Shown here in pieces: positions 1 through 36,474 of a DNA stretch of 36,474 nt. Location: assembly GCA_013115125.1 (NCBI GenBank), contig JABANN010000349.1, positions 1 to 36,474 of the forward strand, in the 5' to 3' direction. The stretch comes from Perkinsus olseni. Taxonomy: Eukaryota. The notes below the pieces were generated by a model that was not told the origin of the DNA, did no database searches, and was given only the letters and a program-made list of their open reading frames with translations. The position numbers and the translations under genes were made by a program. Positions within the stretch are counted from its first letter, which is position 1; each line of letters starts with the position of its first letter.

Positions 1-167
1 TGTAAGTGAAACAGTGCACAACGCACTACAGCAGACAGTAAAGTGAATGATCGGACAACTCTGTCACAGCTGGTAAACTCCTCCGCCTGTATCACGTCAT
101 GTTACAGTAGAAGTCATGTTTTCGCTATGAACATGATGGAATCCGCACCTCAGGTCGAATCAAGCGA

Positions 168-964
168 ATGCACGTGATGTTCCTCAAGGACTTGACAGCA
201 GAAGGTCTCACAAGGAAGCAGTCTCGAACCTTCCTCTTCACCTTGCTCTACATCGAAGAGGACGATGATGAGGCCGAGATCAGCGTCTCTGGCGTGGGCA
301 GGCTGAGCGAGATTATCGCCCATATTAACGAAGGGAAAAGTTTGCAGTATTTTTCAGTGTTCGAGAATAAGAACGGCTTTCATTTCGTATTGAAGTACGA
401 GACTCCAACGAGGTGGAAGCAGCTTGCCGATACCCTCCGCAACAAGTACGGAATCTCCACCTCGGTCAGCTGTGCCATACCCAGGCCAGGGTACAGGACC
501 TGCATGTACCCCGTGTTGTTCTCCTACTGCCTCGACTTGGACCCCAACCCCTACCTATCCCCCAATCATCCCCACCCCAGCAGCCTCCTCGGAGACGGAG
601 AGAGGCAGGGCTCGAGGGCCAGACGGACTCCAGCTTTGGACGGGGGTGGTCTGCCGGCACTCCCACCTTCACGAGGCACTGAGGAGGAGGAGACGGGGAT
701 CTTGGAGCATGTCGACAGTGATGGAGTATCCGCTGTGAGCGCGGAGGAAGAGGTTCAGTCCCATTTTTCGGGAGAGTCGGCGGAGTCTCATGCCCTGTCC
801 TGACCTTCCCGTGGGGACAGGGACGCGTTGCGTGAGAGGCTTCAGCGATGTTATTACTCCCCTTATATGATAGACCATAAGGAGCAGGTGAGGCGGATAG
901 AGCCGTGCACCCGATGTTTCGCTGATTGGCTTTTCACTGCCACCTTAGCTCAGACCCAGCATGA

Positions 965-968
<4 letters not shown>
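168..968 (+). pseudogene. CRESS-Rep-like paralog 1: HUH-like N-terminal domain, helicase domain deleted, in-frame TGA at 801-803 before a conserved C-terminal tail
   Basis: ORF 168-803 aligns by eye with 2031-3359 (QSRTFLFTL/QSRSYIYSW, KYETPTRWKQLADTLRNKYGI/KYGTPTRWKQLSDTLRSRYGI, CMYPVLFSYCLDLDPNPYLSPNHP/CMYPMLFSHCLDLDPSPFLSPHHP). After TGA 801-803 the same frame continues DALRERLQRCYYSPYMIDHKEQVRRIEPCTRCFADWLFTATLAQTQHE* (stop 966-968), matching the C-terminus of paralog 2. It could be a pseudogene or a functional truncated gene. Confidence 0.75.

Positions 969-1015
<47 letters not shown>
965..1015. repeat. (ATG/TGA)n trinucleotide microsatellite, 17 ATG units
   Basis: Perfect ATG x17 at 965-1015, starting at the terminal stop codon of paralog 1. 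Confidence 0.97.
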
Positions 1016-1415
1016 TTTTAGATACCCTCTCTTTGTTTGGTTCCCATCAATCGCTCCTTCCATCCTCCTCTCAGGCTAGACCCGTCGTCCACACTGTTGG
1101 TCGTGCAGGATAGGTAAGACCCTCCAGCTGCCCCCTCTCCCCGGTCGTCTCGACTGGCGGACATCTCCTGACTGTGAAGGCAGCGGCAACATGTGCATGG
1201 CAATACAGTGCCTCTAGCTGCTCGCTCTGTGGTGTTAGTCAGTTGGGGAATAAGCCACGGGCATCGTTGCTCGTCTTTCTGATATCTCCGCTCGCAATAG
1301 CAGTGTAAGCACTAGAGCTCTCTACGTAACTAACGGTGCGGACGTCACATCGTACAACATAGAATATGGCATCAGCTGAACCAATATCCAGTCAGCAGGG
1401 TTTTCCATAACAAAA

Positions 1416-2026
1416 ATGCAACCTATGTCACTCTCATCATCGTTCGCCGAAGCCCCGACTTTGAAGAAGCCAGTGTCTTGCACGGGCGGCGATGGTAAGG
1501 GGGCTCAGCTGTAGAGGACTTCTCGATGCCAGGCCGCGAGATACCCGCTTGTACTTTTGTCGTCGCCCGGTTGTTTCTCTGACTTGTTACTTTAGGCTCT
1601 TTTCTCCACAGTAACTGTTGCAATTTCTACCGGCCTGCAGTCAGGTCTACCGCTTTCCTTCATCGATGAAGATACTATCGTGTATGCCGATGAGCCCGAG
1701 ATAGACGATCCGAACCTCAAGATAATGGCCCTGAAGCAGCGTGAGTCCGCCTCTTTCCGGTGTTCGAGAAGAGTTGGGCTTGATTAGGTATCGATGTGTT
1801 GGAGGAGGAGAAGAAGTGGTTGGAGTGGCGTAGCTGTGTTGCGTCATTCTGCGATGAGGACATCATGCTTCAGGCCTTCGGAAATGGCAGGACTGCCACA
1901 AATGCTCAAAATGCAAACATGAGAAGCAGGAGGAGAAGGAGGACGAAGCCGTCGTTGTTAAGAGTAAGTTATCTGTTCTCTTCTTGAGTATCACAGAAGC
2001 TACTGATATGGCTGTATAGGAGGACC
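1416..2026 (+). CDS. Putative upstream exons of the Rep-like gene (short coiled coil plus basic NLS-like segment)
   Basis: Phase-consistent GT-AG introns at 1741-1787, 1964-2019 and 2027-2067 give ...DDPNLKIMALKQ-RIDVLEEEKKWLEW...NMRSRRRRRTKPSLLR-ED-RSARIMEV..., joining the 2031-3359 frame. The first exon (ATG 1416, donor GTAAG 1495) is less certain. Confidence 0.5.
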
Positions 2027-2030
2027 GTGA

Positions 2031-3359
2031 ATGTACATAGCGTCGAATAGCTTCGTCTGCGCCTCAGGCTCAGCAAGGATTATGGAAGTTTCGAGCCATG
2101 GCAGCCGAATGACCAGACACCAGTCGAGAAGCTACATCTACTCTTGGATCCATTGCAATGACATGGACCTACCAGATGGCGTGCTTAAAAAGCGGCTCAG
2201 TAGGGTGCTCGCCCAGCTAAACGAGGCCAAGTCTTTGACGTTCTATTCGATATTCATCGGCCAGCAGCAGAAGGACGGCAGTCGACTTGTACACTCCCTG
2301 CTGAAGTATGGAACCCCGACTCGGTGGAAGCAGCTCTCGGACACCCTTCGTAGCAGATATGGGATAGACGCGTCGATCAGATGTGCTGTCCCGAGGCCAG
2401 GCTTCAAGAGCTGCATGTACCCCATGCTCTTCAGCCACTGCCTTGACCTCGACCCTAGCCCCTTCCTGTCCCCTCATCATCCTGACCCAGAGAGCCTCCT
2501 CGACGTCGAGAGGCAGTGCTCGAAGGGCAGGCAGACTCTTGCTTTGGAGGGGGGCGATCTCTCGATGCTGCCGATCAAACGGGACGCTGAAAGGAAGGAT
2601 GGAATTCCGGAGCATGCTGGTGAGGACAGAGCACTGGCCGTGAGTGTGCTGGGAGACAGCCGAGCTTTTATGGATGAGTCTGTGGACTGTATGGAAGAGG
2701 ACAACACGGACCCGATGTATGAAGTGGAAGCTTGCCTGGAGGCCGAGTGCATCTGTGAGAGTCCCGCCCTGTGGCTTGAGAGAATATCGTCCTTGGTTGT
2801 GCGGAATCTTGGAGAAGGGGGAGCGAAGAAATTGAGGAACGATATCCAGCGGAACCTGGATGAGGGACGCTCGAAGGAGACTAATGTTGTTATCTACGGT
2901 GTGGCCTCCAGTGGTAAGACCGCCATACTGCGGCCTCTCACTCACATCTTGAAGTGCGCTAAGATCTCCGATGCTGAGGAAATCTCCCATGAGGATTTAC
3001 TCGACTGTGAGTGCATCTTGTGGAGTCACTTCTCCGTGGAAGATTTGCACGACAACTTTGATATGACGAAGTTGCTCAAACTCCTCGACGACCGCCCGGT
3101 TGAGATGAGCTGCTCGAGCGACCTGGGAAATACTGGCTCTACTTTCGACAAGTTGGTGCCAATTTTCCTGACGTGTGATGCGCTCCCTGTCCCAAGGGAA
3201 GATCACTACAGGGAGGCCTTACATGAGAGGCTTCAGCGATGTTATTACTTCCCTCGTAAGATGGACCACGAGGAGCGGGTAAAGCCGTTCAGGCCTTGCA
3301 ATCGGTGCTTCGCTGATTGGCTCTTCGCGGATAGATTGGCTCGAACTCAGCATGAATAA
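2031..3359 (+). CDS. CRESS-DNA-virus Rep-like protein (degenerate HUH endonuclease domain + SF3-helicase-like domain), paralog 2; probably terminal exon 2068-3359 of a spliced gene
   Basis: 442-aa ORF. Walker A NVVIYGVASSGKT (GVASSGKT at 2898-2921), Walker-B position CILWSHF, motif-C position PIFLTCD and Arg-finger region EALHERLQR appear in SF3 order and spacing. The N-terminal part has RCR motif I/II/III-like positions (SYIYSW; QQKDGSRLVHSLLKY; FSHCLDLDP). Confidence 0.75.
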   Translation: MYIASNSFVCASGSARIMEVSSHGSRMTRHQSRSYIYSWIHCNDMDLPDGVLKKRLSRVLAQLNEAKSLTFYSIFIGQQQKDGSRLVHSLLKYGTPTRWKQLSDTLRSRYGIDASIRCAVPRPGFKSCMYPMLFSHCLDLDPSPFLSPHHPDPESLLDVERQCSKGRQTLALEGGDLSMLPIKRDAERKDGIPEHAGEDRALAVSVLGDSRAFMDESVDCMEEDNTDPMYEVEACLEAECICESPALWLERISSLVVRNLGEGGAKKLRNDIQRNLDEGRSKETNVVIYGVASSGKTAILRPLTHILKCAKISDAEEISHEDLLDCECILWSHFSVEDLHDNFDMTKLLKLLDDRPVEMSCSSDLGNTGSTFDKLVPIFLTCDALPVPREDHYREALHERLQRCYYFPRKMDHEERVKPFRPCNRCFADWLFADRLARTQHE

Positions 3360-4224
3360 TGACGTTTCACCTGTCTGCTGTTCGGTTCAAATCAATTTCT
3401 GCGGCAATTATTCTCTCACGCTTGCAGGAGGTGGTGGTGACATTGCTGCTAATCAGCCGTAGGTACGGAAGCCTATCATGACTGTTTCGGTGGCAGAGCG
3501 TCGTCTTTGAAACATGTTGTGTCAAGTAAAATACCATTCGCAGGCGCTTCAATCTGCTGCTTCTGTAGCGTTGTCCAGTTTGGAAGTGAGGGGCTCAATA
3601 TGAGAGCGGATCGTGATGACTTGGGCTTCTTCTCCACCAGACGGTTCCCTTCCGATATTTTCCGGGAGCTTCAATGTACATCAGTCTGTAACGAAAAGAT
3701 TCAACATGGAGAAATGAGGCCACTATGCCATGAGGCGCGAGAATCGCCGGTATCTCAGCCGTTCGCCGGAGAGCTGCGCCAGCCGAGCGGCTCGAATTTC
3801 TGCTGTAGGTCCTTAGTCAGGAGCTACAGCAGGAGTCCTGACACGTAGAAGCGCCGTGTTCCGACTTTGGGCCGTAAAGTCTCCGCAGTAAGGGAACGAC
3901 CCACTTGCTGACCCCGAGATTCTCGAGTTGAGACCATTGGCGCCCCACCTGGCATAGTGGAGGCTGCATTCTTGCATGCTGCATTATCTTGTCGCAGGCT
4001 GCTGTATGTCGGGCACATCGCCCGAGCCTACCGAACTTGGTCAAGCATTTTTTAGCGGGAAACCGTGGCTAATTGTATTATGTAACGCACCACATGGTTG
4101 TCTAAACCATTCTAGTAGTGTGGTGTCTCGCTCACTTTATAGAAGTTTAGTGCACCGCGGTGTTTTCCTCAACACTGACCCTTGAGTCCTGACGGCTCAG
4201 TTTCCTCAGTACTACTGGGCACAG

Positions 4225-4283
4225 CTTCGGCTGGAGGGCCCACTGAGTCAGTACCACTGACTCAGTAGGCCCTCCAGCCGAAG
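4225..4283. repeat. 59-nt inverted repeat (28-bp arms, 1 mismatch, 3-nt loop); candidate rolling-circle origin-like or ITR-like hairpin
   Basis: CTTCGGCTGGAGGGCCCACTGAGTCAGT-ACC-ACTGACTCAGTAGGCCCTCCAGCCGAAG. The palindrome is seen directly; its function is inferred. Confidence 0.9.
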
Positions 4284-4554
4284 GGCGCCTCCTGCCGCCA
4301 GGTCCCGCGGTGAATCTTCCGAAGATTATCTTCGACTGACGGTGAGGGCATCAACAGTACATGCATAAGAAGACAATGTCCCAGGGAGAAACATGACTTT
4401 GAACTAGGAACTGATCGATGGTTCGGCGTTGAGCTTCGCAGTATCCCACAGGAGATCGGTGGTTTTCAAATATAGGCCGAGTGCCGCCAGCGCCGAGTGA
4501 AACCATCATGCACTGTTCGCGACACGTAAAGCTGCTTTTGAGGCTTCTTCACAT

Positions 4555-4845
4555 ATGTCGAACTCGCCATCCCAGCCCATCCAGCCCGTCGACTCACCAA
4601 ACGCGAGTGCCGGTGAGCTGGCTGCGATTATAGACAACATTTCTCTCGAGTCGATCGCCGTTTGTATTTTGTCTCTCCCATCTGTTGGAAGGTCGCGCGC
4701 TGAAATAGTATCTCGGAGACGTGGCTACCTGGCGCCTCCTTTGCGTGCTGTAATCCCTCGTCTGGGGGATAGTCAACCGTTTCACGAAGCCGTCATGAAA
4801 TTTCCTGAGACAGTGGATCCAGCAGTCTTGAATATACTCGTCTAG
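4555..4845 (+). CDS. Hypothetical protein (96 aa)
   Basis: ATG-initiated ORF with protein-like composition; no motif recognised. Confidence 0.25.
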   Translation: MSNSPSQPIQPVDSPNASAGELAAIIDNISLESIAVCILSLPSVGRSRAEIVSRRRGYLAPPLRAVIPRLGDSQPFHEAVMKFPETVDPAVLNILV

Positions 4846-6654
4846 CAGCCTTCTTGTCCGGATGAGGCACTGCCAAGGACTCACTCAGTATGAGTGTTCT
4901 AGTACTCAAAATTGAAATCATAGAAACTCACTGAACGCCTACTACGTCAACTCTAGAAGAATGGCGGACTGGGTTGCTTGGCGGAGTAGCATCGACTGTG
5001 ATGTATTCGGTCGCATTCGCCCTAGGCTGCACTACCTGGGGAGTATTTCCACCGTGGTTAAGCGTTAGGATGGTGGGCAGAAGGAACCGCTGTGACTATG
5101 CCTTAACGACATCCATAGCAGTTTCATTCGACGAGTTTCCGTCGGAAACTTTCCGAGAGTAACCACGAGGCGGTCGCCGAGCACTATTCCTATGAGTCTT
5201 GAATAACTTTATACGGTGCTAAACTCTTTCCGTAACTTAACCAGGACTGAACTCTCCGCCATGATTGCCGTTTCTCTGCTCCAGATATCTTTCACGACTG
5301 CGTGGAGTCTAACCCCCGGCGCTGTTCTGGTGAGCATAGCTATCACTCCTGAGCATGCTTTTCAACACCTGTCACTTCCTGCAGTGTCTAGTACCGTCGC
5401 TTCTCTAGTCGAATTCAGGCGATGAGGACGCTGTCCTTCAGATGAAGTTAGCTTATTGGACGCAACAGTTCTCTATGGGGATGAAGAAGGAGACTCGGAT
5501 ACCGAGGAGAAAGTGAGACCGAAGGCCATGTACGCGCACTCCAAGCAGCCTCGCCATAGTTAGTTGTGTCAGTCCCGCGGCGTGAGTTCGAGGCCATGGA
5601 GGAACGTAAGGCGTCCTTCAACTTCTGTATCAATCATGAGTACTCCTTCTACTCGCAGGCATTCGCTTCCTGGAGTCGGAAAAGGCTGAACTGAAGCAGG
5701 GCGGCAAGCAACTCCGTTTTCACGGCTGGTCGCCATTCTGTCACTGGATAGGTGCATCTAGCCGCGTTGGCTTCTGTCCGCAATGTTCGCATCGAAATCT
5801 GCCGGCAGAAGCGGGCGAGAGCCGCGGAGAAGGTGAGGACCCTCTCCGGCCCGGGTGCGGTGTTTACTACCTTACAGAAGCTGTTGCTATCACTAAGGCG
5901 GATATTTCGGTGACCAAATATACGTTGAAAAATGAATGCAGCGATATCATCTGTCTGCCATACATGAAAATAGCCATTGAAACCTCAAGACAAAAGCACT
6001 CGGACACTTGCGTGACGTAAGTCACGTCGAAATACATATCCTATGCATCCAAGACACGAGAGGGTGTCGTCCTACTCTTTCCAACTTCCACGATGTACTG
6101 CTCGTAACTGGGGAGTGTTCGACTCGTTTTGGTGAGGACACAGAGGGAAGTGTTTCGTAAACTTGTGGGCCGGGCTTCCCTCATGTGTATTCCGGCATGT
6201 GGCTGCCGCTCGGGTCACGATCATTCTCTTGAGTCTCGCAAACTCAAATTCTTCGGCTTCGATCTCACTGGAATCGTTCTTAATCTTGCGAAAGACATTA
6301 AGACTTTGCGGCGACTCGCCGGGGCAACCGAGAGGAGAACTCAACGCATATACTACAGGAACACTTTCCCAGTTGGCATCAAGAGACCTGAGTCGAACAG
6401 CCCCCCTGGTTATTAGGATTACACCGTCGAAGTTGAATGCACAGTAGTGAGGCATAGTCCTTCATTGATGCAACACTCAGGACCCATAAGGCCACTGGTC
6501 GAGGCAGGAATCCGCCCTCGCATAAACGTGAAATCAAGTAGCACTGTCGAGTGTCGGCGGACCGGCATGCGAATTTGGTTCGACTTGTACTTCTGTACTT
6601 CTAGTAGCTGCCACCTGAGAAGCGTGACACAGCACTTCAATCATACGCGATATC

Positions 6655-7200
6655 GTGGGCAGTACATGCCTCTCAGACCGCATCCCGGCCGAAGAGCTAG
6701 CCACGAGCGGCACCAGGATTACTCCCTGGCCCGTTCGTGACGCTTGTTCGGCAACTGAGCTTCGGTTGGCCGACCGAGAAGCTCAGGCCAGAGTCTACGT
6801 GTGGGACTGGCCGGAGTCCTCTCACGGCCTATCTCCTCGTCATATCGGGAAGTCGGAACTGGGACGTTTGGTAACGGAGCTGAACGTTGGAAAGGGACTC
6901 GCCCAGTTTTCGATCTTTTACCGACGCTTGCCAAGCGGAGCGGTCAATGCTCGCTTCATTGTTAAGTATTGGGGCTCACGACGTTGGGTGAAGATGTCAC
7001 AAACGCTGAGGACGGTGTATGGTATTCATGCTAGTACTCTGCAGGGCTCTCGTGGTTCCCTCAACTACGACTCGCTTTTCAACGATTGCCTCCTCGGTGA
7101 CCCGGAGCCCCTCCTCTCCCCCAACCACCCGCCCGTCCCGTTGCCTGATTATATACCCACCATTAGTAGAATGACTGGCATTCTTCAACCTTCGTCGTGA
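6655..7200 (+). CDS. CRESS-Rep-like paralog 3: N-terminal domain only; likely terminal exon from 6677
   Basis: QARVYVWDW...LGRLVTELNVGKGLAQFSIF...IVKYWGSRRWVKMSQTLRTVYGI...YDSLFNDCLLGDPEPLLSPNHP aligns colinearly with paralogs 1 and 2. The ORF has no ATG before the domain; a CCTCTCAG acceptor ends at 6676. Confidence 0.75.
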   Translation: MGSTCLSDRIPAEELATSGTRITPWPVRDACSATELRLADREAQARVYVWDWPESSHGLSPRHIGKSELGRLVTELNVGKGLAQFSIFYRRLPSGAVNARFIVKYWGSRRWVKMSQTLRTVYGIHASTLQGSRGSLNYDSLFNDCLLGDPEPLLSPNHPPVPLPDYIPTISRMTGILQPSS

Positions 7201-7666
7201 TAACTATCCCCCGTGTTCCCTATGTCAGAGCGGCAGTTGCGTTACCCCAGCTGGCTGGGGTGCCGTACATCGATTAATTTTGAAGAAACTCATCGAACGG
7301 AGCCGCTCTGTGCATTATAGGGATTCCTCTGACTTATTTGCCACGGCCTGGTGCGTGCTACAAACGGCAGCCAGTTCGCGTGCTGTCCACCGCATGAGTG
7401 AGTGGACGGTTTATGCGACGTGTCATATGGTCCATAAGCGATGGACGATCTATCATAGACTCCATGGCAGCCAAGTTGGCTAAGTCAACAGGGTAATCCG
7501 AAGGTATTACAGCGCATCATGACACGATGGGTGAACTCGGATAAACAGGCTCAATACACGGTGGGTGTCTCCAAACGCGTTCTCTTTATTATGACGACTG
7601 CACTCGCGCCCATCGCTCAATTCTAGGCTGTTAGCAATCCATTGGAACCATTTCGTCACAACTCCA

Positions 7667-8170
7667 GTGAGTGAGGGAGTCCGAACTGCGGATCCTTCAG
7701 TGAAGCTCCCATTTCAATTCTCAGGCAGCTCGAAAGATCTCCTGCAATGTGCGCCTCCCGACGCCGCGCTCGACAGAGGAAGATCGCTGTTGCTGCTGAG
7801 TAGATTCCTATGTGATGCAGTCCGAGAACTTCAAACCACGGTAGCTCACCGGAATCCACGATTGTGCACGCGAAGGTGGAGTCCAAGAGCGGAGACAAAA
7901 GTGTGCAAGAACGAAAGTATGACTTACTTAGTTTCCTTCTTAGTCGTTGAGCCCCGCATAAGCGAGATTTTGCCACTGGAAAAGGTCAGGGGTGGCATTG
8001 CTAGCTTAAGATCGAGGTTGCAATCATTTTTGCCGGGGAAAAATTTTTCATTGGAGAGAAACACCAAGGTAAAGGGGCGTAGAAAGTTGGCCGAATATCC
8101 GATAGGGAGAACTGGAGATCGGAGGCTGCTTGAAAGGGTGATTGTCACCTTCGTGAAAGGGATTCTGTGA
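7667..8170 (+). CDS. Hypothetical protein (start uncertain)
   Basis: 167-codon open frame with a basic, helical-looking C-terminal half; no recognised motif. Confidence 0.3.
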   Translation: MSEGVRTADPSVKLPFQFSGSSKDLLQCAPPDAALDRGRSLLLLSRFLCDAVRELQTTVAHRNPRLCTRRWSPRAETKVCKNESMTYLVSFLVVEPRISEILPLEKVRGGIASLRSRLQSFLPGKNFSLERNTKVKGRRKLAEYPIGRTGDRRLLERVIVTFVKGIL

Positions 8171-8593
8171 GAGACGAGACGACCGAGAATAGGGAAGGCC
8201 CATGACAGAGTACCCTGACAACGGTCGACTTCTAAGTGTCTGGTGAGAAAAATTCGCTTCGCTGACTCCGGCACGTTTTTCCCTCCCGATCACGCGCCTT
8301 GTCATCATGGCCATGGTTTCATAGCGATGGCATGGTTTTTACGACCAGACGGTGGGAGTCACGGCTGCACCGCCACTATGCTGGCCATGAATCCTTTTGT
8401 GTGGAAGTATTACTTGTGGTCCCCGAGAGGGGTATGTAGTGAGTTGTGAGACATAGATGCTGTGCCTGGTCGACCATAGGCCGATTGCTTTATCCGCAAA
8501 CCAGTTGTCAACTCAGTTGCTTCATAACGATAGGGACTCCTTTCGGATAAGGTTTCAGGATAGGCGCCAACGGCCGATTTAGTTCATCTGATA

Positions 8594-10602
8594 ATGAGCA
8601 TCGCCATCAACTGGCCCATTGGGCCCTTCACCCTTCCACCGGAGCTACTGGCTCTTGAAGTCACGGATGCGTATCTTTTCTCTCGCTATGAAGATGGCTC
8701 TTCTGAGCGGCGCATCTTCTGCAACGTACGGCATCTTCGACTTAGGACGGGTGAGCATTGCCTCTAGGTCCCCCTGTTAGAAAAGGAGTTAGATCAGCTC
8801 GAAGAGCTCACCGAGTACCTCTGCTCCTTATGCGTAACGTTGAAGCGGCGGATGGAACCGAAGAGGCTGAGGTAGGCACGAACGTATCTTTGAAGTTGCT
8901 CATCGACGTTTGTCAGATACCTCCAGACGGCTGCTGGCAATGTGAAAAAAGCAGCGTCCATGATGATGGAGACCGAGCGATGGAGTGAGTGTGACGTTGT
9001 CAGGTTCTGATCCGTCTTGGTTCGTCACATCTTTAGGACGGTCTTTCTTTGACAAGCCTATTGACGATAGAGAGATTTATAAGCACCTCAACCTGGTGCG
9101 TCGTCGGCATGTTCTGGTTGCAGGGCCTTCTGCCATTCGAGGCCACCGATGCCACGCCTTTGCCAGGGCTTTGTCTACATATCGGGCCGAGATAAGCTAC
9201 TACGACCATGCCTGGTCGTACGGGTCACGCAGATGCTCCGGAATGGAGTCGACCAGAACACTTCCCTTCGGTGCGTGTGCTTCCTTATGGAGTTCATAAT
9301 ACGGTGAGGCTGTGCAGCGCAAAGGGAGCCCGACTCGTTCCTCGCCCATAGGTACATGCTTCTCCCTGGTAAGTGTGAGAGCACTGTCACCCTCCTCGAC
9401 TTGGAGAATATTGGCCTGATGCAATTCGTGCCGGCAGTGTCCCGTACGCGGGCCATATTCGGGGTGAGAGCTACATGCATCCTAAGAGCTGTGCTGACGC
9501 TCTCCGTCCCATGGCAAAGGCAACCCTGGTATCGGTTTCAGGTCCTGGCCGAGCACTACGTCGGACGATCTGCTCTCACGTTCGTGAAGAGCGCGCCTGC
9601 TGCCCTCGAGGGCTTGATCAGAGGCCTAGTGCCGGAAGAAAAGAGAAGGAAAATTGTCTATGTTCAAGCGACAGATGACATCGCCAAGTGAAGGTTCGAC
9701 ACCTCTCACCGTCGGCCAGCGAAGCTTGGCAGGCACTTCGAAGCCGAGCAATTGGAAGTCCAGTACGGAGGTCGGAAACCGACCATTACCAGCTTCTATC
9801 CCGTGAACCACCTGAGCTCAAGGTCGGGTAGAGCCCAGCGCGATCGTCTTCTGCACGCATGTGCACCGCCAGTACGCCACCTCTCATTCATGATCAGCTA
9901 TGCCCTGGCAGGAACGGAGAACTACAAGCTTCTCGCCAGCTGCCATAGGTGAGGGCGAGCTGTTCTGGGAAGGCGGGTTTGGACCCATTAGGTGTCTGGG
10001 CCTCCCCACTATCCGCGGAGAGCTATGGGAGCGAGGGGTCCCTCATGCACCACTGCGGTACGCTGCTGAGGCTGTACAGTATTTTAATGCCCTCGGTTTG
10101 CCGCCGCCTGAGAACGTAAGCACACACCACTGGTGTGACACCAGTGAGGTCGTCTGATTCACTAGCTGTTGTCGTAGACGATGTTCCCCCGCAAGGGTCA
10201 AGCGCTCGAGTCCAAGGCGCTCACCGGGGGGTCGGGAGGTGTTCACGAGATGCTCTTTGGAATCGCCGTGAGCTCCAGTGACCGTTGAGGATGCAGAAAT
10301 TGTCCCCTTCACAGAACTTGCCAAGCCCGGTGCCGGAGGGCACCATGCAGGATATGATGGCGGATGACTATGATCTGGTGGGCCCACGCTTCTCCCGTTC
10401 CCCAATGGAGAGAATCTCCGCGGCAACGTGTAGGTGATGACTCATGCTAACGAGGACTCAGAAGGAGCTGGAGAGTGAGTCCCATCTCGACAGCATTCTA
10501 GTCTGGCTTCCTCGCCTTGTGTACTCCAGGGCGCCCTTCACGAAGGAACGACGTCAACGGACCGGAAGCACAGGCTCTGAGGCGACCCCGATGACGGAGT
10601 AA
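8594..10602 (+). CDS. Multi-exon CRAL-TRIO (Sec14-like) lipid-binding domain protein
   Basis: Exon pieces MLLPGKCESTVTLLDLENIGL, VLAEHYVGRSALTFVKSAPAALEGLIRGLVPEEKRRKIVYV and LEVQYGG match the CRAL-TRIO pattern (hhhD..., HYP.R...hhhh.AP..., K.R.KI.h, L...YGG). Candidate ATG 8594 and TAA 10600-10602; the boundaries are approximate. Confidence 0.65.
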
Positions 10603-11532
10603 AAAATTTGCCTTCGCGCCACGTTCTTTACGCGTCCTCTCATCAGTTCGTCGTTGGTGGACTCGATCGAGCAGCAGAGGCCTGCGGAGAAGTCACGGAA
10701 AGGTGTCACGTCCCGGCATTCCAGCTCGCATTATGAAAGTGCTTCATTCAGGTGCGAGGCGGAGATCCAAGCTAGGCCCTCGCATGACTCCCGAGAGACC
10801 GGTCAGTGGGCCCGCGATAGTTTGTCGTTCTCTCGACTCCGGGGTACCCCGACGAGTAGAGCATCGTGACGATCTCTCATAGTGAACAGTTCGGACGGTT
10901 CCTCATGCTCCGTCCAAGAACCTCTCACCCGCTAACATTGCGCAACCTCTTCTTGTGCATGCGTGCAATTGCCCTTGCCCCAATGCGACGCCACTGTATC
11001 GGCCCCTCCAGCGGGCATGGCCAGGTCTGGTAATCAATCGGTTCCACCTTTCAGAGAGTTTTACTGAGTGGCCTGCCCGGGCTCGCTCCACTCTCTGACG
11101 CCGAAGGGGGCCGAGGCTCTCCAGTTGGGGACACTGGCGAGGAACCCATTGGGGAAATGCCCTTCTCGGCTCGGGCTGCCTCAATCCATCGTTCGACTGC
11201 AGCTTGGGCATCCTCGTGGCTCTGCCGTACTTGCATACCACGGGACGACCTTTAGTGAAAGTAGGCACATTCCTCATCGCTGGTGGATCTATTCTTTCTC
11301 CTTTTGTTGAGCAGTCTTAGTCTCTGGGCTACACGAAGAAGGTCAATGTAGCAGTACCAGTGTGATCCGCATGGAGCTGCCTGGCGAGTTGCCTGTGCCA
11401 TGTCCTGTTTTCTCCGCGTACTCTATGGCTACATTACCTGTTGGGTTGATCAGTGCAAGCTCGATCGGGCGAACGAAGGCCCGCTGAGCAGTTCGCGATG
11501 TGAGAATCTGTCTCGGCAGATTGTGTTCCTCC

Positions 11533-13149
11533 ATGAATCGTCGGTTGCTGTCTTTCTTGCCCCCAGTCACAGGCCTCGCTCATACTGGGTATCACCGCGG
11601 AATCTCCCATGCAGTTGAGCGACTAGCAGTGCTGGGGAAGGGTATATCGGAGGCTCGCGATGGCAGCACTTTGCTCAGCAACACACGGGATCTTATAAAA
11701 CTGCTGAAGCGAGACAGTGAACGGCTTCAGAAAGACGGTATTCTGTCGCCTCAGGGAGCCCTGTCTCTCGCTAACAAGGCGGCGTCTGAGAGGGTGGATC
11801 ACCTAGAGCCGGGGCAATGTTGCGAGCTTCTCTTTTACCTGGCAGAGGGTCGGCATTGGCTACCTTGTGATGAGGGAATCGTCGAGCGACTCATTAAGAA
11901 GGGTCTATCAGGGGAGCGCATACCCCCAAAGGACTTGGCGATCGCGCTGCACGTTACTACAGTGCTCGGGCTGGAGAACGACAAGCGGACGAAGAGGGTG
12001 ATCGCATCCGCCATCACTGCATTGGACTTGAATTCGTCTACATTCCACAACATCGCCCGACTGGCTGTGGTCCTGGGTGCCTGTTCAACGCGGAACTTCA
12101 TATCAGAGAGGCTGGTCCAGACCTTGTCCGAGGCTCTGTTGACATGCTACCCCAAGCAGGACCTCACCACGGATACACTCAACCTGGCTAGCAGTGCCTT
12201 GGTCAGCCTGTGTCGGGCTCTGCCCCGGGAGGCGTCAGTGCGCGGCAGAGGCGATCTCCTCGACAAACTACTCGGGCATAAGGGCGAGTGGAGCTCGATT
12301 GCAGTATGTGATGTTCTATACAGCGCGTACGTACTGGGTAGGCCTATGAAGGACATGGTTGTTGTGGAGGAGATGCTAGACAGCTTCGACCCGGCACAGG
12401 TGGGAATGGATTGGGGAGGACTCACCTGGCCCAGCCCTTCGGCCTCGGGAGTCAACACTCGTCTTAGAATATCCCCTCGGCTTTTGTCTTTGTCACCGGA
12501 TGCTTCACATCTGTTTCCAGACCGAACATTATCTCGTTGACGTAGGTACACTCTCCTGACCGCCTGTGCAGACTGCTAGCCTCTGTGCCCGCTACAGAGT
12601 TGCCTTTCGTCGCGCAGTGTTCCCTACCATATATAGAGGTTGGACAGCTCTCGAGGAGCAATGCACTGAAGGTCGCCCACGGTCTACTGGCGCATGCGAG
12701 CGCCTTCAGCGAGACTCTCAACGGGGTGTGTGACAGGCTTGTTAGCCTGGCTAACACCATGAATCATCGCCATGCCTGGGAGTGCATGGCCATATGCAGG
12801 GGAGTCCAACATGATGCCCTGTTGGAAGCCTCCTGTAGAGTATTGCTAGCTGGAAAGAAGGTATTCACGGCGGCCAACAAGGAGCTGTGTGATGAGGTGA
12901 AGCTTCGTCTCATCTCGAGGCGGACCAAGCAATATGTGTACGATGGGATGCCATAGGTTCGTAGTGAAGTCAGAAGGAGGCTCGGTAGAGTCCCTGCAGT
13001 TCTCCAACAACTCCACGAGAAAGTCCACGAAGAGGATAGAGCGGATACGGAAGATGACCCAAAACAGGCGCAGAGAGGTAGGCAATTGATGCAGGTCGAA
13101 TCTTGTTCGCCGCTTCTAAAACGACTGGAGGATTATAGGAGTAGCATGA
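11533..13149 (+). CDS. Hypothetical alpha-helical, Leu/Ala-rich protein, possibly organelle-targeted helical-repeat type; multi-exon
   Basis: Long first exon within ORF 11500-12540 (ATG 11533, MNRRLLSFL..., Arg-rich and acid-poor N-terminus), then downstream exon-like frames 12585-12956 and about 12957-13077. The end is approximate. Confidence 0.55.
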
Positions 13150-13250
13150 ACCTCTGTGAGGTTTCACTAGTGCGCTCGTTCTGGCGACATTGCGGTGAGA
13201 CTTACGTTTCGCTTGTCCTTCTGACAGTTTGATATGGCCTGCCAGAAAGA

Positions 13251-13323
13251 TTCCGATGCGGGGACTCGAACCCCGGTCGCATGGGTGAGAGCCATGAATC
13301 CTAACCAGCTAGACTACATCGGA
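13251..13323 (-). tRNA. tRNA-Glu(CTC): tRNA-Glu (anticodon CTC)
   Basis: Minus strand TCCGATGTAGTCTAGCTGGTTAGGATTCATGGCTCTCACCCATGCGACCGGGGTTCGAGTCCCCGCATCGGAA. Acceptor stem TCCGATG/CATCGGA, anticodon stem CATGG/CCATG with loop CT-CTC-AC, T-loop GTTCGAG; no intron and no encoded CCA. Confidence 0.97.
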
Positions 13324-13423
13324 GCTGTTAAGTTATGCTTTTGGCATTTTCGATCAGCCTTCTGCCTGAAAGGCTTTCTACGAGGAAAGAATCTAACGAC
13401 GCTGGCGTACTTGGGACTCTCAG

Positions 13424-14205
13424 GCCGTCAGCGGAGCAGCCTCGGCGTTGATGACGATGTGAAGGAGGACGATTCTCTATTTCTCGATCGCGAGCTGCAG
13501 TGCCTGCGTGCATCGGCGAGGAAGAGCGGAGTTCTCGGAGGAGACGCCGCATCGGAGGGGATTGGCAGCATCTACGAAAGGTACGTGCGAGGACCAGTTT
13601 GTTGTCTCTTCGAGGCTTGATCTTGAGTCCTGAGAACCACACCAAACGACATTGAAGTTCCGCATTTCTGCATGTTGTTAAGGGACTGCTTCAGTGCATC
13701 AGTGTTTCAGTTTTTGTCGATCGGAGCTCGTAACGATGCTCGAAAAAATGGAAGCTGGTCACGACCCTGTGGAGGAAGCAAATGCGATTCTGAAGCAGCA
13801 GCGGGATAATAGGAGAGAAAAGCAGAGGAACGCCGGTGGGCCGCCTCCGGTTGAAGTAGCTCGTGATGGTAGCTGGGACTTAGATGACGGACCACAAGTA
13901 ACGGGAAGATCTAGGAAGAAACGGAAGCCGCGGAATGAACGAGAGAAACGGAGGCTCGCGCTGTTCAAGATGGGGAGCTATCAGCCTTTCATCTTCGCGA
14001 AACAACAGGTATCAACATTTGCGCAATTCTCACGAGGCCCGCGCGCTAGCCCAAGTGTCTGACTTAGCTTCTTAGAGGCCAATACTGTGTGGGTTCGTTG
14101 GTTCGTAAATTTTGAGACGGTGAGAGTCCGCGAAACATTTGACTCCTGCAGCTGGAAGTCCTCCGAGCCCGGGAGGTTAGCATTGCCAAGGAGTGCTGGG
14201 CGCTG
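13424..14205 (+). CDS. Hypothetical multi-exon protein with acidic and basic (RSRKKRKPR) segments
   Basis: Exon-like charged frames within ORFs 13234-13620 and 13694-14062, bounded by AG/GT sites; the ends are uncertain. Confidence 0.4.
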
Positions 14206-14627
14206 AGGAACCCTCACGTGCGGAGGAAGCGGAGAGCTGCGGAGGTGCGAAAAAATGAAGAAGACCATCTGCGTAGGATGTTCACTGTTTCATGAGTATG
14301 TTTCTGCGTCCTGAAAGACGCTTTGAGTTTATACTGAACTAGTTTGCCATACAAACACAAGATTCGCTCTGCTCCTTCCCCGCACCTTAGCGACTTTACA
14401 GTCGTTGAGAGAGAGCATTATTGAAGCAAAGACTGGAACGCAATGAGCATCCATTCTGTCTAACCAAGTCAACCGCCGTCCGCCGCACGTTCATGCCAAT
14501 CTGTCAAGATGCTCCGAGCTCGTACTGCGCTCGGATTAGCCACGGCTGAGACGTATCTTTCAAGCTTGCCTGAGAAGGAAGCCTAGTCGAGCTCCGCTAG
14601 TAGGGGAAGCAGAGAACAACAATTTGC

Positions 14628-15530
14628 TTACCAAGACACTCTCGCTCGGACTGATCGAGCATCATCATGACCATGGAATTGACCTTGAGCAGAGTGACGT
14701 CGGAAAGAACGATGCGGTAAGTGCATCGCTACCATTCGAGTGTTGCTCATAGCCACGATATAGTCACACAGAAGAGTCCCGTCTATCGCTCCCCTCTCAG
14801 CAGCCCTGCAGAGGCCGTGCAGCATTGCTCCTGTACAGTCTGGGTCTGAGGTGTAAATGTAGAGTTGGGTGATCGTAGGAGCGGTGCGCAGCTCGTCACT
14901 TTTTGAGCTCACCAAGGGCGGAAAGGCCGGCAGGGCCCGATCCAGCAGCAGCCTCCAATCTCGAGGGTGTCAGCTTGTCGGAGACGAAGTCGACAAGACT
15001 GTCCACCTGGGTGACGTATATCCCTCTCCTCTACGCCGCTCAATCCCACTCTGGTCTTGAGCCTTCGCAGTTCGTTCTCCAGAGTGGATGCGCTCAAGAC
15101 GCCCTTGCTGGGTTTGCCGGCCGGCCGTGCCTTCCTCTCCTTCACGCCAGCCTGAACATCAGTACAGTGATGTTGGTCAGACGAACTCCCAGGAAGCACT
15201 GCCTTCTCCGCGAGCTCATCGAGGATCACACTCGGCGTGGTGACAGGCATCGTCACAAGCTTGCTAGTCTGTATGGACGATGGCCGAGTGATGCTCTCAT
15301 CCGCGGGTGGGCGGCCCGTCGGTTTATTCCATAACCGCGAGACGCTGATCGGCCCAGTCATGCCCCACTTTCTGAGACGCGAGTCACTCATGAGCGAACA
15401 GGCGGCTCACTTCTCGAGAGCTCTCCGCTTCGCCATGACTGCCTCTCTGAGCGCAACGGCCTCTGCATGAGATTCATTGCGTGATGAGAATATGGCGAGG
15501 ACACGGCTGATATCTTCCAAGCTTCGCTCG
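14628..15530 (-). CDS. Hypothetical multi-exon protein
   Basis: Consecutive minus-strand ORFs 14909-15391 and 14628-14915 with protein-like composition; structure unresolved. Confidence 0.35.
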
Positions 15531-15886
15531 AGGCTGATCGTGACCAGTGCAATGGTGAACTAACTGTTCCACTATCGTTGGCTTACTCATCCAGCTCGTT
15601 AAGAGCCAGGGCCCTCCGATACAGCGCCTTCGTGTTGTCGCCTATGCAAAAAAGACGTCGGAATCCTCGATAAAAATTCCACGATGGAGATTGAGAAGAT
15701 TCTAGCAGTAACAGTCTTCTACGGCAGCGCGCTTTCAACTATTGAACGATTGAAGCCTGGCTAGACTCACGATCGTAATGGAGGGCTGAATCGCAGTCCT
15801 TCACGACCGTCCTGTACAGGGACTCCGCACCACTGTTCTCTGCACCCATGAGTTTGATGTAACTCAGGACGGCGAGGGCTCTATTG

Positions 15887-16643
15887 CTATGCAGGACCTG
15901 GGGCCGAGACGGGGCAGTCGGAAGGGAGAGGGATGGGTGCTTCCTCTAGTATCACCGAGCGCAGTGCAACATTAGCCGACTCGGCTTGGATGTAGCTGTT
16001 GATACAGCGGGTTAGCATCTCTGCTGACTCCAGCAGCTTGCCTTCCTTGAACCTATTCCTCGAGTGAGCGATACCAAACTGAATATCAGCCTGGGTCCCG
16101 TCAGATTTCTCCGAACACGTGGTCAAGGTGTGTCGAGCGAGGCGCGAGGGCAGGTGACCATCTCAGCATTTGCAAAGTGAGTGCAGGGATGCGGTGCAGT
16201 GATTGATGTCATACAGTATTATCGCCTTGGTTTTCCCAAGCTCGATAGAGAGGCCAATCTCCAGCAGGATAGTCGCGTCTCTGAGGATTGATAGCAAAGG
16301 GTCCTGCTCAGCACGCACTGCATCCTCTGCTTTGGTCGGGTCCCCGAGCTCCTGAGATGAGGAATGTCGCATACAGCCGCTGGGGCTTCTGTACCTCATC
16401 CTGACTCGGGTCGTTGTTCAACTCTTCGGCAGCGAAGAGACCCTCGGCAGTCTCTACCAACGCTGACCCTCCGCTCACTTTGACTTCTCGGACCTCACAT
16501 TCAGGATTCGTATCTGAGAAATGCCTCATGGCAGGACTCGGGCATAGGCCTTCCCGGAGCGCAGCCGGGCCACCTGTTGTTGACCGCAGGCGACTCTCCT
16601 GCTCCTCGTCAGCCCCTCGTCCAGGTGGTATGGGAACCGCCAT
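15887..16643 (-). CDS. Hypothetical multi-exon helical protein (may be one gene with 14628-15530)
   Basis: Three successive minus-strand frames (16308-16643, 16163-16399, 15887-16126) with acidic/helical composition, separated by intron-sized gaps. Confidence 0.4.
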
Positions 16644-17498
16644 GCTGTGGACATCACCGCTCCCTTGCCCACTGAGGTACTCGTGATGCTTGCCTGCAAT
16701 CCTACATTCACGCTGCTCGCAGTGTCGAGGAGCTTATTACTCTTCTGAGGTGAATCAATTTTGTCATTCGAGAATGGCAATAGGGTTGGTATCTCTGGGC
16801 TCTTTAAGAGAGTCTAAACACCACAACGCACTCATTATAGACAGAGCGCACATGGGACTTCTGCCTCCTGTTCTTCGTGGTACTCCTCAAAATCCTTTAT
16901 AAACCTCTGTTGGCCTCCTCCGCATCGCTTACAGCCAGGCTTCGAAGGTCTCATCTTGAGCTTTTGTGTGCAACCATAGCAGAACGTCCCATGACCACAG
17001 GGTTGGGCGATATACCTGTACCAGTCACGCTGACCAAATGGGAAGGTGGCGGTATTCCTAGCGGTTCACCCCGGGGGAACTTTCTCTCGGTTACAATTGA
17101 TTTCACTTAATCAGTCTTGCTCGACTATTGAGCTTATTCATGAGGGAACGGGCAGCGGTCCTGGCCTCACCTAACATCACTGTCCAATGCCGTCTCGCAA
17201 ACCTGACAATTGGTTGACTTGGTGTCGTCCAGCCGAGCTGGGGGTCGAAACTTCGTCATAGTTCGCGGTGAAAGGGAGATTGCCGTTGACGATGATCTGT
17301 TCGTCTCGACTCAACGCAAGATCGATCACGCTGAGCACGACCAAATCTAGCAGAGCAGCCAAAGCATGTTGAAATTCATGATGCTGATGTGGGCGAAAGC
17401 GGACAGCTGAGTAAAGGATGCACTTCAATGGTAACAGGGCAGATAAGATGTAGAATACAACTTGTGAACAATATGCGGCCAATAAGACAGAAGATGAG

Positions 17499-18896
17499 CT
17501 AGAGGTCGCAGGCTGTAGGGTCCTCCGGCGTCGTCCAGCAGAGACCTCCAACCCACTGTGCGCCGTCCTTCAACCAGTTGAACCGGAAAGTAAGGTCGTT
17601 ACCACCAGGCGCATACTGTATTTGGAGGAAGAACCCTAGAATGGTGATTTGGAAGGCCAAGAAGGCTACACCGTAGATGACGCACAAGCGCCCGAGCGCT
17701 TTCACCGACCGCAGCCCCGTGACTTTCTTGATAACCCTCGTCAAGAACATGAAAACGCACACTTCGCCGACGACATCCAAGCAGTTGAAGAAGATACCCT
17801 GCCAAAAGGCCTTGTCTTCGACCAAAGCAAAGTTGTCATTGGGCCTCTTATTGAAGTAATAGATAGCGAACGAGCAAATGGTGTACTGCAAGGGAGCGAT
17901 CATCTCAGCGAACTCCATGAGCAAGGATACTGTGACCAGTTGCCGGGCCGTCTCAGAGCACTCAGTCTTGTACTGTAGACGACGCAGCTCGAGCACATGG
18001 TAGAGGTTCTCAGAGAGGTCATAGACGATGAAGACTGCAAAGACGTACCACGCCGACACTCTGTTCATGAGGATGGCTATGAAGGTCTCGTGGCAGAAGC
18101 AAGAGGAGAAGATGAAGAGAGGATAGCCGTCTTGAGCCCGCTTTGAGAGGAGACGAGTTCCAACCTTCTCGTAAATGCCGCGGACCACACAGAAGGCGAG
18201 GGCCATGAACGCTTGAGGGATGCCTTCAAGCTGGTTAAAGAGAGCACCGCCGAGCGGGTAGATGACGCCATAGACAACCGTGACGCCTACGAGTATCCCA
18301 ACCGATACGAAGAAGTCCGCACGGTGAGACCTTTCTTGCAGGACGGCAGGGTTCATGAAGAAGTACAAGTATACGAAGACGAGGGGGATTATGGCCGCGG
18401 CCTGGATGACAGCCAGCATGGGCACTGGGAAGACGTCGAAGATGAGGTAGGGGATAATGCCGCCGAGAGTGACAATGCCGGCGCTCAAGTAGGGCACCAT
18501 TAGGAACTGCCCCCATGGCGTTCGGAACAACGGTACGGTGAGAAGAGCTCCGGGGACGAAGGGGTACATGGTACTGCCGGCGAAGTCCATGACGAAGAGC
18601 GTGACGAAATGCCACACCATTGCAGTGGTAGAGGTCTCGTCAGCGTCGGGTAACCCAGGGATCCAGAAGGGTATGACGGCGAAGAGGGGAGCAAGGAGGA
18701 CGGCCAAGAGCCACTTCTCGGGGGACTTGGTACCGTCGTAAAAGCGAGAGTGGCTCTCGCGCATGACTGCTTCGATACGGTCAGCAATGGACGAAGAGCG
18801 CGGGCGCTGAATAGACCTGGCGTCATCGGCGAAGGTCGGGTTGGGGATCGGTTGGGACTCCTGCAAGGAGTAACGGGTGACTGAAGATGATGCCAT
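17499..18896 (-). CDS. Intronless multi-pass membrane protein (about 10-11 hydrophobic segments), unknown function
   Basis: 465-aa ATG-to-stop ORF with repeated hydrophobic stretches of about 20 aa (e.g. WLLAVLLAPLFAVIPFWIP, FFVSVGILVGVTVVYGVIYPLGGALF) and visibly G/C-rich third codon positions. Confidence 0.88.
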   Translation of the reverse strand: MASSSVTRYSLQESQPIPNPTFADDARSIQRPRSSSIADRIEAVMRESHSRFYDGTKSPEKWLLAVLLAPLFAVIPFWIPGLPDADETSTTAMVWHFVTLFVMDFAGSTMYPFVPGALLTVPLFRTPWGQFLMVPYLSAGIVTLGGIIPYLIFDVFPVPMLAVIQAAAIIPLVFVYLYFFMNPAVLQERSHRADFFVSVGILVGVTVVYGVIYPLGGALFNQLEGIPQAFMALAFCVVRGIYEKVGTRLLSKRAQDGYPLFIFSSCFCHETFIAILMNRVSAWYVFAVFIVYDLSENLYHVLELRRLQYKTECSETARQLVTVSLLMEFAEMIAPLQYTICSFAIYYFNKRPNDNFALVEDKAFWQGIFFNCLDVVGEVCVFMFLTRVIKKVTGLRSVKALGRLCVIYGVAFLAFQITILGFFLQIQYAPGGNDLTFRFNWLKDGAQWVGGLCWTTPEDPTACDL

Positions 18897-19066
18897 TGCG
18901 GTCGCTCACTTGGTCGGGCGTTGCAAGCGTTGATGCGGCTGAAGAACGGCTAGGATCGGAGGCCTTCCGGGGCACGGCCAATAAGCCTGATCGGATAAGT
19001 CAAAGTGTTCTGCTGCTGGTCATCACAGTGATGAGAAGATACTGACTTCCGGATCCACCCGAAAGT

Positions 19067-20085
19067 TTGCTCGACGAGCGTTGTATACAGATCTCGATGG
19101 GCTCGGGTACACCTGAGAAGCCAGGACCCTACCTGAGAGCGAAGGCGCCGTGTTGGTCACCTGACGGAAGAGGCACCAAATCTAGCGACTCAGCGGAGGA
19201 GAGAGACCCAGTGATCTCCGATAAGCGTCGGGAGGTGATAGGGGGGCCTGGCATGGCGATAGTGCTAGAAAGAGCGGCTCGTCTTCACTCACCCGAGGGG
19301 CTGGCTACGGGGCTGAAGGATGCAGGGGTGGCGATGTCGCCTTCATCTGAGGTAGGAATTGCCGCGAGGGGAAGAGCCGTGACCCCCTACTTATGCTATG
19401 GTGCACTGCTTGGTCCTCGGGCCCGTCGTCGGGCGCGGTGAAGGGTTGGATTTCGGACGCCATGCAAGGCTGGCAAGAATGAAGCCTTGACGGATTGACA
19501 GTGGGGGGGCGAGCTAGAGAGTACCCCAACATGAGGTGCTCCGAAGAATCCGAGCGCAGCGTGGGGACCGTGCCCGAGTATCTTGCGCTCTTGACTAATC
19601 TTGTATTTCCTCAGCGCTCTCCTGCGCAACTTCGGCAGCGACCGCACCAAAATGGTCACTCCCCAGTACTGCCCCATCAGCACTTTGAAGCCAATTATTC
19701 ACGGGGTTTTACCGCTCGTTGGGCCATCGGACTTCCGATGGCCAAGTGTATGTCAGGCACCATTTTTGCTGTCATTTTTGCGTATTTTACCTCGGCGGTT
19801 TTGACTCGAGCTCCCTTATGAGCTCCCATCTCTGTCGGCGGGACGCGGCCGGTCGTGATGAGAACTGTCAGAAGCAGTTTAGCGGTGTGGAACGAGTTTG
19901 GCTTAGAAAAACTGAGAAGCTTTGACGATCTCTGCCTTTGCAGTGCCCTCATCTTCCAGCTGCTCGACAGGGGCTGGGCCCTCAACCTCTATCTCGCGGT
20001 TCTGGCTGGAGAAGTACTGCTACTGAGAATTGACGGTCTGTCTGCGACCGTGAGGGAATCGCCAGGTGTAGTTGTGCTCAAATGA
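19067..20085 (+). CDS. Possible hypothetical multi-exon protein
   Basis: Chain of + strand frames (19067-19441, 19601-19804, 19855-20085) with plausible composition; no motif recognised. Confidence 0.25.
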
Positions 20086-20704
20086 AACTGGGTTGGATGT
20101 GGGCCTGTTGTGGGTTGGGAGATTGCCAAGAGTGATTGAGACCAGGCGCAAGGGAGGCAGTTTCCTTCTCGGGAGGCTGGCTGACGCGGCTGGTCTATCG
20201 AGGGCAACGATCGCTGGGGCGTGAGAAGTACTGCGTCACGGGAGTTTAATAACGGCGTGCTAAACAACTTGCTGGCTGGGCGGCGATCGCTCGGCACGTC
20301 CCGGTGACGAATCTTTGCTCCAAGCAAGACTTCGGAGTTGATGAACGACCGATGGAAGACCATCAACGTTGGGGAGACCCGCGGACAGTTGAAGGACGTG
20401 AAGTATTGAAGGGGGCCCTTCGACGACACTACGAGAATGTCATGGAGGCGCCCGAGGCAGAAATCTCTGGCCGTCGTGTGATAATCAGTGAGCGGAATGC
20501 CGGCCCACATTACCCTGCCGGTTCACTGGTCTCGGCTGAGCTGCTTGAACCACTTGGTCCCTCGAAGAGGGTTTTCTCCTCTTTCTTGTTGCCCCGCTCA
20601 CTGACTTTTTGTTTGGGTTTCTGTCGGCACTCAGTTGTATTGGGTCACGGATATCCGGCTGAGCTGTGTCATTGTTACGTCCTCCTCAGCCAATACTTGT
20701 CTAT

Positions 20705-23700
20705 ATGTTAATACCGCCTCGTCTGGTCTGCCTGTCATTGTTGTTGGGGCTGATGGGCGGCCGTCATGCCCTACGACGGCGGCAGAAGGAGCCAGTTTTG
20801 GAGTGAGTTCTTTGCCAGCGGGATCGACAAAGCGCTGGAAATCCCCCTGAAATATTTCTTTCGACAGGTTGCTGAACCCGTCGGAGGATCCTGGAGGGAC
20901 TTCGCTTCTCGAGCTCACTTCGGGGCATAGAATTCTCCCTGCCCTGGCGATTCCTCTGATCTCTGCGGCTCTCCCGGCAGTTGCGGGCGGTGGTTTGGGC
21001 CTTTTCGGCCTCGGTAAGTTCACACACAAGAAGATCATGGACTCCAAAATGAAGGCCTTTGCGTAAGCTCGGGTGCATCACTGTAGTACAATGGGAACGG
21101 CTTCTCTCGTGCCAGGAAAAAAGACTGCGAGGCGATATTCAACGGAACGATACCTAACTTGGACGATAAGAAGCACGAGCGCACGAGGGTCAACTGCGGT
21201 TTGTATATATTTAGCGAGCTGGTAAAGCTCACTAAGGACGCTACGACGGAGGGGAGGTTTGTCAACGAATCGTCAAAGAAGTGATGATACCACTCCATCA
21301 GCAACTCGTGTATGACTGTAGCAGTTACACTATGGGATGGGAGGCCTTGAGACCGCTGGAGGCGGTGGTGGAAGCTTTGGATCCAATCGTGGACGCGGAG
21401 AAAAAGTGAGATTCTCTAACCCATTCCGAAGAAGGGCCACGCTAAAGCGGCGCGGCATCCATTCACCATCTCTTTCACTAGCTGTGGACGCTGTTCGGCC
21501 AGCAGCAATCCATCTGTTTTCGGAAGTAGCAGGAAAGGCGGTGGATGGTTTTGCTGACAGGCACAATGGTTTGCGTAAACGGCGACGAGATTTAGGGCAA
21601 GCGCTCAAGACACTTCGAGAAAAGCTGGTAAGTTCCTGGCCTTTGCGACCCTGAGAGATTTCGAGTCCTCTGTCAGGAGTCCCGATTCGGATCCTCGTTT
21701 GACAGGCTGTCTCGGCTGGAGCGGTAAGACGGAGGGCTTTTCGCTGCTGCTCTTCACAGTTGCCTTCCTCAGGAATATTCACGATGCGCTTCTGGAGGAC
21801 AAACGAGCGGAGTCTAAGTTGGCGAGGGAGGTAGCATTCTTTTCATCTCGGGCATCAGTACGAACCGGCCGCGGTCAGACCGCGAGGGAGTTCAAGAGCA
21901 ACGTGGAGAGAGGCGCTGGGAAGATGCTCGCGAATACGTACACTGAGGACGCTGAGACTGAGGCGGTGAGCGATGCGGTGTCGCCTTCCCGAGTCGGTAT
22001 CTCGGCGGTTAGGCATTGAAGAAGACGACGAGGGGCGTGGGGATCCAGCAGAGGAATCTGCTGAGAATGGCCGACAAAGGAAACCGTGGCATGGCAAAGG
22101 ATGAGAAGAAGGTGGTGTCTCCAGCTGGAAGGCCGGAGGGCATCTTCTACTGTAGTTTCAAGACATGGACGCTGAGCTTCATCGGCGGCTGGTGAGTGAT
22201 GAGGCAGAGGCAGCGGATATTCTCGATGGCAATGGGCGTCGCAGTACGCAGTTGAGACAGTAAGGACTGGTTTGATGGACTCGAGGCTGGATTGCTGTTG
22301 TTATTAGAAAAATGACGGCGGACGCTGACCATCGTTTCGGACGGGTGGAGAAGGTGCTGGGGCAGGAACTACCGAGGAGTCAGCACCGAGTAGGGAGGAG
22401 GCCTAAGTCGGTGTTGTCGTTGAGTTACGTGATCAGATATACAGAGAGACGGCCGAGGCAGCCAAGCAGTTGGAGCGGGGGCTCGGTGTCTCGTCCAAGG
22501 GGCTGGCTATGTCCAGAGGAATGTTCGACAAGAAGTTGGACAGCGACTTCGGCCGGATGGACAGAAGGCTAGTCTCAGCTGGGAAGGAGTATCAGCTGGT
22601 GAGTGGAGGGGAATCCCTCGGCTCTCGCGTCCTGTGTGGTTTCGCGAATTATCGATTCGGTGATGAGTGACAGCACGGTGGTTGGCGTTGCCTTGTAGGC
22701 CTTGGATGATGCTCATAATGACTTGGGTCGTCAACTGTCCGCAGCCAAAGCTTCTTCCTCGATGGAGGCACTGCGGAGAGAGAGGAAGTCACAGGAGAGA
22801 AGCGTGCAAAAGTTGATGTAATGGTTCCCTCCGACCGGGCTGGCGTCATTGCTCTTCGTCCGCAGAAATAATTATGAGCACGACGCGGAGTCCAGCCAAA
22901 GAGATGTGGAAGCGATCAACGCGGTCATTGAAGCGGATGCCACAGCGCAAGAAAGGAGTATGAGGACAGTCCAGAGTGACCTACAGCGCCAGGTGACTAA
23001 CGAGGGAGAGTTCTCAGCGGGGGTGCTGTGGACTGGTGCGTCGTTCTGTCAGCTCTTCACGAATGTGAACCACTTGGAGTCGATTCTAGCCAACAGTGCT
23101 TCGGAGCAGGGGACGGATGCTCACCGATCGGTAAGGGCGTCGGAGGAGCCCCTGGCCTGTCTGTAGTACTTGTCCCTGTTTCAGGCTCAGCTGCTGCGGA
23201 ACGTCGTGGCTGATCATCAGATCGCTGTGGACCAGGAGAATGTGCGTGCAAGTGGGGAGCTAGGAGAGGGCCAGGCACTCGTCACGAGAACTGCCGATGA
23301 CATCGGAGGACATGTGACGGATGAGACTGCTCGGATGAAGTACGTAGTGGGAAAGGGGGTATCAGGTATCACTAACGAGCTTGTCGATCGGGCTCAACTC
23401 GGTGGCTAACCCGTCGTGCATTCGGTGCCGCGGGAAGGGTGTTGATATTCATCTTCTCTTGACCGCTCCCTCCCCCTGCCTCAGACTAAAGATAGACCGT
23501 ATATTGTGGTCGGGGAAGTCTCAGCTGAGCGATGGGAAGTCTTTCATCTCCTCTGCTGGCAGGAAGGAGTTACTCACGCAGAAGCAGATCGCCGGTGGGC
23601 CCTCATGTTTCCAGAGTCGAACCCGGCAGAGTAATTGCAGATCAATTCACGGCTGAGGAGCGCAACCTGCTCTTCATGGCGGATGCAGACCTAGAGCACC

Positions 23701-26700
23701 TTTCGAAGGAGGACAAGGCCAAGTTCCTCGCCTTAGCCGATCGACTGGAGTCCGAGTCCACTCGAATCAGCAAAGGCAAGCGACAGCATACAGCAGGCGT
23801 ACTATACACGAGATTCTGTGCAGATTTCGGTTCCCTTGGTACTGCCCTGTCGGGTTTGGATGCGGGTGCGGCCACGGCTAAGGCAGAACTCGCTGCCCTT
23901 GCCTCCGAGGAGGGGAGGTTGACGGCTAAGATGGCAGCTTTCTCTACTAGGGGTCAGAACGTGATTGCTGCTGATAAAATGTAATTACCCTGGCCTTGTG
24001 TTCGTCCCGAATGAGTGACGGCTTAGATACGGTGCCCAGCTGCTGGGTGGGCTCAAGTCGCAGACTGCACGATACGCGAGCGAGTCTGCCGGGGCCCTCG
24101 GCGCTCGCGCTCTGCAGGAGAAGAATAATGCATCAAAGAGTGTCACCGTAAGTCCTACGAGCCTTGATTTGGCTGGCTGTTATCGGTTGTGTCCTGTAGG
24201 GCTACATGTCGCTGATGGAGCGTCGGTTTGGGGCTACTCGCGGAGCGCTATTGAGGGAAGAGGCTGAAGCGAGGTCCCAATACGGCATCGAGAAGAATGA
24301 CGTTGATAAGGTAGCAAGCGCTGTGCTTGTCGCTGCCAAACGCAGGCGGCGTGAAATTCTGATGGCGAGGGTCTTCTGTGGCTTGTATGGCCCATCGCGA
24401 TAGGAGCGCTGTATTAGGGTGTGCTGGGCTGAGGCTTCGCATTTTGGCGAGAATTGGCCTCTCTCTCGGGACTTCAACAGACAGTTACCAACAGCGGATT
24501 TAAACAGACTTCGTATCTCGGCGGGCGGCTCCGTTCGACTTAAGATACCATTCCGATATGTCTCTATGACGAACCGGGAGGAGCTGCTCCTTTGCGCCTG
24601 AAATTGCTCCGTATTTTCTGTTGAGGAATGTGTTGCTCTCGGCAGGCCGAGGAGCTCGTGGCTACGCTGAAGGACGAGTCCCAACAAGACGAGATCAAGC
24701 TGAGGGATTCACTGCTGCGGCTGATAAGGAGCGACGACCAAGGCGCCGAAAACGTAACTCGTATCTTGCACGCGTCAGCCTTGCTTCAGTGATTGCTCAT
24801 CGCCGAGGTCTGTGAACTTGAATACCACTCCTTTCAGTTCATTCGAGAGATGTTGGAGGCGCAGGACGGACGACTGGTGGACGTACGCAATGTGTTGTTG
24901 AAAATGATCGGTACGGATTCCTCGGGGGTTATGAATGCCACCGAGGCTGATGTGTCCACGGTGAAGGACAAGGTTGGTGCCCGAGTGCTCTTTGCCTGTG
25001 GTGCAGCTGATCGCTCAGATGGAGCTCTTGCTGGCTAGCGAGGAAACTGAGGCGCAGAAAGATGCTCGACGGGATTCGCAGCTGATAGAAAACACCGACA
25101 AGTAGTGCGGCATCCTCGATAGCGTAGGGCACTTGGGCGTTCAGGTTGAAGGCGGTGGGAGCGGCCCATCGACGAGCCTTAGCCACGTTAAGAGATCTGG
25201 TAAAGTCCTTGACACATACGGTTGCGGTAGAGATGCATGCGAGGGAGCAGCACGTGAAGTGAGGCACAGCGGGCTTGTCCTTGTGGGAGATCTTGCGATT
25301 TTCTTCAGTCGCGAGGAGCTGACTAACGGCGTGGAGATCAGAAAGCTGAATGGGAGGTTGACGGCGGAGATACAGAAGTTGGACGATTTCTTCGCGAGAA
25401 CTCGCCGAGGGGTTTACGATGATTACCGGAGGGCGTCACAGATGCTGATGGTACGATGGCGGTCGATACAGGGTGGCGTCACTCGTCGGGGGTAGGTACT
25501 TATCAACGCCTTGAGGAAGGTCATGCGGCTCGACGTTGAGAGAGCAGTTGAGAGGCACATAGCAGCACACAAGGCTTTGGTGAGGACATACGCGTAGTGG
25601 GTGGCTGCCGCCAAGTCCCTGTTCTCTTCAGAGAGAGCAGTACGCTAGTATGAAGGCCTTGGCTAATGATTCGACTGCGACTCTAGCGGAGAAGCAGGTG
25701 GAAGCGTCAATGGTACTGCAGGAGGTGATCGCTTCATCATCGTCATCCGTTCTCTCTTTCAGCATAATGTGGATCGGACCTCGGGAGCGTCGAGTATGAT
25801 GACTCGCCTGGTGAACATGGCTAGGTGAGGCTGCTATGCTGTGGGTAGGGGAGGTGGACTATTATGGGTTCCACTATAGGGGCGTCGGCACGAGCGGCGA
25901 GAAGCTGGGCGTCGAAGCGCAGGGGGACCTGAGCGGGCTCGTGGACACTGAGGCTAGGGAGTATGAAGAAGTGGAAGATGCTCTGGTTGACGATACTAAT
26001 GGCTTCAAGTATGTGCAGTGGTCTCGGGCCCCCTTGCATGTCGAAGTTATTGTGCGTTTCAGGAGCGAGTTGAAGCTGGACAAAGCTCACTCAGATGAGG
26101 ATCTTTTGGTGAGAAATCAGCAGCTGGAGTTTAGCTGGCCACTCCCGCTGTGGTCAGGCACATAAGACAGAGGTCGCCAGAGGTGACTCGGCTATCACTG
26201 GTCGGCTGGGTGAGGGCAGCCTAGCCCTTGGAGACCAGGCATCTCGCACGGGCAACGTCCTAGGGTAAGAACGATGGTCATGCTTTTGCACTGAGTTAAC
26301 AACCCTGCTCTTCTCACGCTCCGCATGCCTAGAAACCATTCGACTGGATCGCTCAATGGTAAAGAATCTCTACTGGAGATGTCAGGCAATCATTCACTGG
26401 CTCAGGTACAATGCCCAGGCAGCAAGACGATATCAAGAGGCAGTGGAGAGCGAGGAGCACATCACCGGTGACGAGCTGAAGGCGTTGGCCCACAGAGTCA
26501 GGTAGGCCCTCTGGAGAGTCCCCGCCTGTTTTGTGACCTTCGTTGCCCAGCGCCAACGATGAGGGGCTGTTGAAGTCGATCGCCAAGTCGAGAGGAGTTG
26601 CGCTGGATCGGGCAGCGAACGTGGAGACTGCTGTGGTCGCGTTTATGGCTACCATGAACCAGTACATGGAAGAGGTGCTTCCTGAGTGAATGCTCGTGGT

Positions 26701-27326
26701 TCCGTGAGAGTGCTTCCTTAGGTGAAGCAAATGTTCAATACAATGCGGACGAGCATGGCCTCCTTGGACCCAGTAGGGGAACCTATAGCGAGTAGGCCGG
26801 TCTTCGCTTTTGGTGGAGGATGAGTTGTGTCTTTTAGACAACGCGACTGATACGTCGCAGGAGGTGATGGAGCGAGCTGGTGAAGTGTCGAGGGAAGTTA
26901 AAAAGTAAGATGCAGGGATCGAACCTGCGCCTTTTGGTAGCACAACTCTCCTTCAGCGATCTCCAAACCTCGAAGGTGATGCATAGTGCTATGCGGCACG
27001 ACCTGTCGGAGGGGCTGAAGCAAGTGCAGCATGACGCGACAATGCACCAGTACGGTCATCGTACGCCATCCCTTCAGAAGCTTTCGGTGGATCAGGTCTA
27101 CTGAGAAGGAGCTTCATCGGCAAATGCTGGCCTCGTCCAGAAAGGTAGAGGACACTCGTAGGAGTGGTAGAGAGTCTTTCGACCAGTAGGATTTCTTGTT
27201 TGCCTCGAAAAGTACCTCTCCCTCTGTAGGTGGCTTCATGCCAGAGAGCATCACTACGACTCGATCTTCGTCGGCCTTGCTAGTGAACTCAACAGCAATG
27301 GGGATGAAGATGATGCGTTTGATTAG
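20705..27326 (+). CDS. Giant multi-intron secreted alpha-helical/coiled-coil protein, paralog A
   Basis: ATG 20705 gives signal-peptide-like MLIPPRLVCLSLLLGLMGGRHA. Introns 20803-20867 and 21063-21115 keep the frame. Many short Ala/Glu/Ser/Leu-rich exon frames follow. The last intron is 27186-27229, then QWLHAREHHYDSIFVGLASELNSNGDEDDAFD* (TAG 27324-27326). Internal exons were not fully traced. Confidence 0.7.
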
Positions 27327-27751
27327 CAATGCATTTCACGAAAGTGAATGTGGACATGCGCCTCGATGGGCGTACACTAAGTTGTGCTTTATTCCGTGGG
27401 TGTTCGACTTGGTCGAGGGGAGGTTGGGTGGAGCCTGGGTACCGTCTGGGGCGGAGTTCGTTGGCCTATCATCCGCAGAAGAGCGTTACCATACGACAGA
27501 AAGACCAAAGCCTCCAGCAGGTTCCTAGCCGATATTCTCTGCGACCGATCCACCAGCGGGAAGACCATTCTTCCACTCACGTCCGTCGGTGTGAGAAGTC
27601 TTCACTGTAGAATCTAGTACTGTATATACAATGGTGTCCTTCACTTTACTGGAGTAAACACCGCAAGCGACGAAGGCGGGGTATATCTACTAGCTGTGCA
27701 GTTTGCACTCGCCAATCGTGCGCCCCCTCTCTCAGCCATTATAAACTTTTT

Positions 27752-30700
27752 ATGTTGATAGCCCCCCTATGGGGGCTACTAGCATCACTCGTCCTCGAAG
27801 CTTCGGCGCTAGCCACGGCCGATCCACCTCCTGCTGCTCCATCATTCAATGCAACTGAAACTAGGTAACCATGGTCTTCGTATCGCGCTCGAGCAAGGTC
27901 TTCTCACTCTTCAGAGGAGCTCTCTCGGAGTTAATACCGTTGGACGAGATCCCTGACCGAATCCCTGAGAACCTTCGCTTCCTCATGTGAGATCAAGGAC
28001 CCCGTTTTTCCTTGCGGAAGAGTCCTGATCCTGCCGTCCTCAGGCCACGAAATTGCACAGAAGGGGAGGCTTCCTGCCTGCCTCATAGAAAGGCGAAGGT
28101 CAACAGAATGTACAACCAGATGCTTTACCTCCTTAAGAAGTCTCAAGAGGCTTTCACGAGGTTGGTCGCGGCCCAGGAGGCACTACCGTTCGCAAGCTGG
28201 CCCTGATCCATTCAGGCTGGGCTCAATCAAGGGAACCGTCAGGCAGGAGAACCTCACGCTGGGAGGGGATGGCGGGTGGGTAGCTGCTAGAAGTGACGAG
28301 GACTGTTCAGGCCGTGTCATTCAGGAAGAAGCTCACAGCGACTCTGGAGAAGGGGGTCAATCTGCTTCAAAAATCAACTGTAGGGCTTTGCAGATTCGTG
28401 GTCCCTCTTTATTCGCTCGGTTCGCTTCAGAGAAACAGCCTTACGAAATCAGCAAGAATTATGACTGAGATTGAGAAGTAGCGTTGTCTGGGGGCTCCTC
28501 AGTGGACTGTCGCCGACTTGCGATCGGTTGTTGGAAACGAGACCCTGATTGAGTTTTTGCGAGCTCAGGAACATGGGTAGCGAGGTGAAAAGGCTGAGGG
28601 AGTGGTTCTCGGAGATCTCCCAGCGGGTGAGTTTCACATGCTTTGGCCTTGTCGTCTACCCATCGTTGTTAGGCAAGGGACGGTAACAAGGAGACGCTGC
28701 AGCAGAGCATGGAGCACATGCTTGAGGCCAGCGAGAAGATGAGGGTGAATGTTGGCAGGGCAGGGAACTCTGGGTCGTCGAGAGGTGCTGAGTGAAGCTC
28801 GGTGATTCAGGCCATTGCCGAGTCGACGGGCGAGATCACTCGGGTGCAACGACGCTTTCCTTTACGCGCTGCTAGAGTTCTCAAGCTCTCTCGCGAGGTG
28901 GCCAGCCGGGTGAGCAGGGATGACCTTCCCTGGAAGACGTTCCGCGACAGCTGAGCTCATAGTGAGGTCGAGCTTGTGTAGGCGTCGAAGGGAACGCAGG
29001 CCGCGCTGCATCGCACGGGAGTGTTGGGAGGAGCTCTAAGCCATATGGAAGAGGAAGGCATGAAGCGGCAGAGACAGGAGCTACTGTAAGGAGTCTGTCG
29101 TGCTTCGAAGGGCTCAAGCGCTGTTAAGGTACTTGCTCGATCGCACGACCAAGCAATATGGTAGGGCCGCAGCATCGCTCGCGAGCTTTAGGCAGCGGAG
29201 GTCGGGGGAGGTATGCTCCAAGAGAGCTTTTACGAGGAGCGGAAGGTGTGGTATGGACTCAGGAACTGAAGCGAATCCGGCAGAAAGCTGCGAGCTTTGT
29301 GAAGAGAGGGCGGATGCTTGATGAGGAGCTCCTTGTGAAGGGGAAAGAATTGAACATTAAGCGGCGTCTCAGGAGATCGACCAGAATCAGCGATACTCTC
29401 CTGCGAGGAGGGCTTCGGGTGAGTCTACCCCGACGCCACTGAAGGGATTGCCTAGCAATGTTCGGTGGCATACGGAATCATGATGATACCAAACGCGATT
29501 CGAGCAGTGCGGTGAATTGGTGAAAGTTTGGTAATGTATTATTCGCCAGCGCAGGCGATCGGAGCGATTTCCCTATGACAAGCCTTCTAAGCTGTGCTAG
29601 ATCCTTTTCTATACTACAGCGTAGTTGATGTGAAGAGTGGGAGACTCTTCATCGCCGCCTCGGCAATTATGAGGGGACCGCTGTCAGTCGCTCTGGCAGC
29701 CATTTCACCATCTCGCTGCCTGCCTTTGTGCTCATCTCTTTCTTCGTCAGGGCCTCGCCCGAGACGTCAGTGGTCTGAGCTCGGATCTCGACCATGTGGC
29801 GACCGAAGGGAAGAAGGGGGTATCGAGACTTGCGTCGAAGGAGAAGGAAATGATTGTCGGGAGAACCGCTACTGCGTGAGCCTCGACGGCTGCTGCAGTT
29901 GAGCTGGTCATGCGGATGGCAACAACCTCAGGACTGCCGTGGACAGCGCTATCAAGAGCCAGTTGAGCGGCTTCGAGAGCGCGGAGGCTGAGCTGAACCG
30001 TGCTGTGCGAGCGGCGGACAAGACGCTGATGGACGACATGGGCAAGGAGCTCGACGGCGTGAGGCTGCTAGTCGTGGCTCTTTCGATGAGCGTGTGGATC
30101 TGTGTAGGTGATCAAGGAGACGAGTAAGTTCGAAACTACTACAGGAGGCGTCCAGCGGCGTGCGGATGCTGAGACTAAGCACATCGTGAGCTAATGCACC
30201 GTGAGGAGGCTGCTTGGACTGGTTTCCTCAGAGGAAAGATGCGCAGCAAGCGATGCATCTCGCGGAGGAGCAAGAGCAGGAGAACCTTCTGCATGGCAAG
30301 CAGGTGGGTTCTGTTGTTGAGGCTTCTGCCTACGCGCCATGGTCTGCCTTCGAGCTCGGCTGCTCCCCTCAATCAGATGGCGGAGGCCACGGGCTCCTTG
30401 CAGGAAAGCGGCGAAAGGGACCTTCGGGGAGAGATAGGACGGAGGGTTGATGCGGCCGAGTACGCAGAAAGGGTGCTTCCTTTCGATGCTCTACTGTTCT
30501 TCTACAAAGGCACAGCATCGCTGCCATGGGTGGTCGTGTGGACGCCGCGATGAGTGTAGTGAAGCGCGGGCTAGCTGAGACTGCTGCTGGAGCTGCGAAG
30601 TCGGAAATCCAGAGTAGGAAGAGTACTTCGGGTAGTCTATCGTCTATGAGTTGCTTCGCAGACTCGCTAGGAGTGCTGGAGTCTGAGCTGAGCCAGGATA

Positions 30701-33700
30701 TAGCTCTGATGAATGACCAAATCACGGGCTCTGTCGAGAGAGGCGTTGACTCCGTGCGCGAGCGGCAAGCACATGAGAGCTCGGAGCAAAATCGCAGTAA
30801 GCTAGCAATCATCATCCAAGCTCTTTTTGATGGCAGAGCTTCTCTCCGTCGTTTGTAACATGTATCTCGCCGTTTCAGAAATGAAGAATCTACGGTCTGC
30901 AATCACCGAGGGAGCCAGCAGTTTCGCAAGGGATGCGGCATCCTTTAACCAGTTGGACGAAGCTCACAAAAACAAGCTGCAGGGGCTTGATGGCAGAGCT
31001 GCCGAGAGCCGCAGAAACATCCGGGAGATCGAGAGGTGGGGCATAGCTAGTCGCCAGCCCTCGTTCCTGACTGCTGTTGCCGTAGCGGAATCGGATCGAA
31101 GATGCTGGTACTGGCCTCCTTGCGGGACAAGGCAGGGGTTACCCACCGTCGGGAGGTGGACGCGGACTTGCGGCACCAAAGCGAGGAAGGCAAGCGGGCG
31201 ATGAAGGTAATGGCTAAGTCAGTCAGGAAAGACGGAAAGGCTATCCATATTTTCATTCGCCGCGGGAAGGCTGTCCCTTTCGATCAGCGAGAAATAAGAA
31301 CTATCTCGTCTTTTGTGATTAACATTGTCCGTTTATGGCAGGAGAGCGCCGAGAGCAGAATGAAGGAGCTCCGGGGATCGATGGAGGCCTTAGCGAGCGA
31401 GATGCGGGCTGGAAGAACAGGAGAAATGATTCTGGACAGGGAGGTCTCTAAGGTGAAAAGTCCAGTGGCCGCATCTCCTAGTCGTCTGAGTGTGACCCTA
31501 GGTTGCTCAAGATGTTGATCGAGCGAAGACAGATGGGCTGAAGCTCGCGACCGAGCTGGAAGCGCGCCTTCACAGTCTGCTGAGTCGGAGCGTCGTTAAC
31601 GATGAGGCAGTGGGCTTCGCTCTAGGCCGTCCGTTCCAGCTCTCAAATTAACCCTCAGATGCTATCCGGTCTTCAAACGCGCCGCAGGAGTCTGCTAGAG
31701 TCCACCAGATCGAGCACCGCTACTCAAGTTGCCTCTACGGTCGAAGGCGTATCGCGGATCCTGGGCAGTCGGATAACGGCGGCAGAGGACGAAGTAAGGA
31801 TCGCTCCGCTCGGTCTTCACCACCGCACTGTGGCATTCGCTGCTCACCATTCGCGCTGGGTTGGGTCTGCTTTCCTCGAAAGGAGATGCATGACCGCGGC
31901 CGTGCAACGAGTACTCTGGCTTGGGTCAGGTTCGGAGGGTTATTGATGAGAATAATCGTGAAGAAAAGCGGCATGGCGATATAGAGGCCTCCCTAAAGCT
32001 TTCGCAAAGAAGGTGGGCCCGGCTGCGAGAGACCGAGCTACGAGCTGAGCACGTCTGCTTCAAGGTTCGCTCTGATGGACGGCTCCATGCAGCGCGGGTT
32101 GGCGGAGGCCGGGGGTGTCATTCGAGACCTGAATGACTCGGTCCACCTCCACGAGGGCGGTGAACTCATTCGGTGAGTGCGAAGATGAATTTCAACTCGG
32201 CAACGAGAGCTCAGCAGGTTACAACAGAACCGGGCTGGCGACGAAGTGGCGTCGAGCCAGATGCGATTAGAGAAAGCTGTCATGGAGACCAGCGGTCAAG
32301 TCGATCAGCAGCAGAAAGCGCTGAGGAGACTAGTGGAGCTCCTGAAGACAGCGATGAAGGTGACGTTTACCGTTGCTGTCCAATGGGATGCGTTCGGGAA
32401 CCATCAGAATATGTTGGAGCACGTGAGCGGCATCGTTGAAGAGAACAGGAAGGGCAGCACCGCTTCATCAGTCGGGGTAGGCGGGGACGCTCGGCCGGGA
32501 GGCTGACACCGGAAGGGTGCTTTCAGGCTGCCCCTGCCAGAAATATCTCGGCGGAGCTCAGCCGTTCTGAGGCGGATTTTGCTGCGAGATTGGAACGCAC
32601 TACGGAGGTGAACGCACCACTGAGAAGGTCAGCTGGGAAGAGGGGCCTTCGTTCAGGGACGGGACGACAGCTACCGAAGACTCAGAAAGGGCGTCGAGGA
32701 GATCCTAGCCGCGTCCAAGTAACTTCGCCGCTGCGGTATGCTTTGGTCTTACCGAGCTCTTCTCTCAGGGACACAGAAAGATGGAGTAACAATGTTCTGG
32801 GTGACGAGCGGCAGAGACTGGAGAAGCTAGCAGCCGATAGTAGCACGGAGGTGGAGGGTCTGTCTAGTCAGCTCGAGGACGAGAAGAGCGCATACAAGTA
32901 GGGCGCTCGTGAAGTTGCAGGAGGGTATCACTGGTGTTGGCAGATCCGCGGTGGCATCGGAGCAGAAGCAGGAGGCCGAGACGATGAAGGTGAACGGCGG
33001 GAGCTCTCACTTTTATCACCACTTTGCGTGTACACAGGCCGCTGGCGGGACAGCTTCAGAGCGCGCCATGAGAATAGATGGCGAGGTCGAGAAGCTAATG
33101 AGGAGCTTGACGACGCATGCCTCACAACTGGAGGGCTTGCTCGAGTGGGGATTGGTCTGAACTTCGTTCCAACGTGTTTGTATACTTACCGCGGTCCTCA
33201 GCACAAAAGGCGCCGGTTGAAAAGGTGTCTAAGATACGAGCCCGATTCCCCTGTGGCTCAGGCGTAACGCGTTGAAGATCTCTAGCGCGAGTGAGGATGC
33301 GTCAACTCTCAACACGGGTGTGAACCGAGAGGTGGAACAAGCAGAGATGGCGATGAAGTAAACTCAGGCAGAGGAGCATTACACTACCCCGCCTTACCTT
33401 CAGTTCGCCGTGGACTCGCATGCTCGAGAACGCGCGATTGACGAGAAAACACTTCGGGCAGTTGATCAATGAGAGCGGGAATGCCCTCTTTACCATGAAG
33501 CTTCCAGTGAGCGAGGCCCTCAACGTTGAAGTGGGTCCTGTAGCTAGAGTAAACTAGCCCGGCATTTTCGCGCTTGCAGGCTACCGCTGCTCTCGAGGAC
33601 CTCACGAGGTTCCTGCACTCTAACCTCAGTGCCTCTCTGCACAACACCGGTAGGTGAGCTGTTGGGTCGTCTGTGGTCTCCTTGGGGCCCTGCAGGTTTG

Positions 33701-34148
33701 GATGGCCCTGTCTTCGATGAGACAGTGCAAGCGATCGATCGTGATTACGGCCGGTGAGCTCACAATACTATATAATCTGCAGCATTCTCATCTCGCAGGC
33801 AACGGGCGAATTTTCGACCTCTGCACGACCAGATGCGGAAGAGCGTCGTGGAACTCAACCGTCAGTCGGACATCGCCGCCCGGAGTCTCTCGTGGGTTAC
33901 CGTGCACTCCACGCCCGGCCGTACTGCATTGTGTCAGGACTAGTCGCCAGCAAGTACTGGACGAGATTGATGACGCTGCTGGGAGCTTGACAGCTTCACG
34001 AGACTCCCTAAATCATGAACTTCAACAGTGAGTCTCTGGACCCGCCACGCTATGCCTGCTCCTGGAGACCCGTAGCTGTAGGCACTGGGCGGATGGAAGT
34101 CGAGATTACACGAATGTGTTTGCCTCGTTGGCTGATGACTTGCCCTAG
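27752..34148 (+). CDS. Giant multi-intron secreted alpha-helical/coiled-coil protein, paralog B
   Basis: ATG 27752 gives signal-peptide-like MLIAPLWGLLASLVLEASALATA. Introns 27865-27914 and 27987-28043 keep the frame (GALSELIPLDEIPDRIPENLRFLMPRNCTEGEASCLPHRKAKVNRMYNQM...). Heptad-like exons occur throughout. The last intron is 34028-34081, then QHWADGSRDYTNVFASLADDLP* (TAG 34146-34148). Confidence 0.7.
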
Positions 34149-34199
34149 CATGACTAGCCACCGCCGCCGTTCACCAGATTTAGCCGATGAAGGGTTGCG

Positions 34200-36474
34200 T
34201 TAGTAAGCGGGTTAGCGGGCAAACCCGTTGTGTTAATTTCCCGTTCAATGAAGTGATTCTGAAACTCGGAATCTAATCTTTGTCCAACTCGTGCGGTATT
34301 CGCGAATCACAAATACCGCGAAATCGATTCTTTTTCTGCTGAATGGAACCAGACTCATCGAGTGTAGCGCGTAGTGAAATCTCAGAAGATGAGAGGGAGG
34401 ATTGCGCACGCCACCACCAAGATTCCGACACAAAAGAACGGAGTGTGAAACGCTCAAGCGCTGTCTTGAAGTGAAGCGCTGACCTCTAGGCAGGTAGTGA
34501 CAGATAGTGAGTCACTTCCGCAGGGACGTGTATCGACGACCTAGCGTGCTCTGTAAAATTCGCAGTGTTGCAGTGGAATGCGGCTGGCCACCCAGCTGCA
34601 TTAGAACGTGATCACAGGATCGGGAGTACGTAAAATACAACAAGTCGTCTGGACAGCAGAACAGTACCAAATCTTCATGAGGGCAGCCGAACATAAAAAG
34701 GCAACAACACAGGGTGACTTGACTTCGAAAATATGACGCATTCGGGTGAAATCGTTAGCGCCCCACGTACAGAATAAGACTATCCAAACCACCCGGATGA
34801 TTCTCTTTCAATAGAGCTTGAACTCACAATGAGTCACTCATCGATTCTCTTGAGAAGGTCTTGAGAGTGCCCATCGTGAGCCAGTGGACGATATTAGGGA
34901 TGCAGTATGCCTTTGGATCACGTGATCTCCTTTTAACTTCTTGAAGCGTCTTCGGCCAGGTATCAATCGAGACGTTACTGCCAGGTGGCGAGATGTATTC
35001 ACTGTAAGCCTTCAGCTGCTCCCTAGATAGCTCCCATTTATGTTCTGAGGAAGAAATTGATGTGCTAGCTTGTAATCCGAAATATCCGCTTCTCTATCCT
35101 CGGTAAGAGCATCGCCGTATGAAAATTGTTCGTTCACATGTTGAGAGAATAATTTGCAATATCAAGAGCTCACTACACAAAGCTCTGTCTCCTCTGTGCT
35201 TTCATAGCTATTCATTCACCTCTCTTCCCTGTACTCTGTCCATCAGAGTTATTCTACTGTTGGGTTAACAGTGCAGCGTAGCAGCTCCTTGTTACAAGAA
35301 TGGGTGACAACAATGCCAACGAGCCTACTCTATATTATGCTCTGCCTGAGTGTTATGATCCAATTACTAGCATGCTTGACTTCGAACAGTGGGTTCGAAA
35401 GTATCAAGCCTGTGCTAAGGCGAATAAGTGGTCTGATGAGGATAAGCTTAGACACCTCCCTCCCCTACTTAAAGGAGACGCTTGGATCATCTATGATGAG
35501 CTTGATGAAGAAGAGAAGGATACGCTAGAGAAGCTGGTTGACAATCTGACTAAGAAGTTGACGGTGGCTACTCAAATACAGTGTGGAGAACAACTACATC
35601 AACGTGTTTTTGACTATGGTAACGAGACCTTACTGACATATCAGAATGATGTGAAACGTTTGGCACATCGAGCGTATCCAGACATGCAAGATGCCCAGCT
35701 CAAACCCATAGTCCTGATGGCATTCATACGTGGACTTCGTGGTCACTCTGTATCTCTTGCTCGTAAGGTGCGTAATGCAAACCCCAAGACATTTGATCAG
35801 GCATTGCAGAAGGCCCAGTTCATCATGTCGGACCCGTTTATCGATGAAGCTGAACGTTCAGATCAAGAAGCTTTACGCCATGAACTGATCGCCATCAATG
35901 ACATCGACCAGCTTAGGGCGCAAGCCCCTGGACAAGAAGAGTATCATCAAAGCCAAGAGCCTACGGTATCATCGCTAACATCGTCACCATCTGCATCTCT
36001 GCCCGACGCGTCGAGAGATTCGTCTTCGTCGTCACCGGAATGGGTGGATAAGATTGTGAACGCCATAAAGAAGATAGAGCAGAAATGTGACTACTGCGGT
36101 AAATGGGGTCACCTAGAGTCCGACTGCTTCAAGAAGAGGCGAGATAGGAAGGCACAAGCGACTGCGCGGGCATCATCTAATGGTGAATCTGGTCAGAGGT
36201 TCCGTCGAGAGTATCCACGAACAGTTGGTGCGACATGCGGTTATTGTTTGAAACGGAATCATACTGAAGAGCAGTGCCAAACAAAGCGTCGAGCACTAGA
36301 ATTAAAAGGTCATCCTGTATCTGATGATGCTATTATGAGACCGAATGAGGTCAATGCTGTTAGTCTGGAGACTTCCCAGGGTAATCGTATACCCCTACTT
36401 GTGTAGTGAATGTTGTTGATACCACTACAACTCAACTCACACAGAGTTGTTAAAGGCTTAACTTAACCCTTACT
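34200..36474 (+). mobile_element. 5' part of an LTR retrotransposon, cut by the window end; left boundary unresolved
   Basis: AT-richer non-coding stretch preceding gag; no second LTR copy in the window to define the boundaries. Confidence 0.5.
35300..36406 (+). CDS. gag: LTR-retrotransposon Gag (Ty3/Gypsy-like capsid + two CCHC zinc knuckles)
   Basis: Intronless 368-aa ORF. Capsid-like FEQWVRKY...KWSDEDKLRHLPPLLKGDAWIIYDEL, AFIRGL and PKTFDQAL; two C-X2-C-X4-H-X4-C knuckles, CDYCGKWGHLESDC and CGYCLKRNHTEEQC. Confidence 0.9.
   Translation: MGDNNANEPTLYYALPECYDPITSMLDFEQWVRKYQACAKANKWSDEDKLRHLPPLLKGDAWIIYDELDEEEKDTLEKLVDNLTKKLTVATQIQCGEQLHQRVFDYGNETLLTYQNDVKRLAHRAYPDMQDAQLKPIVLMAFIRGLRGHSVSLARKVRNANPKTFDQALQKAQFIMSDPFIDEAERSDQEALRHELIAINDIDQLRAQAPGQEEYHQSQEPTVSSLTSSPSASLPDASRDSSSSSPEWVDKIVNAIKKIEQKCDYCGKWGHLESDCFKKRRDRKAQATARASSNGESGQRFRREYPRTVGATCGYCLKRNHTEEQCQTKRRALELKGHPVSDDAIMRPNEVNAVSLETSQGNRIPLLV

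Follow-up and report, generated by a model that had tools for sequence, protein, structure and literature searches.

Inactivated Rep-helicase genes in Perkinsus olseni, probably reused by the host for DNA binding

Introduction

What are three genes resembling the replication initiators of small DNA viruses doing side by side in the genome of Perkinsus olseni, a parasite of molluscs? A first-pass annotation, made from the DNA letters, read them as a captured CRESS-virus rep that had been duplicated locally and retained as a candidate domesticated replication-initiator system. Endogenous Rep-like genes are fixed in eukaryotic genomes, and some are conserved and expressed (Liu et al. 2011, PMC3198968); the main text of that article, its supplementary tables aside, does not contain the name Perkinsus. 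Here we ask what these genes encode, whether the encoded enzymes could still work, where the genes came from and what has kept them open.

Results

The window, that is, the whole stretch analysed (36,474 nucleotides, contig JABANN010000349.1), holds three same-strand paralogs with a domain of about 120 residues in common, as seen in the list of open reading frames (ORFs) and a three-way alignment (Table 1). Relative to copy 1, identity is 48% for copy 2 and 36% for copy 3; 41 columns are invariant, and all four motif strings named at first pass are colinear in copies 1 to 3 (for example QSRTFL/QSRSYI/QARVYV and KY-x4-RW-x5-TLR-x2-YGI). A tblastn search of the window with the annotated copy 2 protein recovered copy 1 at E 4.6e-52 and copy 3 at E 8e-16, far above chance, and found no fourth copy. 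The Walker A motif (GVASSGKT) occurs in copy 2 only. Alignment and tblastn thus bear out the first-pass description of three paralogs with a P-loop confined to the middle one, and the 99% identity of copy 2 to a P. olseni hypothetical protein agrees with its perkinsozoan host. A gag-like ORF at 35300-36406 of the same contig marks other mobile DNA nearby. The window yielded neither a DDE transposase (the best tblastn match has E 0.027) nor a capsid-like gene, and the copies are not flanked by terminal repeats.

Table 1. Features of the three Rep-derived copies in the window.
Feature	Position	Strand	Details and basis
Copy 1 ORF	168..803	+	211 aa, stop 801-803; ORF list, alignment
Copy 1 tail remnant	804..968	+	same frame, after stop; homologous to copy 2 C-terminus
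Copy 2 5' exons	1416..1989	+	annotated protein P0001, 532 aa; tblastn and run X1 contig
Copy 2 main exon	2031..3359	+	ORF 442 aa, full length; annotated exon start near 2055
Copy 2 HUH-fold domain	2118-2528	+	residues 30-166; structure model
Copy 2 disordered linker	2529-2699	+	structure model
Copy 2 oligomerisation region and SF3 helicase	2700-3356	+	residues 224-442; structure model
Copy 3 probable 5' exons	5284..5942	+	tblastn with P0007 and the second unit of P0010
Copy 3 main exon	6655..7200	+	181 aa, N-domain only
Copy 3 HUH fold	6772-7149	+	residues ~40-165; structure model

The large ORFs are the last exons of their genes, the annotated proteins of copies 2 and 3 having extra 5' exons. 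Those of copy 2 encode a coiled-coil and a CxxCxxCxH module. The introns at 1494-1643 and 1741-1787 (GT..AG) are spliced out in one contig of run X1, a single public run that we only guess to be RNA, and three contigs of this run match the copy 2 ORF without a difference. Expression had been named at first pass as a check: spliced run X1 contigs cover the copy 2 gene, and none lies over copy 3. Upstream of copy 3, tblastn matches P0007 residues 5-86 to 5661-5942 and P0010 residues 404-444 to 5284-5328 and 5438-5518; copy 3 itself shares 97% identity with the adjacent annotated gene.

Copy 1 had been described as one ORF from 168 to 968, a reading that fails at the stop codon. Its Rep N-domain (about 213-590) is followed by an acidic low-complexity linker and no helicase. 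Past the stop, the tail encodes 54 residues homologous to the last ~50 of copy 2, CxxCF motif included, and at the DNA level 817-971 repeats 3208-3362 at 77% identity. Such an in-frame, post-stop remnant of the helicase C-terminus marks copy 1, on its sequence, as an internal-deletion derivative that has lost, in frame, some 215 codons for the oligomerisation region and the helicase core; P0003, a close full-length relative, is encoded elsewhere in the assembly, on a different contig. Residues 104-330 of P0008 match window positions 123-800 at 87% (tblastn), so that similarity begins upstream of the ORF start; the part of P0008 5' of residue 104 has no tblastn match in the window, and the 5' part of the copy 1 gene may lie beyond the window start.

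Structure models of copies 2 and 3 agree with the first-pass architecture, an HUH endonuclease domain followed by an SF3 helicase. The AF2 models reach pLDDT 80.8 (copy 2) and 79 (copy 3), from input alignments rich in intact relatives and hence biased toward the family fold. In Foldseek the top match of the copy 2 model is AAV2 Rep68 (E 8e-10), spanning both domains. By VIA-align the copy 2 helicase matches Rep40 at Z 16.8, E1 at 15.9 and B19 NS1 at 13.6, and the copy 2 N-domain matches the Vientovirus Rep endonuclease at Z 10.8 (rmsd 2.7; 105 aligned residues, chain 113) and TYLCV Rep at Z 9.2. For copy 3, every one of the ten matches with Z of at least 8 is to a Rep or RepB endonuclease domain (best Z 11.4). 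On these models, the shared domain folds as an HUH Rep endonuclease, and the P-loop belongs to an SF3 helicase. A profile search returned 357 relatives at E<=1e-3, and the family profile matches AAV Rep40 at E 9e-9. Of 20 relatives scanned, 2 score above the Pfam cutoff for Parvo_NS1; the Perkinsus members all stay below cutoff for every viral Rep family in Pfam.

The catalytic residues have fared otherwise than the fold. HUH His1 is absent from all three copies: copy 1 has Gly there and retains His2 and the catalytic Tyr; copy 2 has L86, retains H88 and carries H136 in place of the Tyr; copy 3, which lacks a helicase, has Asn and Arg at the two His positions and Asp at the Tyr. In the copy 2 helicase the Walker A GKT is intact, H333 replaces the Walker B Asp, and a Cys quartet (C240/C242/C423/C426) found in 39-42 of the 42 family rows is retained. 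The copy 2 interdomain linker is low-complexity (pLDDT <50) and degenerate relative to that of P0005. With HUH His, catalytic Tyr and Walker B Asp replaced in the window copies, the proposed replication-initiator system does not hold in the enzymatic sense. Among aligned outside relatives, His1, His2 and Tyr are each present in 32 of 32; among the 16 Perkinsus-type rows they occur in 2, 9 and 7, respectively. P0005 and P0009, one of which has P. marinus as its named source, retain HUH and Tyr; P0005 also keeps the Walker B Asp, and P0009 stops short of that motif.

All 16 Perkinsus-type rows group in a single clade (support 100/100) of three old subfamilies, with copies 1 and 2 in one and copy 3 in another. 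His1 is lost in all six rows of the copies 1/2 subclade, and P0005 and P0009 branch outside it; Arg at the His2 position is common to members of the copy 3 clade across branches of 0.6-1.0 changes per site. Copy 3 is indeed the most distant paralog in the tree, as first proposed. Local duplication is too simple: the three paralogs stand, but copy 3 belongs to a different old subfamily, P0003 sits on another contig, and the P0010 record has the same two-unit layout as the window. Family members are few and divergent, and no burst of near-identical copies is seen. A search of 5.8 billion proteins yielded only six clusters at E<=1e-3, and every named one is from P. olseni or P. marinus; among named records, the gene family is, on sequence similarity, known only from Perkinsus.

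Selection, also proposed as a check, left dN/dS far below 1. Between the N-domains of copies 1 and 2, dN/dS is 0.25 (bootstrap 0.13-0.46) over 131 codons, an imprecise estimate because dS, at 1.37, exceeds 1; between their tails it is 0.24 over 49 codons. If His1 was lost once, in the common ancestor of the copies 1/2 subclade, constraint would have acted after inactivation. Protein similarity suggests retention across species. Between copy 2 and P0002/P0003, helicase identity is 77-79% and N-domain identity 54-55%, and all three have His at the Walker B position.

Where, then, did the gene come from? The nearest intact relatives sit, rather than in capsid-encoding viruses, in elements of 3.7-4.5 kb that pair a Rep-helicase with a Tc1/mariner-type DDE transposase, some assembling as circular or tandem units. 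This transposase, the sole recurrent partner, is present at 33 of 69 loci of these relatives, and no third gene recurs among the 155 ORFs there that reach 100 aa; the transposase-bearing loci stand for a single subgroup of the wider family, from which the search pattern had been drawn. Scanning 2.9 million viral contigs gave 18 pattern matches and no confirmed relative. The viral source assumed at first pass thus loses ground, neither a capsid gene nor an origin-like element having been found. We consider it less likely that the source was instead a CRESS-DNA or parvo-like virus with a capsid gene. It would suit the structural proximity of the N-domain to CRESS-DNA virus Reps and of the helicase to parvoviral Rep/NS1 and E1, the best Foldseek matches among predicted viral proteins (parvovirus NS and Cressdnaviricota Rep, E about 1e-12 to 1e-10), the NS1 clusters that are the language-model neighbours, and the single subgroup covered by the transposase loci; the recurrent transposase, the viral scan without a confirmed relative and the Pfam scores below cutoff speak against it. 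This question touches origin only.

Discussion

Like CRESS-DNA virus Reps (Cressdnaviricota; redondovirus Vientovirus, geminivirus), the Perkinsus family has the order single-Tyr HUH domain, oligomerisation region, SF3 helicase, and these proteins give the best superpositions on the copy 2 and copy 3 N-domains (Z 10.8-11.4 and 9.2-10.6). Unlike them, the window copies lack HUH His, copies 2 and 3 the Tyr and copy 2 the Walker B Asp, members reach no Pfam Rep cutoff, and the family has no capsid gene, circular genome or origin stem-loop. The copy 2 helicase is also larger, and matches parvoviral Rep and E1 (Z 16-17) better than it does the ATPase of PCV2 Rep (Z 8.6). The group of parvovirus NS1, AAV Rep68-Rep40 and papillomavirus E1 includes the best overall structural match of copy 2, Rep68; parvoviral nuclease domains, however, match the N-domain more weakly (Z 6.1-6.5), and the Perkinsus genes differ from NS1, AAV Rep and E1 in their own Cys quartet, host-type introns and N-terminal coiled-coil and Cys module.

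As in the main text of Liu et al. (PMC3198968), Rep-derived genes are fixed here in a eukaryotic genome; unlike the genes treated there, they form three old subfamilies with catalytic residues lost and N-domain-only members. The same article describes a geminivirus-like transposon of Tuber melanosporum with a Rep-like ORF and transposase ORFs within 37-bp terminal inverted repeats, a precedent for the arrangement in the intact relatives. That element, however, belongs to another Rep lineage in a fungal host, whereas in the relatives of the Perkinsus family a Rep-SF3 helicase stands beside a Tc1/mariner-type DDE transposase, the units sometimes assemble as circles or tandems, and the window itself has no transposase. 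Helitrons (two-Tyr Rep with SF1B helicase) and Replitrons (no fused helicase; PMC10288648) are likewise eukaryotic mobile elements with a Rep-class HUH endonuclease, but the Perkinsus family combines one Tyr position with an SF3 helicase. The copy 3 model matches a Helitron transposase at Z only 6.6.

We consider it probable that these are exapted, non-catalytic host genes descended from one mobile-element capture and used in DNA binding. A single Rep-helicase gene, with HUH rolling-circle endonuclease and SF3 helicase, would have been captured from a small mobile element, and its descendants would have become ordinary P. olseni genes, few and diverged, with spliceosomal introns and their own N-terminal coiled-coil and Cys-rich module. 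Enzymatic activity would have gone with the HUH His residues, incomplete in all three copies, the nicking Tyr of copies 2 and 3 and, with the ATP-binding P-loop kept, the Walker B Asp of copy 2, while purifying selection would have held fold and reading frames after these losses; two forms, full-length (copy 2) and N-domain-only (copies 1 and 3), would persist.

The origin-binding domains of papillomavirus E1 and polyomavirus large T are inactivated HUH derivatives. By functional analogy with them, the dead HUH domain may serve as a sequence-specific DNA-binding module, dimerised perhaps by the coiled-coil; copy 2 would contribute, in addition, a ring-type ATPase able to bind ATP, with poor or no hydrolysis. 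Targets could be host DNA, in regulation, or the origins or ends of related active elements, the proteins then acting as repressors or decoys. The internal deletion and in-frame stop of copy 1 look like decay and count against exaptation.

They speak for neutral remnants, relics of a once-active element whose frames are open through incomplete decay and whose low dN/dS dates from the mobile era. Replacement of catalytic residues in all three copies, the low-complexity linker, the other mobile DNA on the contig and the missing RNA match to copy 3 point the same way. We nevertheless judge this unlikely: the copies 1/2 node has only His1-less descendants, and the divergence below it (dS ~1.4) shows a dN/dS of 0.25 with a bootstrap upper bound of 0.46; ORFs of 442 and 181 aa are still open at synonymous saturation; the copy 3 fold is intact in the model despite long branches with Arg at His2; the helicase is the best-conserved part in spite of its Walker B change; and the copy 2 gene has spliced contigs. 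Still-active initiators or transposases, which would nick and unwind DNA by means of non-canonical residues for the replication or movement of an element, are very improbable: copy 2 has a complete architecture with Walker A and Cys quartet, copy 1 still has the Tyr and one His, and P0005 and P0009 suggest that active members may exist in the genus, but every window copy lacks parts (His1, Tyr and Walker B Asp in copy 2; both His and Tyr in copy 3; the helicase in copy 1), no transposase, capsid-like gene or terminal repeat accompanies them, and the family is small and diverged, with no set of near-identical copies.

On the exaptation that we favour, a replication protein of mobile-element descent has probably been reused for DNA binding by its host, the mollusc parasite P. 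olseni.

Gene structure of the three Rep-derived copies

Copies 1, 2 and 3, the Rep-derived paralogs of the window, lie on the same strand and carry, in colinear order, all four of the sequence motifs by which the first-pass annotation recognized them; a P-loop, as it also stated, is confined to the middle copy. In a three-way alignment copy 2 is 48% and copy 3 is 36% identical to copy 1, with 41 invariant columns. A tblastn search of the window with the annotated copy 2 protein recovers copy 1 (E 4.6e-52) and copy 3 (E 8e-16), and no fourth copy.

The boundary of copy 1 must be revised. A single ORF had been assigned to 168-968; its Rep-domain portion is real, and it is closed by an internal stop. 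The stretch behind this stop continues in the same frame and codes for the counterpart of the last ~50 residues of copy 2, with a corresponding DNA repeat of 77% identity. Because this tail matches the copy 2 C-terminus in frame, copy 1 was once full-length and has lost ~215 codons, namely the oligomerisation region and the helicase core, and the stop sits at the junction. Immediately after the tail comes a trinucleotide run that reads as poly-Asp, poly-Met or stops according to frame.

Copy 2 is 99% identical to P0001, a P. olseni hypothetical protein of 532 aa, and copy 3 is 97% identical to P0007, the 235-aa product of the neighbouring annotated gene. Both genes possess 5' exons that encode an N-terminal module composed of an acidic 'D-T-I/V-x-Y' stretch, a coiled-coil (ALKxRIxxLEEEKxW) and then a Cys-rich knuckle (CxxCxxCxC/H). 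This module precedes the Rep domain in most Perkinsus-type members (e.g. P0001, P0008, P0010, P0011 and P0012), occurs twice in P0010, and is not seen in the sequences of the distant relatives. P0006, a 355-aa protein from another P. olseni isolate, fuses the beginning of the copy 2 gene, as far as the N-domain residues 'KKRL', with the exons of copy 3; the annotation may have linked two genes in error, or a genuine deletion or splice variant may leave out the body of copy 2.

No convincing mobile-unit ends, whether terminal repeats or hairpins, were found around the copies in the window. Two inverted pairs were considered as termini and rejected, as they are only 76-83% complementary and look like chance. 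Downstream of copy 2 and ahead of the copy 3 5' exons lies a near-perfect hairpin with 28-nt arms (96% complementary); its 3-nt loop is shorter than a typical Rep origin would require. Towards the far end of the window, an ORF with two CCHC zinc-knuckles (CxxCxxxxHxxxxC) resembles retrotransposon Gag, has no Pfam match at E<=0.01, and suggests further mobile DNA on the contig.

Coordinates of features in the window and in metagenome loci that carry intact Rep-helicase relatives
Feature	Sequence	Coordinates	Strand	Remarks
Copy 1 ORF	window	168-803	+	211 aa; stop at 801-803
Copy 1 tail	window	804-968		same frame as copy 1 ORF
DNA repeat, copies 1 and 2	window	817-971 and 3208-3362
Trinucleotide run	window	~968-1020
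Copy 2 5' exons	window	1416-1989		from annotated protein (tblastn)
Copy 2 ORF	window	2031-3359	+	442 aa
Hairpin	window	4225-4283
Copy 3 5' exons	window	~5284-5942		from annotated proteins (tblastn)
Copy 3 ORF	window	6655-7200	+	181 aa
Gag-like ORF	window	35300-36406	+	368 aa
Inverted pair	window	107-131 and 8318-8342		rejected as termini
Inverted pair	window	1133-1155 and 8172-8194		rejected as termini
Rep-helicase	L002	63-1235	+	example locus
Transposase	L002	2360-3460	-	example locus
Rep-helicase	L006	485-1960	+	example locus
Transposase	L006	2393-3472	-	example locus
Deaminase ORF	L008	245-1576	+	444 aa

Modelled HUH Rep and SF3 helicase folds of the copies

The architecture originally proposed, an HUH endonuclease followed by an SF3 helicase, proves correct by fold models and profile matches. 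The AF2 model of copy 2 (pLDDT 80.8) comprises two confident domains, residues 30-166 and 224-442, with a disordered linker between them. Foldseek ranks AAV2 Rep68 first (E 8e-10, both domains aligned), with E1 (E 7e-8) and Rep40 next. A VIA-align structural search of 48,161 chains matches the copy 2 helicase (residues 216-441) to AAV2 Rep40 (Z 16.8), E1 (15.9) and B19 NS1 (13.6), and the N-domain (residues 31-149) to the Vientovirus Rep endonuclease (Z 10.8, rmsd 2.7 over 105 aligned residues), TYLCV Rep (9.2), RepB (8.7) and nanovirus M-Rep (8.1). For copy 3 (pLDDT 79, core >90), all ten structural matches with Z of at least 8 are Rep or RepB endonuclease domains (top Z 11.4), followed by the origin-binding domains of SV40 large T and E1 (Z 7.0-7.7) and by parvoviral nuclease domains (Z 6.1-6.5). 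The beta-alpha-beta-beta-alpha-beta core of the HUH fold is present in both models and is assigned to copy 1 only by its identity to copy 2; the copy 2 model also contains the SF3 helicase fold with its N-terminal helical oligomerisation region. Among predicted viral structures the best matches to the family are parvovirus NS and Cressdnaviricota Rep, and its language-model neighbours include one 'Replication-associated protein' cluster and NS1 clusters.

By Pfam the signal stays below threshold: no window copy reaches the cutoff for Gemini_AL1, Viral_Rep, REP_ORF2-G2P or Parvo_NS1, and the best relevant match is PPV_E1_C in copy 2 (E 0.012, 15.2 bits, where the cutoff is 26.5). P0005, the homolog from P. 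marinus, gives sub-threshold matches to Gemini_AL1 (E 0.022, 15.2 bits against a cutoff of 24), PPV_E1_C (0.0022) and DUF5906 (0.013). Twenty relatives were scanned in the same manner, yielding sub-threshold REP_ORF2-G2P in five, sub-threshold Gemini_AL1 in two and Parvo_NS1 in five; two of the twenty, both distant, pass the Parvo_NS1 cutoff of 20 (P0018, 25.1 bits; P0020, 21.2).

A 7-row profile of the family, run exhaustively with HMMER, returns 357 proteins at E<=1e-3, 123 at <=1e-10 and nine at <=1e-30. Many distant matches are 440-600 aa long and align across both domains, and many possess textbook rolling-circle motifs (VYLITYS, HxH, Y..K or similar) together with SF3-type Walker A/B. 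Compared with PDB sequences, a 42-row profile finds AAV Rep40 (E 9e-9), B19 NS1 (2e-7), E1 (3e-6) and, weakly, three Rep nuclease domains (E 0.017-0.084); a Perkinsus-only profile finds nothing there at E<=10. A PHROGs scan of three family proteins returns no families, and tblastn of P0005 against phage records gives no match. A Cys quartet (C240, C242, C423 and C426 in copy 2 numbering), kept in 39-42 of the 42 rows, is on alignment a hallmark of the Rep-helicase family.

Catalytic residues are lost in the window copies

Catalytic positions were compared in an alignment of 48 rows, 16 of them Perkinsus-type and 32 from outside relatives. Both metal-binding histidines of the HUH motif and the nicking Tyr of motif III are present throughout the outside relatives (His1, His2 and Tyr each 32/32), where the Walker B column holds Asp in 27 rows, Glu in two, Asn in one and a gap in two. 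Among the Perkinsus-type rows, His1 is kept in two of 16 (P0005 and P0009), His2 in nine and Tyr in seven.

The residues at His1/His2 are Gly/His in copy 1, Leu/His in copy 2 and Asn/Arg in copy 3, and the motif III position holds Tyr, His136 and Asp, respectively. Copies 1 and 3 have no helicase and hence no Walker A/B; copy 2 has an intact Walker A (GVASSGKT) and a Walker B in which Asp is replaced by His333 (ILWSHF). Motif I, with family consensus VYLITY, reads TFLFTL in copy 1 (Thr kept), SYIYSW in copy 2 (Ser) and VYVWDW in copy 3 (Asp). Copies 2 and 3 have also lost an E-x-H motif that lies upstream and that most outside rows conserve. P0005 retains the HUH motif, Tyr, E-x-H and the Walker B Asp; P0009 retains HUH and Tyr, and its sequence ends inside Walker A, before Walker B.

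Judged by these residues, Rep-style DNA nicking is not expected of any gene in the window. Copy 2 may bind ATP; normal hydrolysis is unlikely, given the known role of Walker B in AAA+ and SF3 enzymes. A complex prediction with four chains of copy 2 residues 224-442 scored 0.01, which gives no verdict and carries no weight either way.

History of the family within Perkinsus

A word-based protein search over 5.8 billion sequences returns six clusters at E<=1e-3, four from P. olseni, one from P. marinus and one without a name, and a search with the family alignment returns seven proteins with no new organism names. With only six clusters, the family consists of few, diverged copies and is no product of recent amplification.

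In a maximum-likelihood tree built from the N-domain of the 48 rows, the 16 Perkinsus-type rows form one clade (100/100) on a long stem, divided into three starred or well supported subclades. Subclade A contains P0017, P0012 and unit 1 of P0010; subclade B contains copy 3, P0006, P0007, unit 2 of P0010 and P0085; and subclade C is the full-length type. Within C, P0009 and P0005, which keep HUH and Tyr, branch first, followed by a 99/96 subclade of six rows that pairs copy 2 with P0004, copy 1 with P0008, and P0002 with P0003. In this subclade His1 is absent from all six rows and the Walker B Asp from all four that have a helicase. The simplest reading of the tree and alignment is a single capture and an early subfamily split, with catalysis lost in C prior to the separation of copies 1 and 2.

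The local duplication originally envisaged for the three genes is an oversimplification, copy 3 falling in a different subclade from copies 1 and 2. Nor did copy 3 arise by recent duplication of copy 2 in place: subclade B is old, with branches of 0.6-1.0 changes/site and a common Arg at His2. P0010 has a two-unit layout like that of the window, in which a different N-domain unit precedes one of the copy 3 type. P0003, encoded on a different contig of the same assembly, is full-length with an N-domain near that of copy 1.

Source of the captured gene

The genomic context of intact relatives was surveyed by a pattern scan built from a 9-row alignment of nine such proteins, and its results cover only that subgroup. 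Applied to 2.9 million viral contigs, the scan gives 18 pattern matches and no confirmed relatives; applied to metagenome contigs, it gives 69 loci with intact relatives. By tblastn, a gene of ~360 aa adjoins the Rep-helicase in 33 of the 69, many other loci being too short for both genes. This neighbour lies on the opposite strand in the loci with ORFs listed, and in six of six tested it matches Pfam DDE_3 and HTH_Tnp_Tc3_2, that is, a Tc1/mariner/IS630-type transposase. ORFs of 100 aa or more number 155 across the loci (71 Rep, 34 transposase and 50 other, of which 22 are clear of the first two). No third gene recurs among these 22, save one pair from two loci with the same element, and no capsid candidate occurs among the 155.

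Four of the first 40 loci examined (L002, L003, L006 and L021) have an identical 99-123 nt at both contig ends. Since this overlap lies inside a gene in L002, L003 and L021, the units, which measure 3.7-4.5 kb, are either circles or tandem arrays. In L006 the junction carries a palindrome (arms of 27 bp), and inverted repeats of 16-21 nt occur close to both ends of L012 and L033. The pairing of Rep-helicase and transposase in the 33 loci looks like a two-gene element. L008, itself a Rep-plus-transposase locus, has a further ORF (listed in the table) that encodes two cytidine/deoxycytidylate deaminase domains (dCMP_cyt_deam_1, E 1.5e-20).

The first-pass annotation had named a CRESS virus as the source, which these results do not uphold: the window lacks a capsid-like gene, there is no origin-like stem-loop close to the copies, and the only recurrent partner in the 69 loci is a DDE transposase. 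With a transposase in 33 of 69 loci and no capsid, the nearest placeable intact relatives are elements of a transposon- or plasmid-like kind and not viruses with a capsid gene. Capture from a capsid-encoding virus in place of a Rep-plus-transposase element, a matter of origin only, nevertheless retains some standing as a doubtful alternative; the structural matches to viral Rep and NS proteins are compatible with it, and the context on which the source inference draws covers the pattern subgroup; the rows nearest Perkinsus are P0033, P0107, P0116 and P0151. A DDE transposase was also sought in the window itself, where the best tblastn match (E 0.027) was rejected.

Selection and expression

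Between copies 1 and 2, dN/dS (Nei-Gojobori, NG86) is 0.30 over the whole alignment. By region it is 0.25 in the N-domain (bootstrap 2.5-97.5% 0.13-0.46; dS 1.37; 131 codons), 0.42 in the linker (0.16-0.84; dS 1.13; 53 codons) and 0.24 in the C-terminal tail past the copy 1 stop (0.08-0.57; dS 0.81; 49 codons); pairs involving copy 3, in which synonymous sites are saturated (dS 3.1 or undefined), were left out. The ratios are thus below 1, as selection on a host function, suggested at first annotation, would predict. Because copies 1 and 2 both lie inside the His1-less subclade, most of this constraint acted on an already HUH-defective protein. The constrained tail suggests that the copy 1 deletion is young relative to the divergence of the two copies. 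Between copy 2 and P0002/P0003 the helicase is best conserved (77-79% identity), followed by the N-domain (54-55%) and the linker (~40%).

Expression was examined in X1, a public run kept as contigs and only guessed to be RNA (share 0.16). In one X1 contig position 1493 runs directly into 1644 and 1740 into 1788, so that two GT..AG introns of the copy 2 gene are missing, and three contigs match 2121-2402, 2460-2879 and 3110-3279 with no differences. Even in a run only guessed to be RNA, contigs without introns are difficult to account for unless the copy 2 gene is transcribed. Expression, also raised at first annotation, is accordingly probable for the copy 2 gene from its spliced contigs; X1 has no cover over 3459-7400 and carries no weight for copy 3.

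A 603-nt X1 contig over 384-821 stems from a sequence closely related to copy 1: it shows 10 differences plus a GAG inserted in frame, and four of the six differences listed are synonymous. Over the first 162 nt the contig departs from the window and resembles an N-domain of the P0002/P0003/P0011 type. The contig suggests a mosaic paralog or allele, possibly arising through gene conversion within the family.

A probable exapted, non-catalytic Rep-derived family and its possible use

The observations that bear on domestication are open frames, a dN/dS of 0.25 between copies 1 and 2, and spliced contigs for the copy 2 gene; apparent retention across species rests on the protein records P0010 and P0085. 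We consider it probable that the three copies belong to an exapted, non-catalytic Rep-derived family. This reading is underpinned by Rep-helicase ancestry, catalytic losses, dN/dS below 1, host-type introns and the spliced contigs, and copies 2 and 3 combine an open frame with a confidently modelled fold. Neutral decay would account for the lost catalytic residues and the truncated copy 1, and is unlikely in view of the low dN/dS, measured largely after His1 had gone, and of the splicing of the copy 2 gene. That the window genes are still active enzymes is highly improbable, for the intact Walker A of copy 2 and the motif III Tyr of copy 1 occur in proteins that have all lost His1.

In an exapted family, the dead HUH domain would act as a DNA-binding module, by analogy with the origin-binding domains of E1 and large T, and the coiled-coil would dimerise it. 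Copy 2 would add an ATP-binding ring ATPase. The targets may be host DNA, or the ends or origins of related active elements. With its oligomerisation region deleted, copy 1 would form no mixed rings with copy 2, so any interference by copy 1 would need competition for DNA.

A broader proposal is speculative, and we regard it as improbable. Here a nuclease-dead DNA-binding family, fused to a coiled-coil and Cys-rich module and comprising full-length and N-domain-only members, would repress or decoy active relatives and so constitute a home-grown defence against rolling-circle elements. Its source would be a class of hybrid elements not yet described, in which a Tc1/mariner cut-and-paste transposase is coupled to a Rep-SF3 replication module and which are able to form circles of 3.7-4.5 kb.

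Endogenous Rep-like genes and Rep-carrying transposons are already described in PMC3198968. 'Perkinsus' is absent from the main text of that paper, whose supplementary list of endogenous Rep-like hits could include it, and from the main text of PMC10288648; the accessible part of PMC9651163 mentions Perkinsus once, for RNA-virus-like genes, and has no Rep-gene passage. We found no literature that pairs Perkinsus with Cressdnaviricota. In the full-text literature we likewise found no description of the Perkinsus Rep family, although supplementary tables might list Perkinsus hits, and none of elements that join a Rep-SF3 helicase to a Tc1/mariner transposase. What is new here is a Rep-derived family that has expanded, lost catalysis, gained an N-terminal module and apparently stayed under constraint, and for which members that keep the catalytic residues are available for comparison in the same genus.

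Endogenous Rep genes occur in many eukaryotes, and their host functions are largely unresolved. The Perkinsus case is unusually readable, in that keepers and losers of catalysis coexist in one genus and the losses map onto the tree. Dead copies that show constraint, host-type introns and a dimerisation-like module make the use to which a cell puts a dead Rep directly testable. Perkinsus is a major mollusc parasite, close to the dinoflagellates, whose mobile elements are little known. Elements pairing a Rep-SF3 protein with a Tc1/mariner transposase, if real, would link rolling-circle replicons with cut-and-paste transposons.

Follow-up and report, generated by a model that had tools for sequence, protein, structure and literature searches.

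The gene at positions 1416-3359 on the forward strand of the Perkinsus olseni DNA analysed here (36,474 nucleotides of contig JABANN010000349.1, hereafter the window), deposited as the hypothetical proteins FOZ61_006149 and FOL46_005684, is probably an ordinary nuclear gene of this protist that descends from a viral-type replication initiator (Rep), was anciently endogenised and belongs to a domesticated, non-enzymatic family. Its introns, its expression, the loss of catalytic residues and an orthologue in P. marinus together give it the look of a domesticated gene, as an initial annotation of the sequence had supposed.

Transcripts and gene structure

The exons upstream of the Rep-like open reading frame (ORF) were found joined to it in one transcript contig (X4 record 7, 762 nt, spanning 1397-2496), as had been proposed initially, with joints at about 1494/1645, 1740/1788, 1829/1874 and 1963/2068, at each of which the skipped part begins with GT and ends with AG. 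The first two joints were also present in a contig of X1, a run from another study, and introns 3 and 4 are seen in the X4 contig only. We infer the RNA origin of X4 and X1, which are not on record as RNA, from these intron-less joints, although the same picture would result if another strain contained a processed DNA copy. A further X4 contig (record 8) covers 2638-3473, and runs X2 and X3 each contributed a single short contig within the ORF that has no bearing on splicing. The gene thus has a host-type structure, with four spliceosomal introns removed in X4 and two of them also in X1. Exon 1 (1416-1494) starts with the ATG at 1416 and is followed by a 150-nt intron (1495-1644, phase 1; X4 and X1) that was absent from the initial list, exon 2 (1645-1740) encodes the acidic 'IDEDTIVYADEPEIDD' box and the first half of a coiled coil, and intron 2 (1741-1787, 47 nt, phase 1), seen in contigs of both runs as initially described, splits an Arg codon in front of 'IDVLEEEK'. 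Exon 3 (1788-1829, 'IDVLEEEKKWLEW') carries the second half of the coiled coil, intron 3 (1830-1873, 44 nt) sets the true frame when removed, exon 4 (1874-1963) encodes 'LRKWQDCHKCSKCKHEKQEEKEDEAVVVK' with a CxxCxxCxH knuckle (C80, C83, C86, H88), and intron 4 (1964-2067) is a single intron of 104 nt. The Rep N-domain, the linker and the SF3 helicase all lie in exon 5 (2068-3359, stop codon at 3357-3359), after which the 3' UTR extends from 3360 at least to 3473 in X4 record 8. The spliced coding sequence translates letter for letter into the deposited 532-aa FOZ61_006149 (no difference to P0001) and, 3 N-terminal residues aside, is the same as in P0179; a second in-frame ATG at 1425 is the start of model FOL46_005684. 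Upstream of the start codon, the contigs include a 5' UTR (1397-1415) with no ATG between 1397 and 1416. Both the X4 and the X1 contig lose their match to the genome at 1397, just inside the AG at 1397-1398, and continue for 7 (X4 record 7) and 4 (X1 record 1) unmatched letters, so that this AG may be the acceptor for a spliced leader or an upstream exon.

In the initial annotation the Rep frame was reached by a different path, through a 7-nt micro-exon at 2020-2026 and without intron 1830-1873. All the GT and AG dinucleotides named for it are present at their positions, and the path does keep one open frame (1650 nt without a stop). The donor at 1964 and the acceptor at 2067 are both real, but in X4 they are the ends of one 104-nt intron and not of two introns. 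The micro-exon occurs in no transcript contig, the only contig crossing the region skips 1964-2067 as a whole, and the alternative donor at 2033 is used in none, although contig assembly drops rare variants and a minor micro-exon isoform could escape it. When the length of the micro-exon was set to 1 mod 3 and both sub-introns to at least 30 nt, a frame-rescuing path was found in 64% of 2000 shuffled versions of this 104-nt intron, with a mean of 1.45 paths, and the real intron contains 4. Since such paths are common in the shuffled intron, GT-AG sites together with an open frame provide no evidence for a micro-exon. More generally, a frame-fixing GT-AG micro-exon is to be expected by chance in about two-thirds of introns of this size, and here it masked a missed intron. 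That intron, 1830-1873, is skipped in X4 and its removal shifts the frame. Consequently the stretch 'SCVASF...RSRRRRRTKPSLLR' of the initial annotation is not translated, 'LRKWQDCHKCSKCKHEKQEEKEDEAVVVK' taking its place, and the proposed nuclear localisation signal 'RSRRRRR' falls out of frame, at a site where the real protein has the CxxCxxCxH knuckle. In a scan of the 532-aa protein, no five-residue stretch contained 4 basic residues and no bipartite motif was found; over residues 1-104, acidic residues outnumber basic ones (16 K+R vs 22 D+E). The added coiled coil, on the other hand, was correctly recognized, as the upstream exons encode helix 49-80.

Rep homology and loss of catalytic residues

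The 532-aa protein consists, in order, of a head (acidic box, an amphipathic helix or coiled coil of about 30 residues, and the CxxCxxCxH knuckle), a Rep nuclease fold, a disordered linker and an SF3 helicase fold, with the Rep N-domain (HUH-endonuclease fold) at aa 118-241 and the SF3-helicase domain at aa 307-528. Searches with the single ORF were sub-threshold against Pfam (PPV_E1_C, E 0.012) and empty against PHROGs and, by phmmer, against PDB, and therefore profiles and structure were needed. The family profile retrieved 357 proteins at E<=1e-3, and the A4 profile matched PDB entries of AAV Rep40/68 (2e-8), parvovirus NS1 (3e-8), papillomavirus E1 (3e-6) and PCV2 Rep (6e-4), as well as the TYLCV Rep N-domain entries 7vg8 (0.005) and 1l2m (0.02); PIF1 was matched at the P-loop only (E 0.75-0.78). 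The AF2 model reached a mean pLDDT of 83.5; an earlier model from 7 sequences (mean pLDDT 40.8) was used solely for helix 49-80. In Foldseek the model matched AAV Rep68 (1.6e-9) and CRESS and parvovirus Reps in BFVD (6e-12 and weaker). Likewise, VIA-align superimposed the N-domain (model residues 15-138) on the TYLCV Rep-DNA structure 7vg8_A with a Z of 10.3 and an rmsd of 2.9 over 103/108 aa, and the helicase domain on AAV2 Rep40 with a Z of 16.8 and an rmsd of 3.4 over 196 aa, followed by B19V NS1 (Z 16.2) and papillomavirus E1 (Z 16.1) over spans of about 195-200 residues. The fold matches of the helicase domain are all SF3 (Rep40, E1, LTag and D5), relatives of the protein show weak Pfam matches to Gemini_AL1 and REP_ORF2-G2P, and the positions of motifs I, II and III are alignable with those of CRESS Reps. 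These profile and fold matches bear out the initial description of the ORF as Rep-like, and they identify the window protein as a true homologue of Reps of the HUH endonuclease plus SF3 helicase superfamily. The distant relatives are metagenome proteins, some of which carry host-like domains, and IMG/VR scans with P0021, P0015 and alignment A3 returned no relatives. It could be that a mobile element, and not a virus, was the donor.

The catalytic positions themselves have been altered in the window gene. According to residue calls from a MAFFT alignment at about 20% identity, the HUH motif has degenerated to Leu176-Val177-His178 (2286-2294), with Leu in place of the first His that is present in 97 of 100 non-Perkinsus relatives, the catalytic Tyr of motif III (Y in 103 of 106) is replaced by His226 (2436-2438), and the acidic residue of Walker B (D or E in 133 of 135) by His423 (3027-3029). 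The Walker A Lys (K in 135/136 non-Perkinsus relatives) is retained as Lys386 within an intact GxxxxGKT, and so is a conserved Arg (R in 129/130) as Arg490. Some HUH enzymes tolerate variant motifs such as HUQ. Judged by this alignment, the window gene appears to lack three residues needed for Rep chemistry, namely the leading His of HUH, the Tyr for nicking and the acid of Walker B, which points to nuclease and ATPase residues having been lost in concert. The same three positions are L, H and Q in P0004 (408 aa), which lies in one cluster with the P. marinus orthologue P0183, and read by eye they are also L, H and Q in P0183 itself; P0005, a sister paralogue from P. marinus, keeps H, Y and D.

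The Perkinsus family, its locus and alternative readings

The head is significantly similar to the N-termini of divergent paralogues and P. marinus orthologues (phmmer E 3e-22 to 2e-5, 187 proteins), in each of which it precedes a Rep N-domain (P0009, P0186, P0183, P0012, P0011 and P0007). P. marinus and the paralogues have conserved its CxxCxxCx[CH] motif, and the position and phase of intron 2 recur in a paralogue intron at 5606-5658. In P. marinus the orthologue (P0183, PMAR002897, 520 aa) is colinear with P0179 and 49% identical to it over residues 47-526 (blastp, E 7e-148). PMAR002896, 2897 and 2898 are consecutive accessions on one 625-kb contig, and the assignment of the orthologue to the same neighbourhood relies on these consecutive accessions, the shared contig size and the fused model P0186, not on coordinates. 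In a tree of 103 rows all 7 Perkinsus rows formed one clade with an SH-like support of 100. Among the longer proteins of a 5.8-billion-protein set the head had 2 matches, itself and the orthologue, and thus neither a protein outside the family nor a donor host gene was found, which is weak evidence. In Pfam scans of the full-length proteins it gave sub-threshold coiled-coil families only, in the ESM Atlas no usable feature match (single-helix look-alikes at TM<0.5 only), and by BLASTP against P0002 an E of 64, which is not significant. Because the head is common to the paralogues and to PMAR002897, it appears to be an old family feature and not a recent capture of host exons, and from the same comparison it would be older than the split of the Perkinsus species. 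The 'host exons' and the recent 'chimeric host-virus gene' of the initial annotation are not in agreement with an N-terminal module shared in this way.

Members of the family stand in tandem in both P. olseni and P. marinus, P. olseni has many paralogues, and in the window three members lie within 7.2 kb. Upstream of the gene, copy 1 (168-968, forward strand) comprises a Rep N-domain ORF (168-803, stop codon at 801-803) from which the helicase domain has been deleted, with a remnant of the C-terminal tail past the stop (819-965) and an N-terminal module beyond the 5' end of the window; it is 87% identical to P0007, and its tail resembles that of P. marinus P0185. Downstream, copy 3 (5441-7200, forward strand; deposited as P0010, FOZ61_006148) has an acidic box, a coiled-coil exon and 'CPQC', followed by an ORF with the N-domain only (6655-7200). 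This tandem arrangement, the number of paralogues, a locus structure that varies between loci or haplotypes, the P. marinus copy with all catalytic residues, and a palindrome with 28-nt arms and a 3-nt loop 0.9 kb downstream of the gene (4225-4283) would fit an active mobile element or integrated episomal virus, whose Rep units are still multiplying in Perkinsus and of which the gene would be an undomesticated part. We consider this improbable, as the window copy is without all three catalytic residues (first HUH His, nicking Tyr, Walker-B acid) and contains four spliceosomal introns, and the orthologue, apparently in the same neighbourhood of another species, shows the same loss of the first HUH His and the nicking Tyr and has no Walker-B acid. 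In addition, the copies in the window show DNA identities of only 74-77% and are therefore not recent insertions, and the IMG/VR scans yielded no relative. Twelve ORFs of the window, namely 11 of its 15 ORFs with at least 150 aa together with copy 3, showed no Pfam family, capsid or other, at E<=0.01, although divergent capsids would be missed in this way. The palindrome is the sole strong hairpin, and no nonanucleotide stem-loop was seen next to the gene.

An equally improbable reading is that of a functionless transcribed relic, a decaying Rep pseudogene whose frame has stayed open by chance. The lost catalytic residues, the clear decay of the adjacent copy 1 and the fast evolution of the protein between the species, with its 49% identity, are in line with such a relic. 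However, the frame of 532 codons is open across four introns and identical in two assemblies, full-length models of four orthologues or alleles (527-532 aa), deposited from several isolates, fall into one 90% cluster, the P. marinus orthologue is likewise intact, and the coiled coil, the Zn-knuckle ligands, the P-loop, the Arg and a C-terminal CxxC are conserved. Moreover, dN/dS against copy 1 was 0.21 across the 128 codons of the N-domain and 0.24 across the 49 codons of the tail. These values are rough, since the paralogues compared are old, dS is saturated (1.75) and one of the two is truncated, and they do not prove present-day selection. Least credible by far is a recent capture of a viral Rep ORF by host exons that would have supplied a coiled coil and an Arg-rich localisation signal through the 7-nt micro-exon, since, for all that the GT-AG path is open, the upstream exons are truly joined to the Rep ORF and rare isoforms could escape contig data, the only contig crossing the region skips 1830-1873 and 1964-2067 fully, its frame is identical to two deposited models and carries the conserved CxxCxxCx[CH], paths of this kind arise in most shuffled introns, and the head predates the species split.

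Relation to known Rep systems and possible role

Like the Reps of CRESS-DNA viruses (TYLCV 7vg8, PCV2 7lar, Vientovirus 9pqq), the Perkinsus protein has an HUH-endonuclease fold at its N-terminus and, behind it, an SF3 helicase. In contrast to them, it has L-V-H for HUH, His for the Tyr and His for the Walker-B Asp, and its gene is chromosomal and arranged in tandem, is interrupted by four introns, encodes a head of coiled coil and Zn knuckle, and was seen with neither a capsid gene nor a nonanucleotide stem-loop. The best profile and fold matches of the helicase are with parvovirus Rep/NS1 (AAV2 Rep40/Rep68, B19V NS1) and papillomavirus E1, and the Foldseek match to AAV Rep68 extends across the whole Perkinsus protein; however, identity to these proteins is 12-18%, the Walker-B acid is missing in the Perkinsus protein, and its N-domain is nearer to the geminivirus than to the parvovirus type. 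Helitron RepHel proteins combine two catalytic Tyr with a Pif1-like SF1 helicase, and Replitrons have no helicase. With both groups the Perkinsus family shares an HUH-Rep-derived protein in multiple copies in a eukaryotic genome, but the helicase of the window protein is SF3 and its catalytic Tyr is absent; membership in the Helitrons, which by definition would need the two-Tyr Rep and the Pif1-like SF1 helicase, is ruled out by the SF3 fold matches.

Endogenous Rep-like genes also occur in Giardia and Entamoeba. As in other endogenous Rep-like genes of eukaryotes, the Rep-derived ORF in Perkinsus is chromosomal, expressed and apparently constrained; the Perkinsus genes differ from these in forming a multi-gene tandem family with spliceosomal introns and a lineage-specific N-terminal module, in which nuclease and ATPase residues have been lost together. 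Such genes include insertions of circovirus-, nanovirus- and geminivirus-like Reps in protists, fungi, plants and animals (Liu et al. 2011; PMC3198968). Our literature search turned up no account of Rep-like genes in Perkinsus, and the papers it retrieved on endogenous viral elements in Perkinsus, judged by title, do not deal with Rep.

For the domesticated, non-enzymatic gene that we favor, the history would have begun with a single endogenisation of a Rep before the Perkinsus species split, after which the Rep lineage would have gained the head and the introns and been duplicated, and the lineage of the window gene would have been kept under selection at the protein level as a non-enzymatic protein. 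This protein would still be Rep-folded, would probably bind DNA and/or nucleotide, and would probably oligomerise by way of its helicase ring and coiled coil. As the most likely mechanism within this reading, although somewhat short of probable and by pure inference, we propose that it is a regulator or dominant-negative partner of competent Reps, either those of related viruses or the intact paralogue; alternatively, it might be a DNA-binding factor with a host function. A more far-reaching proposal, which we regard as unlikely, is that the Rep cluster of Perkinsus is a working host system, in which the shared head would allow members to co-assemble and the catalytically dead ones would poison or steer a competent Rep ring. 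If this were true, and the competent Rep came from an infecting ssDNA virus, the cluster would provide heritable antiviral interference; if the competent Rep were the intact P. marinus paralogue, it would provide the host with a regulated activity of DNA nicking or rolling-circle type.

Clams and oysters have major parasites in the genus Perkinsus, whose viruses and virus-derived genes are little known. Sequence is enough here to recognize the Rep ancestry of the family, the true structure of the mRNA and the lost chemistry, and the intact paralogue of P. marinus forms a natural contrast to the dead paralogues of both species. Because of this contrast, two ideas on domesticated Reps, that they are non-enzymatic binders and that they are dominant-negative antiviral factors, become directly testable in a culturable protist.

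Splicing of the upstream exons to the Rep-like ORF

The ORF at 2031-3359 (forward strand, 442 codons) is 99% identical to the hypothetical protein FOZ61_006149 of P. olseni (P0001), deposited as a 532-aa model, and a second model, FOL46_005684 (P0179), has 529 aa. The initial annotation had joined this ORF to upstream exons through a 7-nt micro-exon, and both this path and the deposited model gave an open frame when mapped onto the window. They have in common exon 1 (1416-1494), a 150-nt intron, exon 2 (1645-1740) and a 47-nt intron (1741-1787), whereas a 44-nt GT..AG intron (1830-1873) and a single 104-nt intron (1964-2067) are spliced out in the deposited model alone; the micro-exon path instead reads 1830-1873 as coding and mends the frame with the micro-exon 2020-2026 within the 104-nt interval. 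The deposited frame was preferred because contigs from public sequencing reads decide between the two. Four public runs contained parts of the window, and their contigs were placed on 1000-3600. A 762-nt contig from run X4 comprises 1397-1493, 1644-1740, 1788-1829, 1874-1963 and 2068-2496, leaving gaps of 150, 47, 44 and 104 nt with GT..AG ends at all four, and a 241-nt contig from run X1, which belongs to a separate study, stops at 1830 after showing the first two of these joints. Farther downstream, another X4 contig extends over 2638-3473, and 2460-2879 is bridged by one from X1. Neither 1830-1873 nor 2020-2026 occurs in any of the contigs placed on this interval from the four runs.

The upstream exons are thus really spliced to the Rep-like ORF, as the 762-nt contig documents, and the possibility of separate transcripts for the two parts fails in favor of the fusion. 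The micro-exon is not used, since this contig skips 1964-2067 as a whole, and its earlier plausibility is explained by the ease with which such paths arise: frame-rescuing micro-exon paths were found in 64% of 2000 shuffles of the 104-nt intron, the real intron having four. The chimera carrying a nuclear-localization signal is very unlikely: the NLS-like stretch 'RSRRRRRTKPSLLR' is out of frame in the transcript-supported translation, no classical NLS pattern is present in the 532-aa protein except one KKLR within the helicase domain, and the head of the protein is net acidic. Translation of the transcript-supported exons gave 532 aa with no differences from P0001, and P0179 is the same except for three N-terminal residues. 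The four introns of this main gene (44-150 nt) lie within the sizes given for P. marinus in PMC3101222, 39-1622 bp and mostly below 100 bp. At the 5' end, the match of the X4 and X1 contigs ends at 1397 beside an AG (1397-1398), with 7 and 4 unmatched letters further out, a pattern that would fit a putative spliced-leader junction or an additional UTR exon upstream; trans-splicing occurs in Perkinsus according to the same paper (PMC3101222).

Rep homology and catalytic residues

The sequence of the main gene alone gave only sub-threshold Pfam matches (PPV_E1_C, E 0.012) and no match in PHROGs or, by phmmer, in the PDB. A profile of seven Perkinsus sequences, searched against 1.84 billion representatives, retrieved 357 proteins at E<=1e-3 and 123 at E<=1e-10, many of them metagenome proteins of 430-640 aa aligned over both the endonuclease and the helicase domain, and 14 of 30 scanned relatives matched, weakly, at least one of the Pfam families Gemini_AL1, REP_ORF2-G2P, Parvo_NS1, PPV_E1_C and RNA_helicase. 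Against the PDB, the profile of a 150-sequence alignment (A4) matched AAV Rep40/Rep68 (2e-8), parvovirus NS1 (3e-8), papillomavirus E1 (3e-6), PCV2 Rep (6e-4) and the geminivirus Rep endonuclease entries 7vg8 (0.005) and 1l2m (0.02). For residues 104-532, AlphaFold2 with the A4 alignment gave a model in which two domains are confidently predicted (mean pLDDT 83.5) and the linker (model residues 152-209) is disordered. In Foldseek searches this model matched AAV Rep68 over the whole protein (1.6e-9) and, in BFVD, CRESS-DNA and parvovirus Reps (6e-12 and weaker), while VIA-align gave Z 16.8 for its helicase domain against AAV2 Rep40 and Z 10.3 for its N-domain against TYLCV Rep (rmsd 2.9 Å, 103/108 residues). 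Because of these profile and fold matches to AAV, CRESS-DNA, parvovirus and TYLCV Reps, the label 'Rep-like' of the ORF is right. Some metagenomic Rep relatives have additional domains of host-like type: P0014 has a WW domain (29.9 bits) and P0049 a Zn_ribbon_1 (26.8 bits), both above cut-off, and by eye a J-domain-like 'HPDK' stretch is present in P0016 and a SAM-like tail in P0019. Members of this Rep family may thus often be fused to cellular domains.

Residues were counted in the non-Perkinsus rows of the 150-row alignment alone. The main gene keeps the second His of the HUH motif (His178; H in 92/99 rows), the Walker-A Lys (Lys386; K in 135/136) and a conserved Arg (Arg490; R in 129/130); it has Leu176 at the first HUH His (H in 97/100), His226 at the motif-III Tyr (Y in 103/106) and His423 at the Walker-B acid (D/E in 133/135). 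Going by the established roles of these motifs in HUH nucleases and in P-loop ATPases, its protein is predicted neither to nick DNA nor to hydrolyze ATP. In P. marinus, the three lost positions are occupied by Leu, His and Gln in the orthologue lineage (P0004, P0183), and His, Tyr and Asp are retained there in the paralogue P0005/P0184/P0185; the other P. olseni copies (P0002, P0003 and the two further copies in the window) are degenerate in different ways.

The N-terminal head and the tandem family

The N-terminal exons begin with a box of acidic residues ('IDEDTIVYADEPEIDD'). This is followed by a helix, placed at residues 49-80 by the first structure model, whose hydrophobic residues, read by eye, are spaced alternately 3 and 4, and then by a CxxCxxCxH knuckle ('CHKCSKCKH'). 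When phmmer was run with the first 104 residues against 187 proteins, family members were matched always ahead of a Rep N-domain: P0009/P0153-155 (two modules each, E 3e-22 to 1e-21), P0186 and P0183 of P. marinus (9e-22 and 4e-14), P0012 (3e-10), P0011 (9e-8) and P0007 (2e-5). The upstream exons are accordingly not a recently captured host piece, since the head matches the N-termini of paralogues and of P. marinus members. P0183 (PMAR002897, 520 aa) is colinear with the main gene from the coiled coil to the C-terminus (49% identity, E 7e-148), the coiled coil being the best-conserved part. In an alignment of eight module-bearing members all sequences have the first two knuckle Cys, and either Cys or His serves as the last ligand, which independently supports the transcript frame. 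A 53-nt phase 1 intron of the downstream copy (5606-5658), splitting an Arg codon before 'IRFLESEK', corresponds in position and phase to intron 1741-1787, which precedes 'IDVLEEEK' in the main gene. The head module was not found in proteins outside this family, and searches of Pfam and Atlas returned only generic coiled-coil look-alikes.

Three family members, the main gene among them, lie in a 7.2-kb part of the window, with DNA identities of 74-77% where alignable. Copy 1, upstream (168-968, +), has an N-domain ORF to a stop at 801-803, a deleted helicase and a C-terminal tail remnant past the stop (819-965); copy 3, downstream (about 5441-7200, +; model FOZ61_006148), has the acidic box, the coiled-coil exon, 'CPQC' and an N-domain-only ORF. 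Since the copy 1 tail 'HKEQVRRIEPCTRCFADWLFTATLAQTQHE' matches the one found in P0185, a P. marinus protein with intact motifs, the P. olseni counterpart of this intact gene seems to have lost its helicase. A perfect (ATG)17 microsatellite (965-1015) starts in the stop codon after the copy 1 tail remnant, and its in-frame reading would yield a poly-Asp run. PMAR002896, 2897 and 2898 are consecutive accessions on one 625-kb P. marinus contig, and in the fused model P0186 a 2897-like part is immediately followed by one resembling 2896; these accessions and this model, rather than coordinates, suggest the same gene order as in the window. In a FastTree phylogeny of 103 rows (drawn from the 150-row alignment with P0183 and P0185 added, excluding sequences shorter than 380 aa and three Perkinsus models that are partial or consist of the N-domain only), a branch with an SH-like support of 100 separates all seven Perkinsus rows from the others, so that one origin followed by duplication is the simplest reading, FastTree being a method that readily joins long branches.

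In P0009 (FOZ60_016506, another P. olseni locus or haplotype) and in P0186 of P. marinus, the gene and the copy-3-like member appear to be separated by an extra P0012-like, N-domain-only member; tblastn did not find it in window 3474-5283, which suggests structural variation in the Rep cluster. Model P0006 (FOZ60_005535, another assembly) joins the first exons and Rep-domain start of the main gene to copy 3 exons, skipping most of the Rep core, and reflects either an annotation error or a haplotype with a deletion. Between the 3' end of the main gene and the next family member lies a near-perfect palindrome (4225-4283; 28-nt arms, 96% complementary, 3-nt loop) with -40 kcal/mol as ssDNA (z -9.4 vs shuffles), possibly a hairpin element or origin-like remnant. 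Elsewhere, the window has a tRNA gene (13251-13323, -; Rfam RF00005, 61.9 bits), eleven ORFs of at least 150 aa without Pfam match and, over 18000-33000, a positive GC skew (0.08 to 0.27 per 1-kb window) except at 27001-28000 (-0.006).

A probable domesticated Rep-fold protein

Databases already contain the gene model, annotated as a hypothetical protein, and genes domesticated from Rep are known as such. In the literature searched, with subscription papers outside its coverage, we found no publication linking Perkinsus to HUH endonucleases and none whose title concerns Perkinsus Rep genes; the papers found on Perkinsus 'endogenous viral elements' concern, by their titles, RNA-virus RdRps and Symbiodiniaceae.

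A transcribed relic is an unlikely rival: the gene is represented in the X4 and X1 contigs and its catalytic positions are altered, but dN/dS between the main gene and copy 1 speaks against it, at 0.21 in the N-domain (128 codons) and 0.24 in the tail (49 codons), values that show past constraint only roughly because dS is saturated. An active mobile element or virus is likewise unlikely, with the intact motifs of the P. marinus paralogue in its favor and the introns and substituted residues of the main gene against it. We read the main gene instead as an anciently endogenized Rep turned host gene family, characterized by introns and tandem duplication, by probable processing at the 5' end and by a head, specific to the family, with putative oligomerization and Zn-binding functions, and as the member retained as a non-enzymatic Rep-fold protein. 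As our preferred mechanism, this protein would co-assemble with catalytically competent Reps, either viral or from the intact paralogue, and might then act as a regulator or dominant-negative.

What the first reader, a model, noticed from the sequence alone, without database searches (positions are those of the whole stretch)
2031..3359. Full-length Rep-like ORF is intact but both enzymatic centres look inactivated
Seen: Walker A is intact (GVASSGKT), but the Walker B position reads ILWSHF with no acidic pair, and motif C reads FLTCD rather than hhTSN. The HUH position has a single His (RLVHS), and the motif III Tyr is His (SHCLD). Paralog 1 keeps FLFTL, FHF and SYCLD; paralog 3 has NAR and NDCLL. 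Known: Rep nicking needs the HUH metal ligands plus the YxxK tyrosine, and SF3 hydrolysis needs Walker B D/E residues. Inference: this is a pseudo-enzyme that may bind nucleotide/DNA and oligomerise without nicking or unwinding, which fits a restriction factor or a repurposed DNA-binding protein.
Basis: partly seen in the sequence, partly recalled or inferred. Interest (0 to 1): 0.75.

Follow-up and report, generated by a model that had tools for sequence, protein, structure and literature searches.

The report
Disarmed transposon Rep kept by Perkinsus
A shellfish parasite keeps and expresses a virus-type DNA-replication gene whose DNA-cutting and motor sites are both disabled, next to a still-intact sister gene, which suggests that a mobile-element enzyme was tamed and split into one working copy and several non-enzymatic ones.

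Summary
Mostly confirmed. The ORF is the last exon of a spliced, expressed five-exon gene (1425-3359, 529 aa) of a Perkinsus olseni-type protist; ATG 2031 lies in intron 4. Against 43 relatives it lacks the HUH-site Glu, the first His, the YxxK Tyr and the only Walker B acid; Walker A Lys, Arg finger and four Cys remain. An intact paralog heads the same array. P. marinus has the same order and a dead ortholog sharing the HUH losses. Constraint is moderate (SF3 dN/dS 0.42); alleles differ by 10-12% in SF3. Relatives sit beside Tc1-type DD34E transposases in 42 of 80 metagenome loci, with no recurring capsid, so a transposon origin is likelier than a CRESS virus; the scan noted that pairing before in another genome. 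Best reading (0.45): a non-catalytic DNA-binding partner of a domesticated Rep. Binding and function are not shown.

The parts
1397..1424 (+). 5' leader of the transcript; both spliced contigs start matching at the AG at 1397-1398 (possible trans-splice acceptor, inferred)
   Evidence: table 8 (X7 record 2 has 7 unmatched letters before it, X8 record 5 has 4); Perkinsus has spliced leaders (PMC3101222 abstract)
1425..1493 (+). coding exon 1 (true ATG at 1425)
1644..1740 (+). coding exon 2, start of the N-terminal coiled-coil-like module
1788..1829 (+). coding exon 3, coiled-coil-like heptads
1874..1963 (+). coding exon 4, CxxCxxC motif
   Evidence: table 5 (X7)
2068..3359 (+). coding exon 5: the whole Rep-derived part, to the stop
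2118..2525 (+). HUH-fold domain, catalytically dead: Gly at the motif II Glu (2259-2261), Leu at the first His (2286-2288), second His kept (2292-2294), structural Tyr130 kept (2418-2420), His at the YxxK Tyr (2436-2438)
2526..2705 (+). decayed oligomerisation bundle / linker (pLDDT <50; helical bundle at 94-97 in the intact paralog)
2706..3338 (+). SF3 AAA+ fold with CxC and CxxC: Walker A intact (2898-2921), His at the Walker B acid (3027-3029), B' hairpin poor in basic residues, motif C region 3165-3179, Arg finger kept (3228-3230)
168..968 (+). paralog 1: HUH domain lacking the first His, most of SF3 deleted, C-terminal remnant at 816-968 86% like the intact paralog
5441..7200 (+). paralog 3: HUH-only dead copy (main exon 6628-7200; upstream exon-like matches at 5441-5942, structure not resolved)

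Best explanation
A domesticated pseudo-enzyme. Shown: the gene is a spliced, transcribed duplicate of an intact HUH+SF3 Rep gene (copy A on G000:C2978) that is conserved in three Perkinsus species. The duplication and the loss of the nicking site predate the P. olseni / P. marinus split; the Walker B acid is gone in both species by different residues. The HUH and SF3 folds, Walker A Lys, Arg finger and four Cys are kept, the oligomerisation bundle is eroded, and an intron-containing N-terminal coiled-coil + CxxCxxC module is attached. Inferred: the ancestral gene came from a Tc1/IS630-type transposon that carries a Rep. The dead copy cannot nick or unwind DNA. It most likely works as a non-catalytic DNA-binding subunit or regulator of copy A, binding DNA through the HUH fold (as the dead HUH domains of papilloma E1 and polyoma LT do) and protein partners through the coiled coil, much as Paramecium PgmL proteins serve PiggyMac. 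The SF3 half may be in slow decay, since most other dead paralogs have shed it.
For: Catalytic losses against 43 + 40 relatives. Spliced contigs in two studies. Full-length alleles P0095, P0098, P0099, P0102 share all losses. Finding + P. marinus dead copy form a clade, 97/95 in the HUH tree; dead SF3 clade 99/99; own-genome-only clades rejected, p-AU 0.005, 0.021 and 5e-5. Identity to the P. marinus dead ortholog: HUH 68 of 133 and SF3 121 of 204, against linker 10 of 47 (p 5e-4 and 3e-6), while in copy A the linker is as conserved as the HUH. dN/dS against the C861 copy, which shares the Walker B loss: SF3 0.42 (0.26-0.61), residues 91-165 0.25 (0.12-0.45). Neutral simulation leaves a 407-codon frame open in 0 of 500 runs at 0.2 substitutions per site (76). 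All 9 non-A Perkinsus HUH domains have a broken HUH by several routes yet share 12 invariant residues. The N-terminal module is shared by the dead paralogs, and a weaker coiled-coil stretch is in copy A of both species.
Against: No binding partner, DNA target or phenotype is known. Constraint is moderate, not strong: residues 30-90 and the linker are near neutral (dN/dS 0.67-0.90). Alleles differ at 22-25 of about 210 SF3 residues, many private to the window's allele, including a family-conserved Gly (108, 110). Gene conversion has homogenised residues 286-380 with the C861 copy, which complicates pairwise dN/dS. Copy number differs between assemblies: a HUH-only neighbour seen in other records (P0070) was not found in G000. 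The coiled-coil match in copy A is weak (E 0.037). No transposase lies near the array itself.
Confidence: 0.45

Rival explanations
1. Slowly decaying duplicate: an expressed extra copy of A with only residual constraint (folding, avoidance of toxicity), kept open partly by gene conversion within the array, with no job of its own.
For: Near-neutral dN/dS in residues 30-90 and the linker; many private changes in the window's allele; conversion tracts; paralog 1 has an internal deletion and paralog content varies; branches several times longer than those of A.
Against: Open frame kept in two species whose intact A copies already differ by about 25%; no recent overwriting by A (dS to A about 1.0-1.4; trees); domain-specific conservation after the catalytic losses; a conserved spliced N-terminal module.
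Confidence: 0.22
2. Independent exaptation: a stand-alone sequence-specific DNA-binding or chromatin protein that dimerises through its coiled coil and no longer works with copy A.
For: Bundle that would join it to a Rep ring is gone; HUH-only paralogs keep only the N-terminal module + HUH; precedent of dead HUH as origin-binding domain (PMC6668415 passages).
Against: Stays in one tandem array behind A in two species; keeps Walker A and the Arg finger.
Confidence: 0.15
3. Restriction factor: a decoy that binds the origins or Reps of incoming Rep-encoding elements and blocks them.
For: High allelic amino-acid variation, tandem array, conversion and copy-number change resemble defence loci; a second Rep subfamily, partly beside transposase remnants, is in the same genome.
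Against: That subfamily is only 23-29% identical and the oligomerisation bundle is lost, so poisoning its rings is unlikely; no sign of dN/dS above 1 (112).
Confidence: 0.13
4. Still an enzyme through substitute residues (Tyr130 as nucleophile, motif C Asp or Walker B His for catalysis).
For: Tyr130, His88, Walker A Lys and Arg finger are kept.
Against: Tyr130 is kept in 9 of 9 dead paralogs, as a structural residue would be, and the family's YxxK tyrosine is 136; two of three metal ligands are gone; the P. marinus ortholog has also lost the Walker A Thr (26).
Confidence: 0.05

Closest known systems
apvRep genes of avipoxviruses and HHV-6 U94 (PMC10193959, passages read)
   Same: Captured HUH+SF3 Rep with inactivated HUH/Tyr, duplicated, domain-trimmed paralogs, expressed, dN/dS 0.17-0.33, function unknown.
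   Different: Here the keeper is a eukaryote nucleus; an intact paralog is retained; Walker B is lost while the Arg finger is kept (the reverse of apvRep-2/-5); introns and a new N-terminal module were gained; the donor looks like a transposon-borne Rep.
PiggyMac and PiggyMac-like proteins of Paramecium (PMC6143343, abstract read)
   Same: One domesticated mobile-element nuclease with an intact site plus several paralogs without a catalytic site, in an alveolate.
   Different: DDD PiggyBac transposase, not HUH+SF3; interaction and role in DNA elimination were shown there, nothing of the kind is shown here. An analogy, not homology.
Papillomavirus E1 / polyomavirus large T (PMC6668415 passages; folds)
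   Same: Dead HUH fold ahead of an SF3 domain; PPV_E1_C is the best Pfam match of copy A (E 5.9e-5, below cut-off).
   Different: E1 and LT keep an active helicase and oligomerisation domain; here both are lost; identity under 20%.
Rep + transposase element of Tuber melanosporum, and DENSOV_HM of Hydra (PMC3198968, section 8 read)
   Same: [quoted passage not shown]
   Different: The truffle Rep is geminivirus-like; whether DENSOV_HM belongs to this family was not tested (no sequence at hand). The window's gene has no transposase or terminal repeats near it.
CRESS-DNA virus and parvovirus Reps (AAV Rep68, PCV2, geminivirus, Vientovirus)
   Same: HUH, helical bundle and SF3 in the same order; motif II aligns with geminivirus RELHENGEPHLH; model matches AAV2 Rep68 at E 5.5e-12.
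   Different: 10-19% identity; CxC and CxxC cysteines; single-acid Walker B; no recurring capsid neighbour; no relatives in 3 scans of viral contigs.

Membership tests
Active HUH Rep endonuclease | HUH-type fold | tested here: met
   Model has the beta-sheet/helix pattern with pLDDT mostly 82-97 over residues 31-160 (35); copy A aligns to 9pqf at Z 9.3, rmsd 3.0, 109 residues and 1l2m at Z 9.1, rmsd 3.2, 109 (103)
Active HUH Rep endonuclease | Metal ligands (Glu of ExH, two His) | tested here: not met
   Gly77, Leu86; only His88 kept
Active HUH Rep endonuclease | Catalytic Tyr of YxxK | tested here: not met
   His136; family Tyr in 39 of 42 and 40 of 40
Active HUH Rep endonuclease | ssDNA nicking activity | not testable with these tools
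   needs a bench assay
Active SF3 helicase | SF3 AAA+ fold with Walker A and Arg finger | tested here: met
   Lys296 and Arg400 as in 43 of 43 relatives; folds like AAV Rep40/E1
Active SF3 helicase | Walker B acid | tested here: not met
   His333 (Arg in two alleles); Asp/Glu in all 43 outside relatives
Active SF3 helicase | Motif C Asn | tested here: inconclusive
   Asp here, but the family itself rarely has Asn: 5 of 47 (33); Asp in 8 of 40 (94)
Active SF3 helicase | Oligomerisation bundle before the ATPase | tested here: not met
   pLDDT <50 at 166-223 against 94-97 in copy A with the same 48 sequences; 10 of 47 identity to the ortholog
Endogenous CRESS-DNA virus / parvovirus element | Capsid gene or origin structure beside the Rep, or close viral relatives | tested here: inconclusive
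   No recurring neighbour other than a transposase among 144 non-Rep ORFs of 85 loci; 3 viral-contig scans gave no relative, but these are pattern-limited and only one subfamily was sampled in metagenomes
Rep-carrying Tc1/IS630-type transposon (family of origin) | DDE transposase beside the Rep in relatives | tested here: met
   42 of 80 loci, 33 of 38 with at least 1.5 kb flank, all opposite strand; DD34E in 26 of 27; DDE_3 / HTH_Tnp_Tc3_2; DDE_3 remnants beside 3 of 4 Reps of a second Perkinsus subfamily
Rep-carrying Tc1/IS630-type transposon (family of origin) | Terminal inverted repeats around both genes | tested here: inconclusive
   Repeats of 27-283 nt spanning 3.5-4.5 kb in 6 of 34 loci (L027, L042-44, L057, L078), TA at both ends in L078; two more of 16-19 nt; most contigs are short
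Rep-carrying Tc1/IS630-type transposon (family of origin) | The window's gene itself lies in such an element | tested here: not met
   No transposase match in the window, C2978 or C861 (63); same locus order in two species
Domesticated mobile-element gene | Orthologous, syntenic, intact across species | tested here: met
   P. marinus PMAR002898 intact, 002897 dead full-length, 002896 HUH-only; C2978 joins C861 by a 73-nt overlap. The join between C861 and the window was not found.
Domesticated mobile-element gene | Expression | tested here: met
   Spliced contigs: 4 joints in X7, 2 in X8, none in DNA run X9 (31); the runs' RNA status is not on record
Domesticated mobile-element gene | Purifying selection | tested here: met
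   Moderate and uneven: 0.25-0.42 in parts, about 0.7 in others
Domesticated mobile-element gene | Host function | not testable with these tools
   needs genetics
Replitron / Helitron | Replitron: no helicase; Helitron: Y2 Rep with SF1B helicase | tested here: not met
   SF3 domain present; definitions from PMC10288648 passages

The most novel reading that the evidence does not exclude
Perkinsus runs a PiggyMac/PgmL-like machine built from a rolling-circle Rep: one domesticated active HUH-SF3 nickase-helicase plus several catalytically dead paralogs that join it through coiled coils and aim it at host DNA, all descended from an unnamed, widespread Tc1-type transposon that carries its own Rep.
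Probability: 0.2. Interest if true: 0.85.

Novelty: new variant of a known kind. Interest (0 to 1): 0.6.

Why it matters
Retained dead Reps are known from poxviruses and herpesviruses, and active-plus-dead domesticated transposases from ciliates. A nuclear, intron-bearing family with one intact HUH-SF3 gene and at least nine independently disarmed HUH domains, in an early relative of dinoflagellates, did not appear in my paper searches (open-access library only). If the dead copies serve the intact one, this would be a host DNA-processing system of a new build in a genetically tractable parasite. The family also points to a common, little-described transposon that couples a Tc1 transposase with a Rep helicase.

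Tried and rejected
phmmer of the ORF against solved structures: 0 matches; the family profile was needed. Pfam: no family above its cut-off for the ORF or copy A. Viral contigs: 3 scans, no confirmed relative, weak as a negative. No RNA holder is on record among 17 runs; expression rests on spliced joints only. Contig depth was not used to rank genes. The atlas gave no usable feature hit for the N-terminal module and only generic coiled-coil shapes. No complex prediction was obtained, so binding between paralogs was not examined. 'No acidic pair' and 'motif C not hhTSN' were rejected as evidence. The B' hairpin has 1 basic residue against 6 and 4 in copies A, but many intact relatives have 0-2, so it is only weak support. 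My first dN/dS (0.30) was too low because it ignored transition bias; the corrected value is 0.42. The hairpin at 4225-4283 is single-copy in G000 and was not linked to the gene. A 7-nt micro-exon noted earlier (e1-7222863) is not among the four joints seen. Paper searches: L31+transposon+ORF2+IS630 gave 0; Tc1 mariner + SF3 + transposase + HUH gave 10 papers, 9 listed, none by title or abstract start on this element; Perkinsus+domesticated+transposon+Rep gave 4, none on this gene by listing. I recall, from no call, that L31 transposons of molluscs and corals carry a second ORF; the transposases here are DD34E while L31 is named DD37E, so that link is untested. Supplements of the papers were not read and could list these sequences.

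Full report
Numbering is that of the 442-residue ORF (P0001); add 87 for the spliced protein.

1. The observation. The frame 2031-3359 is open and carries the five motifs quoted. Its closest relatives are hypothetical proteins of Perkinsus olseni, P. marinus and P. chesapeaki. The start is wrong. Contigs of runs X7 and X8 (two studies; RNA status not on record) skip GT..AG introns at 1493>1644 and 1740>1788 (both) and 1829>1874 and 1963>2068 (X7); DNA run X9 shows none of them. The spliced CDS 1425-3359 gives 529 residues without a stop, identical to public protein P0100. The extra 99 N-terminal residues hold a coiled-coil-like stretch and CxxCxxC, shared with the P. marinus ortholog and the other dead paralogs.

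2. What the protein is. The HMMER search gave 65 relatives. I aligned 43 of them (leaving out short fragments and HUH-only Perkinsus proteins, and using P0069 for P0004) with three own-genome ORFs and the query, 48 rows. The family profile matches the SF3 domains of AAV Rep, B19 NS1 and papillomavirus E1 (best E 1.5e-6) and, weakly, the HUH domains of Vientovirus and geminivirus Reps. The model (mean pLDDT 80.7) matches AAV2 Rep68 at E 5.5e-12 and parvovirus and CRESS Reps at 10-16% identity. It is a HUH + SF3 Rep of a lineage marked by CxC and CxxC cysteines.

3. Are the centres dead? Among the 43 rows outside the array: Glu77 39 of 41 (here Gly), His79 34 of 41 (Gln), His86 37 of 39 (Leu), His88 38 of 40 (kept), Tyr130 40 of 42 (kept), Tyr136 39 of 42 (His), Asp333 35 of 43 with Glu in the others (His), Lys296, Arg400, Cys242, Cys423 and Cys426 43 of 43 (kept). 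An independent set of 40 full-length metagenome Reps keeps all seven tested catalytic positions in 35. Motif II aligns with the geminivirus ExH..HxH motif (the Glu's role as third metal ligand is recalled). Tyr136 is the YxxK tyrosine: Lys follows at +3 in at least 90% of 32 rows, while Tyr130 survives in 9 of 9 dead paralogs. The decisive ATPase loss is the single acid. New here: the bundle between the domains is helical with pLDDT 94-97 in the intact paralog and below 50 in this protein, from the same 48 sequences. This region drives oligomerisation in AAV Rep (PMC3375335, abstract).

4. The array. G000 holds an intact paralog, A (C2978:14285-15610, 53% identical), a second dead full-length copy (C861, 65%), and the window's paralogs 1 and 3. 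C2978 overlaps C861 by 73 identical bases; no overlap joins C861 to the window. P. marinus has PMAR002898 (intact, 75% to A), 002897 (dead, 49% to this gene) and 002896 (HUH only) in consecutive tags; P. chesapeaki has a partial record with the intact HUH (P0006). The finding groups with the P. marinus dead copy in the HUH tree (97/95), and the dead SF3 domains form a clade (99/99); clades of own-genome copies are rejected (p-AU 0.005, 0.021, 5e-5). Both species share Leu86 and His136 and lack the Glu; Walker B is His or Arg in P. olseni alleles and Gln in P. marinus. All 9 non-A HUH domains examined have a broken HUH, by several different substitutions.

5. Selection, for and against. After the shared losses, identity to the P. 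marinus ortholog is 68 of 133 in HUH and 121 of 204 in SF3 against 10 of 47 in the linker (p 5e-4, 3e-6); in A the linker is 48 of 69. Against C861, which shares the Walker B loss, uncorrected dN/dS in SF3 is 0.30 where neutral simulation gives medians of 0.68-0.79 and a minimum of 0.39; with transition bias corrected it is 0.42 (0.26-0.61), and 0.25 (0.12-0.45) in residues 91-165. Against: residues 30-90 (0.68-0.90) and the linker (0.67) cannot be told from neutral; alleles P0098 and P0099 differ at 22 of 211 and 25 of 209 SF3 residues, more than in HUH (5 and 9 of 136); many changes are private to the window's allele, including Gly354 (40 of 43 in relatives), and residues 286-380 are as close to the C861-type gene as to alleles, a sign of conversion. 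I had no DNA for those alleles. The fair reading is moderate, uneven constraint.

6. Origin. A metagenome scan with one subfamily (10 sequences) confirmed 227 stretches and returned the best 80. The only recurring neighbour is a Tc1/IS630-type transposase: 42 of 80 loci, 33 of 38 with a flank of 1.5 kb or more, always on the opposite strand, DD34E in 26 of 27. Inverted repeats of 27-283 nt span 3.5-4.5 kb in 6 of 34 loci, with TA ends in L078. A second Rep subfamily in G000 has DDE remnants beside 3 of 4 copies. The array itself has no transposase and does not group with that subfamily, so descent from such a transposon is inferred (about 0.75), not shown. An earlier scan note (e1-7140875) reported the same pairing in another genome; I saw it after my own count.

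7. Mechanism. Shown: expression, orthology, loss of the catalytic residues and of the bundle, retention of both folds. Inferred: no nicking, no translocation, possible ATP and zinc binding, DNA binding through the HUH fold (precedent: PMC6668415 passages), and contact with A through the N-terminal coiled coil, which has a weak counterpart in A of both species. I give the partner/regulator model 0.45, slow decay 0.22, independent DNA-binding role 0.15, restriction factor 0.13, residual enzyme 0.05.

8. Comparison. It works most like the apvRep/U94 class of kept, disarmed Reps (PMC10193959 passages), and the family layout recalls PiggyMac and its PgmLs (PMC6143343 abstract). It is not a member of either, nor an active Rep, Replitron or Helitron. 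Papers seen: PMC3198968 passages and section 8; PMC7325037, PMC10288648, 10.1101/656579, PMC10193959 and PMC6668415 passages; PMC6143343, PMC3375335 and PMC3101222 abstracts; the rest as search listings only; no supplements.

9. Verdict. A real, expressed, cross-species pseudo-enzyme in a domesticated Rep family: new variant of a known kind, interest 0.6.

Noticed in passing
L021-L100 (metagenome loci), e.g. L043:1270-4758, L078:816-4791: Widespread 3.5-4.5 kb elements with an intact HUH+SF3 Rep and a DD34E Tc1-type transposase on opposite strands, some inside terminal inverted repeats; not found described in my paper searches.
   Followed up: partly
G000:C2978:14285-15610 (L003/L007): Intact Rep paralog, 75% identical to its P. 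marinus ortholog, with upstream exon-like matches; a candidate active domesticated nickase-helicase in its own right.
   Followed up: partly
G000:C169, C394, C348, C429 (L017, L011, L019, L018): A second Perkinsus Rep subfamily, two with long open frames and two broken, three beside DDE transposase remnants.
   Followed up: partly
window 384-821 (run X8, record 4): A contig matches paralog 1 over 384-821 but its loose 5' end reads like the C861 gene, hinting that the two are alleles or recombine.
   Followed up: no
window 4225-4283: Near-perfect hairpin (28-nt arms, 3-nt loop), single-copy in G000.
   Followed up: partly
window 966-1014: (ATG/GAT)n microsatellite right after the C-terminal remnant of paralog 1.
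   Followed up: no
window 5084-5251: 74% match to G000:C169:2569-2722, a contig that also carries a Rep of the second subfamily.
   Followed up: no
window 3473-5055 (run X9): Another isolate shows loose ends near 3680-3745 and a 268-nt skip at 4786-5055; other records place a further HUH-only gene (P0070) after this gene, so the interval is structurally variable.
   Followed up: no
window 35300-36406 (+): 368-aa Gag-like ORF with two CCHC-type knuckles, AT-richer than the rest; probably the start of an LTR retrotransposon.
   Followed up: no
window 17499-18896 (-): 465-aa intronless multi-pass membrane protein ORF without a Pfam match.
   Followed up: no
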